The translations under genes were made by a program, and so were the position numbers. Under the pieces are notes generated by a model. The model was not told the origin of the DNA, ran no database searches, and saw only the letters and a program-made list of their open reading frames with translations. From a virus, in IMG/VR virus record IMGVR_UViG_3300045278_000064: DNA of 64,000 nucleotides; one strand, written 5' to 3'. Below, piece after piece: positions 1 to 64,000 of the stretch. The first letter of the stretch is position 1; each line of letters starts with the position of its first letter.

Positions 1-228
1 CGCCAGGCCGACCTCGTGATCGCCAACGTCGAGACCCGCGAGGACCGCCGCGGCGAGGGCCTCGCCCGCTCCCTCTACGAGGCCGCCACCGCCCAGATCG
101 ACGGCATCGTCCACGACCTCCCCGCCCACCGCACCCCCGAGGGCGACGCCTTCGCGCAGGCCGTCGGCGGCGACGACGCCACCGAGTGCACCATCGACCA
201 CTGCGTCTGCTCCATCGACGCCGCCTGA
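1..228 (+). CDS. GNAT-like acetyltransferase, 5'-truncated by the window edge
   Basis: Frame is open from position 1; IANVETREDRRGEGLARSLYE resembles the GNAT acetyl-CoA-binding motif A (R/Q-x-x-G-x-G/A). Confidence 0.55.
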   Translation, partial: RQADLVIANVETREDRRGEGLARSLYEAATAQIDGIVHDLPAHRTPEGDAFAQAVGGDDATECTIDHCVCSIDAA

Positions 229-241
229 CAGGAGACCCCCG

Positions 242-592
242 ATGCCCGACTACAGCGACTGGCTGGCCCACGCCACCGACGACCTCACCACCGAGCAGCT
301 CGACGCCTTCACCGCCGCGGCCGATGCCTACTACGCCCAGCCCCACCACGAGCAGCGCGACCCCGAGGACGCGATCGCCGACTCCGCCGAGGACGACGCC
401 GCGCTCACCGCCATCCTCCAGCACGTCCTCGGCGAGAGCAGCCTCGAGACCACGGCCCGCGAGGCCCGCGCCGCCCAGGAAGCCCTCACCGGATGGGTCC
501 GCGCAGAGGCCGCGCTCGGCACCTCCGAGTCGAAGATCGCCGAGCGGTCCTGGCTCGCCCGCGACACCGTGCGCAAGCGACTCGGGAAGTGA
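242..592 (+). CDS. Hypothetical protein with C-terminal HTH
   Basis: AGGAGA SD upstream; C-terminus GTSESKIAERSWLARDTVRKRLG is HTH-like. Confidence 0.6.
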   Translation: MPDYSDWLAHATDDLTTEQLDAFTAAADAYYAQPHHEQRDPEDAIADSAEDDAALTAILQHVLGESSLETTAREARAAQEALTGWVRAEAALGTSESKIAERSWLARDTVRKRLGK

Positions 593-594
593 CC

Positions 595-1104
595 ATGTCC
601 AAGTTCAGCATCTACCTGCCCCGTCGACGCGCGATCTACGAACGAGACGGCTGGGTCTGCCAGATCTGTGAGCGGCCGGTGAGTCAGGGCCTCGACCACC
701 GTTCCATGGATGGGCCATCTCTGGACCACATCATCCCCAGATCGATGGGCGGTACGGACAGCAGCGAGAATCTGCGGCTCGCGCACCGGATCTGCAACAT
801 CCGCCGGGGGAGCCGAGTCGAGGACGCTGCACAGCAGGTTGCCCCTACACCTGACCGCGGTGGACGAAACCAGGGTGCCCGGCGTGCTCCGGTCATGACG
901 CCCGAGCTCGAGTCGGTGGTCGCGAGCCAGCACGCCCTCACGGATGTGCTCGAGCGCCGTGAGCGGGCCGCCGCCGCCCGCGACGCCGCGCTCGTCCGGG
1001 CCCGGAAGACCGGCACCAGCCCCACCGAGCTCGCCCGCCTCACCGGCCTGGGCCGCTCCCGGATCTACCAGATCCTCGAGCGCTCCGGCCTCACCCGACC
1101 GTGA
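595..1104 (+). CDS. HNH endonuclease in frame with a downstream HTH module (possibly two genes joined by a 1-nt insertion)
   Basis: RDGWVCQIC...SLDHIIPRSMGG...NLRLAHRICN HNH motif; HTH GTSPTELARLTGLGRSRIYQIL starts at internal ATG 895. Confidence 0.7.
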   Translation: MSKFSIYLPRRRAIYERDGWVCQICERPVSQGLDHRSMDGPSLDHIIPRSMGGTDSSENLRLAHRICNIRRGSRVEDAAQQVAPTPDRGGRNQGARRAPVMTPELESVVASQHALTDVLERRERAAAARDAALVRARKTGTSPTELARLTGLGRSRIYQILERSGLTRP

Positions 1105-1781
1105 CGATCTGCGAGGTCCCCGGCTGCGACCGGCCCGTGATCGCACGCGGGATCTGCGACCTGCACCGCGTCCGCCGCGCCCAGGGCATCCCGGACGACC
1201 AGCCCGTGCAGCGCCAGGCGACCCGTGCCGAGCTCGCCGCGGCGACACCCCGGATCATCGAGGCCCGCCGCGGCGGTGCGACGATCCAGGCGATCGTCGA
1301 GGAGACCGGCATCAGCTACTCCACGGTCTCGAAGATCCTGAAGCAGGCAGGGGTCGGCCGGCCGGTCACGGAGATCCCGCACGGCACCCCGTCGGGCTGG
1401 CAGTGGCACAAGTGCCGGTGCGACGAGTGCCTCGCCGCGAGGACCGAGTACAAGCGCCTCGAGCGGCTGCGTCGCCGCGCCCGCGCCGGGATCACCGCCG
1501 AGCACGGCACCGTCCGCGCCTACGCGCAGGGCTGCGACTGCGAGCGATGCCTCGCCGCCGTCGCCGAGACGGACCGGCAGCGCCAGGCCCGCACAGTGCC
1601 GGGCGCCCACCGGCACGGCCGGCGCTGGAACGCACTCGACGCCGAGACCGCGATGCGCACCGACATCACCATCGAGGAGCGCGCCGCGCTGCTCGGCCGC
1701 ACCTACGCCGCCGTCGACGACTGGCTCCGCGCCTACCTCGCGCGCCCGGACGACCCGTACGGCGTGAAGCCCCGGACATGA
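1101..1781 (+). CDS. Zn-finger/HTH DNA-binding protein
   Basis: N-terminal CEVPGC...GICDLH; HTH GATIQAIVEETGISYSTVSKIL; two HGT..C-C-x2-C motifs; GTGA overlap with the upstream stop. Confidence 0.65.
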   Translation: MTICEVPGCDRPVIARGICDLHRVRRAQGIPDDQPVQRQATRAELAAATPRIIEARRGGATIQAIVEETGISYSTVSKILKQAGVGRPVTEIPHGTPSGWQWHKCRCDECLAARTEYKRLERLRRRARAGITAEHGTVRAYAQGCDCERCLAAVAETDRQRQARTVPGAHRHGRRWNALDAETAMRTDITIEERAALLGRTYAAVDDWLRAYLARPDDPYGVKPRT

Positions 1782-1782
1782 C

Positions 1783-1858
1783 GAAGCGCCCCCACCCACC
1801 CGGCCAGTGGCCAGGCAGGTGGGGGCGTCTCGCATCTACTCGCAGCGGCTGCGAGTAG
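1783..1858. terminator. Twin hairpins between convergent operons
   Basis: GCGCCCCCACC...GGTGGGGGCGT stem plus a perfect 11-bp inverted repeat CTACTCGCAGC-G-GCTGCGAGTAG at 1836-1858. Confidence 0.55.
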
Positions 1859-1859
1859 G

Positions 1860-1964
1860 TCATCGTCGGCGAGCATCGCGATCCGCGTCGTCGTCCTCGT
1901 CCGCGCACCAGCGCGCCGAGGTCGGGTCGGAGTAGCGGGCGCCGCAGCGGGGGCACTCGAACAT
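1860..1964 (-). CDS. 34-aa Cys-containing peptide (absent from the ORF track)
   Basis: MFECPRCGARYSDPTSARWCADEDDDADRDARRR; its ATG overlaps the holin stop (TGATG). Confidence 0.5.
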   Translation of the reverse strand: MFECPRCGARYSDPTSARWCADEDDDADRDARRR

Positions 1965-2362
1965 CACCGCTCCTCGACCAGGGTGTCCCTCCCGTCAGGG
2001 ACCCCGTCGCGGTCCGCGCGCCGGCCGTGGCCCGGCGCGGTGCCGGTGCCGGTCCCATCGGGGACCACGTAGCCCATGACCTTGTAGAGGCCCTGGGCGA
2101 GGAGCGCGACGGCGGCGATCGACAGCAGGATCGAGGAGACGATCTGGATGATGCTGTCGGGGATCCCCGCGATCATGCCGAGCACGACCGCGGCCGCGAG
2201 CCCGAGCACCGCGGCGGTGCCAGCGGAGACCAGCTGCGTGGTCTGCTTCGTCCACGCGCGCTGCTTGGCGAGCTGGGTGATGATCACGGTCGCGGCTGCC
2301 GCGAGGACGAGCACGGCCCCGATCGGGGTGAGCTCGGTGGCCTGGGCGATGATCTCGGTCAT
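1964..2362 (-). CDS. Putative holin
   Basis: 132 aa with about three hydrophobic helices and a charged C-terminus; lies in the lysis cassette. Confidence 0.6.
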   Translation of the reverse strand: MTEIIAQATELTPIGAVLVLAAAATVIITQLAKQRAWTKQTTQLVSAGTAAVLGLAAAVVLGMIAGIPDSIIQIVSSILLSIAAVALLAQGLYKVMGYVVPDGTGTGTAPGHGRRADRDGVPDGRDTLVEER

Positions 2363-3258
2363 GGGGTGACCTCCTCGGTCGGGGTAGGTGTCGGGTCAGG
2401 GGTCTCGGGGGTGACGAGGCAGGGACCGCCGTCCTGCACGGCCCCGTCGGTGTAGGTGATGTCCCAGCGACCGTCATCACCGCACTGGGCGTCGGCGATG
2501 CCACGCCCAGCTGTGCCGTCAGCGCCAGCGGGTCCGCGGTCGCCCGCGGGGCCCTGCGCGCCCGTGTCGCCCTTCGGACCGGCCGGGCCCTGCGGCCCGG
2601 TCGCTCCCTGCGCGCCGGTGCTGCCGGGCTGGCCGTCGCTGCCGGCAGAGCCCTGGGCGCCGGGAGCGCCCTGCGCGCCTGCGGCTCCTCGCTCCCCGTC
2701 GGCGCCCGCTGCGCCGGACTGGCCGGCGGCACCATCGGTGCCGTCCTCGCCATCCGTGCCTGCGGCTCCGGTCGTCCCGGCGGGACCCTGCGCACCGGCC
2801 TGACCATCCGCCCCGTCAGCGCCGTCGGAGCCGTCGGCCCCGTCGGTGCCCGCCGGGCCCGCGGGACCGCGCTGCCCCTCGGGACCTCGCTCGCCCTTCG
2901 CCTGCGCGACGGTCTCGGCCGGATCCTCCTCGGCAGCGCGCTCCGCGTCGTCGCACACTGCCTGCCCGGCCTCGTCCTGCTCGATCGCTCCGGACTCGCA
3001 GAGCTCGAGCACGGTCCGGGCCTGAGCCTGGCGCTGTTCCGCGACCTGCACCGCGGCCGAGTCCATGTCGGCGAGCTGCTCGGCGAGCGCGTCCATCTGC
3101 CGCTGTCGCTGAGAGCCGACCGTGAGGCCGTACGTCGTCGCAATCGCGAGCGCGAGGATCACGACGAGCAGCGCCCAGACACCCAGCTTGCGATGTCGGC
3201 GGGCGCGGTCCTCGTCCTGCTCGAGCTGGTCGAGCGTGTCCTGCTCCTCCTGGGTCAC
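2359..3258 (-). CDS. Membrane-anchored collagen-like protein
   Basis: N-terminal TM helix, coiled coil, about 44 uninterrupted Gly-X-Y triplets, two Cys in the C-terminal domain. Confidence 0.75.
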   Translation of the reverse strand: MTQEEQDTLDQLEQDEDRARRHRKLGVWALLVVILALAIATTYGLTVGSQRQRQMDALAEQLADMDSAAVQVAEQRQAQARTVLELCESGAIEQDEAGQAVCDDAERAAEEDPAETVAQAKGERGPEGQRGPAGPAGTDGADGSDGADGADGQAGAQGPAGTTGAAGTDGEDGTDGAAGQSGAAGADGERGAAGAQGAPGAQGSAGSDGQPGSTGAQGATGPQGPAGPKGDTGAQGPAGDRGPAGADGTAGRGIADAQCGDDGRWDITYTDGAVQDGGPCLVTPETPDPTPTPTEEVTP

Positions 3259-3527
3259 AGGTCATCACCGTCCTCGATCGGGGGGTGGGGATCGATGTCG
3301 TTCTCGATGAGCTGTCGCCAGTAGGCGCGGGCCTTCGCCCACGCCCGTTCCTCGGACTTCTCCGCCTTCTCCGCCCGCTTGGTCGCGTCCTCGGCCTGCT
3401 TCTTGTAGAGCTCGATCATCTGGGCCTGCCTCGCATCGGAGCGGCGGTAGGACTGGATGACGAGCCACCCGATCCCGCCCCCGGCGAGGGGGAGGAGGGC
3501 CAGCAGTAGCGCGTTGACGTCAAGCAC
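3255..3527 (-). CDS. Single-TM coiled-coil membrane protein (holin/antiholin-like)
   Basis: AGGAGG SD upstream of GTG 3527; LLLALLPLAGGGIGWLVI TM followed by a charged helix; directly downstream of the endolysin. Confidence 0.6.
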   Translation of the reverse strand: MLDVNALLLALLPLAGGGIGWLVIQSYRRSDARQAQMIELYKKQAEDATKRAEKAEKSEERAWAKARAYWRQLIENDIDPHPPIEDGDDL

Positions 3528-3564
3528 ACGCCCCCTCACCTCCTGGTCTGGTCGCCGGTCGTGC

Positions 3565-5337
3565 TCACTGGACGGGGAGGAGCCAGAGCGCGTACCAGGT
3601 CACCGGGCCGAGCTTGCGGTCGACGGTGAGCCCGGCGAGGCGCTGGATGTTCGCGATCGCGCTGTCCATCTGCGCGCCCCATCGACCGTCGACGTCGACC
3701 GAGTAGCCGCGAGCGACGAGCTGCCGCTGCGCGGTTTCGATCCCGCGCGAACGGGTGAGCCCGGCGCGGGTGTAGATCTCTCCCGAATTCAGCGAGTTCG
3801 CGGACTTACCGGAGACGGACTCGATGGGGCCCGAGGCGTCGCCGTAGTAGCAGAGGTGCCCCTCCGTGCGCAGGAGCGGGAAGTCGGGCACGGACTTGAG
3901 CTGCATGAGGGCTGCCTTTCCGGAGGGGAGCTTCGACGAGGACGAGGTGCTGGTGCCGGCCGACGGTGCGATCACGGCCGTGGGGTCCCCGCCAGCGGCC
4001 GTGAGGATCTCCGCGATGGGGATGTCGCCCGGGTCGCCGTGGTCGTTCTCCGGGGCGTGCTGATGCCCGAGCCACCCCGAGTACGCCTCCCACTCGTCAC
4101 CGGCGAGGCGCTGGACCGCCTTCTCCCCGTACGAGCCGGGGTAGGCCGCCCAGGTGACCGAGGTCGTCAGCGGGATGTCGAGCGAGGCAGACACCGCCGC
4201 GAGCACCGCGGCGAGCGCGTCGCGCGCCCACGGCTCGTCGAGGAGGTCGGGGAGGTAGAGGTAGCCGTGCTTGCTCGCGAAGGCGAGGTCGCACGACCCG
4301 ATCAGCTCGATCTGGAAGACGCGCTGGTTGTTGGTCTGGACGCCGCCGGCCTTGTTCACGAGCGCGCGGGAAGGGCGGGTCGTGGAGAAGTGCTGCCGCG
4401 CCTGGATTCTCTTGCTCCCGGGGTGGAAGCGGAGCGTGAGGTGCGGGGCGGAGGAGCCGCCGCCGTAGCCGGGCCAGGTGCCGGTCTCGGTGGAGTGCAG
4501 CAGCCCGATCGGCTTCCCGCCGGCGTAGGTCTGGGTCGGGTACTTCTCGTCCCAGAACTGGACCTCGGAGTCGGCCCAGGGGAAGACCCCGTCGGCCGCG
4601 GCGGCGAGCTCGGTGCGCTCCGGCTGCGGGGCGGGGACGGAGGTGCCGCCCGCAGGAACCGCCGGCGGCGCCGGGGCCACCGGGGCGGCGTCACCTTTTC
4701 CCGAGAGGCCCAGCGTCCTCTTCGTCGCGGGGCCGACCTTGCCGTCGACCTCGAGTCCGAGCGCCTTCTGCTTCGCCTTGATCTTCGCGACCGTGCCGGT
4801 GCCGATCTTCCCGTCGACCTCGGCGCCGACGGCGCGCTGCACGGCGGCATGGTCGAGCCAGCCCTCGGCGGTGTACTGGTCGGCGCCGTTGTAGACGAAG
4901 TGCCAGGGCTCGCCGTTCCGCTTGCCCTCGTCCCAGGTCCAGCCGAAGCGGGAGCCGTTGGCCTGGACCCAGGTCTGGATCGCGGAGGGGGCGATGTCGA
5001 TCGCGATGCCGCGGGTGTGGTTCGCGCCCGTGCCCGTCCCGTAGAGGTCCGGGGAGGCGACGGCGACGTTCGTGACGTGCCGCCACGCGGTCCCGTTGTA
5101 CATCCGGTCGCTCGAGGCGACCTTCGAGCGCGTGCCGCGGTCGCGGTAGTTCGCCGTGAACAGCGCGATCTGTTCCGACTTCGACCGGTAGGCGTCGTTG
5201 AGCTGGAAGTTCACGCCCGTCTCCGCGACCGCGCGCGCGATCATGCGGGAGAGCGAGTTCGCGGCCGCCGGGGTGAGCTTCTCGACCTGGTTCCGGCTGC
5301 CCCAGGAGGCAGGGAGAGCCTTCAGGGTGGGGGTCAT
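3565..5337 (-). CDS. Endolysin: M15 (VanY-like) peptidase + PG-binding + amidase_2 + PG-binding
   Basis: AYRSKSEQ...NHTRGIAIDI...EPWHF (M15); DGKIGTGT/DGKVGPAT repeats; LLHSTE...QIELIG...WLGHQHAPENDHGDPG (Zn amidase); VDGRWG/DRKLGPVTW. Confidence 0.85.
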   Translation of the reverse strand: MTPTLKALPASWGSRNQVEKLTPAAANSLSRMIARAVAETGVNFQLNDAYRSKSEQIALFTANYRDRGTRSKVASSDRMYNGTAWRHVTNVAVASPDLYGTGTGANHTRGIAIDIAPSAIQTWVQANGSRFGWTWDEGKRNGEPWHFVYNGADQYTAEGWLDHAAVQRAVGAEVDGKIGTGTVAKIKAKQKALGLEVDGKVGPATKRTLGLSGKGDAAPVAPAPPAVPAGGTSVPAPQPERTELAAAADGVFPWADSEVQFWDEKYPTQTYAGGKPIGLLHSTETGTWPGYGGGSSAPHLTLRFHPGSKRIQARQHFSTTRPSRALVNKAGGVQTNNQRVFQIELIGSCDLAFASKHGYLYLPDLLDEPWARDALAAVLAAVSASLDIPLTTSVTWAAYPGSYGEKAVQRLAGDEWEAYSGWLGHQHAPENDHGDPGDIPIAEILTAAGGDPTAVIAPSAGTSTSSSSKLPSGKAALMQLKSVPDFPLLRTEGHLCYYGDASGPIESVSGKSANSLNSGEIYTRAGLTRSRGIETAQRQLVARGYSVDVDGRWGAQMDSAIANIQRLAGLTVDRKLGPVTWYALWLLPVQ

Positions 5338-5338
5338 G

Positions 5339-5367
5339 CGGTGCCTCCTCGGGCATGAGAAGGGCCC
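5339..5367. repeat. 29-bp direct repeat, copy 1 (hairpin flank + RBS unit)
   Basis: CGGTGCCTCCTCGGGCATGAGAAGGGCCC; 28/29 identical to 7588-7616. Confidence 0.85.
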
Positions 5368-5401
5368 CCGCGAGTTGCGAGGGCCGGGCTATGTTTCGGG
5401 C

Positions 5402-5809
5402 ATGACGGCAACGGACACACCTGACGAGATCGCGAGCACGCATCCAGTGGTCAGCCTGGAAGAAGTCGTGGCGGACCTTGAGGCAAGAGTCGAGAAGCTT
5501 GAGGCTTCGGAGCGCAAGTCGACTTCACGGACGAAGTGGATTGCCCCAGCCGTTCTTGGGCTAGTCGCCGTCCTAGTGGCCTTGTGCTTCACCACATTCA
5601 CCCCGCCTGCCAATGCGACCGCCGAGCAGTACCTCGCGCAGCTGGTCGGATTGGGGGCGATCTTCGTTGCTGGCGCCGCCGTCACCAAGGTGTTGCACAG
5701 GATCTGGGAGAACGGGGGCTGGGACATCGCTGAGGACGCCGTCAAAGCTGTCGGATTGGTGTACCTCGCGATCGTCGCACTCGTCACCTACAACTTCGTC
5801 GGGCTGTAG
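5402..5809 (+). CDS. Three-TM membrane protein (moron, antisense to the late operon)
   Basis: Three hydrophobic segments; codon usage less GC-biased than neighbours. Confidence 0.6.
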   Translation: MTATDTPDEIASTHPVVSLEEVVADLEARVEKLEASERKSTSRTKWIAPAVLGLVAVLVALCFTTFTPPANATAEQYLAQLVGLGAIFVAGAAVTKVLHRIWENGGWDIAEDAVKAVGLVYLAIVALVTYNFVGL

Positions 5810-5822
5810 TCGCCGCGAATCG

Positions 5823-7586
5823 TCAGGCGATCTCGTAGGTCCCGGACACGTAGATGCGTCGGTCCGTGCCGAGGCCCCAGGGGTTGTTCGGGCCGATCTT
5901 GCGGACCTGGACCGTGGTGCGGTTCGAGAGGATCTGCCAGCCCGCATCGAACCCGCCATCGTTGACGATGACCGACCCGCCGAGCGCGGCATTCAGATCG
6001 AGCTGGGCCGGGACCGGCAGCGTGTACTGGATCGACGTCTCCGACCCACCACTCGTCCGCCCCGCGGCGCGCAGGACGTAGAAGCACGTCTTGCCGATCA
6101 CGGTGAAGCGGGCGTGGCTGATCGACACATCGGTGAACGCCATCTCGCCCGACGCCGGGAACGACGGCACCCACGTCGACCAGGCGTCGTCGTTGATCAT
6201 CCCGCCACGGGAACGGGCCTCCGGGGTCGTCGCCCCGTTCCGTGCCCACGCCTGGTCTCCGTGCTTGGAGATCGTCGCCGCGATCGCACGGAGCCCGGTG
6301 CCCGATTTCGTCGATCCGTGGAGGTTCGTGTCGTACACCTTGACCTGCGAGCCGTTCTGCGCGAGCACGTCGTTGAACTGGTCGTTGAAGAAGCAGTTCG
6401 AGATGGAGCCGGTGGAGCCGTCGAAGTCGATCGCGGGACGGCTCCCCGCCTTCGTGTTCGACGTGAACCGGGAACCGCGCAGGGAGATGTAGCCGCAGCG
6501 GGAGAACCGCATCGGCGCGGTCGTCGCCGACTGGATCCCCTCCGTGTTGACCATGTCGATCCACTCGATGAGGAGTCGGCCCGGGAGGTCGAGCGCCTCG
6601 ATCGAGCGGACTTGCACGCCGGTCGGCTGGGTGATGTCGGTCGGTGCGGCACCAGCCTTCTGGATCGCGATGTTCGCGCCCGCGATCCCGCGGATGTACA
6701 CGTCCTCGTCGTAGAGCCCGGCCTGGACCCGGATGAGGTGATCCTGGCTGATGAGCTTCGGGATCGCATCCACGGCGCGCTGGATCGTCCTGAACTTCGC
6801 GTCCGTGGCGCCCGTGCCGGTGTCGTCGTCTCCGATCTCCCCGTCGACGTACAGGTAGACGGGAGCGTCGGTGAGACCGTCGATCGGGGTCATGCGGGTC
6901 CGGAGCGTCTCGACACCGGTCGTCGCCGACTCGAGGGTCTGCACAGCCTCGGCGGACATGAGGCCGCGCTGCTCCGTGGTCGCATCGACCAGATCCTCGG
7001 GGTTGCCCGGGTCGCCCTTGGGCAGCACCAGGTTCAGCACCTGATGTGGTGCGTCACCGGAGAGGGACGCGTAGGGCTCGTCGCCCCGCATCACCGTCCC
7101 GATCTCGATCTCGTTCGCGGGCCCGGCGGGGCCGCGGGTGAACGGGATCGGCGGGGACTCCGTCCCATCGCTGAGGACCAGGACGAGTGCACCGTCGCCC
7201 GTGTCGCGGAAGTCGACGACCGACGCTCCCTTGGGGCCCTGCAGCACCCGCACGGGGCCCTTGCCGGGGACGATCGCCGCTGAAGAGAGGTCGGTGCCGC
7301 CCTCCTCGACGTTGATGTGGAACGGCTCCCACACCACGCCGAGGTGCGGGGACACGCGCCAGTTCCAGACCTCGGGGTCGTTGATCGGCAGGTCGATCGG
7401 GGCGAGGACCCCGTCGACCATCTCGACCCGCTGCGGGGAGGGGAGCCACGTCAGCCCGCCGTGGAAGGCGGCGATCGCGGACGCTTCGAACTCGACGTAC
7501 CCGTTCGCTCCCCTCGCGGTCGCGCCGCTGATCAGGTTCGCGACCAGCCACGTGACCGGGGCGGAGGTCAGGGTGATGTCGGCCAT
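5823..7586 (-). CDS. Tail fibre/tailspike with a right-handed beta-helix (possible depolymerase)
   Basis: Short collagen motifs; YVDGEIGDDDTGTG...FRTIQRAVDAIP...IRVQAGLYDEDV beta-helix cap; beta-rich C-terminal knob. Confidence 0.7.
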   Translation of the reverse strand: MADITLTSAPVTWLVANLISGATARGANGYVEFEASAIAAFHGGLTWLPSPQRVEMVDGVLAPIDLPINDPEVWNWRVSPHLGVVWEPFHINVEEGGTDLSSAAIVPGKGPVRVLQGPKGASVVDFRDTGDGALVLVLSDGTESPPIPFTRGPAGPANEIEIGTVMRGDEPYASLSGDAPHQVLNLVLPKGDPGNPEDLVDATTEQRGLMSAEAVQTLESATTGVETLRTRMTPIDGLTDAPVYLYVDGEIGDDDTGTGATDAKFRTIQRAVDAIPKLISQDHLIRVQAGLYDEDVYIRGIAGANIAIQKAGAAPTDITQPTGVQVRSIEALDLPGRLLIEWIDMVNTEGIQSATTAPMRFSRCGYISLRGSRFTSNTKAGSRPAIDFDGSTGSISNCFFNDQFNDVLAQNGSQVKVYDTNLHGSTKSGTGLRAIAATISKHGDQAWARNGATTPEARSRGGMINDDAWSTWVPSFPASGEMAFTDVSISHARFTVIGKTCFYVLRAAGRTSGGSETSIQYTLPVPAQLDLNAALGGSVIVNDGGFDAGWQILSNRTTVQVRKIGPNNPWGLGTDRRIYVSGTYEIA

Positions 7587-7587
7587 T

Positions 7588-7616
7588 CGGTGCCTCCTCG
7601 GGCATGAGAAAGGCCC
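7588..7616. repeat. 29-bp direct repeat, copy 2
   Basis: CGGTGCCTCCTCGGGCATGAGAAAGGCCC. Confidence 0.85.
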
Positions 7617-7647
7617 GCACAGTGGCGGGCCTGGTCAGTGGTGACGA

Positions 7648-9063
7648 TCAGTTGGCGGGGTAGTGCAGCGCGTTGACCGTGAGGTTGTATGACGGGGTCG
7701 CGGACATCTGGAACCGCAGGATCCCGGTGTTGAGCACCCCGAGGAATCCGATCCCCGTCGACGCGGCGATCGCGGCGTTCGCCTCGGTCTCACCCCCGGG
7801 GCCGACGTATCCCATCGCCGCCGCGGGGAGGTCGTCCGCGATGATGTTCTCGCCCGACTGCCAGGACCCGGTGGTGGGCCTGACCCGTCCGCGCCACCAG
7901 ACGATCCCGGCCTTGACCCGGTACTGCAGCGGGTTCGTGGCCGTGATCCCCGCGACGACGGGGACCGTGATCCAGTCCGTGTCCGCGACGGCGTCGTCAA
8001 GGTCGTCGAGCCGGTCGTCGAGCCCGTCGACGTTGGAGATGCTGTGCGTGTGCGTCGTGGGCGGGAACTCGGTGGGCTTGTCGTCGACGTTGTCCCACGT
8101 GATGGTGTCGGGGAGCTGCGCCTCCGCGAACTCCGCCTCCGTGCCCGTGTACCCCGCGTCCTGCGCGTACTGGTAGGCGGTCTTCCCGGTCGGGCCGGGG
8201 ACAGTGGACGCGTCGCCCTGGTCGCCCTTGTCCCCGCGGGGGATCGTCAGGCCGAGCACCTGCGATGGGGACGTTCCCGTGATCGACGCAGCGGCCTGGG
8301 AGCCCGCGGCGCCCGTGGTGACTGTCCCGATCGAGAGGACGTTCGGGGGGCCGGGCACGGTCGAGTCGTCGCCCTTGTCGCCCTGCGGGCCGATGAGCGA
8401 GTCCAGCCACTCATCCAGCGTCCCGGTGAACCCCTGCGCGACGGCGAGATCGTACGCGGTCGTGACCTCCTCGAGCCGGTCATCGAGGTCCGCGCGGACC
8501 CTGGCCTCGTAGTACTGGGCGCGCGCGTCCGCGGTCTGATCGATGTATGGGTACACCGTCTGCGGGCGGAAGCTGGGGACCTGGAGGTTCAGGTGCAGCT
8601 GGCCGTTGGTGTAGGTCGCGGTGCCGCCGGCCTGGGTCGCCTCGGAGACGGTGACGCCGACGCCGGTGATCGCGTACTGCTGCTCCCGGCGGGTAAGGGG
8701 CCGCACCGCGGGGAGGTCCGCGAGGCTGATCTCCGACGTGCCAGCCGGGACGCGGATCGCGTACGGCGACCCCCACGACGGGGACACCTTGATCACCCAG
8801 TCCGTGGACCCGTCGATCGTCTGCACGGCGGTCGAGTAGACCGGGAGGCGGACGCGCGCACGGCCGTCGACGAGGCGGACCTTCACCCCGCCGGGGCGGA
8901 GGATCACGTCATCGGCCGGGACGCGCAGCGCGCACGGCAGGAAGAACTCGAAGCTGTCCGGCGCGGGCGCACCCTCGGTCACGTCCGTCGCGTGGATGGT
9001 CACGACGCGGGACGCGAGGGACGGCGCCCGGTCTGCGGCCGGGACGAGGGTCGGAATGCTCAC
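7648..9063 (-). CDS. Tail fibre protein with collagen-like segments
   Basis: GPQGDKGD/GDKGDQGD; VLSIGTVTTG..VLGLTIPRG; C-terminal DTDWITV..LQYRVKAGIVWWRG knob. Confidence 0.75.
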   Translation of the reverse strand: MSIPTLVPAADRAPSLASRVVTIHATDVTEGAPAPDSFEFFLPCALRVPADDVILRPGGVKVRLVDGRARVRLPVYSTAVQTIDGSTDWVIKVSPSWGSPYAIRVPAGTSEISLADLPAVRPLTRREQQYAITGVGVTVSEATQAGGTATYTNGQLHLNLQVPSFRPQTVYPYIDQTADARAQYYEARVRADLDDRLEEVTTAYDLAVAQGFTGTLDEWLDSLIGPQGDKGDDSTVPGPPNVLSIGTVTTGAAGSQAAASITGTSPSQVLGLTIPRGDKGDQGDASTVPGPTGKTAYQYAQDAGYTGTEAEFAEAQLPDTITWDNVDDKPTEFPPTTHTHSISNVDGLDDRLDDLDDAVADTDWITVPVVAGITATNPLQYRVKAGIVWWRGRVRPTTGSWQSGENIIADDLPAAAMGYVGPGGETEANAAIAASTGIGFLGVLNTGILRFQMSATPSYNLTVNALHYPAN

Positions 9064-9266
9064 GAGGCACTCCCTTCGGTGGTGGTCTCGACGCTGGTCT
9101 CGACGCGCTGCAGCACCCCGCCCGTCACGATGGGGTGCCCGCCCTCGTCGAGCTCGGCGGTGGTGACGTGGACGTAGCCGGGGCTGATCGAGACGTGGAG
9201 CGTCAGGTCGGGGTCGAGTCCGAGTGCTTCGTGCGCGGCCCGGATCTGGGCAGGGGTGATCTGCAA
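9060..9266 (-). CDS. Small hypothetical tail-region protein
   Basis: AGGAGG SD followed by TTG start; stop overlaps the next start. Confidence 0.5.
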   Translation of the reverse strand: MQITPAQIRAAHEALGLDPDLTLHVSISPGYVHVTTAELDEGGHPIVTGGVLQRVETSVETTTEGSAS

Positions 9267-9294
9267 GGGGAGCCTCCTGGGCAGGGTGGAGAGG

Positions 9295-10068
9295 TCAGCT
9301 GAGGCGGTCGATGCGGGCGCGTTCGATCGCGATCTCGACCCTGAGGTTGTCCACCGCGGTTTCCAGCGCCACCTGCGATGCCTTCGATGCGGCGAGGGAG
9401 TGCGCGGCGTCCGCGCGCGCACGGGCGGCGCTCGCAGCGGACGCTGCCGCCGCGGCATCGGAGATGCCGGTCCCTGCTCGGCTGTAGGCCGAGTCGGCGC
9501 GCGCCTGGGCTGTGGCGGCGTTCGCGATTCCCGTCCCCGCCCGCGAGTAGGCGCTGTCCGCGCGGGAGTGCGCTGCCGACGCCGCCGACAGCGCATCTCC
9601 CGCACGGGAGTAGGCCGAGTCCGCACGACCATGCGCTGCGGCGGCGTCCGAGACGCCCTTGTCCGCCCGGGCCTGCGCGGTGGTGATCCGGGTGTTGTGC
9701 GACGCGAGGGTCGAGTCGACCCCGTTGAGCCGGGTGTGCGCAGCATCGGCGCGGTTCTGCGCCGCGGTGATCCGGGTGTTGTGCGACGCGAGGGTCGAGT
9801 CGTGGGCGTCCAGCCGACCGTCCTGCTGGTCGTTCTTCGCCCGGATCGAGTCCAGCAGCGGCGTCAGCCCCGTCAGCGCGCCCCGGGACTCCACCGACGC
9901 GCCCGTGCTGTTCACCTGGAACAGCACCCGCCCGTCGGCGGCGTAGAAGCGGACGTGCCCATCGCCGGGCCCCCAGGACATGGGGCCCGGACGGGCGGTG
10001 TTGATCCGATTGATCTGCCTCTGCAGCGACCGGATGTTCTCGGGGATCGACGGGTCCCAGGACGGCAT
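9295..10068 (-). CDS. Minor tail protein with coiled-coil repeats
   Basis: 21-aa RADSAYSRA repeats and a duplicated DSTLASHNTRIT unit. Confidence 0.7.
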   Translation of the reverse strand: MPSWDPSIPENIRSLQRQINRINTARPGPMSWGPGDGHVRFYAADGRVLFQVNSTGASVESRGALTGLTPLLDSIRAKNDQQDGRLDAHDSTLASHNTRITAAQNRADAAHTRLNGVDSTLASHNTRITTAQARADKGVSDAAAAHGRADSAYSRAGDALSAASAAHSRADSAYSRAGTGIANAATAQARADSAYSRAGTGISDAAAAASAASAARARADAAHSLAASKASQVALETAVDNLRVEIAIERARIDRLS

Positions 10069-11186
10069 CAGCTCACCTCCGACAGCTGCAGCACGTATTC
10101 ATCCGCGCCGCTCGACGACCACGACCAGCCCACGCACCGCACCTGCCCCGACTCCGCCGGCCGCGACCACTGCGCATCCGTCCGCCACGAGTACCGCTCG
10201 CCCGTGCGCGGCGTGTACCGGTCCGTCGGCAGATGCGCCGGCCACACCTGCAGCTCCGGCGACAGCCGATACAGGGCCTCCCGGGCACGCCTCCGCAGCA
10301 CCGCCAGCGACCCCGCCTGCGGATCCGTGATCGTGCGGGACTTCAGCGGCTCTCCGGTCGCGCGGGATCGCCCGACCCCGACCGGACCGATCTGGTCCTG
10401 ACCGGCGCCTGCGCCGCGCGCGTACACCGCCGAGGTCGTGCGATGCTCCGAGCGCGACCGCGAGAACCCCGTGATCGACGCCGGAGTCCGTCCCGGGCCG
10501 GCGAGCTCGAGAGTGATGTCCGGGCGGGAGAAGCTGAGGATCGGCTGTCCGACCTCGAGCGTGCGCGTCACCCGGCGCGGCGACCCGTTCACCTGCACGA
10601 GCCCGGACCGGATCACCCACTCGAACGGGCCACCGTCGGCCTCCTGCATGTCCGCGATCGCATCCCAGTAGGAGGTCGAGTACCTCGGCGCATCGACCTC
10701 GATCCGTGCCCCGGTGTGGGAGATCCACGACTGCAGATCGACGGTCACGGTCTGCGAGGTCGTGTACAGGTCCCACAGCATCTGACGCATCGCCACGACC
10801 GGATCGACCGAAGTGCCGATGAAGTCGTCGATGAGCTGTGCTTCCTTCGCATAGCCCGCGAACTCGGGCCCGGAGAGGGTCACGAACGGGGAAGGTGGGG
10901 AGTCGGCGACCTCCGCGATCCACCACTCGCCGAGCTCGCGGCTGATCAGGGGATTGCCGGTGCCGGTCGACAGCGCCTCGCGGACCGGGACGAGGGTGCA
11001 CTTCCCGTTCTTCAGCAGGTCCATGACCCGATAGCCCTCGCCGAGCGCGCCGAGCTTCCGCAGGTCGAGCGTCGCGGAGAACTGCCCCGGTTGCAGGGAC
11101 GACGACAGCGACACGCGCTCGAGCGGCAGCGTCTCCCCGAGGATGTTCCCCGTCTGGAAGTCGGCGAGGAAGAACGTCGGGGTCAT
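10068..11186 (-). CDS. Minor tail/baseplate hub (Tal-like) protein
   Basis: Start MTPTFFLADFQTG overlaps the upstream stop (ATGA); second gene after the TMP. Confidence 0.7.
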   Translation of the reverse strand: MTPTFFLADFQTGNILGETLPLERVSLSSSLQPGQFSATLDLRKLGALGEGYRVMDLLKNGKCTLVPVREALSTGTGNPLISRELGEWWIAEVADSPPSPFVTLSGPEFAGYAKEAQLIDDFIGTSVDPVVAMRQMLWDLYTTSQTVTVDLQSWISHTGARIEVDAPRYSTSYWDAIADMQEADGGPFEWVIRSGLVQVNGSPRRVTRTLEVGQPILSFSRPDITLELAGPGRTPASITGFSRSRSEHRTTSAVYARGAGAGQDQIGPVGVGRSRATGEPLKSRTITDPQAGSLAVLRRRAREALYRLSPELQVWPAHLPTDRYTPRTGERYSWRTDAQWSRPAESGQVRCVGWSWSSSGADEYVLQLSEVS

Positions 11187-12010
11187 GACCATGAGGACCT
11201 CCACGTGACGCTCACGCGGCCGCTGCCGCTGCCGGTGCGGGTCAGGCGCGTCGTCCCCGGTGGGATGGCGAGCCACGATCCCGACACCAACTGGCGAGAG
11301 TGCCCCGTCGTCGCGGGGTTCCGAACCACGCGACGGTCCATGTCGACGTTGATGGTCGTCCCCGACGCGATCGTGCCGTTGTACGTCCACGCCCCGCCGG
11401 GCCAGGTGATGCCCGGATTCGTCAGCGGACCGACGAGCTGCGCCGACGTGGGGGCCGGGGCGGTGCCGAGGTTCCGGACGTCGACCCCCGCGGCGGTGAG
11501 GGTCGCGGTCTGCGACTCCACGTCCTGGCGGAGGAAGCCCGCGGCCTCGAGCTCCAGCGTGTACGCCGCGAGGCGCGACGACCGAGGAGTGATCATCGGC
11601 TTCTGCAGCCGCGTCACCTCGATCTGGCGGACGAGGCCGAGATGCTCCTCCTCGACCACGAGCTGGGCCCAGCGGGGCCTGGTGAGGATCGCTCCGAGCT
11701 CCTCCATCCGCTCCCACAGCGCGACCGGCGTGCGCTCGATGATGAGGCCCTCCAGCGTGATCCGCCGGCTCTCCTCGAAGACGTCCGCCTTGACCCCGGC
11801 GTCGGCGTGCTCCCACGCCACCGGGCCTCCGGTCCGGGAGGTGCCGTTCGTCCATCCATCCCAGCCCGCGATCGTGATGCGGTCCCGCTCTCGGGAGCCC
11901 GACACGAAGTCGAGCCCCTGGAGCGAGACCTTCACGCACGGAGGCGGCGCGAACAGCGGCACAGCGCTGCTGCAGGACTCGAAGCCGGTCCAGTCCGGGG
12001 AATGCAGCAT
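11183..12010 (-). CDS. Distal tail (Dit-like) protein
   Basis: First gene after the TMP; ends WLAIPPG...VSVTWRSSWS, typical of Dit. Confidence 0.7.
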   Translation of the reverse strand: MLHSPDWTGFESCSSAVPLFAPPPCVKVSLQGLDFVSGSRERDRITIAGWDGWTNGTSRTGGPVAWEHADAGVKADVFEESRRITLEGLIIERTPVALWERMEELGAILTRPRWAQLVVEEEHLGLVRQIEVTRLQKPMITPRSSRLAAYTLELEAAGFLRQDVESQTATLTAAGVDVRNLGTAPAPTSAQLVGPLTNPGITWPGGAWTYNGTIASGTTINVDMDRRVVRNPATTGHSRQLVSGSWLAIPPGTTRLTRTGSGSGRVSVTWRSSWS

Positions 12011-12024
12011 CGATCCTCCTCAGA

Positions 12025-15000
12025 TCACGACGGCAGCTGGACGGCCTGCGCGCTCACGAAGTGGCGCATCTTCGCCATCGCCCGGTCCGTCACCTCGTTG
12101 GGGTCGGGGCCGTAGATGTTGTTCGTCTGGCTCAGAGATGGACGCGAGTCCGTCGAGCCCGACACCGGCTGCCGACCCCACGACGGGGTCGCCGGCAGCG
12201 ACATGCGCACCGCCGCACCGTTCTCGACCCCACCGCCATCCGCGAAGCGCAGCGCGCCCGCACGGATCGCGGCCCGCATCCGCAGGACCGAGTCGTGCCC
12301 GCCGGCGAGCGCTACCTCGGCCGCGGTGAGGACGTGCTCGCCGTTGGAGAGGAGGGCCCGGATGGAGTCGGAGGTGCCGGTGCCAGGGCCGAAGACAGGG
12401 CCGCCCGTGGCGAAGCGGGATCCGCCGCCGCTTCCTTGGAAGCCGGGGTCGGAGTAGCCGACGGTGATCGTCATGCGCCGGTTCCGGGCCGCGTTGTTGA
12501 TGCGGGAGTTCGCGGCGCCGGAGTTGTCGTCGACGTCGATGTGGCTGTTCCGGTCGCGGGCAGCGGAGTTGATGTCGCTGTTCGCTTCGCCGGTGTTCGC
12601 GTCGACGTCGATGGTGCCCGTGGTGTTGTCGGCCTGGCGCTTCACTTCCTGGGTCTTCAGGATCGCGGGCACGCCGTCGGCGTCGATCTCGACCGTGCCG
12701 CCGGAGTTGTTGATGTGGTCGACGAGGGTGAGGAGCGCCGACTCCGCATCGACGGGGGTGCCGTTGATGGAGACGTAGCCTTCGCCCTCGTTGATCTCCG
12801 CGACCAGCATCGCGAGGGCTTCCTGAGCATCGACGGTCTCGCCGTTGATCTCGACGGTCCAGCTCTGGTCCATCATCGCGGCGTAGAACTGCTCGATGGA
12901 GGACTGGGCCCAGTACGTGTCCGCGTCGATGATCACCTGGTGGGGGGTGGCGTCCCCGATTCGGGAGCCGAAGACGCGGACTTCCTCCTCGGCCGGGGAC
13001 GTGTCCGCTCCGACGGGGATCTCGGGGAGAGCGTCTCCGATCTGGGACCAGAATGCGTCCCAGTCCTGGCCGGCCTGCTCGGTCTCGACCTTCACCTCGG
13101 TCTCGACGAAGTCGGGGATCAGCTGGAGCTCGTCCGCGAGGCGGGTGGCCTCCTCGGTCGACATGCCCATCGCCTCGGCGGTGCGGATGAAGTTGTCCCG
13201 ACCGGACTGCATGATCGAGTCCAGCTCGGATGCCGTCGCGCCTGCTTCCTCAGCCTTGTTCGCCCAGTTGTGAGCGGACTCCGCAATCCCATCGAGCGCT
13301 GCCTCGTTCGCGCGCCCTGCTTCCGTGGTCCGGTCCAGGGTCTTGCCGTGCTCCTCGAGGGACGCGGTCGCGTCGTCGATCGCGGCCTCGAAATCGCGCT
13401 CCGACCCGCGCACTCCGAGGAGGAGGTCCGCGGTGTCGGAGAGGAGATCCTGCAGCTCGGCGAGCGCGTCGACCTGCTCCTCCACGGCACCCGTCGCGTC
13501 GTCCATGCCAGCGGCCATCTCGCCACTGGCGCCCTCGACGCCGGACATCGCGCCTGTCGCCTCATCGATGACGGGGACCAGCTCGCCGGTTGCGATCTTG
13601 AGCAGGGTCTGGTCATCGGCCGCAAGTCCTGCGTCTGTCGCGAGGTTGGTCAGCTCGGCGCGAAGGCCGGGAAGCCGATCCATGACATCTGCGGCGGAGT
13701 ACTCGTATGCCTCTGCGGACTCCGTCGCGGCATTGAACTGGTCGACCATGTGGTCCAGCGCGCCGCCCTGGACGAAGCTCACCATGGCCTGATCTGCCTG
13801 CTCCATCGAGGCGAGGAGATCGTCGCGGACGGAGTTCCCGAACATGCCGAAGCCTGTGGCGAGCTCGTCCGCGAACTTGGTGAATCCGTCTGCATCCAGC
13901 TCTCGGAGCGCGGACCCGAAGTCGTTCACGACCTCGAAGCTCGAGGGGAGCGTCTCCGCATACAGCTTGTCGAAGGACGCTCGCGTGATGTCCGACGTCT
14001 CCGCCAGGTTGATCAAGGATGCGGTGTACTCGTCTGCTCCGATGCCCGCCTCGATGAACGAGCGCCGGAAGCTGTCCACGACTCCGATGCCGGCCAGCGC
14101 CAACCCGGCGACGCCCGCGGCCTTGCCCACCTTGCCCAGGCCTCCGGCCACGCCAGGCATGTCCGTCTTGAGCGTCTGGAACGCCGACACGGTGTCCATC
14201 ACGCGGGGGAACAGCAGCAGGAACGACCCTGCAGCCAGCGATGCGCCACCCACGACGGCGCCCAGCCCGGCAGCCGCCTGCTGGACGGGCTCCGGCAGGT
14301 CCGCGAACCAGCCGGCAAGATCGCCCGCGCCCTCGGCGAGGTCGGCGACTGCCGGCAGGACGACCCCGCCGATGCTGATGCCCATGTCGACCAGGGCGTT
14401 CTTCGCCATGGCGATGCGGGACTCCGCAGTCTCGTACCGCTTCGAGGCCTCCTCGATGAGGGCCGTTCCCTTCTCGAACTCCGAGTTGCCCATCGCCATC
14501 GCATCGGACATGGTCCCCGTTGCGAGGGCGAGTCGACGCATGGTGTCGGCCTCGCGCAGCCCGGTGATGCCGAGCTCTGTGAGGACCCCGTTGGTGGACA
14601 TGCCGAGCTCGGAGGTGTCCGCGAGGCCCTCGGTGAAGGCCACGAGAGCCTCCGCCGGCCGGGTCTCCCAAGCAGTGGCGAACTGCTCCGACGTCATGCC
14701 CGAGACGGCCGCGAACAGATCGAGGGACTCGCCACCCTCCTCGACGGACCTGGAGATGCGGTTCATGGTCTGCGTCATCGCAGAGCCGCCAGCTTCCGCC
14801 TCGATACCGACCTGGGACATCGCGGTCGCGAGCCCCATGATCTCGCCCTCGGAGAGGCCCGCCTGAGTGCCTGCAGCAGCGAGGCGCTGCGACAGGGCGA
14901 CGATCTCTCCCTCCGTGGTCGCGAAGTTGTTTCCGAGGCCGACGACGGTCGCGCCGAGCCGTCCGATGTCCTGCTGCGAGGTGCCCGTGACGGTGATGAA

Positions 15001-15513
15001 GCGCGCGAGCGCAGTCGCAGCCTCGTCTGCGGAGAGGTTGGTCGACTCTCCCATGTCGATCATCGTTCGCGTGAAGGAGAGGATGTTCGGGGTCGCGATG
15101 CCGAGCTGACCCGCGGCCTCGGCGACGGCCGCGATCTCCTGATGCGAGGCCGGCAGCTCCCGGGCCATGCCGCGCAGGCCGGCCTCGAGCGAAGCCATCT
15201 GCGGCGCGGTGCCGTCGACGGTCTTCTGCACGCCTGCCCACGCGGACTCCCAGTCCATCGCGGCCTTCGTCGCGAGGGCGAGGCCACCGAGCGCCGCGGC
15301 GCCGAAGCCCGTCAGGGTCGCGCCGGCGGTGTTCCAGGCCTCCGAGTTCTCCTTCGCGGACTGGACCATCCGGCCCATCGCGGTGTCGGCCTGCTTCGCC
15401 GCGGTTTCGGTACCCTTCGCGGTCTGCTCGACGGCCTTCGTCGCCGCCGCCATCTCGCGCTTGAAGCCATCCACCTCGGCACGGAGGCGGACCACGATGC
15501 TTCGATCACTCAC
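12025..15513 (-). CDS. Tape measure protein
   Basis: 1162 aa, Ala-rich helical; WESAWAGVQKTVDG TP901-type core; RFATGGPVFGPGTGTSDSI motif. Confidence 0.95.
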   Translation of the reverse strand: MSDRSIVVRLRAEVDGFKREMAAATKAVEQTAKGTETAAKQADTAMGRMVQSAKENSEAWNTAGATLTGFGAAALGGLALATKAAMDWESAWAGVQKTVDGTAPQMASLEAGLRGMARELPASHQEIAAVAEAAGQLGIATPNILSFTRTMIDMGESTNLSADEAATALARFITVTGTSQQDIGRLGATVVGLGNNFATTEGEIVALSQRLAAAGTQAGLSEGEIMGLATAMSQVGIEAEAGGSAMTQTMNRISRSVEEGGESLDLFAAVSGMTSEQFATAWETRPAEALVAFTEGLADTSELGMSTNGVLTELGITGLREADTMRRLALATGTMSDAMAMGNSEFEKGTALIEEASKRYETAESRIAMAKNALVDMGISIGGVVLPAVADLAEGAGDLAGWFADLPEPVQQAAAGLGAVVGGASLAAGSFLLLFPRVMDTVSAFQTLKTDMPGVAGGLGKVGKAAGVAGLALAGIGVVDSFRRSFIEAGIGADEYTASLINLAETSDITRASFDKLYAETLPSSFEVVNDFGSALRELDADGFTKFADELATGFGMFGNSVRDDLLASMEQADQAMVSFVQGGALDHMVDQFNAATESAEAYEYSAADVMDRLPGLRAELTNLATDAGLAADDQTLLKIATGELVPVIDEATGAMSGVEGASGEMAAGMDDATGAVEEQVDALAELQDLLSDTADLLLGVRGSERDFEAAIDDATASLEEHGKTLDRTTEAGRANEAALDGIAESAHNWANKAEEAGATASELDSIMQSGRDNFIRTAEAMGMSTEEATRLADELQLIPDFVETEVKVETEQAGQDWDAFWSQIGDALPEIPVGADTSPAEEEVRVFGSRIGDATPHQVIIDADTYWAQSSIEQFYAAMMDQSWTVEINGETVDAQEALAMLVAEINEGEGYVSINGTPVDAESALLTLVDHINNSGGTVEIDADGVPAILKTQEVKRQADNTTGTIDVDANTGEANSDINSAARDRNSHIDVDDNSGAANSRINNAARNRRMTITVGYSDPGFQGSGGGSRFATGGPVFGPGTGTSDSIRALLSNGEHVLTAAEVALAGGHDSVLRMRAAIRAGALRFADGGGVENGAAVRMSLPATPSWGRQPVSGSTDSRPSLSQTNNIYGPDPNEVTDRAMAKMRHFVSAQAVQLPS

Positions 15514-16096
15514 GCTGAGCCCCCTCCCCAGCGAATGCGCCGTTCAGGTCGTGCCGCAGCTGCTTTGCCGCAGCTGCGGCCGTATCGAGGTCCTTGAACA
15601 GCCCGCCCTCGAAGATCTGGCCGCACTTCACGACCCGAACTCGATAGGAGTCACCGTGGCGGTGGACGTTCCTCACGCCCGTGCTGCCGTTCCTGTTCGG
15701 GCCGCGTCGGTTCGCGCCGTTCTCCGGGGGAGTGGCGATCCGCAGGTGCGACACCTCGACGCAGTCGCGCCGGTGGCAGGAGTGGTCGAGCCACGTCGAC
15801 GAAGCGATCTCCCCGTAAACCAGCCGCCACGCATGACGGTGCGCGTGCTCCATGCCGCCACCCGGCTTCGTCATGTACCCGTAGCCGGTGCTGCTCTTCG
15901 CCCCGGTCCAGACCAGGCACCCCGAAGCGGTATCGCGCTCTGTGTACTCGCGAAAGCGCTCCTCGGTCGAGAACAACCGACGGCCACCACCGAGTGGATC
16001 CCCGTGACGCCGAAACCTGCGATAGTGCTTGGAGCAGAGGCCTCGCGCCTCATGGGGCCGATCGCAGCCGTCGATAGTGCAGAAGCGGCCCGCCAC
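15506..16096 (-). CDS. Free-standing HNH endonuclease
   Basis: CTIDGC...GLCSKH Zn finger; CLVWTG...HAHRHAW...LDHSCHRRDCVEVSHL; AP2-like C-terminus. Confidence 0.85.
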   Translation of the reverse strand: MAGRFCTIDGCDRPHEARGLCSKHYRRFRRHGDPLGGGRRLFSTEERFREYTERDTASGCLVWTGAKSSTGYGYMTKPGGGMEHAHRHAWRLVYGEIASSTWLDHSCHRRDCVEVSHLRIATPPENGANRRGPNRNGSTGVRNVHRHGDSYRVRVVKCGQIFEGGLFKDLDTAAAAAKQLRHDLNGAFAGEGAQRE

Positions 16097-16123
16097 GTCA
16101 GCCCCCTCGCTACAGGAGTCGTC

Positions 16124-16501
16124 ATGCGCAACCGGTCTTCGTTCGCTCTCGCCGTCGTCGTCTTGACGCTCGCCTCGTGCTCCAACTCCGAGCCCGGTCC
16201 GGCACCGTTCGAAGAAGCCGACCCAGCTGGCTACGCGGCGTGCGAGACGTACATGACTGCGCCGCCTGCCGAGGTGCTAGAGCAGTTCGATGACGAGCTC
16301 GACCTCGTCCTGTACGCCGGTGCCAGCGCTTACGAGCACGCCGTCGACTCGAGCACTGCAGAGATCGCAGATTCGGTGAACGAGGAGCTCACTGCTGCAG
16401 GCGTTCCCTCAGTCGTTGCGGCCAAGCTGATACCCGCGTGCGAGGGCAAGGGCTTCGAGATCGGACCGGGTTCAGCAGCCGAGGCAGCGCAGAACGTGTG
16501 A
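16124..16501 (+). CDS. Lipoprotein moron
   Basis: AGGAG SD; signal peptide with lipobox LTLASC; antisense to the tail operon. Confidence 0.7.
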   Translation: MRNRSSFALAVVVLTLASCSNSEPGPAPFEEADPAGYAACETYMTAPPAEVLEQFDDELDLVLYAGASAYEHAVDSSTAEIADSVNEELTAAGVPSVVAAKLIPACEGKGFEIGPGSAAEAAQNV

Positions 16502-16511
16502 CCCCCAGAGC

Positions 16512-16868
16512 TCAGCGCTCGGCCTCGTCCTTGAAGCCCACCATGACGCCCTTCTCGGGGTTCTTGTCCTGGGAGCGCTCGTCCTCCCACTCCTCGCGGG
16601 CCACGAGGTACACGCACGTCTTCTCGACCGTCACGGGCTCGATGTCCGTGGTGTCGGCGTCGCACTCGTCGCGATAGTGCTCGCCTCCTGCGCCCGAGGG
16701 GCACAGGTCCATGTCGTGCAGGGGCTGCGCGAGCACCAGCAGCCGGTCCCACAGCTGCCAGCCCGGCACGCCCGTGCGCAGATGCGACAGCGTCGTCCCC
16801 CAGGACTTCGCGGCATCCATCTGCACACGGACGTGCGGGAAGCGCCTCAGCGCTCTGGCGAGAAAGGG
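16512..16868 (-). CDS. Tail assembly chaperone, -1 frameshift extension (gpT-like)
   Basis: The -1 frame at CCCTTTC is open and continues LARALRRFPHVRVQMDAAKSWG to stop 16512. Confidence 0.75.
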   Translation of the reverse strand, partial: PFLARALRRFPHVRVQMDAAKSWGTTLSHLRTGVPGWQLWDRLLVLAQPLHDMDLCPSGAGGEHYRDECDADTTDIEPVTVEKTCVYLVAREEWEDERSQDKNPEKGVMVGFKDEAER

Positions 16869-17425
16869 ACGGACGGCAGGACCTGCCCGGCCTGCGCGAG
16901 CTCGGTCACCGCCCTGAAGAGGCCGTGCATCGGGCCATCACCGAGGGTGACGCGGAGCTTCCGCACCTGCTTCTCGGAGATCGTGGGCTTCGAGCGGCCG
17001 GTCGCGCCGTCGGTCACCTTGATCACGGCGGCCGCGGCGGTCATGTCGCCGAGCGCGATCTGATCGACCCGCTTCCGCGGCTGCCCGTCGGCGCCGAGGA
17101 GCGGCTTCGTCGGCGCCTTCTCGGCGAGTGCCTTCAGCTCCTCGCCGGTGAGGGCCTGGACGGTGAAGACGAGGCGCGAGGCCTCCATGCGCTCGATCAC
17201 GTCCTCGATCTGCTCGCGGATGCTCACCTCGCCCATGGACTCGTCGTCGGCGCCGTCCTCCTGCTGGAGCTTCTGCGCGAGGCGGTCGTACTCCTGCAGC
17301 AGGTCCCAGTTGCGGTACACGGTGACGTCGCGGCGCGGGCGGGCGCCCTGGTCGATCCAGGCGTCGATGTCGAAGTCGTCGGGGTCGGCGCCGAAGTCCT
17401 CGACGTTCTCGGGGATGGTGGTCAT
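16847..17425 (-). CDS. Tail assembly chaperone (gpG-like)
   Basis: Lies between major tail and TMP genes; slippery heptamer near its 3' end. Confidence 0.8.
   Translation of the reverse strand: MTTIPENVEDFGADPDDFDIDAWIDQGARPRRDVTVYRNWDLLQEYDRLAQKLQQEDGADDESMGEVSIREQIEDVIERMEASRLVFTVQALTGEELKALAEKAPTKPLLGADGQPRKRVDQIALGDMTAAAAVIKVTDGATGRSKPTISEKQVRKLRVTLGDGPMHGLFRAVTELAQAGQVLPSVPFSPER
16862..16868 (-). promoter_or_regulatory. -1 ribosomal frameshift slippery site C CCT TTC
   Basis: X XXY YYZ heptamer in the correct frame, three codons before the stop. Confidence 0.8.
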
Positions 17426-17562
17426 GGTGGTGCTCCTGTTCTCCTGTGCTCCTGGGCTCCTGTGGTTCCCCCGGAGGGGGCCGGGCGGGGGAGCGCAGGA
17501 GCACGCTCGACCCCGCCCGGCGGTCTGTGGCCCGCACCCCGGGAGGTGCGGGCGGTGGAGGG

Positions 17563-18087
17563 TCAGCCGCCGCTGCCGACGACGGTCACGTCGAGGTGGC
17601 CCTCCTGGATCGCCGGGGCGACCGTGTTCTTGATGAAGCCGGTCCGGTCGCTGCCCTTCTGGGGGTTGTCCAGCAGACCGCGGTAGACGCTCACGACGTC
17701 ACCGGCCTCCCACGGGTCGGTCGACTTCTTCAGCGACTCGCGCTCGACGAACCAGACCTCGGTTCCCTTCTCCTTCAGCGCCTGGTAGACCTCGTCACCC
17801 TCCTCGTCCACGAGGTTCGTGGAGTCGTCGAAGTAGCGGAAGACGGGGATGGACGCCTCGAAGTTCGAGGCACCCCAGACGTTCGAGTTCACGTCCTCGC
17901 ACAGCGCGGGATCCGCGAAGGTCTCCGACGCCGTCGGGCCGAGCGCGTAGCCGTTCTTCGCGATCCGGCAGGACGCGTCGAGGGCCGACGTCAGCTCGGT
18001 GAGCGTGATCGCGTCGGGATTGGCGGGTGCGGTCGCGAGGACCGCGAGCTTGGTGTGGCCGTCGGCGAGCGACTTCACAGCGACCAT
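17563..18087 (-). CDS. Major tail tube protein
   Basis: KSLADGHTKLAVL...LDASCRI...ETFADPALC; position upstream of the chaperone. Confidence 0.85.
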   Translation of the reverse strand: MVAVKSLADGHTKLAVLATAPANPDAITLTELTSALDASCRIAKNGYALGPTASETFADPALCEDVNSNVWGASNFEASIPVFRYFDDSTNLVDEEGDEVYQALKEKGTEVWFVERESLKKSTDPWEAGDVVSVYRGLLDNPQKGSDRTGFIKNTVAPAIQEGHLDVTVVGSGG

Positions 18088-18089
18088 GG

Positions 18090-18320
18090 TCAGGACTCCT
18101 TCTGGGGGGTCTGGCGGCCGCGGTGAGCCGTCTTCGGGGTGGGGGCGACGTCCTCGGCCGAGTCGGCCTCGGGCACGTCATCGGAGACGGCGCTCTGGGC
18201 CGCCTTCGTCTTCGGGGTGAGGGAGAGGTACGGGAAGATCCGCAGCCAGTTCTCGGGCACGCGCTGCGGGAGCTTCGCGCCGGTCCGGGTGTCGTACGCC
18301 TCGACGCGCTTCTGCGGCAT
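18090..18320 (-). CDS. Small hypothetical protein
   Basis: MPQKRVEAYDTRTG..., coherent codon bias. Confidence 0.55.
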   Translation of the reverse strand: MPQKRVEAYDTRTGAKLPQRVPENWLRIFPYLSLTPKTKAAQSAVSDDVPEADSAEDVAPTPKTAHRGRQTPQKES

Positions 18321-18399
18321 GGCGAGCACCGCCTTTCATGACGAAGCCCCCGGCGCGGAGCCGAGGGCGGAGGGATGGGAGTGGATGCGAGCGCCGCGA

Positions 18400-18831
18400 T
18401 CAGCCGAAGCGCGTGGAGCCCAGCCGGTAGATGTCGACCGCGTAGAACGGGAACGCCGACGTGGCCGGGCCCTGCGGGCGCACGTCCCGGTCGGGCTCGA
18501 CGTCCTGCGAGTCGTCCAGGACGAGCTCCCAGCCGTACCGGCCGGGCACGACGAGCGCGGCGCCCTCGAGCGCGGCGCGGGAGATGTCCACGAGCTCGCG
18601 CACGCCCGCGGGAGCGAGCGCGGTGTGCGTGACCCTGATCAGGGCCTGCGCACCGTCCTCGCAGCCACCGAGTGACTCGGAGAAGCCGCGCACCGTCCCG
18701 CCCGACAGGACGATGAACGGGTACTTCTCGGGGTCGCCGACGACCGCGCTCGCGTCCGTGTCGTGCACCGGGATGTCCGGCGCCGCCTCCTCGAGCAGCT
18801 CCCGCACCGCGGCGAAGTGCGCCGCGATCAC
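18400..18831 (-). CDS. Putative tail terminator
   Basis: YPFIVLSG motif; synteny. Confidence 0.6.
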   Translation of the reverse strand: MIAAHFAAVRELLEEAAPDIPVHDTDASAVVGDPEKYPFIVLSGGTVRGFSESLGGCEDGAQALIRVTHTALAPAGVRELVDISRAALEGAALVVPGRYGWELVLDDSQDVEPDRDVRPQGPATSAFPFYAVDIYRLGSTRFG

Positions 18832-19211
18832 AGCAGCCCCTCGAACAGGTCGCCGAGCGCCGACTCGAAGCGGTCCGCTTCTGCCGCGAGGGCGATGGAC
18901 GGATCGGGGACCGTGCCGCCTCCTCGGCTGGTGCCGAAGATGGCGACGTTCGCGAGCGCGCCGCCGTACCGGCTCTTGTCGGGGCCGATCTGGGCCTCGA
19001 CCCCGCCCGCGTCGACCTTGAGGTCGTAGTTCACCGAGAACGTGATGCCGCGGAAGCTCTGCGAGGACGCGAGGTCCATCTGGAGCTCCTGCTTGATGTT
19101 CAGGGCGCCCTTCGACACCACGGGCCGGACGCCGCGCTGGACCTTGTCGGGGATCCGCGCGAGGTCCCGGGAGAGGGTGCGGAGCTCGGAGGCGTCAACT
19201 CGCACCGTCAC
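18828..19211 (-). CDS. HK97 gp10-like neck protein
   Basis: DASELRTLSRDL...EAQIGP...FGTS; synteny. Confidence 0.65.
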   Translation of the reverse strand: MTVRVDASELRTLSRDLARIPDKVQRGVRPVVSKGALNIKQELQMDLASSQSFRGITFSVNYDLKVDAGGVEAQIGPDKSRYGGALANVAIFGTSRGGGTVPDPSIALAAEADRFESALGDLFEGLL

Positions 19212-19629
19212 GGAGCACCTCCTGCACGTTCATGCGCACCGCGGTGGTGTGCGTCTTGTCCTCGTCCGCGCGGAGCCGCATCCGCGACCCCGGCAGGCGA
19301 GGGTTCTTCGAGCTCACGAACTCGGCGATATCGCCGGACTGCACCTCGGTGGTGCCGTACGGGAAGTGCACCTGAGCGACGCGCTGCGTCACCCGGCCGA
19401 TGGAGCCGACGTCGGGGGACGACGGGTAGGACGCGTCGTTCTGCGCCTTCGCCGGGGACCCCTCGTCGGGATCACCCCAGACCAGCACGAGCTCGTCGAC
19501 GGACTTCCCGCGACCGTTGGTGGTGGTGCGGCCCGTCTTGCGCCACACCCTCACCCGGTCGGTCATGAGCTCGCGCGCCGCGGCGCGGCCGCGCTCGAGG
19601 AACGCCTCGATCTGCGCCTGGGACCTCAC
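19195..19629 (-). CDS. Head-to-tail stopper (DUF6093-like)
   Basis: GRAAARELMTDRVRV...THTTAVRM; synteny. Confidence 0.65.
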   Translation of the reverse strand: MRSQAQIEAFLERGRAAARELMTDRVRVWRKTGRTTTNGRGKSVDELVLVWGDPDEGSPAKAQNDASYPSSPDVGSIGRVTQRVAQVHFPYGTTEVQSGDIAEFVSSKNPRLPGSRMRLRADEDKTHTTAVRMNVQEVLRDGAS

Positions 19630-20012
19630 GAGGGGATCACCGTCCAGGCCCCGCGCCGGTTCTCACGGAGCATCGCGAGCATCCCGTCGGTGGGGTAGAG
19701 GAGGCCCTCGGCGCGCGCGTGGTCGATCGTGACCTGGTTCGTCTCCGTGTAGTCGTCGATCGTCATCGTGGTGTTCCGGGAGCGGGCGCCCTCCGGGTTG
19801 CGGAGCACGTTCGCGACCATCTCCCCGATCACCGAGGCGACGACGTCCGGGTCGAGCGTGCCGGCCTCCATCCGGGACACGATCCGCAGCCCGGGGATGA
19901 CCTTCAGCCGGACCCAGGCCGCGGCGATGAGCCGCTCGGCCTGGGCGCGCTGGACCGTGGTGAGGTCGGGATGGAAGGTCTCGACGTGCTCGATGCTCGC
20001 GGGATTGTCCAT
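19626..20012 (-). CDS. Head-to-tail adaptor
   Basis: AERLIAAAW...VLRNPEG...TIDDY; synteny. Confidence 0.7.
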   Translation of the reverse strand: MDNPASIEHVETFHPDLTTVQRAQAERLIAAAWVRLKVIPGLRIVSRMEAGTLDPDVVASVIGEMVANVLRNPEGARSRNTTMTIDDYTETNQVTIDHARAEGLLYPTDGMLAMLRENRRGAWTVIPS

Positions 20013-20033
20013 CCCGACCTCACCTCCTCCGGC

Positions 20034-20450
20034 TCAGGCCTCGTCGACGTCGTCCGGGGAGTCGGCCTCGGGCACCTCGGCGCCCTCGTCGTCCTCGCCC
20101 TGGGCGTCGCCATCGTCCCCGGAGGGATCTGCGGCGGCGCCGTGGCCGGCGTCGGCGAGGACCGCGAGGATCTGCTCCTTCGCGCGGGCCTCACCGAGGG
20201 CGATGCCCTGGGCCTTCGCGAATTCCTTCAGCTCGCGCACCGTCCACTCGCCGCTCGGCGGCTCGTCGTCCGCTCGGGCGCTGTCGGCCGCGGCCGACGT
20301 CACGACCCCGGCCGGGGCCGGCGCGGGAGCATCCGCGTCGGCCCCGACCTTCGGGTTCGTGATCCGGGCAGCGATGTCGGCCGGGATCGCCGAGGCGGGC
20401 CCGTAGGCCACGCCGTCGACGAACACGGTTCGGGTCAGCTTCTTCGCCAT
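20034..20450 (-). CDS. Post-capsid protein with HeH/LEM-like domain
   Basis: WTVRELKEFAKAQGIALGEARAKEQIL. Confidence 0.6.
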   Translation of the reverse strand: MAKKLTRTVFVDGVAYGPASAIPADIAARITNPKVGADADAPAPAPAGVVTSAAADSARADDEPPSGEWTVRELKEFAKAQGIALGEARAKEQILAVLADAGHGAAADPSGDDGDAQGEDDEGAEVPEADSPDDVDEA

Positions 20451-20461
20451 GGGGGACCTCC

Positions 20462-21493
20462 TCAGATCACGTCGGCGACCAGCAGCTTGCGCGGGTCGTA
20501 GATGACGGGCATGACGACGCCGCCGACCTTGGTCCAGGTGTGGACCGGGTCGAAGGTCTTCATCACGACGCCGACGAGGCCCGGCAGCTGCTGGTAGGTC
20601 AGCTCCGGGTTGGACAGGCCAGCGAGCTCGAGCGCCTCGGCGGTGATGCCCCAGACGGTCTCGCCGAGCGAGGCACGGTCCGAGGGGCCGAAGACCACCT
20701 TCTCCGAGCCGAGCACGCGGGTGTCGGCACCGCCGACCTCCACGCGGGTCTCGTAGATGGTGATCGCCGGGAGCTCGAACGCCTCGAGCAGCGAGGTGAG
20801 CTCCGCGGGGGTGATCGCCGTCGGGACGACCGTGCCCGGACGGGCCGCGGCCTTCACCTCGGCCGACTGCAGCATGTGCGAGCGCGCGGCCCGCGACATG
20901 ACGATGTAGCCGGGCATCTCACCGGTCGCGTCGCTGTACTGCTGCGACCACGCGGTGAGGTCCGAGAGCGGCGTCGCGTTCGCGTGATCGCTCCACAGCA
21001 CGGTCGGGGCGACCAGGTGCTCGGCGGGGACGCCGAAGTCGGCCTCGAGGGTCAGCCCGTTCTCCCCGGCGAGGGTGAACTTGCCGTCGGCGAGGACGTC
21101 GCCGCGCGCGAGCTCCACGCGGGCCAGAGTGGCGCGCGCGTTCAGCTCGACGTCGTCGTACACCTGATCGGCGATCGCCGCGGTGTTCCCGCCCCCGTTG
21201 CGGATCTTCTCGAGCTGCAGGCGCTCGAGCTCACCGATCACGGTCTTCTGCCCCACCGGGGGCAGCATGACCTTGCGGCGGGAGAAGCCCTCACGCTGGC
21301 CGATGGGGGTCTCCGCGTCGTACGAGCGGAAGCTCGCCGCGCGGTTCGTGCGGGTCACCGAGTCGATGGTCGCCTCGATGTCCGGCACCTGCCGGTCCGG
21401 CAGGAACTGGTTCAGGATGTAGTTCGCGGGGGTGGGGACCTCGCGCGCGTACGAGGTCAGCGCCCCACCGGGAACGATGTCGTTGATGAGCAT
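20462..21493 (-). CDS. Major capsid protein (lambda gpE-like family)
   Basis: 343 aa after the decoration gene; LNQFLP..., DPVHTWTKVGGVVMPVI. Confidence 0.9.
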   Translation of the reverse strand: MLINDIVPGGALTSYAREVPTPANYILNQFLPDRQVPDIEATIDSVTRTNRAASFRSYDAETPIGQREGFSRRKVMLPPVGQKTVIGELERLQLEKIRNGGGNTAAIADQVYDDVELNARATLARVELARGDVLADGKFTLAGENGLTLEADFGVPAEHLVAPTVLWSDHANATPLSDLTAWSQQYSDATGEMPGYIVMSRAARSHMLQSAEVKAAARPGTVVPTAITPAELTSLLEAFELPAITIYETRVEVGGADTRVLGSEKVVFGPSDRASLGETVWGITAEALELAGLSNPELTYQQLPGLVGVVMKTFDPVHTWTKVGGVVMPVIYDPRKLLVADVI

Positions 21494-21504
21494 GTTGCTC
21501 CTCC

Positions 21505-21897
21505 TCAGCGGTAGCGGATCTGACCGGCGAGGTCAGCCTTGGCGGTGGCGTCCAGGCCGGAAGCGGCCGGGAGCTTGGACTCGACGACAGCGCCGTGGTT
21601 GAGCAGCGGCGCACCCAGGTGGGTGGCGCCCGCGGCGACCGGGGTGCTGTTGAAGAGGTGGCCGGCCGCGGTGTCGCGGCCGTCCTCGGCGTCGGGGTCG
21701 AACGGCCCGTACAGGCCGGTCGCGGTGATCTCCGCGAGGACCACGCCGGACGGGATGACGCCGTCGGGGTAGTGGGTCGCCGCGGTGAACGTCGAGACGT
21801 CGAGGGTGATCGAGGGGTTGCTCTCGGTGCCGTGCTGCGACCCGAGCCACGCCCGGTTCTCGCTGCCGAACACCTGGTCACGGACGGAGAGGTCCAT
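21505..21897 (-). CDS. Head decoration protein
   Basis: SITLDVSTF...GVIPSG...GLYGPFD..DGRDTAAGHL. Confidence 0.8.
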   Translation of the reverse strand: MDLSVRDQVFGSENRAWLGSQHGTESNPSITLDVSTFTAATHYPDGVIPSGVVLAEITATGLYGPFDPDAEDGRDTAAGHLFNSTPVAAGATHLGAPLLNHGAVVESKLPAASGLDATAKADLAGQIRYR

Positions 21898-21951
21898 GGT
21901 TCTCCTCCTTCAGGAGTGGTGGTTCCGGCCGCCCCGGGCGGGGTCGACCGC

Positions 21952-22638
21952 TTACTTCTGCTCGCCGAAGCGGGCCTTCGCGCGCTCGGAGCCCTGTGCG
22001 AACGAGGACTCCTGCGCCTGGCCACGCGGGCCCTGGCCGGGATCGCCCCGGTGCTGCTCCTGCCGACCGCCGCCGGTGCCCCACAGGGCGATCCAGTCGT
22101 CGGCGTCCTTCTCGATCTCCTCGCGGGTGGCGCCCTTGAGTCGTTCCGCCGCCTGCAGGTCCAGACCCTTCGCGGCCGCGACGCGATACCGCTCGATCAG
22201 CGAGTCCTTCTCCTCGCCCTCACGGGTGAGCTTCGCGTGGCTGGACTTCAGCTGCTCCTGCTCCTCGTGCGCGCGCTGCTCGTCGGACTTCGAGGCGTCC
22301 TCGAGCTCCTTCACGCGGGCCTGCGCCGCCGCGAGCTCAGCGGTCGCCGCCTTCGTCGCCTTGCGCTCGGCGACCAGCGCCGACTTCAGGCCCTTGTCGC
22401 CGTCGGCCCCGTCGCCGGAACCGTCGCCGCCCTGGCCGTCTCCGTCGCCGGAGCCGTCCGAGCCGCTGGCGCCGCCGGGGCCCTCGCCGCCGTCGCCGCC
22501 GGACTCGCCGCCGTTCACGTTCATCTGCCAGTCCCCGAAGGTGCCGCGATGGAACTCGATCAGCCGGTCGATGCCGCCGGGAGCGGTGATGTCGATGCCG
22601 TGCGGGAACGGCTTCTGCGCGCAGGTGGAGATCGTCAT
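21952..22638 (-). CDS. Capsid scaffolding protein
   Basis: Gly/Asp linker, GLKSALVAERKA coiled coil, RLKGATREEIEKDAD. Confidence 0.8.
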   Translation of the reverse strand: MTISTCAQKPFPHGIDITAPGGIDRLIEFHRGTFGDWQMNVNGGESGGDGGEGPGGASGSDGSGDGDGQGGDGSGDGADGDKGLKSALVAERKATKAATAELAAAQARVKELEDASKSDEQRAHEEQEQLKSSHAKLTREGEEKDSLIERYRVAAAKGLDLQAAERLKGATREEIEKDADDWIALWGTGGGRQEQHRGDPGQGPRGQAQESSFAQGSERAKARFGEQK

Positions 22639-22815
22639 GGTGGGTTGCTCCTCATCACGAGGTCGCGGCCCGCCGCATCACGCGGACGAGCCTGGGTGGT
22701 GGAGGCCGACGCACATCACGCGCCACCGGCCAGAGGTGGAGAGCCACCGGCATCACGCCGAGCAGCTCGAGGAAGCCCGCCGACGGCGAGCGCGGCGCCG
22801 ACGGTGCGTCAGCGC

Positions 22816-24159
22816 CTAGATCCGGGTCCCCGGGGCGGGGAGGGTGTGGCGGGTGCCGAGGGCGGCGTCGCCGCCGTTCTCGCCGAGGACGTACTGGCGG
22901 TACGCGGCCTCGGCGCGGGCGCGGTCCGCGTCGGTGAGGGGTCGGGGGAGGGAGCCGCCGCGGGCGGTGCCGCGGCCCTCGGTGAGGACGCGCCATCGCT
23001 GAGCGGCGCCGGCCTGGTAGGGGTTCAGGCCTGCGCGGGCCATCTGCCAGTCGCGGTCGGCGCGGTAGCGGCGCTTCTCCGCCTCGGTCATGGTGGCCAT
23101 GCTCGTGGGGTCGCGGAGGCCGGTGAGCCAGGCTTCCTGCGTCGCGCGCGAGGCGTTCTTGGGGAGGCGGAACGGTCCGGCGATCGATCCGCCGGGCTCC
23201 TGGCCGCCGGGGATGATGTAGCCGTCCTCCTCGAGCATGCGGAGCGCGCGGGTGCGCGTGCCGGCGGTGCGGTAGATCTCGTCGACGGTGCGGCGCGCGC
23301 GGCCGAGACCGCGGCGGCCGAAGTTCCCGTGCCTCGAGGTGCCCTCGTAGGTCCAGCGTGCCTGGCGTCCGCGCGCACCGACCTTGGTCATGCCGCGGCG
23401 AGCGTTGACGACCTGGTAGACGTCGGCGCCGTCGCGGATCGCGCGCGCCTCCGACTTCCCGAAGATCCTGGCCTGCTCCTCGAGGGAGAGGCTGTGGAAG
23501 TAGTCGTAGGGGTCGGCGAGGAGGCCCTCGTCCTGCAGGGCCTTCGTGTTCTTCGCGGCGACGTGGATGCAGTCGCAGTTCGGGTGGCGGTCGAAGCCGG
23601 TGTTCCAGCGGTAGAAGCGGCCGGCGAGGATCGCGCAGCGGTCGCAACTGGGCGGGTTCAGCATGCGGGTGTAGCCGATGCCGTCCCGGGCGGTGATGTC
23701 GACCGAGGCGGCGCCGCGCGCGGAGTCGCGCACGGCGCCCGCCACGATCCGGTCCAGCCGGTCGCGGCCGACGGCGAGCGCCTGGCGCGTCGTCATGCCG
23801 CCGGCGAGCGCCTGCTTCGTCGTGATGACGGGCATGTACATCGCGGCGGAGAGGTCGCCTCCGTCTTCGAGCACGCCGACGAACGCGGAGGGGTCCGCGA
23901 ACGCGCGGGGGAACTCGTACTCGGCGCGGCCGGCGAGGGTCTGGGCGCTGTAGCCGACGGCGGCGCTGGTCGCGTCCTCCTGGACCTCGCTCACGCTGCT
24001 GGTGAGGCGGGGGAGCTGCTCGCGCCAGGAGGTGGAGAGGTGGGCGGGGTCGATCTGCACCCAGGCCCTGCGGCCGCGGCGGATCGCGCGCAGCTGCAGG
24101 TCCTGCATGAGCCGGTAGTGGCTGGTGGCCGAGCGGGGGACGTTCTGCTCGGCGGCCAT
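22816..24159 (-). CDS. MuF-like minor head protein with C-terminal extension
   Basis: YTRMLNPPSCDRCAILAGRFY...FDRHPNCDCIH; located after the portal gene. Confidence 0.7.
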   Translation of the reverse strand: MAAEQNVPRSATSHYRLMQDLQLRAIRRGRRAWVQIDPAHLSTSWREQLPRLTSSVSEVQEDATSAAVGYSAQTLAGRAEYEFPRAFADPSAFVGVLEDGGDLSAAMYMPVITTKQALAGGMTTRQALAVGRDRLDRIVAGAVRDSARGAASVDITARDGIGYTRMLNPPSCDRCAILAGRFYRWNTGFDRHPNCDCIHVAAKNTKALQDEGLLADPYDYFHSLSLEEQARIFGKSEARAIRDGADVYQVVNARRGMTKVGARGRQARWTYEGTSRHGNFGRRGLGRARRTVDEIYRTAGTRTRALRMLEEDGYIIPGGQEPGGSIAGPFRLPKNASRATQEAWLTGLRDPTSMATMTEAEKRRYRADRDWQMARAGLNPYQAGAAQRWRVLTEGRGTARGGSLPRPLTDADRARAEAAYRQYVLGENGGDAALGTRHTLPAPGTRI

Positions 24160-25520
24160 CAGACCTCCCCGGCGGTGTCCTCACGCGTCATCCGGGTGAT
24201 GAACGGGTCGGCGAGGTTCTCGCGGTCCCAGCGCTCCATGTGGCGGCGTTCCTCCTGGGAGTAGCCGAGGTCCTTGCGGGCCTGCTGCGGCGGGATGATG
24301 CCCTGGGAGACGAGCTTCATCGCGTAGTCGCTGAGCTGGCCCTCGCTGGCCGTGGCCACGGGGCGGAACTGGGTCTCGATGCGCCGCATCTCGGGAGCGA
24401 ACTGCCCGAGGATGCGGAGGTTGTTGCGCTGCACCTCGGCGTGGGCGCCGCCGAGCACGGTGACCTTCCGTTCGGCGCGCTTGTTCTTTGTGATCTCCGC
24501 GGCCTTCAGCGCCTCGGCCGAGGCCGGGTTGTCGCCGCCGAACGCGGTCACGTAGGACGGGAGCGATGCGATGATCGACGCGATCTGGAACAGCAGCTTC
24601 ACCGAGGAGTGGAAGTTCGTGAGGTCCGCCTCGGGGAACTGCCCCACCTGTACGTCGGGGCCCGCGATCTCGGACGCCCAGATGCCCCCGGCGAGCTTCT
24701 TCCAGTCGCTGATCGGGTTGCCGTTCTCGTCCTCGAAGTCCTCCTTCTTGAGGCCGAAGGCGTAGCGGCGCGGCATCGCGTGGAACTCGCCGGAGATCAT
24801 CATGTCCGTGGCCATCTTGTTGATCGCGTCGGCGATCCCGATGATGTCCTCGAACTCGGAGCGGCCGTAGGGCTCGAGCAGCCGCATCTGGTTCGTGAAC
24901 GGGACGATCAGGGGCGAGCCGTAGCCGTGGTTGAAGCGCGAGTCTTCGAGCCAGCCGTCGCCGGTCTTGCGGAACGTGATGCGGGCGTCGGGCAGGTAGA
25001 GGTTCCCCCACTCGACCTTCTCGTCGTCGTCCCCCTCGGTCCAGCGTTTGATGCCGTCGCTGATCTTGCGGGTGCGGGGGTTACGGCGGGCGTAGGCCTG
25101 GAAGGGGGACTCGGCGGTGACGATGGGGAGGTCGTCCTTGGAGTCGCCGGGGCCGGAGATCATGTACGCGTCGCCGAGGCCGATCGACTCCGTGTGCAGC
25201 ATCGGAGCCTGCTCGTCGAGGTCGTTCTCCTTCCAGATGTCCCACATCAGCGCGTCGATCTTCTCGTTCGGCCCGCCGTTGCCCGTGGAGGGGGCGCGGA
25301 AGCCGGTCACGTCCAGCACGTTCTCGTACTGCTCGGTGACGATCTTCGGCCAGTTGATCACCAGCTGGGTGACGCGGCCGCCGAACTCCTCCTCGAGCGC
25401 CGGCGCCATGTACTTCAGCGGCTGCATGCCCTTGAGGTACAGGTCCAGGTGCGTGAGGGGCTCCTGGCGGGCGAGCCGGATCCGCTCCAGCGTCTCGAAC
25501 GTCTCGAGCTCCGTGGCCAC
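24159..25520 (-). CDS. Portal protein (SPP1 gp6-like)
   Basis: YLKGMQP...NWPKIV...PLIVPFTN...YGRSEFE...HAMPRRYAFG. Confidence 0.9.
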   Translation of the reverse strand: MATELETFETLERIRLARQEPLTHLDLYLKGMQPLKYMAPALEEEFGGRVTQLVINWPKIVTEQYENVLDVTGFRAPSTGNGGPNEKIDALMWDIWKENDLDEQAPMLHTESIGLGDAYMISGPGDSKDDLPIVTAESPFQAYARRNPRTRKISDGIKRWTEGDDDEKVEWGNLYLPDARITFRKTGDGWLEDSRFNHGYGSPLIVPFTNQMRLLEPYGRSEFEDIIGIADAINKMATDMMISGEFHAMPRRYAFGLKKEDFEDENGNPISDWKKLAGGIWASEIAGPDVQVGQFPEADLTNFHSSVKLLFQIASIIASLPSYVTAFGGDNPASAEALKAAEITKNKRAERKVTVLGGAHAEVQRNNLRILGQFAPEMRRIETQFRPVATASEGQLSDYAMKLVSQGIIPPQQARKDLGYSQEERRHMERWDRENLADPFITRMTREDTAGEV

Positions 25521-25540
25521 GAGCACCCCCTTCCTGGCGG

Positions 25541-27268
25541 TCACCGCCGGGAGCCGACGACGACCTTCCTGTGCGTGTTCTGCGTGGCCGTGCGGATCCA
25601 TCCGTCCAGGCCGGTCACCGCGGCCTGGATGCCGTCGATGCGGGTCAGCGCCTGCTGGCGGTTCGGCTTCACGGGCCGGATGTTGTCGGTCTCGTCGCGC
25701 TTCACCTCGACGACCGACGCCATCCAGCGGGTCACCGGGTCGTCGGGAAAGCGGACCGTCTGCGAGCCGAGCAGCCGCTCGAACTCCTTCGCCGGCGCGG
25801 ACAGGCCGAGAAAGCCCTGGCCGACGGGGTTCACCTCGACGCCGCGGAGCTCCTGGTCGATCTCCTGCACGATCTGGCCCGCGAACATGCGGTCGTAGGA
25901 GATGCGCCGCATGTCGAAGTGGCGGGCGTCGCCGATGATCTGCGACTTGATCGTCGAGTAGTCGATGACGTCGCCGTCGGTCGCGACGACGTGGCCGTCG
26001 TCGATCCACTGCTGCAGCGGGACGAGCATCTGCTTCTCGAGGTCCTCGACCCGCTCGCCCGGCACCCAGTACCGCACCAGCAGGTCCAGCTCGAAGCCCG
26101 GCCGGTTCGACTCGACCCACACGGCCCAGGCCGAGAAGTCGGAGACGGCCGACAGGTCCAGGCCGCCCCAGGCGCGCCGGCCGCGCAGCTTGGCGCGGTC
26201 GATCGGTGCGCGGAGCTCGTCGAACTTGTCGATGTCCAGCCAGCGGCTCTGCGCCCGCTTGCGCAGGTTCAGCGAGAGCCGCAGGTAGGTCGGGAGGTAC
26301 GTCGGCGAGGACTTCGCCTTCGTCGCCTCGTCCTCGAGGTAGCGCTTCGTCGGCGACTTCCCGTAGCCCGGGTTCGCCTTCCGCTGCGTCTCCTCGGCGA
26401 ACGGGTCATCGGACGGCTCGGCCGCCCAGATCACGCCGTAGTGCGAGGGGTTCGAGAGGATCCCCAGCGCCAGGTTCCGGGTCAGGCGGTGCTTCTCGTC
26501 GTAGACCGTCCCCTCCTCGGCCTCGTCGGCCGTGGTGATGAAGACGATCAGCGGCTGATCCCGCGCACCGACACCGGTCTCGATCGCCTCGACCAGCGCG
26601 CGCCGCAGCCGCAGCGTGTGCACTTCGTCGATGATCGCGCCCGAGACGTTCAGGCCGTGCGCAGTCTCCGCGACGCGGGAGAGGACGCGGAGGATGCTGC
26701 CCGTGCGCGGCACGCGCACGACGTCCTTCAGCGGCTCCACACGGCGCCGAGCGGCCTTCGACGTCGACAGCATCCGCTTCGCGTCCTCGAAGACCCGGCC
26801 CGCCTGCAGCGTGCTGCCGGCGGCGTTGTAGACCTCGGCGCCCGGCTCGCGATCAGCGAGCAGCAGCACCCCGGAGATCGCCGAGGAGATCGTCGACTTC
26901 CCGTTCTTGCGCGGCACCTCGACCCAGGCAGAGCGGATCACGCGCACCACGCGGTCGATCTCCGCGTCGTGGAAGACCCAGCCGAAGATCGGCGCGATCA
27001 CCCAGACGACCTGCCACGGGTCCAGGCCCTCGCCCAGACGCATCCGCACGCCCGCCCAGCGGCCCTTCGTGTGCCGGAACGCGCCGAGCGCCTGCAGAGC
27101 CCGGCGAGCGCGCGGCACGTCGTACCAGGCGCCCGGGTGGTCCTTCGCCTGGCAGGCGAGGACGAGGGGCCGGCGGTCGAGGGCGTCGACGATCTGCTCG
27201 TGCGTGAGGCCGAGCTCGATCAGCGCGTCGTACGGTACGGGGAGAGCGTCGTAGTCCGCGGTCGGCAC
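25541..27268 (-). CDS. terL: Terminase large subunit
   Basis: Walker A VPRKNGKS; Walker B AIIDEVH; FITTA; GGLDLS nuclease motif; RIDG. Confidence 0.95.
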   Translation of the reverse strand: MPTADYDALPVPYDALIELGLTHEQIVDALDRRPLVLACQAKDHPGAWYDVPRARRALQALGAFRHTKGRWAGVRMRLGEGLDPWQVVWVIAPIFGWVFHDAEIDRVVRVIRSAWVEVPRKNGKSTISSAISGVLLLADREPGAEVYNAAGSTLQAGRVFEDAKRMLSTSKAARRRVEPLKDVVRVPRTGSILRVLSRVAETAHGLNVSGAIIDEVHTLRLRRALVEAIETGVGARDQPLIVFITTADEAEEGTVYDEKHRLTRNLALGILSNPSHYGVIWAAEPSDDPFAEETQRKANPGYGKSPTKRYLEDEATKAKSSPTYLPTYLRLSLNLRKRAQSRWLDIDKFDELRAPIDRAKLRGRRAWGGLDLSAVSDFSAWAVWVESNRPGFELDLLVRYWVPGERVEDLEKQMLVPLQQWIDDGHVVATDGDVIDYSTIKSQIIGDARHFDMRRISYDRMFAGQIVQEIDQELRGVEVNPVGQGFLGLSAPAKEFERLLGSQTVRFPDDPVTRWMASVVEVKRDETDNIRPVKPNRQQALTRIDGIQAAVTGLDGWIRTATQNTHRKVVVGSRR

Positions 27269-27327
27269 GGCCGGTCACCTCCCGTCGGGTCGCGCGCAGC
27301 GCCCTCTCGGGGGTCGTGGCGGGCAGA

Positions 27328-27933
27328 TCAGTCGAAGATGTCGTCCTCGTCCTCGTCGTCGTCCCCCGGGCCGGCGGGGAGGCCGGTGCGGGCGCTGGGG
27401 GAGAGGCCGAGCTCGCGGATGTACGTCTTCAGCTGCACGCGGTACTGGCCGGCGACGGTCGTCAGCGGGTTCTTCGCGGCGCCGCGCTGGCCCATCACGA
27501 TCAGGCCGACGCGGGCGAGCTCGTGCTCGCACCACTCGAGGCGGGCGACGCACACGCACAGGTCCACGACGATGGACCAGTCCGGGTCGGAGAGGCCGAT
27601 GGAGTTGCGGAGGATCGGGACGACGCGCCGCCACTCCTCCGAGGCCCGCTTGCGCACGAAGCGGGTGCCGTTGATCGCCTGGCGGCGGAGCTCGTACGCC
27701 TCGAGCTGCTTGTCGTAGCGGTACTGCCGCTGGGTGAAGTGCTCGATCGACTCGTCCTGCTCCCGCTCCGGCTCCTTCGGCCGCCGCGGCGCCTTCGCCT
27801 CCGGAAACTCCCGCGCCCAGTTCGGCTCGGGGAAGTCCGACGGCGGGAGCTTCACGCCCTCCTCGACGGGCCGGTGGCTCGGGTTGCCCTCGCGGAGCAC
27901 GGCGAGCGCCGGGCGCGCAGCGGGGCCGGCCAT
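27328..27933 (-). CDS. terS: Terminase small subunit (P27 family)
   Basis: LREGNPSHRP; KNPL; ELGLSPSAR; AGGAGG SD. Confidence 0.85.
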   Translation of the reverse strand: MAGPAARPALAVLREGNPSHRPVEEGVKLPPSDFPEPNWAREFPEAKAPRRPKEPEREQDESIEHFTQRQYRYDKQLEAYELRRQAINGTRFVRKRASEEWRRVVPILRNSIGLSDPDWSIVVDLCVCVARLEWCEHELARVGLIVMGQRGAAKNPLTTVAGQYRVQLKTYIRELGLSPSARTGLPAGPGDDDEDEDDIFD

Positions 27934-28065
27934 CGAGCACCTCCTCGGCGTGATCAGGCGCGTCCAGGGGACCCCCTGATCAGAACTGTCCAACCTGCGG
28001 GGGCACGAGTTCTCCTCCCCGGCGGTCCCGGAGGGGGCGGGGGGAGGGGGTCCCCCCACCCATCA

Positions 28066-28304
28066 CCGCAGGTCAGGGGCTCGCGGCTCGCGGCGCGCGA
28101 GCGACGGCGCGCGCGGCGCGGCGAACGAACCCGCAGGTCAACGCTTCGCCGCCTCGATGGTCCTCGACCCGAGCGCGAGCGGACCCGCAGGTCAGAGGGT
28201 CGAGACGAGCCAGTCGACGCGCGACGCGCCCAGCAAACCCGCAGGTCAGAGCGTCGGGCGAGCGGCGCGAGCGAGCCGTGAAGCGAGCGCATCGCCGCAG
28301 GTGA
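28066..28304. repeat. Five CCGCAGGT(C/G)A repeats in the putative packaging region
   Basis: Copies start at 28066, 28131, 28185, 28239, 28295. Confidence 0.8.
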
Positions 28305-28357
28305 CGCGCCCGAGGTCGGGACCGGAGCCGGTCCCTCGCGGGTCCGGCACGTGCGGG

Positions 28358-28708
28358 TCACCGGGCGTTGCCCCGCCACCTCACCGCACGCCCAGCAGCA
28401 CGGAGGTTGCACAGGCGATGCGCCGGCCCGAGATACCCGGACCGGTCGTCCGTGTGGTCGGGTGACCAGGGTGTGCCCGGCACGATGGTCTCCCCGCACC
28501 GCACGCACCGCGCCGTGCCCGACGCGACGATGGGCGCCCATCGCTCACGCTCCCGGTCGTGCTCGCGGCCGTAGCCGCGCTGCTGCCTCGTGCCGCGCAC
28601 CCGCTCATGCCGGGAGGCGTGCTCCGTGCAGTACCTCTCGCCGACCCCGATGGTGTCGGGGCATCCCGGCACAGGGCACGGCCGGCGCGGTGCGCGAGGC
28701 ATGGCCAC
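28358..28708 (-). CDS. Packaging-associated HNH endonuclease
   Basis: CPVPGC..YCTEH; QRGYGREH; CVRCG..WSPDH..GPAHRLCN; directly upstream of terS. Confidence 0.8.
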   Translation of the reverse strand: MAMPRAPRRPCPVPGCPDTIGVGERYCTEHASRHERVRGTRQQRGYGREHDRERERWAPIVASGTARCVRCGETIVPGTPWSPDHTDDRSGYLGPAHRLCNLRAAGRAVRWRGNAR

Positions 28709-28974
28709 CTCCCACGATCAGCACGCCGACGGGCCACCCCAGTGGAGTGGGCTGCGGGTGACCCGCCGGCCGTGCAGGACGCTCTTGGCGAGGGGGAGCC
28801 GAGGCGGAGCGCCTACGCACCCGGCAGCCGAGGCGGGTGATCACACGGTCACCACCACCTCGGTCAAGGGCCTGCACCTCACACCCCGGACATGCGAGAA
28901 CCCCGGGAGCCGCGGGGGCTCGACCGGGGTTCTCGACCTGGATCAGGGCATGCTGAACACGCGCTCGCAGGTTA

Positions 28975-29799
28975 CTACACGCCCACGCCCCGTGCACTCA
29001 CCCCCTCAGCATCTCGGCGTGTCCGCACATGCCCGCGCACCCGATGGAACTCCGCGAGCTCGTCGGCGCCGTACCGGCCCCGCTCATCAGGCAGCGCGAA
29101 GAACACCGGCTCGACCCGCACCGGTACGCCCGCCTCACGGGACTCCCGCTTCGAGTCCTCCCGAGCCCGCACCTTCGCCCTCGAGCGATGCGCCTTGATC
29201 CGATCCGAGATCCCCGGCCAGAAGTGATCCGCCTCCGCCGGCGTCATCCGGTACGAGCCCGGCGCCTCGTCGAGCATCGCCCGCATGTGGTCCTCGATCA
29301 GCGCCGGGTCCACCGTCCTCGGCTCGACGCGCTCCACCTCGCCGACGAGAGACCGCAGCAGACCGAGCGTCTGCCCCAGCCGCGCCTCGACCCACCGAGC
29401 CAGCTCCTCGTGCGCCACGATCCACCGCGCCGCCGACTTCACGAACTCCACCGCCGCCGCCATCGACTCGCCCGGCACCGAGCGCTCACCCTGCCACTCC
29501 CGCACCGCGTCGGCGATGTCGCGCAGCACCGTCACCGGATGCGGCAGGTCATCACCCTCGGTCGCATGCTCCGACACCGGCCCGAGCAGGGCCAGCGCCC
29601 GTCCGCCCGGTAACGGCCGCTCGCTCGACCTCGCCGGAGCCATCGACAGCGACGACCGCCCGATCGACAGCATCACGTCCGACACCTCGCCCACCAGCCG
29701 CGGCACCTCATCCAGCTCGTTCCTCAGACGGTTCACCCGGTTCTCGAAGTCCCAGGCCTCATGCGCATCCGTCTCCACAGCTCCTCCTCCACTACTCAC
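28975..29799 (-). CDS. Hypothetical protein (positional candidate for a late regulator)
   Basis: Last gene of the early operon; codon bias consistent with coding. Confidence 0.55.
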   Translation of the reverse strand: MSSGGGAVETDAHEAWDFENRVNRLRNELDEVPRLVGEVSDVMLSIGRSSLSMAPARSSERPLPGGRALALLGPVSEHATEGDDLPHPVTVLRDIADAVREWQGERSVPGESMAAAVEFVKSAARWIVAHEELARWVEARLGQTLGLLRSLVGEVERVEPRTVDPALIEDHMRAMLDEAPGSYRMTPAEADHFWPGISDRIKAHRSRAKVRAREDSKRESREAGVPVRVEPVFFALPDERGRYGADELAEFHRVRGHVRTRRDAEGVSARGVGV

Positions 29800-31052
29800 C
29801 GTCTACCCCTCCGTCTCCTGCCACGCTTCCTACGTCTCCCAGCACCGGGGGCCGCCTGGCCGGCGGCCTCCCGTGCCGTCCCTACCCGGTCCGTCCCGAC
29901 CCGACCCGACCCGTCCCTGCCCGTCCCGGCGTTTCCGGAAGCCGCACCCTCAGCTTCCAGAAGCGTTCTGGAAGCGGTGTTCGCGCTGGTCGGGGCCGGG
30001 TCTTGCGCTACCTGAAATGCGACCTCGGCGCGAGGCAGACGCTCCGCTCGCACTCCCGAGGGATCGCCCGCGCGCTGGTCGCCGCTGGTGTGCGGCGCCG
30101 CGTCTGCAGACGTCTCGGGAGCGCGAGCGGGGTCCTGGCGCTCGCGCTGGTGGTCACGGTCGGCCGCCGAGCCCCGCGCAGTCCCCGCGCGCTGGTCGCC
30201 GCTGGATGCGGACGCCGCGTCTGCAGATCGCGTCTGGGAGGCAGATCGCTGTTCGCCGCTGGGTGCGGTCGCCGCGTGCTCTGCTCGCTCGGTGGTACCG
30301 ACGCCCTCGAGGGGCTTCGCGTCGGGTCGGGTCTGGCTGCCCGGCTTTCGATCCTTCGCGCCGCGAGAGCGCTTCGGGATCACCAGACCCAGGTCGGTGA
30401 ACACCGTGCCCTGGTCCTTGAACCACTCGAGGGTGGTCGAGGAGTAGTAGCGCTGCTGCTCGGACGGAGGGGGAAGCAGCGGGTAACGCGGACCGCGGTC
30501 GCCTTCCCCGTCTCCCCGCCCAGAGTTGCAACCCCTGCACGCCACGACCAGCTCATCGATGCTCCGAGCGCGATGCCCGGGGATCAGGTGGTCATAGGTG
30601 CCGGCACGGTTGCCGCGGCGCATCCCGAACGAGACGACCTTGCCGCAGTAGCGGCACGCGTCCCCATCCCGGACCCGCACCGGGATCACCAGCGACAGGT
30701 CCGACGTGTCAGCCTTCCGCTCGTTCTCCCACGTGATCTCCTCGCGGGTCCTCATGTGCAAGAACTCCGCATCGGCGACGAGGTGGATGACCCTCTTGCC
30801 GTCTTCCTCGCCGAGCGACAGCAGCCCGGCGCGGGCCGCCTGATCCAGGAGCTGCTGGAAGCGGGGGCTGAGCACCATCGCAGTGCCCATCGAGATCCGG
30901 TAGTCCGTGCCCTGCTGTGCCGCCTGCAGGAACAGGCGCATCACGAAGCCGAACACCTCGTTCACGGACCGCTCGTCGGCATCCACGAGCTCAGCGACGC
31001 CGAGCACGCGCTCGTCCATCGCCGCGGTATCACCCGCTCTTAACCAGGCCAC
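29796..31052 (-). CDS. Replication initiator-like protein with an internal HNH domain
   Basis: MAWLRAGD N-terminus; RVRDGDACRYCG..TYDHL..VVACRGCN; GRDGSGRVG low-complexity tail. Confidence 0.7.
   Translation of the reverse strand: MAWLRAGDTAAMDERVLGVAELVDADERSVNEVFGFVMRLFLQAAQQGTDYRISMGTAMVLSPRFQQLLDQAARAGLLSLGEEDGKRVIHLVADAEFLHMRTREEITWENERKADTSDLSLVIPVRVRDGDACRYCGKVVSFGMRRGNRAGTYDHLIPGHRARSIDELVVACRGCNSGRGDGEGDRGPRYPLLPPPSEQQRYYSSTTLEWFKDQGTVFTDLGLVIPKRSRGAKDRKPGSQTRPDAKPLEGVGTTERAEHAATAPSGEQRSASQTRSADAASASSGDQRAGTARGSAADRDHQRERQDPARAPETSADAAPHTSGDQRAGDPSGVRAERLPRAEVAFQVAQDPAPTSANTASRTLLEAEGAASGNAGTGRDGSGRVGTDRVGTAREAAGQAAPGAGRRRKRGRRRRGRR
30067..30277. repeat. Iteron-like repeats inside the initiator gene (putative ori)
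   Basis: 22-bp exact repeat at 30067 and 30184; TCGCCGCTGG core at 30079, 30196, 30253. Confidence 0.65.
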
Positions 31053-31146
31053 AGGCCCACTCCTTCGTCAGTCGCTGCATGAACATTCGCCCGTGACGGG
31101 GTTGATCACCCGGTCACAGGAACCGCAGATCTCTCGGCATCTCGCA

Positions 31147-31440
31147 TCACCTCCTCCCTCTCGGGGCGCGGCCGTTGTGGATCAGTGGCCGCGTGGGCCG
31201 GGGGCTGGGCTCGCCGAAGGTGCGCGCGAAGCGGCGCAGCGCGGCGGCCAGCTGGTCCATGGGAGCGCCGGAGACGGACTCGAGCCGAGCGAGCGCCGCG
31301 CCGAGCGCCGCCTGGAACCCCTCGAGCTCAGGCGTGATCGTGACGACGACGTACTGGGCCCGCCTCTCGCTGTAGGCCGACCGCGCACGACGCTCCGCGC
31401 GCCGGATACGCCGACCCACGCGCCGCTGCTCCGCCCTCAT
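31147..31440 (-). CDS. Hypothetical protein
   Basis: ATGA overlap with the upstream stop. Confidence 0.5.
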   Translation of the reverse strand: MRAEQRRVGRRIRRAERRARSAYSERRAQYVVVTITPELEGFQAALGAALARLESVSGAPMDQLAAALRRFARTFGEPSPRPTRPLIHNGRAPRGRR

Positions 31441-31808
31441 GCCTGGTCCGCGCAATCGGCGAGCGCCTCGGCGTCGTCGCCGGGGTCGGTGGCGTGCGCA
31501 CTGTGCTGCCAGGGGGTGATGTAGAGGGTCTTGCGGCGCCGACGGCGGGTGGTCTCGCGGATCTGCTCGACCTCGACCTCGGTGGGGGTGAGGGCGATCC
31601 AGGTAGTGCCCCAGTGGATGAGGCGTGCCTCGAACTCGATCTCCTGTCGGCCGGTGACCTCCCAGACGGGATGGCCGTCGAGTTCGCCGGCGCGCACGAG
31701 CGCGATCGGCGGGCCGTCGGTGCCGGGGGTGGTGAGGATCGCGGTGTCGGGGAGGAGGCTGATCTGCTCGGTGCTCTCGATGGGCGTCTGGACCCAGATG
31801 GTGGTCAT
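31437..31808 (-). CDS. Paralogue C of a tandem triplet
   Basis: IESTEQISLLP...EVEVEQIRET..KTLYITPW. Confidence 0.7.
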   Translation of the reverse strand: MTTIWVQTPIESTEQISLLPDTAILTTPGTDGPPIALVRAGELDGHPVWEVTGRQEIEFEARLIHWGTTWIALTPTEVEVEQIRETTRRRRRKTLYITPWQHSAHATDPGDDAEALADCADQA

Positions 31809-32131
31809 GCTTCCTCCCAGGGGGTGACGAGGCGGCGAAGGGTGATCGGCTCCCGGCCTGCTACGCGCCGGATCGCGTCTCCGAGCGGCGTGGAGGGGCT
31901 ACGCATCGACTCCTCGGTTGCTTCGATGGGCACGAGGGCCTCCATGCCGACCGCCTCCTGATGGCCGAAGGTGTCGGGATTGGTGCCGGTGAACTCCCAG
32001 CCACCGCGGACCCGGATGCCCGCCTGGTCTTCCATGCCGTGGCGCGGGTGGTGAACGACGGGCGTCCCGATGGGTAGCGCCTCGGCCTGCTCAGCGGACT
32101 CGATCACCACCGACCGGTACAGGGTGGTCAT
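31805..32131 (-). CDS. Paralogue B of a tandem triplet
   Basis: IESAEQAEALPIGT...ALVPIE...LVTPW. Confidence 0.7.
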   Translation of the reverse strand: MTTLYRSVVIESAEQAEALPIGTPVVHHPRHGMEDQAGIRVRGGWEFTGTNPDTFGHQEAVGMEALVPIEATEESMRSPSTPLGDAIRRVAGREPITLRRLVTPWEEA

Positions 32132-32454
32132 GCTGCGTCCTCGCTCCACGGGCTGACGAAGAGGGTCTTCAGGCGGCGACGGCCACCGGTCTCGCGGAGC
32201 TGCTCGACCTCGACCTCGACGGGCACGAGCGCCGTCCAGCCCACCATGTGGGCGTCGCCAGCTGTGCACTGCGAACGGACCAGCCACAGGGGCACGCCTT
32301 CCGAGGTCTCCTCGGGGCCGACCTTGACCGCGGCGGCGTTCTCGAAGGCGGCGGGCCGCTCCGGGCCGAGGAGCGCGATCGTCCCGACCGGCAGTGCTTC
32401 GGCCTGCTCGGCGCTGGTGATCGGCGTCGGGACGTAGATCGTCGAGGTGCTCAT
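32128..32454 (-). CDS. Paralogue A of a tandem triplet
   Basis: ITSAEQAEALPVGT...ALVPVEVEVEQLRET..KTLFVSPW. Confidence 0.7.
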   Translation of the reverse strand: MSTSTIYVPTPITSAEQAEALPVGTIALLGPERPAAFENAAAVKVGPEETSEGVPLWLVRSQCTAGDAHMVGWTALVPVEVEVEQLRETGGRRRLKTLFVSPWSEDAA

Positions 32455-32657
32455 GCGTCACCGTCCTCGCGCTCGAGCGCGGCGGTGAGCTCGCGGACGG
32501 CGTCGGCGTGGTCGAGGATCGCCCACGCGATCATCGCTGTGGACGCCACCTGAGCTTGCTCAGGACGCAGCGGCGTCCGGCTCACGTCCTCAGCGATCCG
32601 GGCAGCGGACAGTGCGAACGGGCGGTCCTTGACGTGCTTCTTGAGCTTGGGGTCCAT
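32451..32657 (-). CDS. Hypothetical protein
   Basis: MDPKLKKH...; start and stop overlaps on both sides. Confidence 0.55.
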   Translation of the reverse strand: MDPKLKKHVKDRPFALSAARIAEDVSRTPLRPEQAQVASTAMIAWAILDHADAVRELTAALEREDGDA

Positions 32658-32950
32658 CAGAGTCGGCTCCAATCGATCTCGCGGGTGTGGATGAGCATCG
32701 GCAGGCCCAGGAGGGTGCCGTGGAGGACGTTGTCGTCCGTGATCGGGAGCCCGAGGCCCTGCGCGCGGAGGCTGAACAGCAGCACGCCTGGGGAGCGGTG
32801 CAGACGCCACGGCTTGCCGTAGACGCGGTCCGCCCAGTCGGTGATGCGGAACATCGCGGCCGGCTTCTCGTCACCGACCTTCGACTCCTTCATCAGCAGC
32901 GGCACGACCTCGCCGGCGTACGGGTGCGGGTCCTCATGAACGTCGCGCAC
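32657..32950 (-). CDS. Hypothetical protein
   Basis: ORF within the coupled early operon. Confidence 0.6.
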   Translation of the reverse strand: MRDVHEDPHPYAGEVVPLLMKESKVGDEKPAAMFRITDWADRVYGKPWRLHRSPGVLLFSLRAQGLGLPITDDNVLHGTLLGLPMLIHTREIDWSRL

Positions 32951-33158
32951 GGGGGCTCCTTCGGGGTCGGACGGCGGGGCGGAAGTAGCAGCCCTGGCAG
33001 TCGGGATCGGTGCTGAGCGCGGCCATGTCGTCCAAGAGGACGGGCATACCGCAGAGGGTGAAGCGAGCGCCGTCGTCGGGATCCCCGTGCTGGGCGACGA
33101 GGTGCGCGACGCGGCCGCGGCGCAGCCGGACCCGCGCGCCCGGGCGGTGGCGGCTCAC
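32934..33158 (-). CDS. Small Cys/His (Zn-binding?) protein
   Basis: VAHL...TLCG...CQGC. Confidence 0.5.
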   Translation of the reverse strand: MSRHRPGARVRLRRGRVAHLVAQHGDPDDGARFTLCGMPVLLDDMAALSTDPDCQGCYFRPAVRPRRSPRARRS

Positions 33159-34000
33159 CGGTCCTCACCGCCCCCGGCGAGCGCGCGCTCGATCTCGGGG
33201 ACCGTCTCGGCGAGGGAAGTCGCTGCCTCTTGGAGGTGCTTGATCGAGTAGCGGAGGTTGCCCAGGCGTCCGGCCTCGGCGCCGGTCGCGGCGGCGAGGC
33301 GGAGGGCGCGCTGGAAGTCGCGCACGCTGATCTGCCGCTTCTCGAGGTCGGACCGGAAGGATGCGAGCTCGAAGCCGAGCTCCTTCTCCAGGCGTGTGAG
33401 GTCGTCGAGGCGGTGCTGGTCCTCGAGGCTCGCCTGGGTGGGGGCCTTGCGCTTCTCGAGGTGCGCGGTGCGCTCGGCGACCTGGGCCCGGACGATGCGC
33501 TGGATCTCGTCGTGGCGCTGCTCGTGCTCGAGCGTCTCGAGGCGGGCCATGAGCGAGCGCACGGCCCACCACGGCGGGTTGTAGTCGGTCTTCACGCGGG
33601 CCTTCACCGCGATCTGCATGCGGCGGCCGCGCGCGGTGCGGGGCGGGAGCATCAGCCCCCAGCCGTCGGGGAGCTCCTCGGGCGGGACGACCTCGGTCGA
33701 GGGCGCGACGATCCACCACTGGTGGCAGGCGTCCGCCCAGGCGTCGGCCTTCCCGACCTTCGCGAGCTCGGCCCGCCAGTCCGCGCGCGAAACCTTCAGC
33801 TCGTGGCCGACGAGGATCCGCCCCGACGCCGAGGTGAAGCCCGCGTAGAGCGCGTCCGCGCGCCGGATCCCCGGACCGCCCCACGAGCCGTTCGGCGAAA
33901 CCTCATGCGCGAACACCCCGCCCCGGCGCGCGCCCGGCTGGGTGGTCTCCGCGATGTAGTGCCCGCGGAGCTGCTCGAGTAACTGCGCCGTCGCGCTCAT
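33155..34000 (-). CDS. MmcB-like PD-(D/E)XK nuclease-fold protein
   Basis: FAHEV...RRADAL...GHELKVSRADWRAEL...CHQWWIVAP. Confidence 0.55.
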   Translation of the reverse strand: MSATAQLLEQLRGHYIAETTQPGARRGGVFAHEVSPNGSWGGPGIRRADALYAGFTSASGRILVGHELKVSRADWRAELAKVGKADAWADACHQWWIVAPSTEVVPPEELPDGWGLMLPPRTARGRRMQIAVKARVKTDYNPPWWAVRSLMARLETLEHEQRHDEIQRIVRAQVAERTAHLEKRKAPTQASLEDQHRLDDLTRLEKELGFELASFRSDLEKRQISVRDFQRALRLAAATGAEAGRLGNLRYSIKHLQEAATSLAETVPEIERALAGGGEDR

Positions 34001-34857
34001 CGCTGATCACCGCCCGCGGCGCGTGCCTTGCGCGCGGCGAGCAGGGACATGTGGGCCCGGTGCTGCTGGTGGCCGTCGTTGGCCCATCGGCCGGGCACCC
34101 CGCAGGAGCACCCGATGAGGCGCCGGCCGGGCTCGGTCTCGAAGTCGTTGACGGGCATATGGGCGACCCACGCCCGTGCGGCCGCGGCCGTCTCGGGCCC
34201 GGATGGGTCGCGGAGTGCTTCCTCGGCGAGCGCGTCGCTGATCGCGTGGACGACGTCGGGGGAGGTGATGTCGGAGTGGCCGCGGATCGCGGCGTCGACG
34301 ATCGGGTCGAACGCCTCGGCTCCCTCGGGTCGAGCCGGGACGGTGAACGCGGCGGTGAGGATCGCGCGGATCAGCCGCTCGGAGCCGTGCGGATACGCAG
34401 TGCGTCCCCGCTCGACCATCTCGTCGGTGATGTCGGCGGGCGTGAGGGGGCGGGGCTCGGCCTCCAGCTCCGAGCGGCTCATGTCGGCGTCATGCTGGGC
34501 GTCGTGGAGCTGCCGGGACAGGGACTCCGCTTCCCGCCGCGCCTCGTCCCGCTCCTTCTCGGCCTTCTCCGCGAGGGCACGCTGGGCGGAGCACGAGCAC
34601 GGGGTGACCGCGGCGATGGCGCGCGAGAGCGCCACGATGTCGTGCAGTTCGGGGTCCGGGCACTCCCGCACCGGGGACCAGCCCGCCGCGGCCATCTCGT
34701 CGTCGGAGTACACGAACCCCCACGAGGTGTGCCACAGGCCCGCATTCGAACGCCACGCCTTCCCCCCGTGCGAGTCGGTCGCGAACCGCGCCTTGGCGAA
34801 GTCGGCGGCGTCGTGCTTCTCGTGGCGCTGGTACGCGCCGAGGGTCCTGTCGCTCAT
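33997..34857 (-). CDS. Hypothetical mosaic protein
   Basis: ATGA-coupled; central coiled coil. Confidence 0.55.
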   Translation of the reverse strand: MSDRTLGAYQRHEKHDAADFAKARFATDSHGGKAWRSNAGLWHTSWGFVYSDDEMAAAGWSPVRECPDPELHDIVALSRAIAAVTPCSCSAQRALAEKAEKERDEARREAESLSRQLHDAQHDADMSRSELEAEPRPLTPADITDEMVERGRTAYPHGSERLIRAILTAAFTVPARPEGAEAFDPIVDAAIRGHSDITSPDVVHAISDALAEEALRDPSGPETAAAARAWVAHMPVNDFETEPGRRLIGCSCGVPGRWANDGHQQHRAHMSLLAARKARAAGGDQR

Positions 34858-35261
34858 GCCTGGTCCTCGCTTCCGGGCAGGATGATGGGGATCACGCGGT
34901 CGGGGCCGAAGATCGCGCCCGCCTCGTCGATCGGGTCGAAGTGGATCCACTGGCCGGACAGGTCCGGCACCTCGTGCAGGGGGCCGTGCTCGGCGCTGAT
35001 CTGCTCGACCCACCCGAGCACCGCCTCCTCCTTCCCGGCGTCTGGGACGGCGTCGAGGTCCAGCGGCGGGAGGACAGCGACCCACGGGCACGCCTCGCGG
35101 ACGTGAGGCTCGACGAAGCGGCCCGCACGCGGGAGCTGGTGCGTCATCAGGTCGTCGTCGAGCAGCCCGTTCAGGGCCTCGTAGACCTCGCCGATGCCGC
35201 AGGCGAGTCGGCCGTCGCCGAGGGTGATGATCTGTCCGGTGGTCAGGGTCTTGTCGGTCAT
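34854..35261 (-). CDS. Hypothetical protein
   Basis: MTDKTLTTGQII..LMTHQLPR; overlap-coupled. Confidence 0.6.
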   Translation of the reverse strand: MTDKTLTTGQIITLGDGRLACGIGEVYEALNGLLDDDLMTHQLPRAGRFVEPHVREACPWVAVLPPLDLDAVPDAGKEEAVLGWVEQISAEHGPLHEVPDLSGQWIHFDPIDEAGAIFGPDRVIPIILPGSEDQA

Positions 35262-35383
35262 CAGGCTCCTCCTCCGAGGGCGAGGCCGACCGCGGTCAGC
35301 GCGGCAGCGGCGAGGGCCAGGGCGGTGGCGTACTGGGTCGCGGCGTGATGGAGCGCGGCCAGGTACAAGCGGGTGAGGGTCAT
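35261..35383 (-). CDS. Small hydrophobic peptide
   Basis: 40 aa; overlaps on both sides. Confidence 0.45.
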   Translation of the reverse strand: MTLTRLYLAALHHAATQYATALALAAAALTAVGLALGGGA

Positions 35384-35706
35384 CGGGGGTCTCCATTCGC
35401 GAGTTCGAGCAGGACATCGGCGTGACAGGGGGAGTCGAGGGGGCACCAGCACATGAGGTCTTTCCCGCGGAGCTCGGTGAGGATCTGACCGGGGCCGGGG
35501 TACTCGGGGTGCAGGACGTAGAGGTCGTAGCGGAACTGGTTCACGATGAATCCGGCCACCTGCTCGGAAGTGAGCGAAGGGAAGCGGCGGGCGCACTCCA
35601 TCGCCGAGAACGGGTTGCCCCACTTCGTCGGTCGGCCGACGGCGACCGCGCCCTCGGGCTTCCGCCACCCCTTCGTGCGGCGCTGCTGGATCCTCTGCGG
35701 GCTCAT
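35380..35706 (-). CDS. DUF4326-family protein
   Basis: VGRPTKWGNPF...LRGKDLMCWCPLDSPCHADVL. Confidence 0.8.
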   Translation of the reverse strand: MSPQRIQQRRTKGWRKPEGAVAVGRPTKWGNPFSAMECARRFPSLTSEQVAGFIVNQFRYDLYVLHPEYPGPGQILTELRGKDLMCWCPLDSPCHADVLLELANGDPR

Positions 35707-36125
35707 CGGGCGCTCTCCTTCCTCCACCACGCGGGTGGGGTGATGGTGGCCGTGCCGTGGATGGGCTGGACGCCAGGGGCCTCGGCACGGAAGTGGACGG
35801 TGATCGGGTCGCCGGTCGGCTGCTCGGCGAAGACGTGCTGCACGAGGCCCGTCGCGCCCCAGGGGTCCAGGGCGTGCTCGGTGGTGCGGGCGTCCGGCCC
35901 GATCGAGACCGTGAGCACCAGGCCCGGCACCGGCTGGCCGTCGCGGGTCCGCACGCGGGTGTTCGTGTAGATCGCGCAGGGCTCGGCACCGACGGTGGCG
36001 GTGAGGTTCGTGAAGGCGAGGACGTCTCGCAGCGTGCTCGCGGCGATCGCGGGCGCGGCGACGGCGGCGAGGACGGTCGGGGCGCCCCACGCGGTGGCGC
36101 GGAGGAGGGAGCGGCGAGGGATCAT
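35703..36125 (-). CDS. Protein with a Tat-type signal peptide and a beta-rich domain
   Basis: MIPRRSLLRATAWGAPTVLAAVAAPAIAAS. Confidence 0.65.
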   Translation of the reverse strand: MIPRRSLLRATAWGAPTVLAAVAAPAIAASTLRDVLAFTNLTATVGAEPCAIYTNTRVRTRDGQPVPGLVLTVSIGPDARTTEHALDPWGATGLVQHVFAEQPTGDPITVHFRAEAPGVQPIHGTATITPPAWWRKESAR

Positions 36126-36277
36126 CGCGGCGCCTTCGGGAGTGGGTGGTGGGTGACGGTGACGGCCGGCTGGGCACCGGGCGCCGCGGTGACGGTCTGC
36201 GAGGGCCGGCACGGGCAGTCGAGGTCCCGGTCGTGGCGGCACGCCTCGCGGGACGGGATCGAGTGGACGACCTGCAT
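36122..36277 (-). CDS. Small Cys/His peptide
   Basis: CRHDRDLDCPCRP; overlap-coupled. Confidence 0.5.
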   Translation of the reverse strand: MQVVHSIPSREACRHDRDLDCPCRPSQTVTAAPGAQPAVTVTHHPLPKAPR

Positions 36278-36513
36278 CACGCCGCCGCCTCTCGCCTCAT
36301 GCGCTGGCGATCGCGCTCGGACGTCCCGCCCCAGATCCCCTGCTCGCCCTGCTCGAGCGCGAGAGCGAGGCACTGCTCCCGCACCGGGCAGGCGCGGCAG
36401 ATCCGCTTCGCCTCCTTGCCGGAGAACCCCACCTCGGGGAACCAGAGATCGCCGTCGACCTCCCGGCAGAGCCCTTCGGCCATCCACGGCGCCGGCTTCA
36501 GGTAGTCCTCCAT
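36277..36513 (-). CDS. whiB: WhiB-family transcription factor
   Basis: GLCREVDGDLWFPE..AKRICRACPVREQCL..GIWGGTSERDR. Confidence 0.92.
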   Translation of the reverse strand: MEDYLKPAPWMAEGLCREVDGDLWFPEVGFSGKEAKRICRACPVREQCLALALEQGEQGIWGGTSERDRQRMRREAAA

Positions 36514-37014
36514 CACGCGGCCTTCTCCTTCTGCTCGAGCTGCTGGGTGATCCACCTCGCGAGCAGGGGGTGGGCCTGCTCGTGCTCGTACGCCATCTCC
36601 TGCGCACGGCGCCGCACCTCGACGAGGGGCTCGCGGGACACCGCGGCCTGAGACACGACGACGAACTCACCGGCACCCGTGCGGTCGACCCGGATCGCCG
36701 GGTCCCCGGGCAGGAGCTCGACGCCGTGCAGCTGGGCGAGCTCGAGGAACGGCCACCGCACATGCCGGGCGAGGCGCTGCCGGGTCAGACCGCCGTAGTA
36801 CGGGAACGTCGCGACGAACATGCCCGAGACCGGCGTGGGGGGGGCGTTCGCTGAACCCACGGGTCCCGGCGCGGTACTCGACGTAGGCGTCGCGGCAGGG
36901 CGTGCACCCGCACCGGTGGTCCTGGTACATCGCCGCAGTCCCGTGGACATGGGACTCGCGCCCGCAGTCGCACGTCGCGGGCTCGGGAGAGCGGGTGCGC
37001 GGCCGGCCGGTCAT
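36513..37014 (-). pseudogene. Zn-motif protein split by a frameshift at a C8 tract
   Basis: Two half-ORFs join into one 166-aa protein if the G8 run at 36837-36844 loses one base. Confidence 0.55.
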
Positions 37015-37781
37015 GCCGCGACCTCCCACGCATCAGCGCGGACCCCGAGCGGGCGCGCGGCCGGGTCGTCGATCCGGTCGTCATCCCAGCTGGCGGGCGG
37101 AGCCCACCGGTGCGACTCGGCCCAGCGGAGCGTGCGCGTCACCGCGGCGCGCTCGCGCGGGGTCGCCGAAGGCGGCGCCTGGTCCCACAGCTCCTCGTAC
37201 AGATCCCGGACCGCGCGGGCGAGCCGCCCCGACGCCGTCCCCGTCCGCTCGATGTGCGCGAGAGCGTTGTGCTCGACGCCGAGCCGGGCCGCGAGCCCGC
37301 GGCGCGACCAGCCCCGCGCATGCAGCGCGCGGAGACGCCGCAGCGTGCCCGTCCCGTCGACGACCGCGCCGTCGGAGACCACGTCCAGCGACGCCCGGAC
37401 CGCGAGGATCCGCTGGGCCGTCTCCGGCGCCACGCGAAGCTGCGGAGCACCATCCGCCCGGGACGGGTCCCGGTTGATGATCTTCGCGATCGTCGACGCC
37501 GAGAGGCCCGCTAGCGCTGCGACCCGGCGGTAGCCGAGGCCCTGCGCCTGCAGCTCGGCGATGTGCGCACGGACCGGGCCGGCATCGACCCGGCGCGGCG
37601 CCGCACCGATGTGCGCGTCCAGGCGGCGGCGCCGCTCCGCGTTGGCCGCGGCGTCCGTGCACGGCACGCACCGGCAGCGGTCGAGCTTGTACATCGTCGG
37701 GGTGCCGTGCTCGTGACGGGCGTGCTTGTGAGTGCACTCCCGGACCACTCTGGGCGCGCGGGCCAGCGAGGGGCCCGTCAT
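37011..37781 (-). CDS. Zn-motif plus double-HTH DNA-binding protein
   Basis: HEHGT..RCRCVPC; GLGYRRVAALAGLSASTI; GWSRRGLAARLG. Confidence 0.65.
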   Translation of the reverse strand: MTGPSLARAPRVVRECTHKHARHEHGTPTMYKLDRCRCVPCTDAAANAERRRRLDAHIGAAPRRVDAGPVRAHIAELQAQGLGYRRVAALAGLSASTIAKIINRDPSRADGAPQLRVAPETAQRILAVRASLDVVSDGAVVDGTGTLRRLRALHARGWSRRGLAARLGVEHNALAHIERTGTASGRLARAVRDLYEELWDQAPPSATPRERAAVTRTLRWAESHRWAPPASWDDDRIDDPAARPLGVRADAWEVAA

Positions 37782-38356
37782 CGCGCGACCATCCCGTCGG
37801 TGAGGGCGTCCCACCAGGCGCGCGCCCACAGGGCATCGCCGAGCGCGGTGTGCGCGTCGGCCTTCGCCGGCGGCTGCGCGCCCGCGATCCGGGACAGCTC
37901 GTAGGACCCCTCGGTCAGGCCGACCGTCGCGAACGGGGACCCGGCCTCGCGGGCCTGGGTCCAGGTGACGAGGTCGATCGGATGGTGATGCCAGGCCGGG
38001 ACGAACCCGTGCCGGCCCAGCAGGCCGGCGAGGATCGGCAGGTCATAGCCCGCGACGTCCGAGCCCACGACCGTGCAGCCCTCGGTGAGGCGGCGCGAGA
38101 GCCACAGCGCGGTCATCTCCTCCGACAGCCACCGGGCCCGCCCATCCGAGACGTGCCGCTCCTCGAAGCGGCCCACGGCGAGGGCGACCGGGTCCGCGCC
38201 CTCGAGGTCGACGTCCGAGACGAGGATCCAGGTGCGGCGCTCCTGCCCGCCCGGCCAGCGCTCGATCAGCGCGACCTCCCACGGCCGCGCCGAGTGGACG
38301 TCCAGGGACGTCGCCTCGATGTCGAGGAACACGAGCTTGCGGTCGATGCGGAGCAC
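37778..38356 (-). CDS. DEDDh 3'-5' exonuclease
   Basis: VFLDIEATSL; VGSDVAGYDL; HTALGDA. Confidence 0.85.
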   Translation of the reverse strand: MLRIDRKLVFLDIEATSLDVHSARPWEVALIERWPGGQERRTWILVSDVDLEGADPVALAVGRFEERHVSDGRARWLSEEMTALWLSRRLTEGCTVVGSDVAGYDLPILAGLLGRHGFVPAWHHHPIDLVTWTQAREAGSPFATVGLTEGSYELSRIAGAQPPAKADAHTALGDALWARAWWDALTDGMVAR

Positions 38357-39103
38357 TCAGATCACCCCCTCGTCGATGACCTCGCGCAGCCGGTCCCGCC
38401 ACTCAGCGAGCGCGCGCTCGTCGATCCACGGCGCGCGGCTCTCCTCGTCCTCGCGGTGCTCGCTCGAGGGGACGTAGGCGACGAAGTCCTCGGCCAGGGG
38501 CGCGACGAGCATCCGGCCGAGCATCCGCACGTGCAGCTCCACGCCGAGCGCGACCGCGGCGCGCGTGATCCGGCCCAACTGGACGGGGGAGAAGAAGATG
38601 CCCGAGTCCAGGGCGACCGGGGGCTTGGGGTCCAGGCCGCGCTGCACCACGCCGAAGCACTGGTGCACGAGATCGACGGAGGTCTTGTCGCCCCGCTCGA
38701 GCGTCGCCGGGTCCTCCGCAACATCGACCGTGAGCGACGATCCGTCGATCAGGCCCGACACGTCCCGGATCGTCATCTGCCGATCCGAGACCTCCACCGC
38801 GAGGCGGTACTCCTGCGCAGAGACCTCCTTCGGGAGCGTGATCTTGAAGACCGAGAGGATCGCCTTCACCTGAGCGAACGGGATCGAGAACGCGCCGAAC
38901 CCCTCCACGTCCTCGGTCTGCACGAGCCCGGCCGCCGCGGCGCCACCGTTCAGCGCCGCGAGCGACAGCCCGTCGTGCCGGGATAAGCAGCGCACCGCCG
39001 CGTAGGACGCGAAGTCCTTCGGCGAGGCCTGGAACAGGCCGACCGCGCCGAGCATCCGGCAGAACTCGAGGCCGTACACCTCGAACGACAGCGAGGTCCT
39101 CAT
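38357..39103 (-). CDS. Hypothetical protein, possibly a DnaN (beta-clamp)-like two-domain protein
   Basis: Alpha/beta pattern and FFSPVQLGRI resembling the clamp FNPxYL segment. Confidence 0.4.
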   Translation of the reverse strand: MRTSLSFEVYGLEFCRMLGAVGLFQASPKDFASYAAVRCLSRHDGLSLAALNGGAAAAGLVQTEDVEGFGAFSIPFAQVKAILSVFKITLPKEVSAQEYRLAVEVSDRQMTIRDVSGLIDGSSLTVDVAEDPATLERGDKTSVDLVHQCFGVVQRGLDPKPPVALDSGIFFSPVQLGRITRAAVALGVELHVRMLGRMLVAPLAEDFVAYVPSSEHREDEESRAPWIDERALAEWRDRLREVIDEGVI

Positions 39104-40554
39104 GCCGCCTCACCGCCCTCGGCGAGCGCCTCGGCGCCGTCGGTCGCGGGGGCGTCGGGGTCGGCGGCGTGGGGGATGCCGGTGGCGAGGAGGATCGCCT
39201 GCTGCTCGACGTCGGTCCACTGGTACCCGGTGCGCTCGAGGAGCTGGCGGAGCGTGCCCTTCGCGCCCCAGTACGAGGAGCCCTGGCGGCCCTCGCCCAT
39301 GTACTTGTGGTCGGCCTTGATACCCCACCAGTCCGCCTCGAGCCAGACGAGAAGCGACAGCGGCCAGGTGGACAGGGCCTTGGTCACCTTGGTCTTGCCC
39401 TCGTTGCCGGTAAGGGCCTGCAGCAGGTCGATGGAGACCTGGTTGTCGCCGTACCCGGTCCAGCCCTGCTTCACGAGCTTCGCGACCAGGTGCTTGACTG
39501 CGACGTCGGCGGTGTCGAGGTCGGGCAGTGTGGCGGCGAGGTGGCGTTCGCGGTGGATCTTCGCGGTGGCGAAGTCGTCGGCATCGAGGTCGTCCCACGG
39601 GTCCGCGGGTTCGGGCTCCGGGTCGGTGCTGTCGGCCGCGCCGTCGGCGGGGTGAAGGGACTCCTGCTGGTCGCAGGCGATCACGAGAGTGCCGACCGGG
39701 ACCGCGCCCAGCACGGGGACGCGAACACCCGCATCGGTGATGATCACGCCGCAGTGCCCGGGGCACGCGGCGTGCTCGTCGGTGAGCAGCGAGACCCACT
39801 CCTCGCCGGTGTGCAGCCCGGCCTCGGCCGCCTCCTCGATCGCGGGTGTGCCCCAGACGCCCGCTTCCACGAGAGTGGTGAGTCCGACGCCCTTCTCGGA
39901 GACGCGGAGGCCGAGCTTCTTGGCCTCCTTCCGGGAGGCCGCGGCCCGGGCGCGCTCCTCGCGACGGCGGCGCGCTGCGGAGACCTCCCAGTCGAAGCGG
40001 TAGGTGCCGGCGGCGGCCTCGAGCTCCTCCACGGCCTCGGGGTCGTCGCTGTACTCCGCGATCACGAGGGCGTCGTCGACGGTGATCTGGCCGCGGTGGA
40101 CCTTCTCCCCGGTGTCGCTGGCGAGCTTCGCGAGCTTCGCCCGATCCTTCACGCGCTGCTTGCCGAGCGCGGTCTGCTTCGCGACCTGGGCCTGGGTCAT
40201 GCCGAGGTCGAGCATGTCCTGGACCAGGCGGGCCTCCTCCACCGCGGTCAGCTGGTCGCGGAGGATGTTCTCCGTCGCCATGAACGCCAGCTGCGCCTTC
40301 GGGTCCGTGAGGTCGTCGCGGACCTGCACCGGCACCTCGGCGAGGCCGAGAGCGTGAGCCGCGGTGAGGCGGCGGTGGCCGGCGAGGACGACGTAGCCCT
40401 CGGTGCCGTCGGGCTCGGGCGCCGCGACGAGGGGGACCTCGACGCCGTGCTCCCGGATCGACTCGGTCAGGTCCTCGACCTGCGCGGCGTCGATGCGGGG
40501 GTTCTGCTCATGCGGGTGCAGCACATCGACGTGCACCATCTGGATCTGCTCCAT
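39100..40554 (-). CDS. ParB/Srx N-terminal domain protein
   Basis: LHPHEQNPR..LTESIREHGVEVPL..VLAGHRRL..ENILRDQL; HTH GMTQAQVAKQT. Confidence 0.88.
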   Translation of the reverse strand: MEQIQMVHVDVLHPHEQNPRIDAAQVEDLTESIREHGVEVPLVAAPEPDGTEGYVVLAGHRRLTAAHALGLAEVPVQVRDDLTDPKAQLAFMATENILRDQLTAVEEARLVQDMLDLGMTQAQVAKQTALGKQRVKDRAKLAKLASDTGEKVHRGQITVDDALVIAEYSDDPEAVEELEAAAGTYRFDWEVSAARRRREERARAAASRKEAKKLGLRVSEKGVGLTTLVEAGVWGTPAIEEAAEAGLHTGEEWVSLLTDEHAACPGHCGVIITDAGVRVPVLGAVPVGTLVIACDQQESLHPADGAADSTDPEPEPADPWDDLDADDFATAKIHRERHLAATLPDLDTADVAVKHLVAKLVKQGWTGYGDNQVSIDLLQALTGNEGKTKVTKALSTWPLSLLVWLEADWWGIKADHKYMGEGRQGSSYWGAKGTLRQLLERTGYQWTDVEQQAILLATGIPHAADPDAPATDGAEALAEGGEAA

Positions 40555-41003
40555 CACTCCTGCTCCTCCTGCTCTGTGCCCGCCTCCATGGCGCGGCGTC
40601 TGATCTGTGCGGAGATCCCGTCTCCGAGCTCGCGCAGCCGATGGCCAAGCGCAAGCAGGTCCCTGTCCTCCATCACCGGGACCGCTGCAGCGACCTCCCG
40701 GCAGAGCCCCGCCGTGACCTCGTCCCGCCACCGCCCGCACCGGGCGTTGTGGTGGTTCCCGCGCCACGACTGCTCCATGTCGCCCCGCTGTCCGGGCGGC
40801 CACGACTTGCACAGCAGCCCGCCGTGCTGATCGCGCCACACCTGGAACAGCCCGACCCCGCCCTCGAGCGCGTACCGCTCGGGGACCAGCGGGGTCCAGA
40901 CCTTCCCGTGCAGCCCCCACGCCCACCACACGTCCGCACCGCAGTCCTCACAGACCGGTGCCGGACGCGCAGGGCGCGGAGTGCCGGGGCGACGACTCCT
41001 CAC
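40554..41003 (-). CDS. Hypothetical Zn-ribbon protein
   Basis: CEDCGADVWW; HNARC; GTGA overlap. Confidence 0.55.
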   Translation of the reverse strand: MRSRRPGTPRPARPAPVCEDCGADVWWAWGLHGKVWTPLVPERYALEGGVGLFQVWRDQHGGLLCKSWPPGQRGDMEQSWRGNHHNARCGRWRDEVTAGLCREVAAAVPVMEDRDLLALGHRLRELGDGISAQIRRRAMEAGTEQEEQE

Positions 41004-41176
41004 CGGCCATGCACCTCCCGGCGAGCGCGGCGCCGGTTCTCGGCGGCGAGGCCCGCGGAGGGGCCGGCCAGGCAGTCCCACAGCACCCACACCACGAGGA
41101 GGAGGACGGCGGCGGCGACGGAGGCGAGGACGAGCTGGACGAGGAACGTCGCGACGAAGAGCAGGACCGCGCTCAT
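41000..41176 (-). CDS. Small membrane protein (absent from the ORF track)
   Basis: MSAVLLFVATFLVQLVLASVAAAVLLLVVWVLW, 58 aa; overlap-coupled. Confidence 0.55.
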   Translation of the reverse strand: MSAVLLFVATFLVQLVLASVAAAVLLLVVWVLWDCLAGPSAGLAAENRRRARREVHGR

Positions 41177-41415
41177 GCGGGGTCACCCCCGCTCGGGCGG
41201 GCCTTGCCGGCGGGGTGCGCGGCCTCGGTGGCGCGGTGCTCGGCGTCGTGCGCGCGCTTCACCCGCGACGCCTCCGCGGCGATGCGCTCGATGCGGGAGA
41301 ACCCGCATGCGCAGCCAACGATGAAGCGCACGTCGTCGTCGCGGAATCCGGCGCGGGTGACCGTCGCTCGGGGAGCGCGGCGGCCGGTGGGGAAGGGGAG
41401 GATGCGGCCGCTCAT
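41173..41415 (-). CDS. Hypothetical protein
   Basis: CACG motif; overlap-coupled. Confidence 0.5.
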   Translation of the reverse strand: MSGRILPFPTGRRAPRATVTRAGFRDDDVRFIVGCACGFSRIERIAAEASRVKRAHDAEHRATEAAHPAGKARPSGGDPA

Positions 41416-41666
41416 GCCGCGACCCGATTCCGGTGAGCCGCCGCGGCGCGACGGGCACGGATACGCTGCTCGAGCTCCTCCACGGACGGGCCGCCTGCGC
41501 AGACCGCCTGCCGGGCTGCTTCCTCGACGCTTGCACCGTCCAGGCCGAGCATCCTCGCTCCCGCGGCCGCGAGGATCCGCTTCAGCTCGTCGCCCTCGAG
41601 GGGCGTGACCGAGAGACGCGCGTCGATCCCCGCCTGCACCTGCTGCTGGATCTGGGTCGTGGTCAT
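41412..41666 (-). CDS. Hypothetical protein
   Basis: MTTTQIQ..; GGPSVEELE. Confidence 0.55.
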   Translation of the reverse strand: MTTTQIQQQVQAGIDARLSVTPLEGDELKRILAAAGARMLGLDGASVEEAARQAVCAGGPSVEELEQRIRARRAAAAHRNRVAA

Positions 41667-41797
41667 GACGGGTCCTTCCTGTGCCGAGCGGGGCGCGGTC
41701 CGAGCTGGTCCTCGACGACGCCGTTGGTGATGTCGCGCGCGAGCGCGCGAGGAGACAGGGCGGTGGCGCGGCGCCGGCCGCGCACGTGCGTGTTCAT
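41663..41797 (-). CDS. Small hypothetical protein
   Basis: 44 aa; ATGA overlaps on both ends. Confidence 0.4.
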   Translation of the reverse strand: MNTHVRGRRRATALSPRALARDITNGVVEDQLGPRPARHRKDPS

Positions 41798-41982
41798 CGG
41801 ATCGCCTCGATGAAGGCGGCGAGCCTGTTCGCCTGAGCGGGGGTGATGTTGAAGTGGTGGTCCCCGGCGCCGATCGGCTCCGCGACGTAGATCCGGATGG
41901 ACAGGAGGTCGTCGTCGGGGGAGTGGCGGGTGATCGGGATCCGGTCCAGTTCGATGGCTGCCTCGTACTGCTCATCGCTCAT
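41794..41982 (-). CDS. Small hypothetical protein
   Basis: 62 aa; overlap-coupled. Confidence 0.55.
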   Translation of the reverse strand: MSDEQYEAAIELDRIPITRHSPDDDLLSIRIYVAEPIGAGDHHFNITPAQANRLAAFIEAIR

Positions 41983-42854
41983 GCCGCGTCACCCCGGCTC
42001 TGGACATCGAGCGCGGGCGCGGTCAGGCCGAGCTTGGTCGCGAGGTGCTGGACGTGGAACTGCAGGACGTAGAGGGTCTGGCGGACCTGCCCGTTGTGGA
42101 GGCGCGGAGCGTTGTGCTGAGGGCGCAGAACGAACCACTCCGAGGAGAGGACTCCCTGGCGGGGCCGCCACTCGTACTCGTCCTCCATCGCCTGCTTGCT
42201 GTGCGACCAGCGAGCACCGACTTGCCGGCGGACGGCGACGCCCTTCTCCTTCATCAGCGCCCGGACCTTCGGGCCCGTGGTGCCGTACTGCGAGGCGAAG
42301 TTGTCGATCGTGACGATGTCCTGGCTCTCCGCCACGAACCGCTGGTGGTAGTCCACGACGGGCTGCTGCTGCTCGAGCTCGTACTCGACGCGGGCCCGGG
42401 CGATCGCCTCGCGGTCAGCGCGGTCCTCGGCCTCGAGCACCATCTGCGCAAGCTCTCGGCGCCCAGGGAGCGCGACGGGCGCGGGCTGGGCGACCTCGGC
42501 CTCGCGGGTCCGGATCGCGAAGTAGGACTGCGCCGCGGCGACCTCGGCCTTGTTCGGGTCGCCATTCATCGCCACGAGGTAGGCGGCGAAGCGGGAGAGC
42601 TCGACGTCGGCCATGCTGGGCCCGCTCGAGGCGACTTTGCGGGATCCCGCAAAGTGCTCGGAGACCACGTGGCCCTGCGCCTCGGCCGACTTCCGGGCCC
42701 GATCGAGCGGGACCTCGAAGTTCCGCCACGCGGAGTAGCCGAGCAGCGGCATCAGCTCGCGGGCGGACCAGAACTCTGCACCATGGGGCCGGGTGCGCTT
42801 GATCGCGTCGAACGGCGAGGCCGCCAGCGGGGTGGAGGGGGTAAGGTCGGACAT
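41979..42854 (-). CDS. Phage antirepressor (DinD/Bro-like N-terminus + KilAC-like C-terminus)
   Basis: EFWSARELMPLLGYSAWRNF..LSRFAAYLVAMNGDPNK; QPVVDYHQRFV. Confidence 0.85.
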   Translation of the reverse strand: MSDLTPSTPLAASPFDAIKRTRPHGAEFWSARELMPLLGYSAWRNFEVPLDRARKSAEAQGHVVSEHFAGSRKVASSGPSMADVELSRFAAYLVAMNGDPNKAEVAAAQSYFAIRTREAEVAQPAPVALPGRRELAQMVLEAEDRADREAIARARVEYELEQQQPVVDYHQRFVAESQDIVTIDNFASQYGTTGPKVRALMKEKGVAVRRQVGARWSHSKQAMEDEYEWRPRQGVLSSEWFVLRPQHNAPRLHNGQVRQTLYVLQFHVQHLATKLGLTAPALDVQSRGDAA

Positions 42855-42913
42855 GGATTGTTCCCTTCTGGGATCACGCGCCCCCGCCCTGCATGGCGGG
42901 GGCGCTCCTGCGT

Positions 42914-43144
42914 TCAGGACTGGGCGGGGACCTCGGCGTCGAGCGCGGCGAGCTCGGCTCGGGCCGCGGCGATGACGCGAGCGGGAACGGTGGCCGGTGC
43001 CAGGTCCAGAAGAGTCCTGACCGCGTCCGCCCGACCGAGGACCAGTCCCTCGAACCGGGCGCTCCGCGGGAGCTCAGCGCTGACTTCCCGAGAGCTGCGC
43101 AGCTGTGCTGCCAACGCCATCAGGGCGTCCGAGTAGGCGCTCAT
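42914..43144 (-). CDS. Hypothetical protein
   Basis: ATGA-coupled. Confidence 0.5.
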   Translation of the reverse strand: MSAYSDALMALAAQLRSSREVSAELPRSARFEGLVLGRADAVRTLLDLAPATVPARVIAAARAELAALDAEVPAQS

Positions 43145-43485
43145 CGGGTCACCGCCGGCTCGAAGACGAGCGGCGCGGCGGCCGCGGCGTAGACGGCGTT
43201 GTCGAGCTCGCAGAGGAGGTCGTACACGTCGTGCTGGTAGCCGGGGTGGGGGACGCCGAAGTCCCGGATGAGGGCCTCGCTCGCACGGTGCACCGCGACG
43301 AGGTCGCGCTGGATGTGCTCGGCACCGCGCTGCTCGGCCTGCTCGTCGGTCTGGAACCGACCGCAGTAGATGCAGACCTCGACCTGGTCGAGGAAGGGGA
43401 ACAGCTCGGCCTCGGTGGGGGACCGGTGCGCGAGAGGGCGGACCGGGACGGTCGCGCGGGGCGCTCGGATCGGGGTGATGGTCAT
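43141..43485 (-). CDS. Hypothetical protein
   Basis: CIYCG motif; AGGAG SD. Confidence 0.55.
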   Translation of the reverse strand: MTITPIRAPRATVPVRPLAHRSPTEAELFPFLDQVEVCIYCGRFQTDEQAEQRGAEHIQRDLVAVHRASEALIRDFGVPHPGYQHDVYDLLCELDNAVYAAAAAPLVFEPAVTR

Positions 43486-43549
43486 GACGGGGCTCCTGGT
43501 CGTCGAGATAGGTCAGGTCGCGGTGGGCACTGCCGGGTAGATTTCGGCC

Positions 43550-44134
43550 ATGGACTGGGTCGGATGGGTCATCAGCGGAGTGGGCCTGCTCGTCGGAGGA
43601 GCGACGCTCGCGGTGACGGTGCCGTCGCTCGTGCTGTCCCGCCGAGCAGAGCGACGCGCGACGGAGCGGTCGGTCGTCGAGTGGTACGCAGGCGAGAGCG
43701 AGCCCGGGCAGGTTTGGGTGACGAACCAAGGCATCGACCCCGCGTTCGAGGTGACCGTCGACGTCTGGGACGGGCGCGACTTCGTCTCCCGCACACGGGC
43801 CACTGCGTTGTTCGGAGACGAGATAAACGCCGTGCTCCCCACCCGTCGAGCTGAGGGCCCCGAGCCCGTCGACCTGCCGACACGGATCACGCCACGGGTG
43901 CCCGACGAACCTCCTGAGGGGGTGCAGCTCCCAACGGGCCTCACCCCACCGGGGCTCCGCCAGATGAACGACGAGCAGCGCGCTCGGTGGGAGCTCCTGA
44001 AGGCCTCGCAGGACTCGGCGGACGCGATGGAAGCCCGGATGCGGGAGAAGGCAGAAGCGGAACAGGTGTCCGTTCGCGTGACCTGGCGGTCAGCGCTCGG
44101 AACCTGGTCGACGACGATGGTGGACCTCTCGTGA
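43550..44134 (+). CDS. Single-TM protein (moron, antisense to the early operon)
   Basis: N-terminal TM WVGWVISGVGLLVGGATLAVTV. Confidence 0.65.
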   Translation: MDWVGWVISGVGLLVGGATLAVTVPSLVLSRRAERRATERSVVEWYAGESEPGQVWVTNQGIDPAFEVTVDVWDGRDFVSRTRATALFGDEINAVLPTRRAEGPEPVDLPTRITPRVPDEPPEGVQLPTGLTPPGLRQMNDEQRARWELLKASQDSADAMEARMREKAEAEQVSVRVTWRSALGTWSTTMVDLS

Positions 44135-44273
44135 ACGGCTGATCCCCTCGCGCCGCAGCATCCGCCGCAAGATCCATCCCTGAATGCACACCGAGACGCC
44201 GATGCAGACGATCGCGATGCCTTGGAGAAGGTCGAGCACTGAGTACCTCCGTGGTTGACGGGCAGAGCGCGCA

Positions 44274-44624
44274 TCACGCCACCTGCTTCCGGCGAGCGCC
44301 ACGCGACTCGGCCGCGTCGGCTCGGCGCGCATGGGTCCTCTCCGGGGTGTGCGAGTGCGTCCTATCGGTGGTCACTCGGGTCACGAAAAGGTCGTCGACG
44401 TCGAGATGCAGGTAGTGCGCGATGCGCAGTGCCGGATCGGTGTTCAGGGTCTTCGCCTCTCCGCTGATGAGGCGGCGCATATACGTGTGCGACCTCCAGC
44501 CGGCGGCGCGGGCGAGTTCGCGCTGCGAGACGCCGAGCTTGGTCATGCGACGTACCAGCTTGTCGCGGTCGATCAGTTCCATCCAGATCGCTCCAACGGT
44601 GGGGGTGGTGTGAACAAGGTGCAC
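44274..44624 (-). CDS. Cro-like XRE HTH regulator
   Basis: GVSQRELARAAGWRSHTYMRRL; GGAGG SD; divergent from the repressor. Confidence 0.85.
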   Translation of the reverse strand: MHLVHTTPTVGAIWMELIDRDKLVRRMTKLGVSQRELARAAGWRSHTYMRRLISGEAKTLNTDPALRIAHYLHLDVDDLFVTRVTTDRTHSHTPERTHARRADAAESRGARRKQVA

Positions 44625-44643
44625 GTTATCCTCCGGGTGGTCG

Positions 44644-44685
44644 AGTGTCCACTGTCAGTATCTAGTAGACACCCTCTAGTGTCCA
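44644..44685. promoter_or_regulatory. Candidate operator half-sites between cro and cI
   Basis: AGTGTCCA at 44644 and 44678 with an inverted TAGACAC at 44666. Confidence 0.5.
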
Positions 44686-44840
44686 TGCGCAAGCCCCGAG
44701 TGTTCGCCAGAATGTTGCCGATGCGCTGGGGTGCCGACTACCGGCACAACAATCTGAGAAACTTCTAGTGCCCACCTGGTTCCTGCGTGTCGGTGACCAG
44801 CGATTGGCGTACCTTCTCCTGCCACCCGAGGATTGCCGCC

Positions 44841-45425
44841 GTGAACGCACTACACCCGCTTGGTCAGCTCATCCAGTCCGTGGAGGACTCGAAGGGCTGG
44901 ACGATGCGAGAGATCGCTCGGCGCGCTGAGCGGGCTCAGGTTCCGCTGTCGAACGCGTACCTGGGGAAGCTGAAGCGGCAAGGCATCCGGTCGATCACGA
45001 TCGAGACCATCCACGCCCTGGCGGTCGGTCTGGATCTGCCCGAGCGGATCGTGGCCACGGCTGCGCTCGAGACCATGGGCGTTCACGACATCGGGTCAGC
45101 CGAGAGCCGGGCCGCCGTCGCGATCGCACGGGACCCTGAGCTCTCCGAACGGGACCGCAGGATCCTCCTCGCGGTCGTACGGGAGATGCAGGGTGAACAG
45201 GACGAGGAACAGCGCGCCGGCTCCGCAGCGAGCGGCAGCGACAGCATGGAAGATCCGCCTCAGCCAGATGGGGTTACCCCACGCGCCGGCGGACGCCGGC
45301 TGACGCGGGCCGACTTCGACCGCGCCGCCGACGACTCCGGGCCGTCGCTGCTCGAGGCCGACGACGCCCGCGCCGCGGCGCGCGGGGAGGAGTCCCAGGA
45401 CACAGGGAGTGACGAGCCGGCATGA
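44841..45425 (+). CDS. CI-like immunity repressor (XRE HTH)
   Basis: GWTMREIARRA..LSNAYLGKL..IHALAVGLDLP; divergent from cro. Confidence 0.85.
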   Translation: MNALHPLGQLIQSVEDSKGWTMREIARRAERAQVPLSNAYLGKLKRQGIRSITIETIHALAVGLDLPERIVATAALETMGVHDIGSAESRAAVAIARDPELSERDRRILLAVVREMQGEQDEEQRAGSAASGSDSMEDPPQPDGVTPRAGGRRLTRADFDRAADDSGPSLLEADDARAAARGEESQDTGSDEPA

Positions 45426-46258
45426 CCTTGAATGGGGCCCCGTTCGACTGGGCGCGGGCGATCACCGAGCTGCGTTCCTCGCCCGATCAGGCGAACGATG
45501 CGCCGACCCTCGTCGGCGAGCTCGCACGGAGCGGTGCAGGCAGCGCCCCGATGCTGTTCCTCGCCGATGACGACAAGCAGTACTGGGTCAAGTTTCCCGG
45601 CAACCCGCAGGGCACGCAGACCCTGGTTGCCGAGACGATCGTCGCGGCCATCGCCCCGCTCATCGACGCGCCCACTCGAGAGACCCGTCGGCTCCGCATC
45701 CCACCCGCCCTTGTGGGTACCCCGTACGGCAAGGACCAGCCGCGTCAAGTACCGTCCGGCCTCGCGCACGGCTCCCTGCTCATCGAGAACGCCACCGAGC
45801 AGGTCGACGAGCTTCGGTTTGCTCGACGAGACGACAACGCACGTCGCATCCCCCGGCTTCTCGTCCTCTGGGACTGGGCGATGGGGACCGACGCGCAATG
45901 GCTGCACGACGATGACGCCAACAGCACGATCTGGTCGTTCGACCACGGCCTGTGGCTCGACGCCGGTCCAGGCGCATGGACCCCGGAGGGCATACGTACC
46001 GCCGCAGAGGGCGCATGGACACTGCAAGGGACGATCCCACCAGGGATCAGCGCCACGGAGTTCTATAGCGCGGCGACCGCCCTCGAGGCCGTAGCGCCTG
46101 AACAGATAGCAGCAGCCGTGGCGAACGTCCCTCCCGAATGGAAGCCCGACAATGGACTCCTCGGCGCACTCGGTGAGACCCTGTACGCACGCCGTCGCGG
46201 CGCCGCCGCACGGGCCCGAGCACTCGGCACAAGCATCACGAAGGGAGGCCGGGCATGA
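45422..46258 (+). CDS. HipA-like (HipA_2 type) Ser/Thr kinase
   Basis: YWVKFPGNPQG (ATP Lys); LVAET (alphaC Glu); MGTDAQWL (catalytic Asp); WSFDHGL (Mg-binding Asp). Confidence 0.8.
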   Translation: MTLNGAPFDWARAITELRSSPDQANDAPTLVGELARSGAGSAPMLFLADDDKQYWVKFPGNPQGTQTLVAETIVAAIAPLIDAPTRETRRLRIPPALVGTPYGKDQPRQVPSGLAHGSLLIENATEQVDELRFARRDDNARRIPRLLVLWDWAMGTDAQWLHDDDANSTIWSFDHGLWLDAGPGAWTPEGIRTAAEGAWTLQGTIPPGISATEFYSAATALEAVAPEQIAAAVANVPPEWKPDNGLLGALGETLYARRRGAAARARALGTSITKGGRA

Positions 46259-47112
46259 CCTACCACTACTGGACCATCCGCTGGGTCCCCGACGTCGTCC
46301 GCGGCGAGTTCGTGAACCTCGGCGTGCTCGTCGGCGACGACGAACGCCAGGACTGGGCGCTCGACTTCGTTGAAGACTTCGGACGTGCGAACAGCCTCGG
46401 CGGCGACGCTGCACGGGCCGCAAGCTTCCTCCGTTCCCTCAGGAACCGAGTCGACTCAGCCCTCCTCCCTGACGTCGAGGCGTGGGGGCAGCGACCCCTC
46501 AACTTTGCCGACGTGGAGCGGCTACGAGCGCACCAGTCCAACGCCGTGCAGCTCGCAGCCCCGCGACGCCTGGCCGTCGACAGCGCCGCCCAGGGCCTCC
46601 AGATCATCTACCCGCTGATGGTCGAGGAACGCGCACGGCGGACGCGAGACACGACGAGGACGCGACTCGTGAATGCCCTCGAGAACGACCTGCTCATGGG
46701 CACGCACCCCGACCTGGTCACACGCCGCCGGACGCAAGCGCGGGCGGACGGCCAGCGCGGCTCCTTTGACCTCGTCGCCCAGACCCCGGGCCACCTCCAA
46801 CTCGCCCATGCCTGGTCGTTCACCACCTCGAACGTCGAGTACACCGCGGAGAAGCACCAAGCCTGGGCCTGGTTCGTTCGGATGCTCCGCCACGAGGGCG
46901 GAGAACTCCAGACCCGAGACAACGCCGTCATCCGAGTCGTCGCGGACGCGCCACTACTCGTGATCCACGACAGGCCGAAGACCAACGCGCAGCGCGAGGT
47001 GTTCGAGAGCGCCCGGGTCTCGTGGGAGGCGCTCGACATTCGTGCGTTCGAGGACGTCGAGATGCGCGACGCGGTCGGCATGATGCGACAGGAACTCGCC
47101 TTAGCTGGCTGA
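46255..47112 (+). CDS. DUF3037-domain protein with a C-terminal extension
   Basis: YHYWTIRWVPDVVRGEFVNLGVLV signature; ATGA-coupled to the kinase. Confidence 0.82.
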   Translation: MTYHYWTIRWVPDVVRGEFVNLGVLVGDDERQDWALDFVEDFGRANSLGGDAARAASFLRSLRNRVDSALLPDVEAWGQRPLNFADVERLRAHQSNAVQLAAPRRLAVDSAAQGLQIIYPLMVEERARRTRDTTRTRLVNALENDLLMGTHPDLVTRRRTQARADGQRGSFDLVAQTPGHLQLAHAWSFTTSNVEYTAEKHQAWAWFVRMLRHEGGELQTRDNAVIRVVADAPLLVIHDRPKTNAQREVFESARVSWEALDIRAFEDVEMRDAVGMMRQELALAG

Positions 47113-47144
47113 CCTGTCGGTCGTTCGCCCTATGGTCCAGTGCC

Positions 47145-47609
47145 ATGCGCGAGTCCCCGGCACCGGCCCCGATCTACCACCCGTGGCGGGTCCTCGGCCG
47201 GCACTGGCCGCACGTCGAGGTCGAGCACACCGATGAACTCCCGCCCGGGCGCCGAGCGGACACCAACGGGATCGACGAGATCCGGATGCGGCGCCGCCTG
47301 CTCCAGGTCGAGCGGCGCTGCTCCCTCACCCACGAGCTGATCCACCTCGAGCACGGCCACACCGGCCGGTGCGCCCCCGCGCACGAGGCCGAGGTCGACC
47401 GCGAGGCCGCGCGGCGACTCATCCCATGGCCGCGCCTGCTCGCCGCCGTGCGCTGGGCCCGCTCCGAGGAGGAGCTGGCCGACGAGCTCTGGGTGACCGT
47501 CCGGGTCCTCCGCGCCCGGGTCGCCGCGCTCCACGCCGACGAGCTGATGCAGATCGCCCGCGCCGCCCACGACGTCCACCACTCCCTGCCCTGGAGCGAG
47601 ACCCAATGA
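47145..47609 (+). CDS. ImmA/IrrE-family metallopeptidase
   Basis: RRCSLTHELIHLEHGH (HExxH); AARRLIP; LADELWV. Confidence 0.88.
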   Translation: MRESPAPAPIYHPWRVLGRHWPHVEVEHTDELPPGRRADTNGIDEIRMRRRLLQVERRCSLTHELIHLEHGHTGRCAPAHEAEVDREAARRLIPWPRLLAAVRWARSEEELADELWVTVRVLRARVAALHADELMQIARAAHDVHHSLPWSETQ

Positions 47610-47743
47610 CCCCCGACCCTCGCCCCGCCGAGCAGCTCGAGCTCAGCCTCGACCTCCGCGAGCCCGTCCCGGCACCGTGGTGGGCCGAGCTGCTCGAGCA
47701 CGAGACCCAGGGCGATCAGGACACCGGGTGGTGGGGCGCGTGA
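47606..47743 (+). CDS. 45-aa peptide
   Basis: ATGA overlap with the ImmA stop; MTPDPRPAEQLELSLDL. Confidence 0.4.
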   Translation: MTPDPRPAEQLELSLDLREPVPAPWWAELLEHETQGDQDTGWWGA

Positions 47744-47853
47744 GCGACTCCACGTCCAGGGAGGTCACGGAAGGACTACGGCCCCCGTTCGGCCGTCCAG
47801 AATCTGCCTACGATCCAACCATCAACCACCCCATTCGAAGGAGCACCACGACC

Positions 47854-48594
47854 ATGAACCGCACCGCCCGAGCCGCCGCACTCGCCGCGGCCGCCACCCT
47901 GCTGCTCGCCGCATGCGGCGGTGGCTCCGAGCCAACCGATGCCGGCGCCGAGGCCAGCGCTGAGCAGACGACCGACGAGTCGGACTCCTGGCCGATCGTT
48001 GAAGACGAGGACGGCAACGTCGTCGAGAACCCCGAGGACGAGCCGGTGAGCGACGAGGGAGGGGTGGAAGACCTGGCCGACGTGGCCGAGTTCGACGGCG
48101 AAGAGGTCTCCCTCGACCTCGACGCCCTCATGGACTCGAAGATGTCCACTGCTTCGACCTACTACCTCGAGGGTCTCACCGGGGTGAAGGCAATGGCGGA
48201 GATCGGGGTGGAGGGGCCGGAGAAGATGGAGGAGATGCGCGAGCTCGTCGGCGCCGAGCCCGTCACCTACATCCGCCTCGACGTGGACAACCGCGAGGGC
48301 ACCGACGAGATCAGCATGTACGAGTGGTTCATGTACGACGCGGAGGGCAACGAGTACGCCTTCCAGAACCTCAACTACCAGGCCGTCGAGTGGGACGAGA
48401 TCCTCGACGACGGCTCCGACGCCGACATCGCAGCCAACGACCTCGCATGGGAGATCGAGGACGACTCCGCGAACCCGGGCGAGCGCAACGAGCAGTGGCT
48501 CGTCGGGCCCGGCAACCTCCCCGACGAGGTCTCCGTGATGTCCGCCAAGTCGAGCTCGTTCACCGACGAGTTCACTCCGCTGCCGGTCCGCTGA
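47854..48594 (+). CDS. Acidic lipoprotein
   Basis: AAGGAG SD; lipobox LLAAC; strongly Asp/Glu-rich. Confidence 0.8.
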   Translation: MNRTARAAALAAAATLLLAACGGGSEPTDAGAEASAEQTTDESDSWPIVEDEDGNVVENPEDEPVSDEGGVEDLADVAEFDGEEVSLDLDALMDSKMSTASTYYLEGLTGVKAMAEIGVEGPEKMEEMRELVGAEPVTYIRLDVDNREGTDEISMYEWFMYDAEGNEYAFQNLNYQAVEWDEILDDGSDADIAANDLAWEIEDDSANPGERNEQWLVGPGNLPDEVSVMSAKSSSFTDEFTPLPVR

Positions 48595-48715
48595 CCGACC
48601 AACCGCACGACCACGGCCCTCCGCGCGCCCCACGGCGCCGGAGGGCCGCGCCCTACGCTCCCCACCCCGGCGAGCGCAACGGCGTGCAGTAGCGATGCCG
48701 GGGGAGGAGAGCGTG

Positions 48716-50110
48716 ATGGTGAAGAGGGGGCGGCGGGAGCGCGCCGCAGTGTACGTCCGCCAGAGTACGTACCGCGAGGAGAGCATCAGCCTCGAGCTGC
48801 AGGAGACCGCGTGCCGGGAGTACGCGGACCGGTGCGGGTACGAGGTCGTCGCGCTCGAAACGGACCCCGGCGTCAGCGGGCGGACGTTCGCGCGCCCCGG
48901 GGTGCAGGCCGTGATGTCGATGGTGGAGTCCGGCGACGTCGACGTGATCCTGCTGTGGAAGTGGTCGCGGCTGTCGAGGAACCGGCTCGACTGGTATCTC
49001 GCGGCCGACCGGGCGCAGCAGGCCGGTGGACGGATCGAGTCGTCCACGGAGCCGATCGACACCTCGACGTCGATCGGGCGGCTCGCGCGCGGGATGATGA
49101 TCGAGATCGCTGCGTTCGAGTCCGAGCGTGCGGGTGACCAGTGGAAGGAAGCGCAGTCGCGGCGCGTGCGCCGGGGTCTCCCGCACGACGGCAAGCCGCG
49201 GTTCGGGTACGAGTACGACCCGGAGGGGAAGATTTTCCGGCCCGATCCCGTGACGGGGCCGGTCCTCGCCGGGCTCTACAGGCGCTTCACCGCGGGGGAG
49301 ACGATGTACTCGCTGTGCGTGTGGCTGAACGCGCAGGGCATCCCGACTGCGACGGGCAGCAACGTCTGGACCGCCGCGAACCTCCGCCAGATCATGGATC
49401 GGCAGTTTGCGGTCGGGAGGGTGTATCACCAGGGCGTGTGGCATCCCGGTGCGCACGAGCCCCTGATCACCGAGGCCGAGTACGCGGCCTACCGGCAAGC
49501 TCGGAAGACCCGGGCGGCAGCCCCGCGGAGGGAGGCGTCGGACTACCTCCTCGCCGGGCTCGTGCGCTGCGGCGTGTGCGGACGGGCTCTCACCGGCGCA
49601 TCGGCGCGCGGTCGCTGGTTCTACTACCGATGCTTCGCCTCGAGGTTCACCGGCAGGCACAGCTACGCCCAGGTGCCCACGAAGACCGTCGAGGACGCCG
49701 TCTACGACAAGCTCGTCGAGACCGCCGCGGACATCGAGACCACCGCGATCCCCGAGACGCGCCCCGTGGCTGCGGACACCGCGGCGCTGAAGCGCACGAT
49801 CCAGCAGCACAAGACGTCGCTCGGCCGCCTCGCCGTGCAGCTCGCCGAGGACGTCATCAGCGCCGACGCCTACGCCGCCGCCGCACCCGCGCTCGAGCAG
49901 AAGCTCGCCCTCGCCCGCGAGGCACTCGAAGCCGCGGCCGCCGAGACCGTCGTCCCCCCGATGCACGACGCCGTCGTCAGCCTCGTCACCGACTGGGACA
50001 TCCTCCCCACCGCGCACCGGCGAGCGCTCCTCGCCCGCGCCGTCCAGAGCGTGACCGTCGACTTCAACGACGAGAAGCGAGTCGACGTCACCATGCGAGC
50101 CCGCACCTGA
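48716..50110 (+). CDS. Large serine integrase
   Basis: VYVRQS (catalytic Ser); DPGVSG; WKWSRLSRN; recombinase domain; RCGVCG..YYRC Zn ribbon; coiled coil. Confidence 0.95.
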   Translation: MVKRGRRERAAVYVRQSTYREESISLELQETACREYADRCGYEVVALETDPGVSGRTFARPGVQAVMSMVESGDVDVILLWKWSRLSRNRLDWYLAADRAQQAGGRIESSTEPIDTSTSIGRLARGMMIEIAAFESERAGDQWKEAQSRRVRRGLPHDGKPRFGYEYDPEGKIFRPDPVTGPVLAGLYRRFTAGETMYSLCVWLNAQGIPTATGSNVWTAANLRQIMDRQFAVGRVYHQGVWHPGAHEPLITEAEYAAYRQARKTRAAAPRREASDYLLAGLVRCGVCGRALTGASARGRWFYYRCFASRFTGRHSYAQVPTKTVEDAVYDKLVETAADIETTAIPETRPVAADTAALKRTIQQHKTSLGRLAVQLAEDVISADAYAAAAPALEQKLALAREALEAAAAETVVPPMHDAVVSLVTDWDILPTAHRRALLARAVQSVTVDFNDEKRVDVTMRART

Positions 50111-50144
50111 CCCGAGTACGTGTTGGCGAACCCTCACGACGCTG

Positions 50145-50609
50145 ATGGGGAACGTCACCGGCGACCCCACCGAGCACCGGCAGGACGACGGATCCACGAC
50201 CGTGAAGCTGAGGATCGCGGTCACGGGGCGCTACTTCAACACCGCCTCGCAGGACTTCAGCGACCGAAGGACGGAGTTCATCACGGTCTTCGCACGGAAG
50301 AGCCAGGGGCAGAACGTCCTGCGCTCGGTCCGCAAGGGCCAGCCGCTGGTGGTCACGGGCCGGCTGAACACCTCGGAGTGGACGGGGGAGGACGGAGTCG
50401 CTCGCTTCTCGCTGAACCTGCAGGCCGAGTCCATCGGCCATGACCTCACGTTCGGCACGTCCGTGTTCACGAGGCCCCTACGGGCGAAGGACGTCCCGAA
50501 CGTCGACGCGGACTCGGGGGAGATCCTCACGAGCGCCGGTTCCGCGGACCCGGAGGACGCGCTCACCGATGCGGACGAGGACGAGGACTCGCTCGCCCCG
50601 GCGTTCTGA
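50145..50609 (+). CDS. ssb: Single-stranded DNA-binding protein paralogue, apparently 5'-truncated
   Basis: GNVTGDP..LRIAVT.R..TEFITV..KGQPLVVTGRL..W..AESIGHDL; acidic tail ending APAF. Confidence 0.85.
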   Translation: MGNVTGDPTEHRQDDGSTTVKLRIAVTGRYFNTASQDFSDRRTEFITVFARKSQGQNVLRSVRKGQPLVVTGRLNTSEWTGEDGVARFSLNLQAESIGHDLTFGTSVFTRPLRAKDVPNVDADSGEILTSAGSADPEDALTDADEDEDSLAPAF

Positions 50610-50650
50610 GCTCGTCGGCCGAGTGGCCGACGCGGGGCGGTTCGCGGGGC

Positions 50651-51205
50651 TCAGGCCCCGGACTGCAGCGTCTGCACGAGCGCCGCGGAGATCTCCGGCA
50701 GCAGCGCGGCGCCGAGGACATAGCCGTCCTCGTCGCCGCGGTGCACCGCCGACCAGGTCGTGCCGTCGGTGAGCGCCGCGACCACCACGCGCAGGGCCCG
50801 ACCCGACGGCAGCGCCGCGCCGCTCGTGCGGTCCTCGCCGTCCCGGACCGACCAGGCCGACGGCGCGAGATCGCAGGCGATCGCCCCACCGGCGGCGAGG
50901 TCCGGCCACTGCACGGACTCGAGCGCCGCGAGCGGATCCGCCGTGGCCGGCGCGGAGGGGGAGGCCGACTCGTCGAGGTCGATCGGCGTGAGGTGGAGGG
51001 CGTCGTGGGCGTTGGCGCCCTCGCCCTCGGCCCCCAGCAGGGCGGCGAGAGCGGGCGAGGCGGCGATCAGCTCGGTGCTGCGCGCGAGGGCGAACAGTCG
51101 CGGGGCGGCCAGCGGGCCCTCCTCGACGTGACGGGCGACCTCGAGCACGGCGGCGGCCAGAGCGGCGGTCGGGGCGTCCAGCGGGTCCTGGGCAGGAGTC
51201 GTCAT
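50651..51205 (-). CDS. PPA1309-family protein (host)
   Basis: AAAVLEVARHV..PRLFAL..LESVQWP; divergent from UPF0182 as in other actinobacteria. Confidence 0.7.
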   Translation of the reverse strand: MTTPAQDPLDAPTAALAAAVLEVARHVEEGPLAAPRLFALARSTELIAASPALAALLGAEGEGANAHDALHLTPIDLDESASPSAPATADPLAALESVQWPDLAAGGAIACDLAPSAWSVRDGEDRTSGAALPSGRALRVVVAALTDGTTWSAVHRGDEDGYVLGAALLPEISAALVQTLQSGA

Positions 51206-51359
51206 CGGATCGAGAGGTCCCTTACAGGTTCGGCCTGACAGAATGGGGTGACCGTCGCGCGACACGGCGGCACCACACTGTACCCGGATCGCGTTCTCGG
51301 ACCCCACGATGTCGCGGGGCCCCGTGTGCGCTCCGACATCGAGGCACCAGAGGTTATCT

Positions 51360-54300
51360 GTGAGTTTCTCCGCCCAGTTCGGCGACATGCCGAGGCCGCG
51401 CCCCCGACCTGCTCCCGACGGAGGCTCCGGCGAGCCCCGGAAGATCTCACCGCTGATGATCACGGTGATCGTGCTCGGCGCGCTCGTCGTGCTGCTCGTC
51501 CTCGCCTCGGAGGTGTGGACGAAGTACCTGTGGATGGACCAGCTCGAGTTCACCGACGTGCTCGTCACCCGCTGGGTGACCCAGGCGCTGCTGTTCGTGG
51601 CAGGGTTCGTGGTCTTCGCGGTGCCGCTGTTCCTGAGCCTGCGCATGGCCTACACGAAGCGTCCCGTGTACCCGCCGATCACGCGGGAGCAGGAGGCGCT
51701 CGAGCAGTTCCGCTCCGCGGTGGACCCGCTGCGCCGCGGCCTGACCTACGGCGCGCCGGTCGTGATCGGCTCCTTCGGCGGACTCGCGCTGTCCCGCCGC
51801 TGGCAGGACGTGCAGCTGTTCCTGCACCCCCAGGACTTCGGGCAGACCGATCCCATCTTCGGCAACGACATCTCCTTCTACGTCTTCACCCTCCCGGTGA
51901 TCGACGTGCTCATCTCCTTCGGGCAGTTCGTGCTGCTCGTCTCGATCGTCGGCGCCCTCATCGGCCACTTCGTCTACGGCGGCGTGAGCTGGGGACAGGA
52001 GAGCGGCCTCGAGGTCACGCGCACCGCGCGCCGGCACCTCGGCGTGCTCGCGGCGATCTACGTGCTGCTTCTCGGCGCCGGGCACTGGTTCCAGCGCTAC
52101 GACCTGCTCACCGCCGTCCACACCCGCTTCGAGGGCGCCTCCTACGCGGACGTCCACGCGATCCTGCCCGCGCAGACGATCCTCGCGATCGCCGCCGTCG
52201 TGGTCGCGGCCCTGTTCGTGGTGTGGATCTTCCGCTCCGACTGGCGCATCCCCGCGATCGGCGCCGGGCTGATGATCCTGTCGACCCTCGCCGTCGGCAA
52301 CCTCTACCCCTGGGCGATCCAGCAGTTCCAGGTCCAGCCCAACGAGCGCGCGCTCGAGCAGACCTACATCCAGCACAACATCGACGCGACCCGCACCGCG
52401 TTCAACCTCGACGGCGTCGAGGAGGTGCCCTACACGGCCACCACCGACGCGACCTCCGGCGCGCTGCGCGCGGACGCCTCCACGACCGCGCAGATCCGCC
52501 TGATGGATCCCAACGTCATCTCGCCCACCTTCGAGCAGCGCGAGGCGAACCGCCGCTACTGGGGCTTCGACGACGTGCTGAGCGTGGACCGCTACGAGAT
52601 CGACGGCGAGCTGCAGGACACCGTGATCGGCGTGCGCGAGCTGCGCCCGGACAAGTTCGGCCTCAGCGACCGCTCCTGGGTGGACCAGCACATCACCTAC
52701 ACCCACGGCTACGGCACCGCCGCCGCCCACGGCAACCGGCGCAACTCGGACGGTGAGCCGAGCTTCCTGCAGTCGGGCGTGCCAGGCGACGGCGCCTTCG
52801 GGGACTACGAGGAGCGGGTGTACTTCGGGCGCCACTCCCCGGACTACTCGATCGTCGGAGCGCCCGAGGGCGCCGAGCCGCAGGAGTTCGACTACCAGCG
52901 CGGCAGCACGGATGACGAGCAGGGCGGGGAGCAGGTCTACAACACCTTCCAGGGCGACGGCGGCCCCGCCGTCGGCAGCTTCTTCAACCAGCTGCTGTAC
53001 GCGATCAAGTTCCGCGACCCGAACATCGTGATCTCGAACTACCTCAACGAGGAGTCGCAGATCCTCTACGACCGCGATCCGCAGCATCGCGTCCGCGAGG
53101 TCGCGCCCTTCCTGTCGCTGGACTCCCAGATGTATCCGGCCGTGGTCGACGACCAGATGGTGTGGGTGGTCGACGGGTACACCACCACGACCGAGTACCC
53201 CTACGCGCAGTCGGTCAACCTCGACCAGACCGTCAACGACTCCCAGACCGACCCCAACAGCTCCGCCGCGAATCGGCAGCGTTCGGCGAACTACATGCGC
53301 AACTCCGTCAAGGCGACCGTGAACGCCTTCGACGGCTCGGTGACGCTGTACACCTGGGACACCGCGGACCCGATCCTGAAGTCCTGGTCCGAGGTGTTCC
53401 CCGACGCGCTGCGGCCCGCCTCCGAGATCAGCGGCGAGCTCATGTCGCACCTCCGCTACCCCGCGGACTACTTCAAGGCGCAGCGCCAGATCCTCTCGAC
53501 GTACCACGTCACCGACGCGGACGACTTCTTCACCCAGCAGGACTTCTGGCAGATCCCGCCGGACCCGACGGTCCCCGCGCCCACCAACCCCGACGGCACC
53601 GCGGGCCAGCAGGCCCCGCAGCCGCCGATGTACCTGACCATGCAGATGCCCGACGAGGACGCGCCGCGCTTCACGCTCTCCTCGAGCTTCATCCCCTCCG
53701 AGGGGCAGAACGTGCTCACCGGCTTCCTCGCCGTGGACTCGGAGACCGGCAGCACCGAGGGCAACCCCGCCGAGACCTACGGCGACATGACCCTGCTGGT
53801 GCTGCCCACCTCGAACCCGGTCAACGGCCCCGGCCAGGTGCAGGCCACGTTCAACGCGGAGCCGAACGTCTCCCAGGCGCTGAACCTGCTGCAGCAGGGC
53901 GCCTCCGAGGTCATCAACGGCAACCTGCTCACCCTGCCCGTCGGCGGCGGTCTGCTCTACGTACAGCCCGTGTACCTGCAGTCCTCGCAGACCGGCGGCG
54001 GCACCCAGTACCCGCTGCTGCAGATGGTGCTGGTCTCCTTCGGTGACCGGATCGGCTTCGCGCCGACGCTCGACGAGGCGCTCGACCTGGTCTTCGGCGG
54101 CGACTCGGGAGCCTCCGCCGGTGACGCGGAGGTGACCGACACCGACGCGCCCAGCGGCACGGCCGATGCGGAGACCGGTGAGGGCACCGTCGACGAGGGC
54201 GAGGGCACGGACGAGCCCGCCGAGGGCGAGCAGGAGGCCCCGGCGGCCTCGGGCTCCGCCCAGGAGCGGCTCGACCAGGCACTGGCCGACATGGACACCG

Positions 54301-54458
54301 CGGTCACCGACTCCGAGACGGCGATGGCCGAGGGGAACTGGACGGCGTACGGCGAGGCGCAGGACCGCCTGGCCGATGCGCTCAACCGCGCCGTCCAGGC
54401 CAATCAGGAGCTCGGCGGCACCGGCGCTCCCGCCGCCTCCGACGGCGGAGAGGGCTGA
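51360..54458 (+). CDS. UPF0182-family membrane protein (host)
   Basis: DPIFGNDISFYVFTLP; QVQPNERALE..YI; YTHGYG; NYMRNSVKATVNAFDG. Confidence 0.93.
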   Translation: MSFSAQFGDMPRPRPRPAPDGGSGEPRKISPLMITVIVLGALVVLLVLASEVWTKYLWMDQLEFTDVLVTRWVTQALLFVAGFVVFAVPLFLSLRMAYTKRPVYPPITREQEALEQFRSAVDPLRRGLTYGAPVVIGSFGGLALSRRWQDVQLFLHPQDFGQTDPIFGNDISFYVFTLPVIDVLISFGQFVLLVSIVGALIGHFVYGGVSWGQESGLEVTRTARRHLGVLAAIYVLLLGAGHWFQRYDLLTAVHTRFEGASYADVHAILPAQTILAIAAVVVAALFVVWIFRSDWRIPAIGAGLMILSTLAVGNLYPWAIQQFQVQPNERALEQTYIQHNIDATRTAFNLDGVEEVPYTATTDATSGALRADASTTAQIRLMDPNVISPTFEQREANRRYWGFDDVLSVDRYEIDGELQDTVIGVRELRPDKFGLSDRSWVDQHITYTHGYGTAAAHGNRRNSDGEPSFLQSGVPGDGAFGDYEERVYFGRHSPDYSIVGAPEGAEPQEFDYQRGSTDDEQGGEQVYNTFQGDGGPAVGSFFNQLLYAIKFRDPNIVISNYLNEESQILYDRDPQHRVREVAPFLSLDSQMYPAVVDDQMVWVVDGYTTTTEYPYAQSVNLDQTVNDSQTDPNSSAANRQRSANYMRNSVKATVNAFDGSVTLYTWDTADPILKSWSEVFPDALRPASEISGELMSHLRYPADYFKAQRQILSTYHVTDADDFFTQQDFWQIPPDPTVPAPTNPDGTAGQQAPQPPMYLTMQMPDEDAPRFTLSSSFIPSEGQNVLTGFLAVDSETGSTEGNPAETYGDMTLLVLPTSNPVNGPGQVQATFNAEPNVSQALNLLQQGASEVINGNLLTLPVGGGLLYVQPVYLQSSQTGGGTQYPLLQMVLVSFGDRIGFAPTLDEALDLVFGGDSGASAGDAEVTDTDAPSGTADAETGEGTVDEGEGTDEPAEGEQEAPAASGSAQERLDQALADMDTAVTDSETAMAEGNWTAYGEAQDRLADALNRAVQANQELGGTGAPAASDGGEG

Positions 54459-54670
54459 GCGAGGCCCCACCGTCGCCGAGCCCCGGCTCGGCCCCAGGAC
54501 GCCCGTCACGGCGCCGGCAGCAGCCGGCCCGGGACGGGCGTCCTCGCGTCCGCGCAGGTCCCCGGCACGGCGGTGAGGCAGGTGAACGCCCCGTGAACGT
54601 GGCATGGCACACGTCGGAGGGGTTCTGGCTGGACTCGGGGGACCGGGCGTCCTACAGTTACTGATGTCGC

Positions 54671-54745
<75 letters not shown>

Positions 54746-54750
54746 GAGAG

Positions 54751-54789
54751 AAGGCCCCTGATCAGCAGAAATGCTGATCGGGGGCCTTT
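54751..54789 (+). terminator. Hairpin terminator after the tRNA
   Basis: AAGGCCCCTGATCAGCA-GAAA-TGCTGATCGGGGGCCTT followed by T residues. Confidence 0.7.
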
Positions 54790-54809
54790 AGCTTTGCCCC
54801 GAAACGGTC

Positions 54810-54833
54810 AACCTATCCTCAAACCTATCCTCA
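54810..54833. repeat. 12-bp tandem direct repeat AACCTATCCTCA x2
   Basis: Exact duplication about 65 bp after the tRNA. Confidence 0.8.
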
Positions 54834-55012
54834 GTTCCCGTGGAGGCCAGGGCCGCCGCTGTGGCCCGCATCTACTTGGGTCGAGCACCTCGAACCGTCC
54901 AGCGCCGTCTCGAGGGGGCTGTAGGCCCTACGGTCTGCGCCGAGGCCGAGGCGGATCCGACCGCTGGGGGAGGTGCATTCACCTGTCGCACTCCGATGTC
55001 ACTCTCGGCTTC

Positions 55013-55291
55013 GTGACGACGAAGATCTCGATACTCGCCCCTCGCGACCCATGGCTCGTCCACGGAACTGACGGCTGGGCCGAGCCGATGCCGGTTCCCT
55101 GTTCGTGCGCTGGAGCCCAATACATCGTCGGCTGGAAAACCTGCCCATGTGGTGGCGGTCCGTTCGAGGGCGGGCATCGCACCTGGGAGTGTCTCTCTTG
55201 CGGCGTCAGCCGCCATGTCGGATGCAGGCTCCTACCCGGCGGGGTTGTGGATGAAGCGTCCGACGGCATCGGTTGGCCTACTCTCGATTGA
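55013..55291 (+). CDS. Small Cys-rich Zn-ribbon protein
   Basis: PVPCSC..VGWKTCPCGGG..GGHRTWECLSCG; its stop overlaps the next ATG. Confidence 0.5.
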   Translation: MTTKISILAPRDPWLVHGTDGWAEPMPVPCSCAGAQYIVGWKTCPCGGGPFEGGHRTWECLSCGVSRHVGCRLLPGGVVDEASDGIGWPTLD

Positions 55292-55554
55292 TGACTAGTC
55301 CTGGGGGCCTGCCGCGCTTTGTGTCCCTCGAGCACATTCAAACGGAGCTCTCGATCTCCTTCGTCCAGGCCCTCGCCCTCGTCCGCTCCGGGCAGCTGCG
55401 TGCGATCAAGGTTGGCGCTCCCGGACAGTGGCGAGTGTCACTCGATGCGTTGGAGGAATACATCGGGGAGCGCTACGCCGAGACCGTGCGGTTGGTCGCG
55501 GGGGAGGTCTCCGACGACGTTGGAGGCGACGAACTCGGCGCGGCGGGACCCTGA
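55291..55554 (+). CDS. Excisionase-like HTH_17 DNA-binding protein
   Basis: LVRSGQLRAIKVG..GQWRVSLDALEEYI. Confidence 0.8.
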   Translation: MTSPGGLPRFVSLEHIQTELSISFVQALALVRSGQLRAIKVGAPGQWRVSLDALEEYIGERYAETVRLVAGEVSDDVGGDELGAAGP

Positions 55555-55728
55555 GGGCGACCATCGCCGGCCTCGCAGGGTGGCTCACCGAGCGAGCATC
55601 GAGGCGTGGGCGCTGTCAGGTACCCGTTTCGCATGAGCGGCACCCAGACGCTGGAGCCTGTCGCGCGGGGCTGCCCGGTGCGTCCCTGCAACGTTGCTTC
55701 GGTCCGTTGTCATTTTTCAACGTGCCTG

Positions 55729-55752
55729 CTCGTTGTTAACGTTAACAACGAG
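55729..55752. promoter_or_regulatory. 24-bp perfect palindrome upstream of hsdM
   Basis: CTCGTTGTTAACGTTAACAACGAG. Confidence 0.6.
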
Positions 55753-55965
55753 GGTCAGTTGCATCGGGGGATCCGGCGGGCCGCGCAGGCGCGTGGCCTG
55801 CTTCAGCTTGCTCGAGCAGTGCCGAGTGTCCAAGGCTGGCGTCGATGCCTCCCGCGCCACGGCCGGACTCATCTATGAGGATCGAGATCATCCGATATCT
55901 GCCCGGACCGGCACTTAAGATCGAGGTCAGATCCGATCCTGCATCGACGAGGAGCATCACCAACC

Positions 55966-57972
55966 GTGTCACGTCTTTCTTCCTTCGTCTGGAGCGTCGC
56001 TGACACGCTCCGTGGTCCCTATGGTGAGGCGGAATACGGCTCCGTGATCCTGCCGTTCACCGTGCTGCGACGGCTCGAGTGCGTGATGGAGCCGCACCGC
56101 GAGGTGATGGCGGACATCGTGGCGAGGTACTCCGGCGAGCAGCAGCGTCGCACGCACCTGAAGCTCAAGACCCGCACCGAGGACAGCTCCGGGCTGTCGT
56201 TCTGGACGACGAGCGACTACTCGCTGAAGAAGGCGCTGCAGGACCCTGACAACCTCTCCGAGAACCTCATCGACTACGTAGGCGGGTTCTCCGCGAACCT
56301 CGACGTATTCAAGTCCTTCGACTTCGAGAACGTCATCCGCACTCTCGACGCCCGCGACCGGCTCGCCCAGGTGGTCCGGCACTTCGAGAGCATCGACCTG
56401 TCGCCGGACGCCGTGTCGAACGCCGACATGGGCGACCTGTTCGAGAACCTCATCTACCGCTTCGCGGAGTCCGCGAACGAGGGTGCGGGCCAGTTCTACA
56501 CGCCGCGCGACGTCGTGCGGCTGTTGGTTGACCTGCTCTACGCCGAGGACACCGAGGCGCTGCGCGACCGGGGCACGGTCCGCTCGATCTACGACCCGAC
56601 CGTCGGCACCGGCGGCATGCTCACCGTCGCCGACGAGCACCTCCATGAGCTGAACCCCGACGCCTCGACGGCACTGTTCGGCCAGGAGATCAACCCGCGC
56701 ACCTACGCGATCTGCAAGGCCGACCTGCTCATCAAGGGCCAGGACCCGTCCAACGTGCGTCAGGGGGACACGCTCGTCGTCGACCGCTTCGAGGATCGTC
56801 GCTTCGACTATGTGCTCTCGAACCCGCCCTTCGGCACCGACTGGAAGGCCGTCGAGACGGACGTGAAGGGCGAGCACGCCCGTGGCGGCCAGGGGCGCTT
56901 CGCACCGGGTCTGCCGGCGGTCGGTGACGCGGCGATGCTCTTCCTGCTGCACGCAGCCTCGAAGATGCGCGACGTGGACGACACAGGCCGCGGCGGCAAG
57001 GTCGGCATCGTCCTCAACGGCTCCCCGCTGTTCAACGGCGGCGCGGGCTCCGGGCCCTCGGACATCCGCGGCCACTTGCTCGAGCGCGACCTCGTCGAGG
57101 CGATCGTGGCGCTGCCGAACGACATGTTCTACAACACCGGCATCGCGACCTACCTCTGGATCCTCTCGAACGCCAAGGACTCCGAGCACAAGGGCACGGT
57201 GCGGCTCATCGATGCCTCGAAGCTCGGCACGAAGCTGCGCAAGTCCATCGGCTCGAAGCGCCTGGAGATCAACGAGTCCGACCGCGAGCGGGTCATCAGG
57301 GCGTTCGCCGGCACCCAGGACGAGCACACCGAGCATCCGGTTCCCGTGAAGACCTTCTCGAACCGCGACTTCGCCTACTGGGCGGTGACCGTCGAGCGGC
57401 CGCTGCAGCTGCGCTTCGAGTGCATCCCAGAGACCATCAGCGCCGTCACCGATCACAAGACTCTCGGTAAGATCGCCGGGCTCACCGAGGCGCTCGAGTC
57501 GTTCGGCGAGGAGCCGTACCTGAACCGCGAGAAGTTCAACCGAGCGCTCGGTGCGCACCTCGACGATCAGGGCGTGAAGCTGACGACCGCCCAGCGCAAG
57601 TCGCTCTGGCAGGTGATCGGCGTCCACGACGAGGAGGCCGACTACTGCCGCGTGCAGACCGGCAAGTCCAAGGGTGACCTCGAGCCGGATGCCTCTCTGC
57701 GCGACACCGAGAACGTGCCGTTCGGGTGGGGTGGGCACCCCAAGACCCACGGCGCGTTCCAGGAGACCGTGCAGGCCTACTTCGACGCCGAGGTGAAGCC
57801 ACACGTCGACGACGCCTGGATCGACTGGGACAAGATGAAGACCGGGTACGAGATCCCGTTCACGAGGCATTTCTACGAGTACGTGCCGCCCCGGCCGCTC
57901 AAGGAGATCGACGCCGATCTCGAGCGCGTCGTCGGCGAGATCATGGAGTTGCTGCGGGAGGTCGAGGCGTGA
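55966..57972 (+). CDS. hsdM: Type I R-M methyltransferase subunit
   Basis: GQFYTPRDVV; YDPTVGTGGML; SNPPFG; LVEAIVALPNDMFYNTGIATY. Confidence 0.97.
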   Translation: MSRLSSFVWSVADTLRGPYGEAEYGSVILPFTVLRRLECVMEPHREVMADIVARYSGEQQRRTHLKLKTRTEDSSGLSFWTTSDYSLKKALQDPDNLSENLIDYVGGFSANLDVFKSFDFENVIRTLDARDRLAQVVRHFESIDLSPDAVSNADMGDLFENLIYRFAESANEGAGQFYTPRDVVRLLVDLLYAEDTEALRDRGTVRSIYDPTVGTGGMLTVADEHLHELNPDASTALFGQEINPRTYAICKADLLIKGQDPSNVRQGDTLVVDRFEDRRFDYVLSNPPFGTDWKAVETDVKGEHARGGQGRFAPGLPAVGDAAMLFLLHAASKMRDVDDTGRGGKVGIVLNGSPLFNGGAGSGPSDIRGHLLERDLVEAIVALPNDMFYNTGIATYLWILSNAKDSEHKGTVRLIDASKLGTKLRKSIGSKRLEINESDRERVIRAFAGTQDEHTEHPVPVKTFSNRDFAYWAVTVERPLQLRFECIPETISAVTDHKTLGKIAGLTEALESFGEEPYLNREKFNRALGAHLDDQGVKLTTAQRKSLWQVIGVHDEEADYCRVQTGKSKGDLEPDASLRDTENVPFGWGGHPKTHGAFQETVQAYFDAEVKPHVDDAWIDWDKMKTGYEIPFTRHFYEYVPPRPLKEIDADLERVVGEIMELLREVEA

Positions 57973-59240
57973 GCTTTTCGCATGCAAAGCCTTTGGGGCA
58001 TGACACTCGAATACCGTATGCACCAATTGGCTCTGGATTCACCGTAACTTTAGGAAAGATGCTCGACGGCAGTCGCACTACCCGGCCTGAAGATAAGATT
58101 CTCCCGTATTTACGAGCAGCCAATATTCAGGACGACGGGCTCGATTTGTCCGATGTCAACGTGATGCCATATGCGGCTCGCGAAGCTGCAGCTCTCGACC
58201 TTCGGCGCAACGATGTTCTGGTTGTGGAAGGAGGCGCTGTCGGCACCTGCGCTGTGCTGGATAAAGACCTGAGTGACTGGTCTTTTCAGAAGACCGTCAA
58301 CCGGCTTCGCCCCAGGCATAATTGGTCTTCGCGCTACATTGCTCATGTTTTGCGCGCCTATCGGGATTCTGGCGTGATAGATATTCTCTGTAATCGATCA
58401 ACGATTCCGCACCTTACCGCCGAGAAGCTACGTTCCCTTCGGGTGCCAGCGTGGGATGGAGTGACTCAGCGTGCCATCGCCGACTTCCTTGACCACGAGA
58501 CTGCCCAGATCGACGCGCTGGTGGCGAAGCAGGAGGAGCTGGTCGTAGCTCTTCGTGAGCGACGCAGCTCTGTTGTTGATCGCGAGCTGAATTCTGGCAG
58601 TCTTGGCCGTACTCGCCTGAAGAACTTGCTGGACAGGAATGATGGTGGTGTTTGGGGTGAGGATGCGGCGCGCGGTGAAGGGACGGTAGTACTTCGATCG
58701 ACTGAGCAAACAGTTGATGGAACGTGGCGCATCGAAGACCCCGCGCGTCGCTCGCTTACTGCGAAGGAGTTCAAGGCTGCACTCCTTGAAGTTGGTGATC
58801 TCCTGGTCACTAAGACGAGTGGAAGTTCGAAGCATATCGGCAAAACGACACTTGTCGACGAACATGTGTCGTCCATGTCAGCGTGCTTCGGCAATTTTAT
58901 GCAGCGACTGCGTGCTCTTTCTGGAACATCGCCGAAGTTTCTTTGGTATTGCTTGAATTCAGGGGCGGTCCGGGAGCAGTTCGATCTGCTGTCGACGACT
59001 TCAACGGGGCTTTCTAACCTTAATGGTTCGACTATTGGATCCGTTCTGGTTCCCGTGCATCCGGAATCTAAGCAGTTCGAGATCGTAGATCACCTAGACG
59101 AGCAGACCTCCCGGATCGACACCCTCATCGCGAAGGCCGAGGAGCACATCGCACTCGCGAAGGAGCGGCGCTCGGCGCTGATCACAGCAGCGGTGACCGG
59201 GCAGATCGACGTGCGCACCGCCGCACAGAAGGCGAGCTGA
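57969..59240 (+). CDS. hsdS: Type I R-M specificity subunit
   Basis: Two A/T-rich TRDs separated by conserved helices QRAIADFLDHETAQIDAL and HLDEQTSRIDTLI..LITAAVTG; GTGA overlap with hsdM. Confidence 0.95.
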   Translation: MSFSHAKPLGHDTRIPYAPIGSGFTVTLGKMLDGSRTTRPEDKILPYLRAANIQDDGLDLSDVNVMPYAAREAAALDLRRNDVLVVEGGAVGTCAVLDKDLSDWSFQKTVNRLRPRHNWSSRYIAHVLRAYRDSGVIDILCNRSTIPHLTAEKLRSLRVPAWDGVTQRAIADFLDHETAQIDALVAKQEELVVALRERRSSVVDRELNSGSLGRTRLKNLLDRNDGGVWGEDAARGEGTVVLRSTEQTVDGTWRIEDPARRSLTAKEFKAALLEVGDLLVTKTSGSSKHIGKTTLVDEHVSSMSACFGNFMQRLRALSGTSPKFLWYCLNSGAVREQFDLLSTTSTGLSNLNGSTIGSVLVPVHPESKQFEIVDHLDEQTSRIDTLIAKAEEHIALAKERRSALITAAVTGQIDVRTAAQKAS

Positions 59241-59245
59241 TCGAG

Positions 59246-62200
59246 ATGGCAGTGGACGGCACGCGCGAGGTCGCGTTCGAGACGGAGATCGCGGAGTACC
59301 TCGCAGATCACGGCTGGGAGTACAGCTCCTCGGACGAGGGCTACGACGCCCAGCGTGCGCTGTGGCCCGAGGACGTGCACTGGTGGCTGTCCGAGACCCA
59401 GCCAGACGAGTACGCGAAGGTCGTCCGGGTCGGCACGGGGGCTGAGAAGACCGACCGCGAGGCGCTGCTGGATGCGCTCGTCTCCTGGCTGGACACTCCC
59501 ATGCTTTCGGGCGGGGGGACGCTGAACGTCCTGCGCAGGAAGTTCTCCCACACCCGTGGCGCGACGGCGAACCTGCGAATGTGCCAGTTCAAGCCGGCGA
59601 CCACGCTGAACCGCGAGGTCACCGCAAACTACGAGAAGGTGCGCCTCCGTGTCGTGCGCCAGGTGCGCTTCTCCCCAAAGCGCGGCGACAACCGCTCCAT
59701 CGATCTCGTCTTCTTCGTCAACGGCATCCCGGTCGCGACCTGCGAGCTAAAGTCCTTCTTCAAGCAGGAAGTCCGTGCCGCGATGACGCAGTACCGGAAG
59801 GACCGTGACCCGGCGGGGCAGCCTCTCCTGGGCTTCGGAAGCCGGGCGCTCGTGCACTTCGCTGTCGACAACGGCGAGGTCCACATGACGACGAAGCTCG
59901 CGGGCGAGAAGACCTACTTCCTGCCGTTCAATCGGGGGCACGCGGACACGGGTGCATCAGGCAACCCCGCGAACCCCGACGGCTCGGCGACCTCGTACCT
60001 GTGGGAGGAAGTCCTGCAGCGGGATGCGTGGCTCGCGATTCTTGGGTCGCAGATGTACCTCAAGCAGGAATCGTCCGAGGACCCGGTGACGAGGAAGATC
60101 AAGCGCTCCACGGCGCTGATGTTCCCCCGGTACCACCAGTGGCGGGCGGTCACGAAACTCGTCGACTCGATCGCCGAGGAGGGCCCTGGCCTGCGGTACC
60201 TCATCGAGCACTCCGCCGGCTCCGGGAAGACGAACACGATTGCCTGGACCGCGCACCGCCTCGCCCGTCTCCACGATGGGAGCAACGAGAAAATCTTCGA
60301 CAAGGTCCTCATTGTCTCGGACCGGAAGGTGCTGGATGCTCAGCTGCAGCAGGCCGTCGAGCAGGTCGATGACACCAAGGGAACGGTCGCTGTCATCGAC
60401 TCCGCAGCAGTGCGAAGCTCCGGTGGCTCGAAGTCGCGGGCGCTGTTGGATGCGTTGACCGGCTCGGCGCTCATCATCGTGGTCACGCTCCAGACCTTCC
60501 CGCACGTGAAGGGGCTGCTCGAGACGACCCTCGGTGACAAAAACTTCGCCGTGATCATCGACGAGGCTCACACGTCCCAGTCGGGGAAGACCGCGGCGGA
60601 GCTGAAGAAGGTCCTCACCGACGGCGGGGAGGTCACTGACGAGGACGACCTGGACAGCCAGGACATCATCAACGACCTCGTCGAATCAGACGTCGCCCGC
60701 GAGAAGCAGATCTCAGCCGAGACAGCTGCGCGTGCCGGGGCACGTAACATCTCCCTTCTTGCGTTCACGGCGACGCCGAAGCACAAGACGAAGCAGCTCT
60801 TCGGCCGCAAGAACGACGACGGGCTACCGGTGGCCTTCGACGTCTACCCGATGCGGCAGGCGATCGAGGAGGGCTTCATCCTGGACGTCCTTCGCGGTTA
60901 CCAGAGCTACAAGACTGCCTTCGAGATCGAGCAGCACAGCGACGACGGCATCGTCACCAGCATCACCAGCGGTGATGACGATCAGCTCGTCGATCAGAAG
61001 GCCGCGACCCGGAAGATCATGCGGTTCGCCAAGTTGCACCGCTCGAACATCGGCCAGAAGGTCGAGATCATCGTCGAGCACTTCCACGCGAACGTCGCGC
61101 ACCTGCTGGACGGGCATGCGAAGGCCATGGTCGTCACCGACTCCCGGAAGGCCGCCGTGCGCTACAAGGTCGAGGTCGACAAGTACCTGCAGACGAAGAG
61201 CTACGGCTACAAGTCCATCGTCGCCTTCAGCGGCTCGCTCAGCGACGACGAGTACAACCTCGAGGACGTGACCGAGGCGTCAATGAACCCTGGGCTCGGC
61301 TCCGACCTCGCGCGCGAGTTCCGCCGGCCCGAGTACCGGCTCATGCTGGTCGCGGACAAGTTCCAGACTGGATTCGACCAGCCGCTGCTGTGCGCGATGT
61401 ACGTCGACAAGAAGCTCCCGGACGTCCACGCGGTGCAGACCCTGTCGCGACTGAACCGGACGTACCGTGCACCGTCGGGTGAGAAGAAGGAACGCACCTT
61501 CATCCTGGACTTCGTCAACGAGCCGGAGGAGATCCGGGAGGCGTTCCTGACCTACTACACCGAGGCGCACATCGAGACGGCGACGGACCCGAACCTCGTG
61601 CACAAGCTCGCTACGAAACTTGCCCAGGCGCGGATCTACACCCCTGCTGACGTCGAGCAGTACGCCGAAGCGTGGTGGGCACCGAAGGAGAACAGCGCAA
61701 GGCTCACCGCCCCTGTGGCTCGCGCCTTCGAGGAATACAAGAATCGCAGGGACGACGCCCAGCACCACGAGGACAGCGAGGCACTAGACGAGCTCCGCAG
61801 GTTCAAGAAGGACTGCGGCTCGTACGTCCGGCTGTACGACTTCATGTCCCAGGTCGTCAACTACGGCACCACCGATCTCGAGAAGCTTGCGGAGTTCCTC
61901 CGCCAGCTCGAGCGGGTCCTGCCCTCCGAGGAGGGGGACCCGCACGTCGACGTCAGCGGACTCGAGCTTCGGCGCGTGCGGCAAATCGACCGGGGGAAGG
62001 CGAAGATCGGTCTCGGCGGGGACGAGGAGACGCCTGCTCTGACTGGTGGACCTACCGAACCAGGCACGGGCGTTTCCCGGCCCGACCCGCAGCAGGCGCT
62101 GCTTTCGGAGATCGTCGCCAGGATCAACTCCCTATTCGGCGCGGAGTTCGCCGATCCGCAGATCGAGGGCTTCGTTGTCGCGGCCGCCGGGATGGCGGGG

Positions 62201-62452
62201 GAGGACCCTCGCATCGCCGACCAGATCGACCACAACGCGCTCGACCAGTTCATGACTTCGCCTCAGCTGCGAGAGACGCTCACCGACGCGGCCGTGCTCA
62301 ACGAGGGTGCGTTCGGCAAGCTCACCGGCGCTCTCACCGGAGAGAACGAGCGCGCGGACGAGTTCATCCGGCTGATCGGGGAGTACCTCTATCAGTCGAG
62401 GCGGATGAGGATGGACGCAACGTCCGACAACGTGGGCAGTACAGGACATTGA
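59246..62452 (+). CDS. hsdR: Type I R-M restriction subunit
   Basis: IDLVFFVNGIPVATCELKS nuclease motif; HSAGSGKT; IDEAH; FTATPK; KFQTGFDQP. Confidence 0.97.
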   Translation: MAVDGTREVAFETEIAEYLADHGWEYSSSDEGYDAQRALWPEDVHWWLSETQPDEYAKVVRVGTGAEKTDREALLDALVSWLDTPMLSGGGTLNVLRRKFSHTRGATANLRMCQFKPATTLNREVTANYEKVRLRVVRQVRFSPKRGDNRSIDLVFFVNGIPVATCELKSFFKQEVRAAMTQYRKDRDPAGQPLLGFGSRALVHFAVDNGEVHMTTKLAGEKTYFLPFNRGHADTGASGNPANPDGSATSYLWEEVLQRDAWLAILGSQMYLKQESSEDPVTRKIKRSTALMFPRYHQWRAVTKLVDSIAEEGPGLRYLIEHSAGSGKTNTIAWTAHRLARLHDGSNEKIFDKVLIVSDRKVLDAQLQQAVEQVDDTKGTVAVIDSAAVRSSGGSKSRALLDALTGSALIIVVTLQTFPHVKGLLETTLGDKNFAVIIDEAHTSQSGKTAAELKKVLTDGGEVTDEDDLDSQDIINDLVESDVAREKQISAETAARAGARNISLLAFTATPKHKTKQLFGRKNDDGLPVAFDVYPMRQAIEEGFILDVLRGYQSYKTAFEIEQHSDDGIVTSITSGDDDQLVDQKAATRKIMRFAKLHRSNIGQKVEIIVEHFHANVAHLLDGHAKAMVVTDSRKAAVRYKVEVDKYLQTKSYGYKSIVAFSGSLSDDEYNLEDVTEASMNPGLGSDLAREFRRPEYRLMLVADKFQTGFDQPLLCAMYVDKKLPDVHAVQTLSRLNRTYRAPSGEKKERTFILDFVNEPEEIREAFLTYYTEAHIETATDPNLVHKLATKLAQARIYTPADVEQYAEAWWAPKENSARLTAPVARAFEEYKNRRDDAQHHEDSEALDELRRFKKDCGSYVRLYDFMSQVVNYGTTDLEKLAEFLRQLERVLPSEEGDPHVDVSGLELRRVRQIDRGKAKIGLGGDEETPALTGGPTEPGTGVSRPDPQQALLSEIVARINSLFGAEFADPQIEGFVVAAAGMAGEDPRIADQIDHNALDQFMTSPQLRETLTDAAVLNEGAFGKLTGALTGENERADEFIRLIGEYLYQSRRMRMDATSDNVGSTGH

Positions 62453-62455
62453 TAA

Positions 62456-64000
62456 ATGAATATTGAGCAAATAGCTGTCGATGAAGTCTCCAGGAGCTTC
62501 ACGAGGATAGAGTGCATTGATCTAGAGGTAGCAAGTAAGGATCGGACGGCCTTCACTGATGGGCACCTGGATCTTTATAGGGCGAAGGTCAAGAAGGATG
62601 AATTTTTAGGACGCGTCCCCGTCCAGGTTAAAGGGAAGGTTTGGCGACAGAAGCATTTTGGTGACACCGCGACCTTCAACCTGTCCTTGAAGGACGCGAG
62701 AGGATATCTTGAGCTACGTGGGGTGCTCCTATTTGTAGTGAAGCTGCGCCGCAAAACGGACGAGGCGCAGGTTTATGCTCGCATGCTTACACCTATGTTC
62801 CTGAGGAAATTTGTTCTTGAAGCCGGAAGTCAAAAGACTCAGGTAGTAAAATTGCCAAAGCTACCGAGCGGCGAGGAAGAAGTTATAGCTCTCGCCAACT
62901 TCTCGGTCAAGGCTAGCGGCGAAGCTGAGCCGATAGCATTCGACCCCGTTCTATTTAAGCGCGGGGCTACGCTTACGATTTATTCACCTCGCATGATAGA
63001 TTTCAGTCGTCCCGTAGAGTTGGGGTATGGCGATCTGGACGCGATTGACCATAGTCTAATTGTCCGTACCAATGACGGCATGACGGCCACACTTGACGGC
63101 GTTTTTCAAATATATCCTTCGGATTACATTGAGCACGCACTAGAGTTTCCAGTGTCAGCAGGGGAAGTCGTCTTCGCGGAGCCTAGGGGGCGCAAGCTTA
63201 ACGATAATACACTTCACATTTCCTTAAGTGACGTACTGTCGCTGACACTTACTCGCTCCGGGGATCAACTCAGCGGCAAGGTAAATCTTACGGAGGGCGG
63301 TAGTTTCTCGGGATATTTGGATGGCGTGAACTTCTTTCTAGAAGCATACGATGAAAAGACGTTCCGCATAGGCGAGATGGATGCCCCCTTCGAGATAGGC
63401 CAGGTCGAGGATCTGGAAAGATTACGCGCAAGACGTCGCCAATTGACCAGGTTCCGCGAAGTCTTTGAAGTCCTAGAGGTTTGCGAATCGCAGATTCTTA
63501 TGGAGCAACTGGACGAGCGTTCACGCGGCAATCTTGAAACCATCTATCGCGGGCTTATTGGAAAGGAGCGAATTCCGGCGGCAGAGGAGAAGTCCGGAAG
63601 AGTCGAGCTGTCCATGTGTGGCCGGACGGTAGAATTGATGTGCTACTACGATGAGCGGGAGAACGAATGGGAGTTGATTGACCTGTTCGCACTCCAGTCT
63701 CAGCTTCAAGTGGGCACGACGGTCACCGCCGAGGACGGCACCGAGTCGCATTATTTGATTACGCCATACGACTTTCTTAACGAAGCAAGTTTTGAGGAAA
63801 TCCTCAATCTTCATGTCTATAATATTCTTCCAGCCTACCGGGCCCTTCCAGAAAGCCCCATACTTGAAGGCAACGCCACGGGAACTGTACTGAAGTTAAT
63901 CGCGAGCGCAGATAACTCCCTTTCTCGAGCTCCAGTATTACTTGGTGTTGCCACCGAATTGAACGCATGGCTTCGAGAGAGAGATCCAGAGAATGTAATC
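62456..64000 (+). CDS. DUF4365-like PD-(D/E)XK nuclease-domain protein, 3'-truncated (absent from the ORF track)
   Basis: 515 open codons from ATG 62456 to the window end; FTDGHLDLY...VPVQVKG motif; A/T-richer than flanks. Confidence 0.7.
   Translation, partial: MNIEQIAVDEVSRSFTRIECIDLEVASKDRTAFTDGHLDLYRAKVKKDEFLGRVPVQVKGKVWRQKHFGDTATFNLSLKDARGYLELRGVLLFVVKLRRKTDEAQVYARMLTPMFLRKFVLEAGSQKTQVVKLPKLPSGEEEVIALANFSVKASGEAEPIAFDPVLFKRGATLTIYSPRMIDFSRPVELGYGDLDAIDHSLIVRTNDGMTATLDGVFQIYPSDYIEHALEFPVSAGEVVFAEPRGRKLNDNTLHISLSDVLSLTLTRSGDQLSGKVNLTEGGSFSGYLDGVNFFLEAYDEKTFRIGEMDAPFEIGQVEDLERLRARRRQLTRFREVFEVLEVCESQILMEQLDERSRGNLETIYRGLIGKERIPAAEEKSGRVELSMCGRTVELMCYYDERENEWELIDLFALQSQLQVGTTVTAEDGTESHYLITPYDFLNEASFEEILNLHVYNILPAYRALPESPILEGNATGTVLKLIASADNSLSRAPVLLGVATELNAWLRERDPENVI

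Follow-up and report, generated by a model that had tools for sequence, protein, structure and literature searches.

The repressor operon and the prophage switch

The window analysed here is a 64,000-nucleotide stretch of viral DNA (IMG/VR record IMGVR_UViG_3300045278_000064). Within it, three plus-strand genes encoding an immunity-repressor-like HTH protein, a HipA_2 kinase and a DUF3037 protein are chained by ATGA overlaps (44841-47112; Table 1). Inspection of the sequence places these overlaps at 45422-45425 and 46255-46258, each consisting of the stop codon of the upstream gene and the start codon of the next, as a sequence-only reading of this DNA had described; that reading had also put the kinase and its partner in the repressor operon, between the repressor and an ImmA-like protease, and this placement holds. 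The pair (45422-47112) lies within a complete siphovirus-like prophage, with the ImmA/M78 protease and then a serine integrase downstream. GC3 is 0.78 in the kinase gene and 0.85 in the partner gene versus 0.92-0.95 in neighbouring genes, a signature of cargo.

Table 1. Features of the repressor operon and of the adjoining switch region
Feature	Position	Strand	Remarks
Cro-like HTH gene, 116 aa	44274..44624	-	divergent; heads leftward early operon; Pfam HTH_26/HTH_3
Divergent switch region	44625..44840	.	operator-like repeats; function inferred from repeat and promoter searches
Immunity-repressor-like HTH protein, 194 aa	44841..45425	+	GTG start at 44841; ORF open from 44787
HipA_2-family Ser/Thr kinase, 278 aa	45422..46258	+	predicted toxin/effector (HipA of HipAD); PF20613, phrog_3162
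DUF3037 partner, 285 aa	46255..47112	+	predicted neutraliser/sensor (HipD); PF11236, PADLOC PDC-M66B
ImmA/IrrE-like M78 metalloprotease, 154 aa	47145..47609	+	presumed anti-repressor protease of prophage; PF06114, phrog_87
45-aa ORF	47606..47743	+	ATGA overlap with M78 stop codon
Predicted lipoprotein	47854..48594	+	signal peptide, lipobox LLLAAC; between protease and integrase
Large serine recombinase (prophage integrase)	48695..50110	+	Pfam Resolvase + Recombinase + Zn_ribbon_recom; prophage end

The product of the Cro-like gene matches the transcriptional regulators phrog_3 and phrog_8, and an ANT/Bro antirepressor identified by Pfam (41979-42854) lies downstream of it in the leftward operon. 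Within the switch region, a repeat search found the operator-like repeat TC(G/T)AGTG(T/C)CCA at 44641, 44675 and 44764, and listed with these repeats the sequence TCTAGTAGACACC at 44661; one sigma-70-like promoter lies on the minus strand (44685-44657), and a sequence search found no promoter-like or terminator-like sites between 44841 and 50110. Beyond the metalloprotease, a 43-aa ORF occupies in the related locus L002 the position equivalent to the 45-aa ORF, and Gordonia phages too have a small gene after the metalloprotease. Pfam and PHROG searches gave no family match for the lipoprotein.

The HTH gene probably starts at its GTG codon, in agreement with the MNALHPLGQ start of the relative L007, and tblastn aligns the HTH protein with annotated Gordonia and Mycobacterium phage immunity repressors at 30-35% identity (E 1e-7 to 3e-12). 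The protein has a conserved acidic, Ser/Thr-rich C-terminal tail, whose motif is common to CarolAnn gp45, Vasanti gp41, BeeGee gp48 and Marteena gp42. The protease carries HELIH at residues 63-67 and matches Peptidase_M78 (PF06114; 23.1 bits versus a cut-off of 22) and phrog_87 (1.6e-15); its homologues are annotated as metalloprotease in 250 actinophage records, and CarolAnn gp42 is 45% identical to it. The locus presents an ImmR/ImmA-type layout, in which a repressor with an XRE-type HTH shares an operon with an M78 protease bearing HExxH, accompanied by an adjoining integrase and a divergent Cro-like gene, and an operon of this type is also present in Squirty, Mbo4, Vasanti, CarolAnn, BeeGee and Marteena. 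Judged by gene content, order and motifs, the HTH and M78 proteins are an ImmR/ImmA-type prophage switch.

The two proteins could instead be read as dedicated CapH/CapP-like regulators that would lift repression of the kinase pair when DNA is damaged, in which case all four genes would make up a self-contained defence cassette. The HTH protein does have a weak PADLOC capH match (E 7e-4), but the PADLOC search gave no capP match, the HTH protein resembles actinophage immunity repressors, and CarolAnn gp45 has been shown to be a repressor (PMC6426606). The order HTH, kinase, partner, M78 is kept in the relatives L002, L003 and L007 although their integrases differ, and the stretch from repressor tail through M78 is co-inherited, a mosaic unit at 45259-47640 (repressor tail, kinase, partner and M78) aligning with L002 as one block at 85% DNA identity; yet relatives have exchanged the N-terminal DNA-binding part of the repressor, as would be expected of a determinant of immunity specificity, and the HTH gene faces the Cro-like gene across the operator-like repeats. 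Moreover, the repressor-M78-integrase operon carries no cargo in Squirty and Mbo4 and other cargo in CarolAnn, Vasanti and BeeGee, the last three sharing the tail motif, and of 21 genomic loci with the kinase-partner pair, not one has the HTH or the M78 gene. The CapH/CapP-type identity was rejected on these grounds, and a self-contained four-gene cassette is very unlikely.

The kinase and its DUF3037 partner

What is observed for the pair comprises domain identities, folds, conservation of catalytic residues, strict synteny, purifying selection and genomic context. The kinase matches HipA_2 (PF20613) over residues 41-152 only, scoring 28.5 bits (cut-off 27; E 1e-6), and phrog_3162 at 2e-15; the partner matches DUF3037 (PF11236) over residues 5-123, at 34.5 bits against a cut-off of 22.6, so that both families proposed by the sequence-only reading score above their Pfam cut-offs. 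The Pfam match of the kinase is marginal and falls in its N-terminal half. With E values up to 1e-3 accepted, the kinase family comprises 873 cluster representatives, and HipA_2 is matched by 67 of the 77 relatives aligned here (26-37% identity). Among phage records, tblastn found the kinase in Corynebacterium phages LGCM-V/VI only, and found no match to the partner.

The kinase fold that had been surmised from motifs is borne out by an AF2 model (pLDDT 94) that matches CtkA (Z 15.5), PI4K-II (Z 14) and HipA (Z about 10.5). The motifs themselves are present as they had been quoted, and are conserved in the alignment of 77 relatives, where K57 (YWVK) and D174 (DHG) are invariant and conservation reaches 90% or more at E71, G155, D157, Q159 and H175. 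The short loop GTDAQ, which had been singled out as unusual, differs in a profile alignment from the N-x-D-R-x-x-D-N of another HipA_2 clade by a 3-residue deletion and by Gln for Asn. Such a shortened loop (D-x-Q versus D-R-x-x-x-N) could mean that activity or substrate differs. Both genes are under purifying selection: against L002, dN/dS is 0.19 in the kinase gene and 0.11 in that of the partner.

The partner consists of an N-terminal DUF3037 domain (about residues 1-123) and a C-terminal PD-(D/E)xK-like, or DUF1829-like, domain (about 134-282). Foldseek matches of its AF2 model (pLDDT 83) include AF1548, VC1899, Can2, Card1 and PfoI, with PD-(D/E)xK matches at E about 1e-3. In the Atlas, the C-terminal domain reaches TM 0.64/0.68 to a cluster with DUF1829 in 33% of its members, and TM 0.57-0.63 to the nuclease domains of Card1, XamI and BanI. 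A restriction-endonuclease-like domain of about 150 residues had been proposed from the motif FDLVAQ..LQLAHAWSF, which corresponds to partner residues 171-189 and lies inside this domain, and the proposal stands at the level of fold; by sequence, the C-terminal domain and those of five homologues gave no Pfam DUF1829 match, with noise only at E up to 10. D172 and Q182 of the nuclease-like domain are present, and the position of the catalytic Lys is occupied by Ala, Gly, Ser or Val, the (D/E)xK lysine being missing in 10 of 10 partner homologues. As modelled, then, the C-terminal domain is restriction-endonuclease-like (DUF1829-like) in fold and without the catalytic lysine. A role for the partner as nuclease effector was rejected on the absence of this lysine from all 10 homologues, and is unlikely given the residues that replace it. 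The Atlas had pointed to a fusion with an S24 peptidase in acidobacterial partners, but none of nine loci scanned showed one.

The two genes are strictly associated. Each partner homologue, in all 21 genome loci and in all metagenome contigs that have one, is immediately preceded by a kinase homologue in the same orientation, and a natural fusion exists (A0A317N2E7, 557 aa, named HipA-like kinase), residues 284-555 of which align to the whole partner. Prediction of the kinase-partner complex gave an ipSAE of 0.47 versus 0.00 for the best control, which was rated weak support: 58 of 80 solved complexes reach the ipSAE mark, as do 2 of 110 mismatched pairs, and the passes at 0.60 or under include only 7 of the 80 solved complexes, yet both mismatches that passed.

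Relation to HipAD and the cargo slot of actinophage repressor operons

The sequence-only reading had presented the pair as an uncharacterised system, a claim that falls since the combination is already catalogued. HipA-like kinase plus DUF3037 is the PADLOC candidate PDC-M66, studied in the Retron-Sda1 operon (PLoS Biol 2025), where deletion of the kinase abolishes defence against Bas51, deletion of the DUF3037 gene is toxic, and the type III retron RT and ncRNA are dispensable for the defence conferred by the pair (PMC12548924). The same two-domain pair lies beside a retron there, in a different phylum, whereas no retron is present at the window locus. DS-6, which is HipAD, defends E. coli, and a catalytic mutant of its kinase loses defence (DeWeirdt et al., Science 2026, PMC13092281); for this system PMC13092281 also cites Brenes & Laub (Cell Host Microbe 2025). 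The guess that the pair is an anti-phage system is supported, the Retron-Sda1 copy and DS-6/HipAD both being defensive (PMC12548924, PMC13092281).

According to the supplement of PMC13092281, DS-6A (WP_000389051.1, 249 aa) is HipA_2 by HHpred and was tested as the D139A mutant, and its gene precedes and overlaps by 4 nt the one for DS-6B (WP_000210934.1, 275 aa), in which DUF3037 spans 7-125 and DUF1829 spans 163-260, the latter assigned with an HHpred probability of only 0.78 (PMC13092281). The window pair likewise comprises a small HipA_2 kinase (278 aa) and a DUF3037 protein (285 aa), in the same order and with the same 4-nt start/stop overlap; both pairs are carried by prophages, and the C-terminal domain of the window partner, which resembles DUF1829 by fold only, may correspond to that of DS-6B. 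Read by eye, motifs of DS-6A and the window kinase pair off as YVLK/YWVK, NADRT/GTDAQ, IDHN/FDHG and PEEW/PPEW, and the catalytic D139 of DS-6A appears by motif to correspond to D157. The similarity is, however, at profile or motif level only, the window kinase has three residues fewer in its catalytic loop (D-x-Q), and the window pair belongs to a high-GC actinobacterial host and sits between a repressor and an M78 protease.

The sequence-only reading had also suggested checking that PADLOC lacks the pair, and the outcome is divided: the partner matches PDC-M66B (2.4e-8, over residues 2-64 only), whereas the kinase matches no PADLOC model at E up to 10, PDC-M66A included, nor does any of its 77 relatives. 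The absent PDC-M66A match reflects the reach of the PADLOC model rather than defining biology. In the survey of neighbourhoods, expected to show enrichment in defence islands and immunity regions, three genomes (Microbacteriaceae or actinobacterial) have type I R-M genes adjoining the pair, and none of the 21 genome loci has the HTH or M78 gene.

A canonical HipBA type II toxin-antitoxin system was considered and rejected, HipA_2 alone being detected in the 278-aa kinase and the upstream HTH protein matching phage immunity repressors. HipBA and HipBST share with the window pair the HipA-superfamily kinase fold (Z about 10) and the scheme, predicted here, of a growth-arresting toxin neutralised by a partner. 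They differ in that the window pair has no HipB-type HTH antitoxin, its kinase lacks the N-terminal domains of HipA (278 versus about 440 aa), and its predicted neutraliser is a DUF3037 protein encoded downstream.

Repressor and ImmA genes had been supposed to be usually neighbours; in Squirty and Mbo4 they are, but in actinophages one to three other genes often stand between the repressor and the ImmA-like protease. Nor is the coupling of the pair to the repressor the novelty it was taken for: in lambda cI-rexAB and in CarolAnn 45-44-43, defence genes are cotranscribed with the repressor (PMC6426606). The likeness is one of locus logic, a two-gene defence cargo directly downstream of the immunity repressor, and in CarolAnn it extends to position, since gp44 and gp43, a validated RexAB-like defence pair (PMC6426606), lie between the repressor gp45 and the metalloprotease gp42 as the window pair does. 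The CarolAnn pair nevertheless consists of a DUF4747 protein and a membrane protein, unrelated to the kinase and DUF3037 protein, and is not toxic on its own.

A closer parallel is offered by the Gordonia phages Marteena, EMsquaredA and ZiggyZoo, whose repressor-metalloprotease slot holds gp40, annotated as a serine/threonine kinase, and gp39. The former is a HipA_2 kinase (PF20613 is precomputed for its relatives), and the gp39-type partner is DUF3037-like (hhalign probability 93%, E 3.6e-7). Comparisons of family profiles relate the Marteena pair, gp40 and gp39, to the window families, with probabilities of 93% and 91%, profiles being needed for this, as single-sequence hhalign gives about 3%. 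Kinship with the window pair is thus at profile level only, and these phages differ further in their canonical D-R-x-x-D-N catalytic loop and in an extra 280-aa gene (gp41) before the kinase; no reported function of gp40-gp39 was found in the literature. HipA_2/DUF3037-like pairs occur in the repressor operon of three deeply diverged actinophage lineages, represented by the window clade, by the clade of Marteena and by Corynebacterium phage LGCM-VI.

The pair is best read as a divergent actinobacterial HipAD (DS-6/PDC-M66) pair, carried as lysogen-expressed cargo in the repressor-metalloprotease slot, with a probability of roughly three in four.

Proposed mechanism and significance

Toxicity, binding, defence and expression are predicted for the pair from its relatives and its context. 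In a lysogen, the repressor promoter would drive repressor, kinase and partner as a single translationally coupled unit, cotranscription being suggested by the ATGA overlaps, by a stretch free of internal promoter and terminator, and by precedent. Six RNA-library runs from ant metagenomes yield contigs that cover 32-52 kb evenly, lytic and lysogenic genes alike, and therefore say nothing on lysogenic expression. The DUF3037 domain of the partner would bind the N-lobe of the kinase and hold the kinase inactive, as the published genetics of relatives and the weak complex prediction suggest. Infection by another phage would then release or activate the kinase, the variable, nuclease-like and catalytically degenerate C-terminal domain of the partner being a likely sensor or DNA-binding part. 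The kinase would phosphorylate an essential component of the host or, possibly, a component of the phage, stopping growth and phage production in the style of abortive infection. Aminoacyl-tRNA synthetases are the targets of canonical HipA kinases. The sequence-only reading had left undecided which protein is the effector; the published genetics of relatives, together with a partner that has no catalytic Lys, favour the kinase as predicted toxin/effector and the DUF3037 protein as predicted neutraliser.

A pair with such properties might serve mainly as a prophage-stabilising addiction module or as a lysogeny-lysis regulator, and not in warding off other phages: if the prophage were lost or the repressor operon shut off, a stable kinase would be set free and bring cell death or arrest, or the kinase would tune induction. 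The genetics of relatives are indeed toxin-antitoxin-like, deletion of the DUF3037 gene being toxic (PMC12548924), but relatives also defend when expressed outside any prophage (PMC12548924, PMC13092281). Similarly, within the immunity operon the pair is flanked by the repressor and the protease, and is inherited in one block with these flanks (45259-47640), yet the genome loci with neither HTH nor M78, three of them beside type I R-M genes, show it apart from any such switch, and in CarolAnn the same slot carries unrelated defence cargo (PMC6426606). A main role of this kind is unlikely. Very unlikely is a functional wiring of the pair into the ImmR/ImmA switch, with the kinase, once freed in a doomed, infected or damaged cell, or its partner acting on the repressor tail or on M78, an idea prompted by the recurrence of pairs in the operon of three actinophage lineages and by co-inheritance of the repressor tail-M78 block. 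If true, activation of defence would either go hand in hand with prophage induction or prevent it.

Read as HipAD cargo, the copy at 45422-47112 is a distant relative of a system validated in E. coli and not a new kind of system. Its new part is modest: a divergent actinobacterial clade, missed by the PADLOC kinase models, with a shortened catalytic loop. The known range of the HipAD/DS-6 family thereby comes to include high-GC Actinobacteria as well as the temperate phages of this group, an actinobacterial kinase clade emerges that PADLOC 2.0 models miss, and Marteena, EMsquaredA and ZiggyZoo provide cultured Gordonia phages with a related pair in the cargo slot, open to direct testing.

A kinase and DUF3037 pair in a prophage lysogeny operon

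Because structural, tail and endolysin genes lie upstream (terminase, head protease or portal-like protein, major capsid protein, tape measure protein, tail fibres, endolysin), the region forms the lysogeny arm of what looks like a complete prophage of siphovirus type, in a window of 69.5% G+C. ORF calls, Pfam, phrog and translation define seven plus-strand genes here, the pair included (table below), and the two ATGA overlaps described in the sequence-only reading occur exactly at 45422-45425 and 46255-46258. An ANT/Bro antirepressor gene also lies on the Cro-like side of the 216-bp divergent repressor/cro intergenic region that separates it from the HTH gene; that region holds three copies of the 11-nt repeat TC(G/T)AGTG(T/C)CCA and a related 13-mer, all probably operators. 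The GC3 of the pair is 0.78 and 0.85, compared with 0.92-0.95 in neighbouring genes, as expected of acquired cargo.

Features of the window and of related loci
Feature	Location	Strand	Remark
Cro-like HTH gene	44274-44624	-
Repeats (11-nt, 13-mer)	44641-44776		Intergenic
HTH gene	Open from 44787, likely start GTG 44841	+	Repressor-like
Repressor tail motif	45259-45425
Kinase gene	45422-46258	+	278 aa
Partner gene	46255-47112	+	285 aa
M78/ImmA-like protease	47145-47609	+	154 aa; HELIH at residues 63-67
Trp-rich ORF	47606-47743	+	45 aa; ATGA overlap with protease stop codon
Predicted lipoprotein	47854-48594	+	Between protease and integrase
Large serine recombinase	48695-50110	+
Nuclease-type gene, SNIPE/T5orf172/MUG113 (metagenome contig)	L003:1407-2825		472 aa; between repressor and kinase
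Type I R-M genes (HsdR, HsdM) beside the pair (Microbacterium and an actinobacterial MAG)	L014:3907-7104; L015:3738-6920 and 10664-12271; L017:3892-7263
Marteena gp41	L042:2031-2873		280 aa; unannotated
Marteena gp34, FIC domain	L042:7639-8901

The 45-aa ORF is kept as a 43-aa ORF in the metagenome contig L002, and Gordonia phages carry a small gene (DUF3263 or HTH) at its position. The lipoprotein, with a lipobox (LLLAAC) and an acidic mature part, had no match in family searches and might act as a superinfection-exclusion or surface factor. Positions 32001-52000 recur letter for letter in many ant-metagenome runs, some from libraries labelled metatranscriptomic; contigs from the latter give even coverage across the whole prophage, a pattern that suggests DNA carry-over or an induced phage.

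Relationship to HipAD

The domain assignments of the sequence-only reading were recovered by HMM search, and the pair it described is real. The Pfam HipA_2 match of the kinase (28.5 bits, barely over the 27-bit threshold) spans the N-terminal half only; the protein also matches phrog_3162, and among 1.84 billion cluster representatives a profile search with an E limit of 1e-3 gave 873 relatives. HipA_2 is matched by 67 of 77 full-length relatives, in whose alignment K57 and D174 are invariant and conservation is 90% or higher at E71, D137, N139, R142, G155, D157, Q159 and H175. The short loop, earlier considered unusual, is a trait of the clade, its G-x-D-x-Q aligning by profile with N-x-D-R-x-x-D-N of another HipA_2 clade through a three-residue deletion. 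AlphaFold2 modelled the kinase with high confidence (pLDDT 94, pTM 0.92); structural matches of the model are CtkA (Z 15.5), PI4K type II (Z 14), CotH and Fam20 (both at Z about 12), and HipA, at Z about 10.5 across some 205 residues.

The partner carries DUF3037 at residues 5-123 (34.5 bits) and matches the PADLOC model PDC-M66B (2.4e-8). Its model (pLDDT 83) has two domains, the second of which (about 134-282) resembles PD-(D/E)xK nucleases (AF1548, VC1899, Can2, Card1, PfoI, Bax1) consistently, though at marginal E-values, matches the Card1, XamI and BanI nuclease domains in the ESM Atlas, and aligns with an Atlas cluster partly carrying DUF1829 (TM 0.64/0.68). The suggested restriction-endonuclease fold thus holds at the level of fold, but not by sequence, where a Pfam search of the domain gave no match. 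D172 and Q182 are conserved; because all ten homologues have Ala, Gly, Ser or Val at the catalytic-Lys position, a nuclease was rejected and we read the domain, from its residues, as a putative binding or sensor module. Some Acidobacteriota clusters of the ESM Atlas join DUF3037 to a LexA-like Peptidase_S24, a fusion not found in nine acidobacterial loci scanned; what follows DUF3037 at the C-terminus thus seems exchangeable.

Each of 21 loci in species-representative genomes (Microbacterium, Leucobacter, one actinobacterial MAG and many Acidobacteriota) has a kinase homologue that ends at the partner start, as do all metagenome contigs, and a 557-aa 'HipA-like kinase domain-containing protein' in AlphaFold DB is a natural fusion in which residues 284-555 match the partner over its full length. 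Against L002, dN/dS is 0.19 for the kinase and 0.11 for the partner, indicating purifying selection, and 0.42, above both, for the flanking M78 protease. The predicted complex joins the kinase N-lobe (29-34, 47, 94-97, 100) to the DUF3037 domain (1-3, 104-108, 117-122) with an ipSAE of 0.47 versus 0.00 for the highest-scoring of three controls, rated by the tool as weak support: of 80 solved complexes 58 attain its mark, as do 2 of 110 mismatched pairs, and passing values of 0.60 or less come from only 7 of the 80 solved complexes but from both of those mismatches.

According to the PLoS Biology 2025 retron study, DUF3037 has a strong association with HipA-like proteins, and PADLOC names such pairs PDC-M66; in that study, kinase deletion abolished defence against Bas51 and deletion of the DUF3037 gene was toxic (PMC12548924). 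The DefensePredictor study (Science 2026, PMC13092281) validated DS-6, renamed HipAD, a HipA-related kinase with a DUF3037+DUF1829 protein; catalytic mutation removed the defence, and the A:B complex scored an ipTM of 0.76-0.79 in AlphaFold3. Its supplement describes DS-6A (249 aa, HipA_2 by HHpred, mutant D139A) and DS-6B (275 aa, DUF3037 at 7-125, DUF1829 at 163-260 with probability 0.78), the kinase first with a 4-nt overlap. The first description of HipAD, from E. coli prophages, is attributed to Brenes & Laub 2025. Architecture and short motifs agree with those of the window's pair. Since pairs of this kind are already catalogued as PDC-M66 and validated as HipAD, the proposal of a new system falls. 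The likeliest interpretation, with a probability of about three in four, is that the two genes form a toxin/neutraliser defence system of HipAD type which the lysogen would make along with the repressor; for the window's copy we infer expression, binding, toxicity and defence alike.

Cargo between repressor and protease

Phages of Gordonia, Mycobacterium and Rhodococcus encode 250 homologues of the protease, and the HTH protein matches annotated immunity repressors of these phages. Their common plan is a leftward Cro, then rightward immunity repressor, cargo, metalloprotease, small gene and integrase. The cargo slot is empty in Squirty and Mbo4 and holds one gene in Vasanti, two in CarolAnn (gp44 and gp43), three in BeeGee, and three (gp41, the 'serine/threonine kinase' gp40, and gp39) in Marteena, EMsquaredA and ZiggyZoo. 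CarolAnn gp44/gp43 form a RexAB-like defence pair, cotranscribed with the repressor and necessary and sufficient against cluster CZ phages, an arrangement its authors likened to lambda cI-rexAB (PMC6426606). Profile alignment relates the gp40 family, among whose relatives PF20613 is present, to the window's kinase family (91% probability) and the gp39 family to the partner family (93%, E 3.6e-7). In Corynebacterium phage LGCM-VI the operon also contains a HipA_2/DUF3037 pair, though here it follows the protease and immediately precedes the integrase. In Marteena, gp41 lies ahead of the kinase in the repressor operon, and the FIC-domain gene gp34 and two tyrosine integrase genes are close by; this is likely further lysogen-expressed cargo.

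Away from prophages the pair stands alone; type I R-M genes directly adjoin it in three Microbacteriaceae or actinobacterial genomes, a defence-island context. A role in prophage addiction or induction control is unlikely, and that the HTH and M78 proteins are dedicated CapH/CapP-like regulators is more improbable still, because the pair functions and occurs without these neighbours and they occur without it.

In the metagenome contigs L002, L003 and L007 the gene order is likewise HTH, kinase, partner and M78, and tyrosine integrases come next; the extra nuclease-type gene of L003 indicates that the slot can stack more cargo. DNA homology to L002 (85%) begins within the repressor gene at 45259 and stops at 47640, so that the DNA-binding part and operators are exchanged while the repressor C-terminal tail, pair and protease travel as a block. 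The breakpoint falls just ahead of a tail motif, AA-R/D-R/D-G ... GE.LRD ... GEE..D.G.E..A, that is common to actinophage immunity repressors linked to an M78 protease, whatever their cargo (also loci L037, L040, L041 and L042, the last being Marteena). Thus the motif belongs to the repressor-protease module rather than to the kinase pair, and it may be a recognition or cleavage region of the protease. The location is of a known kind, and the window's pair is a divergent addition to a known system.
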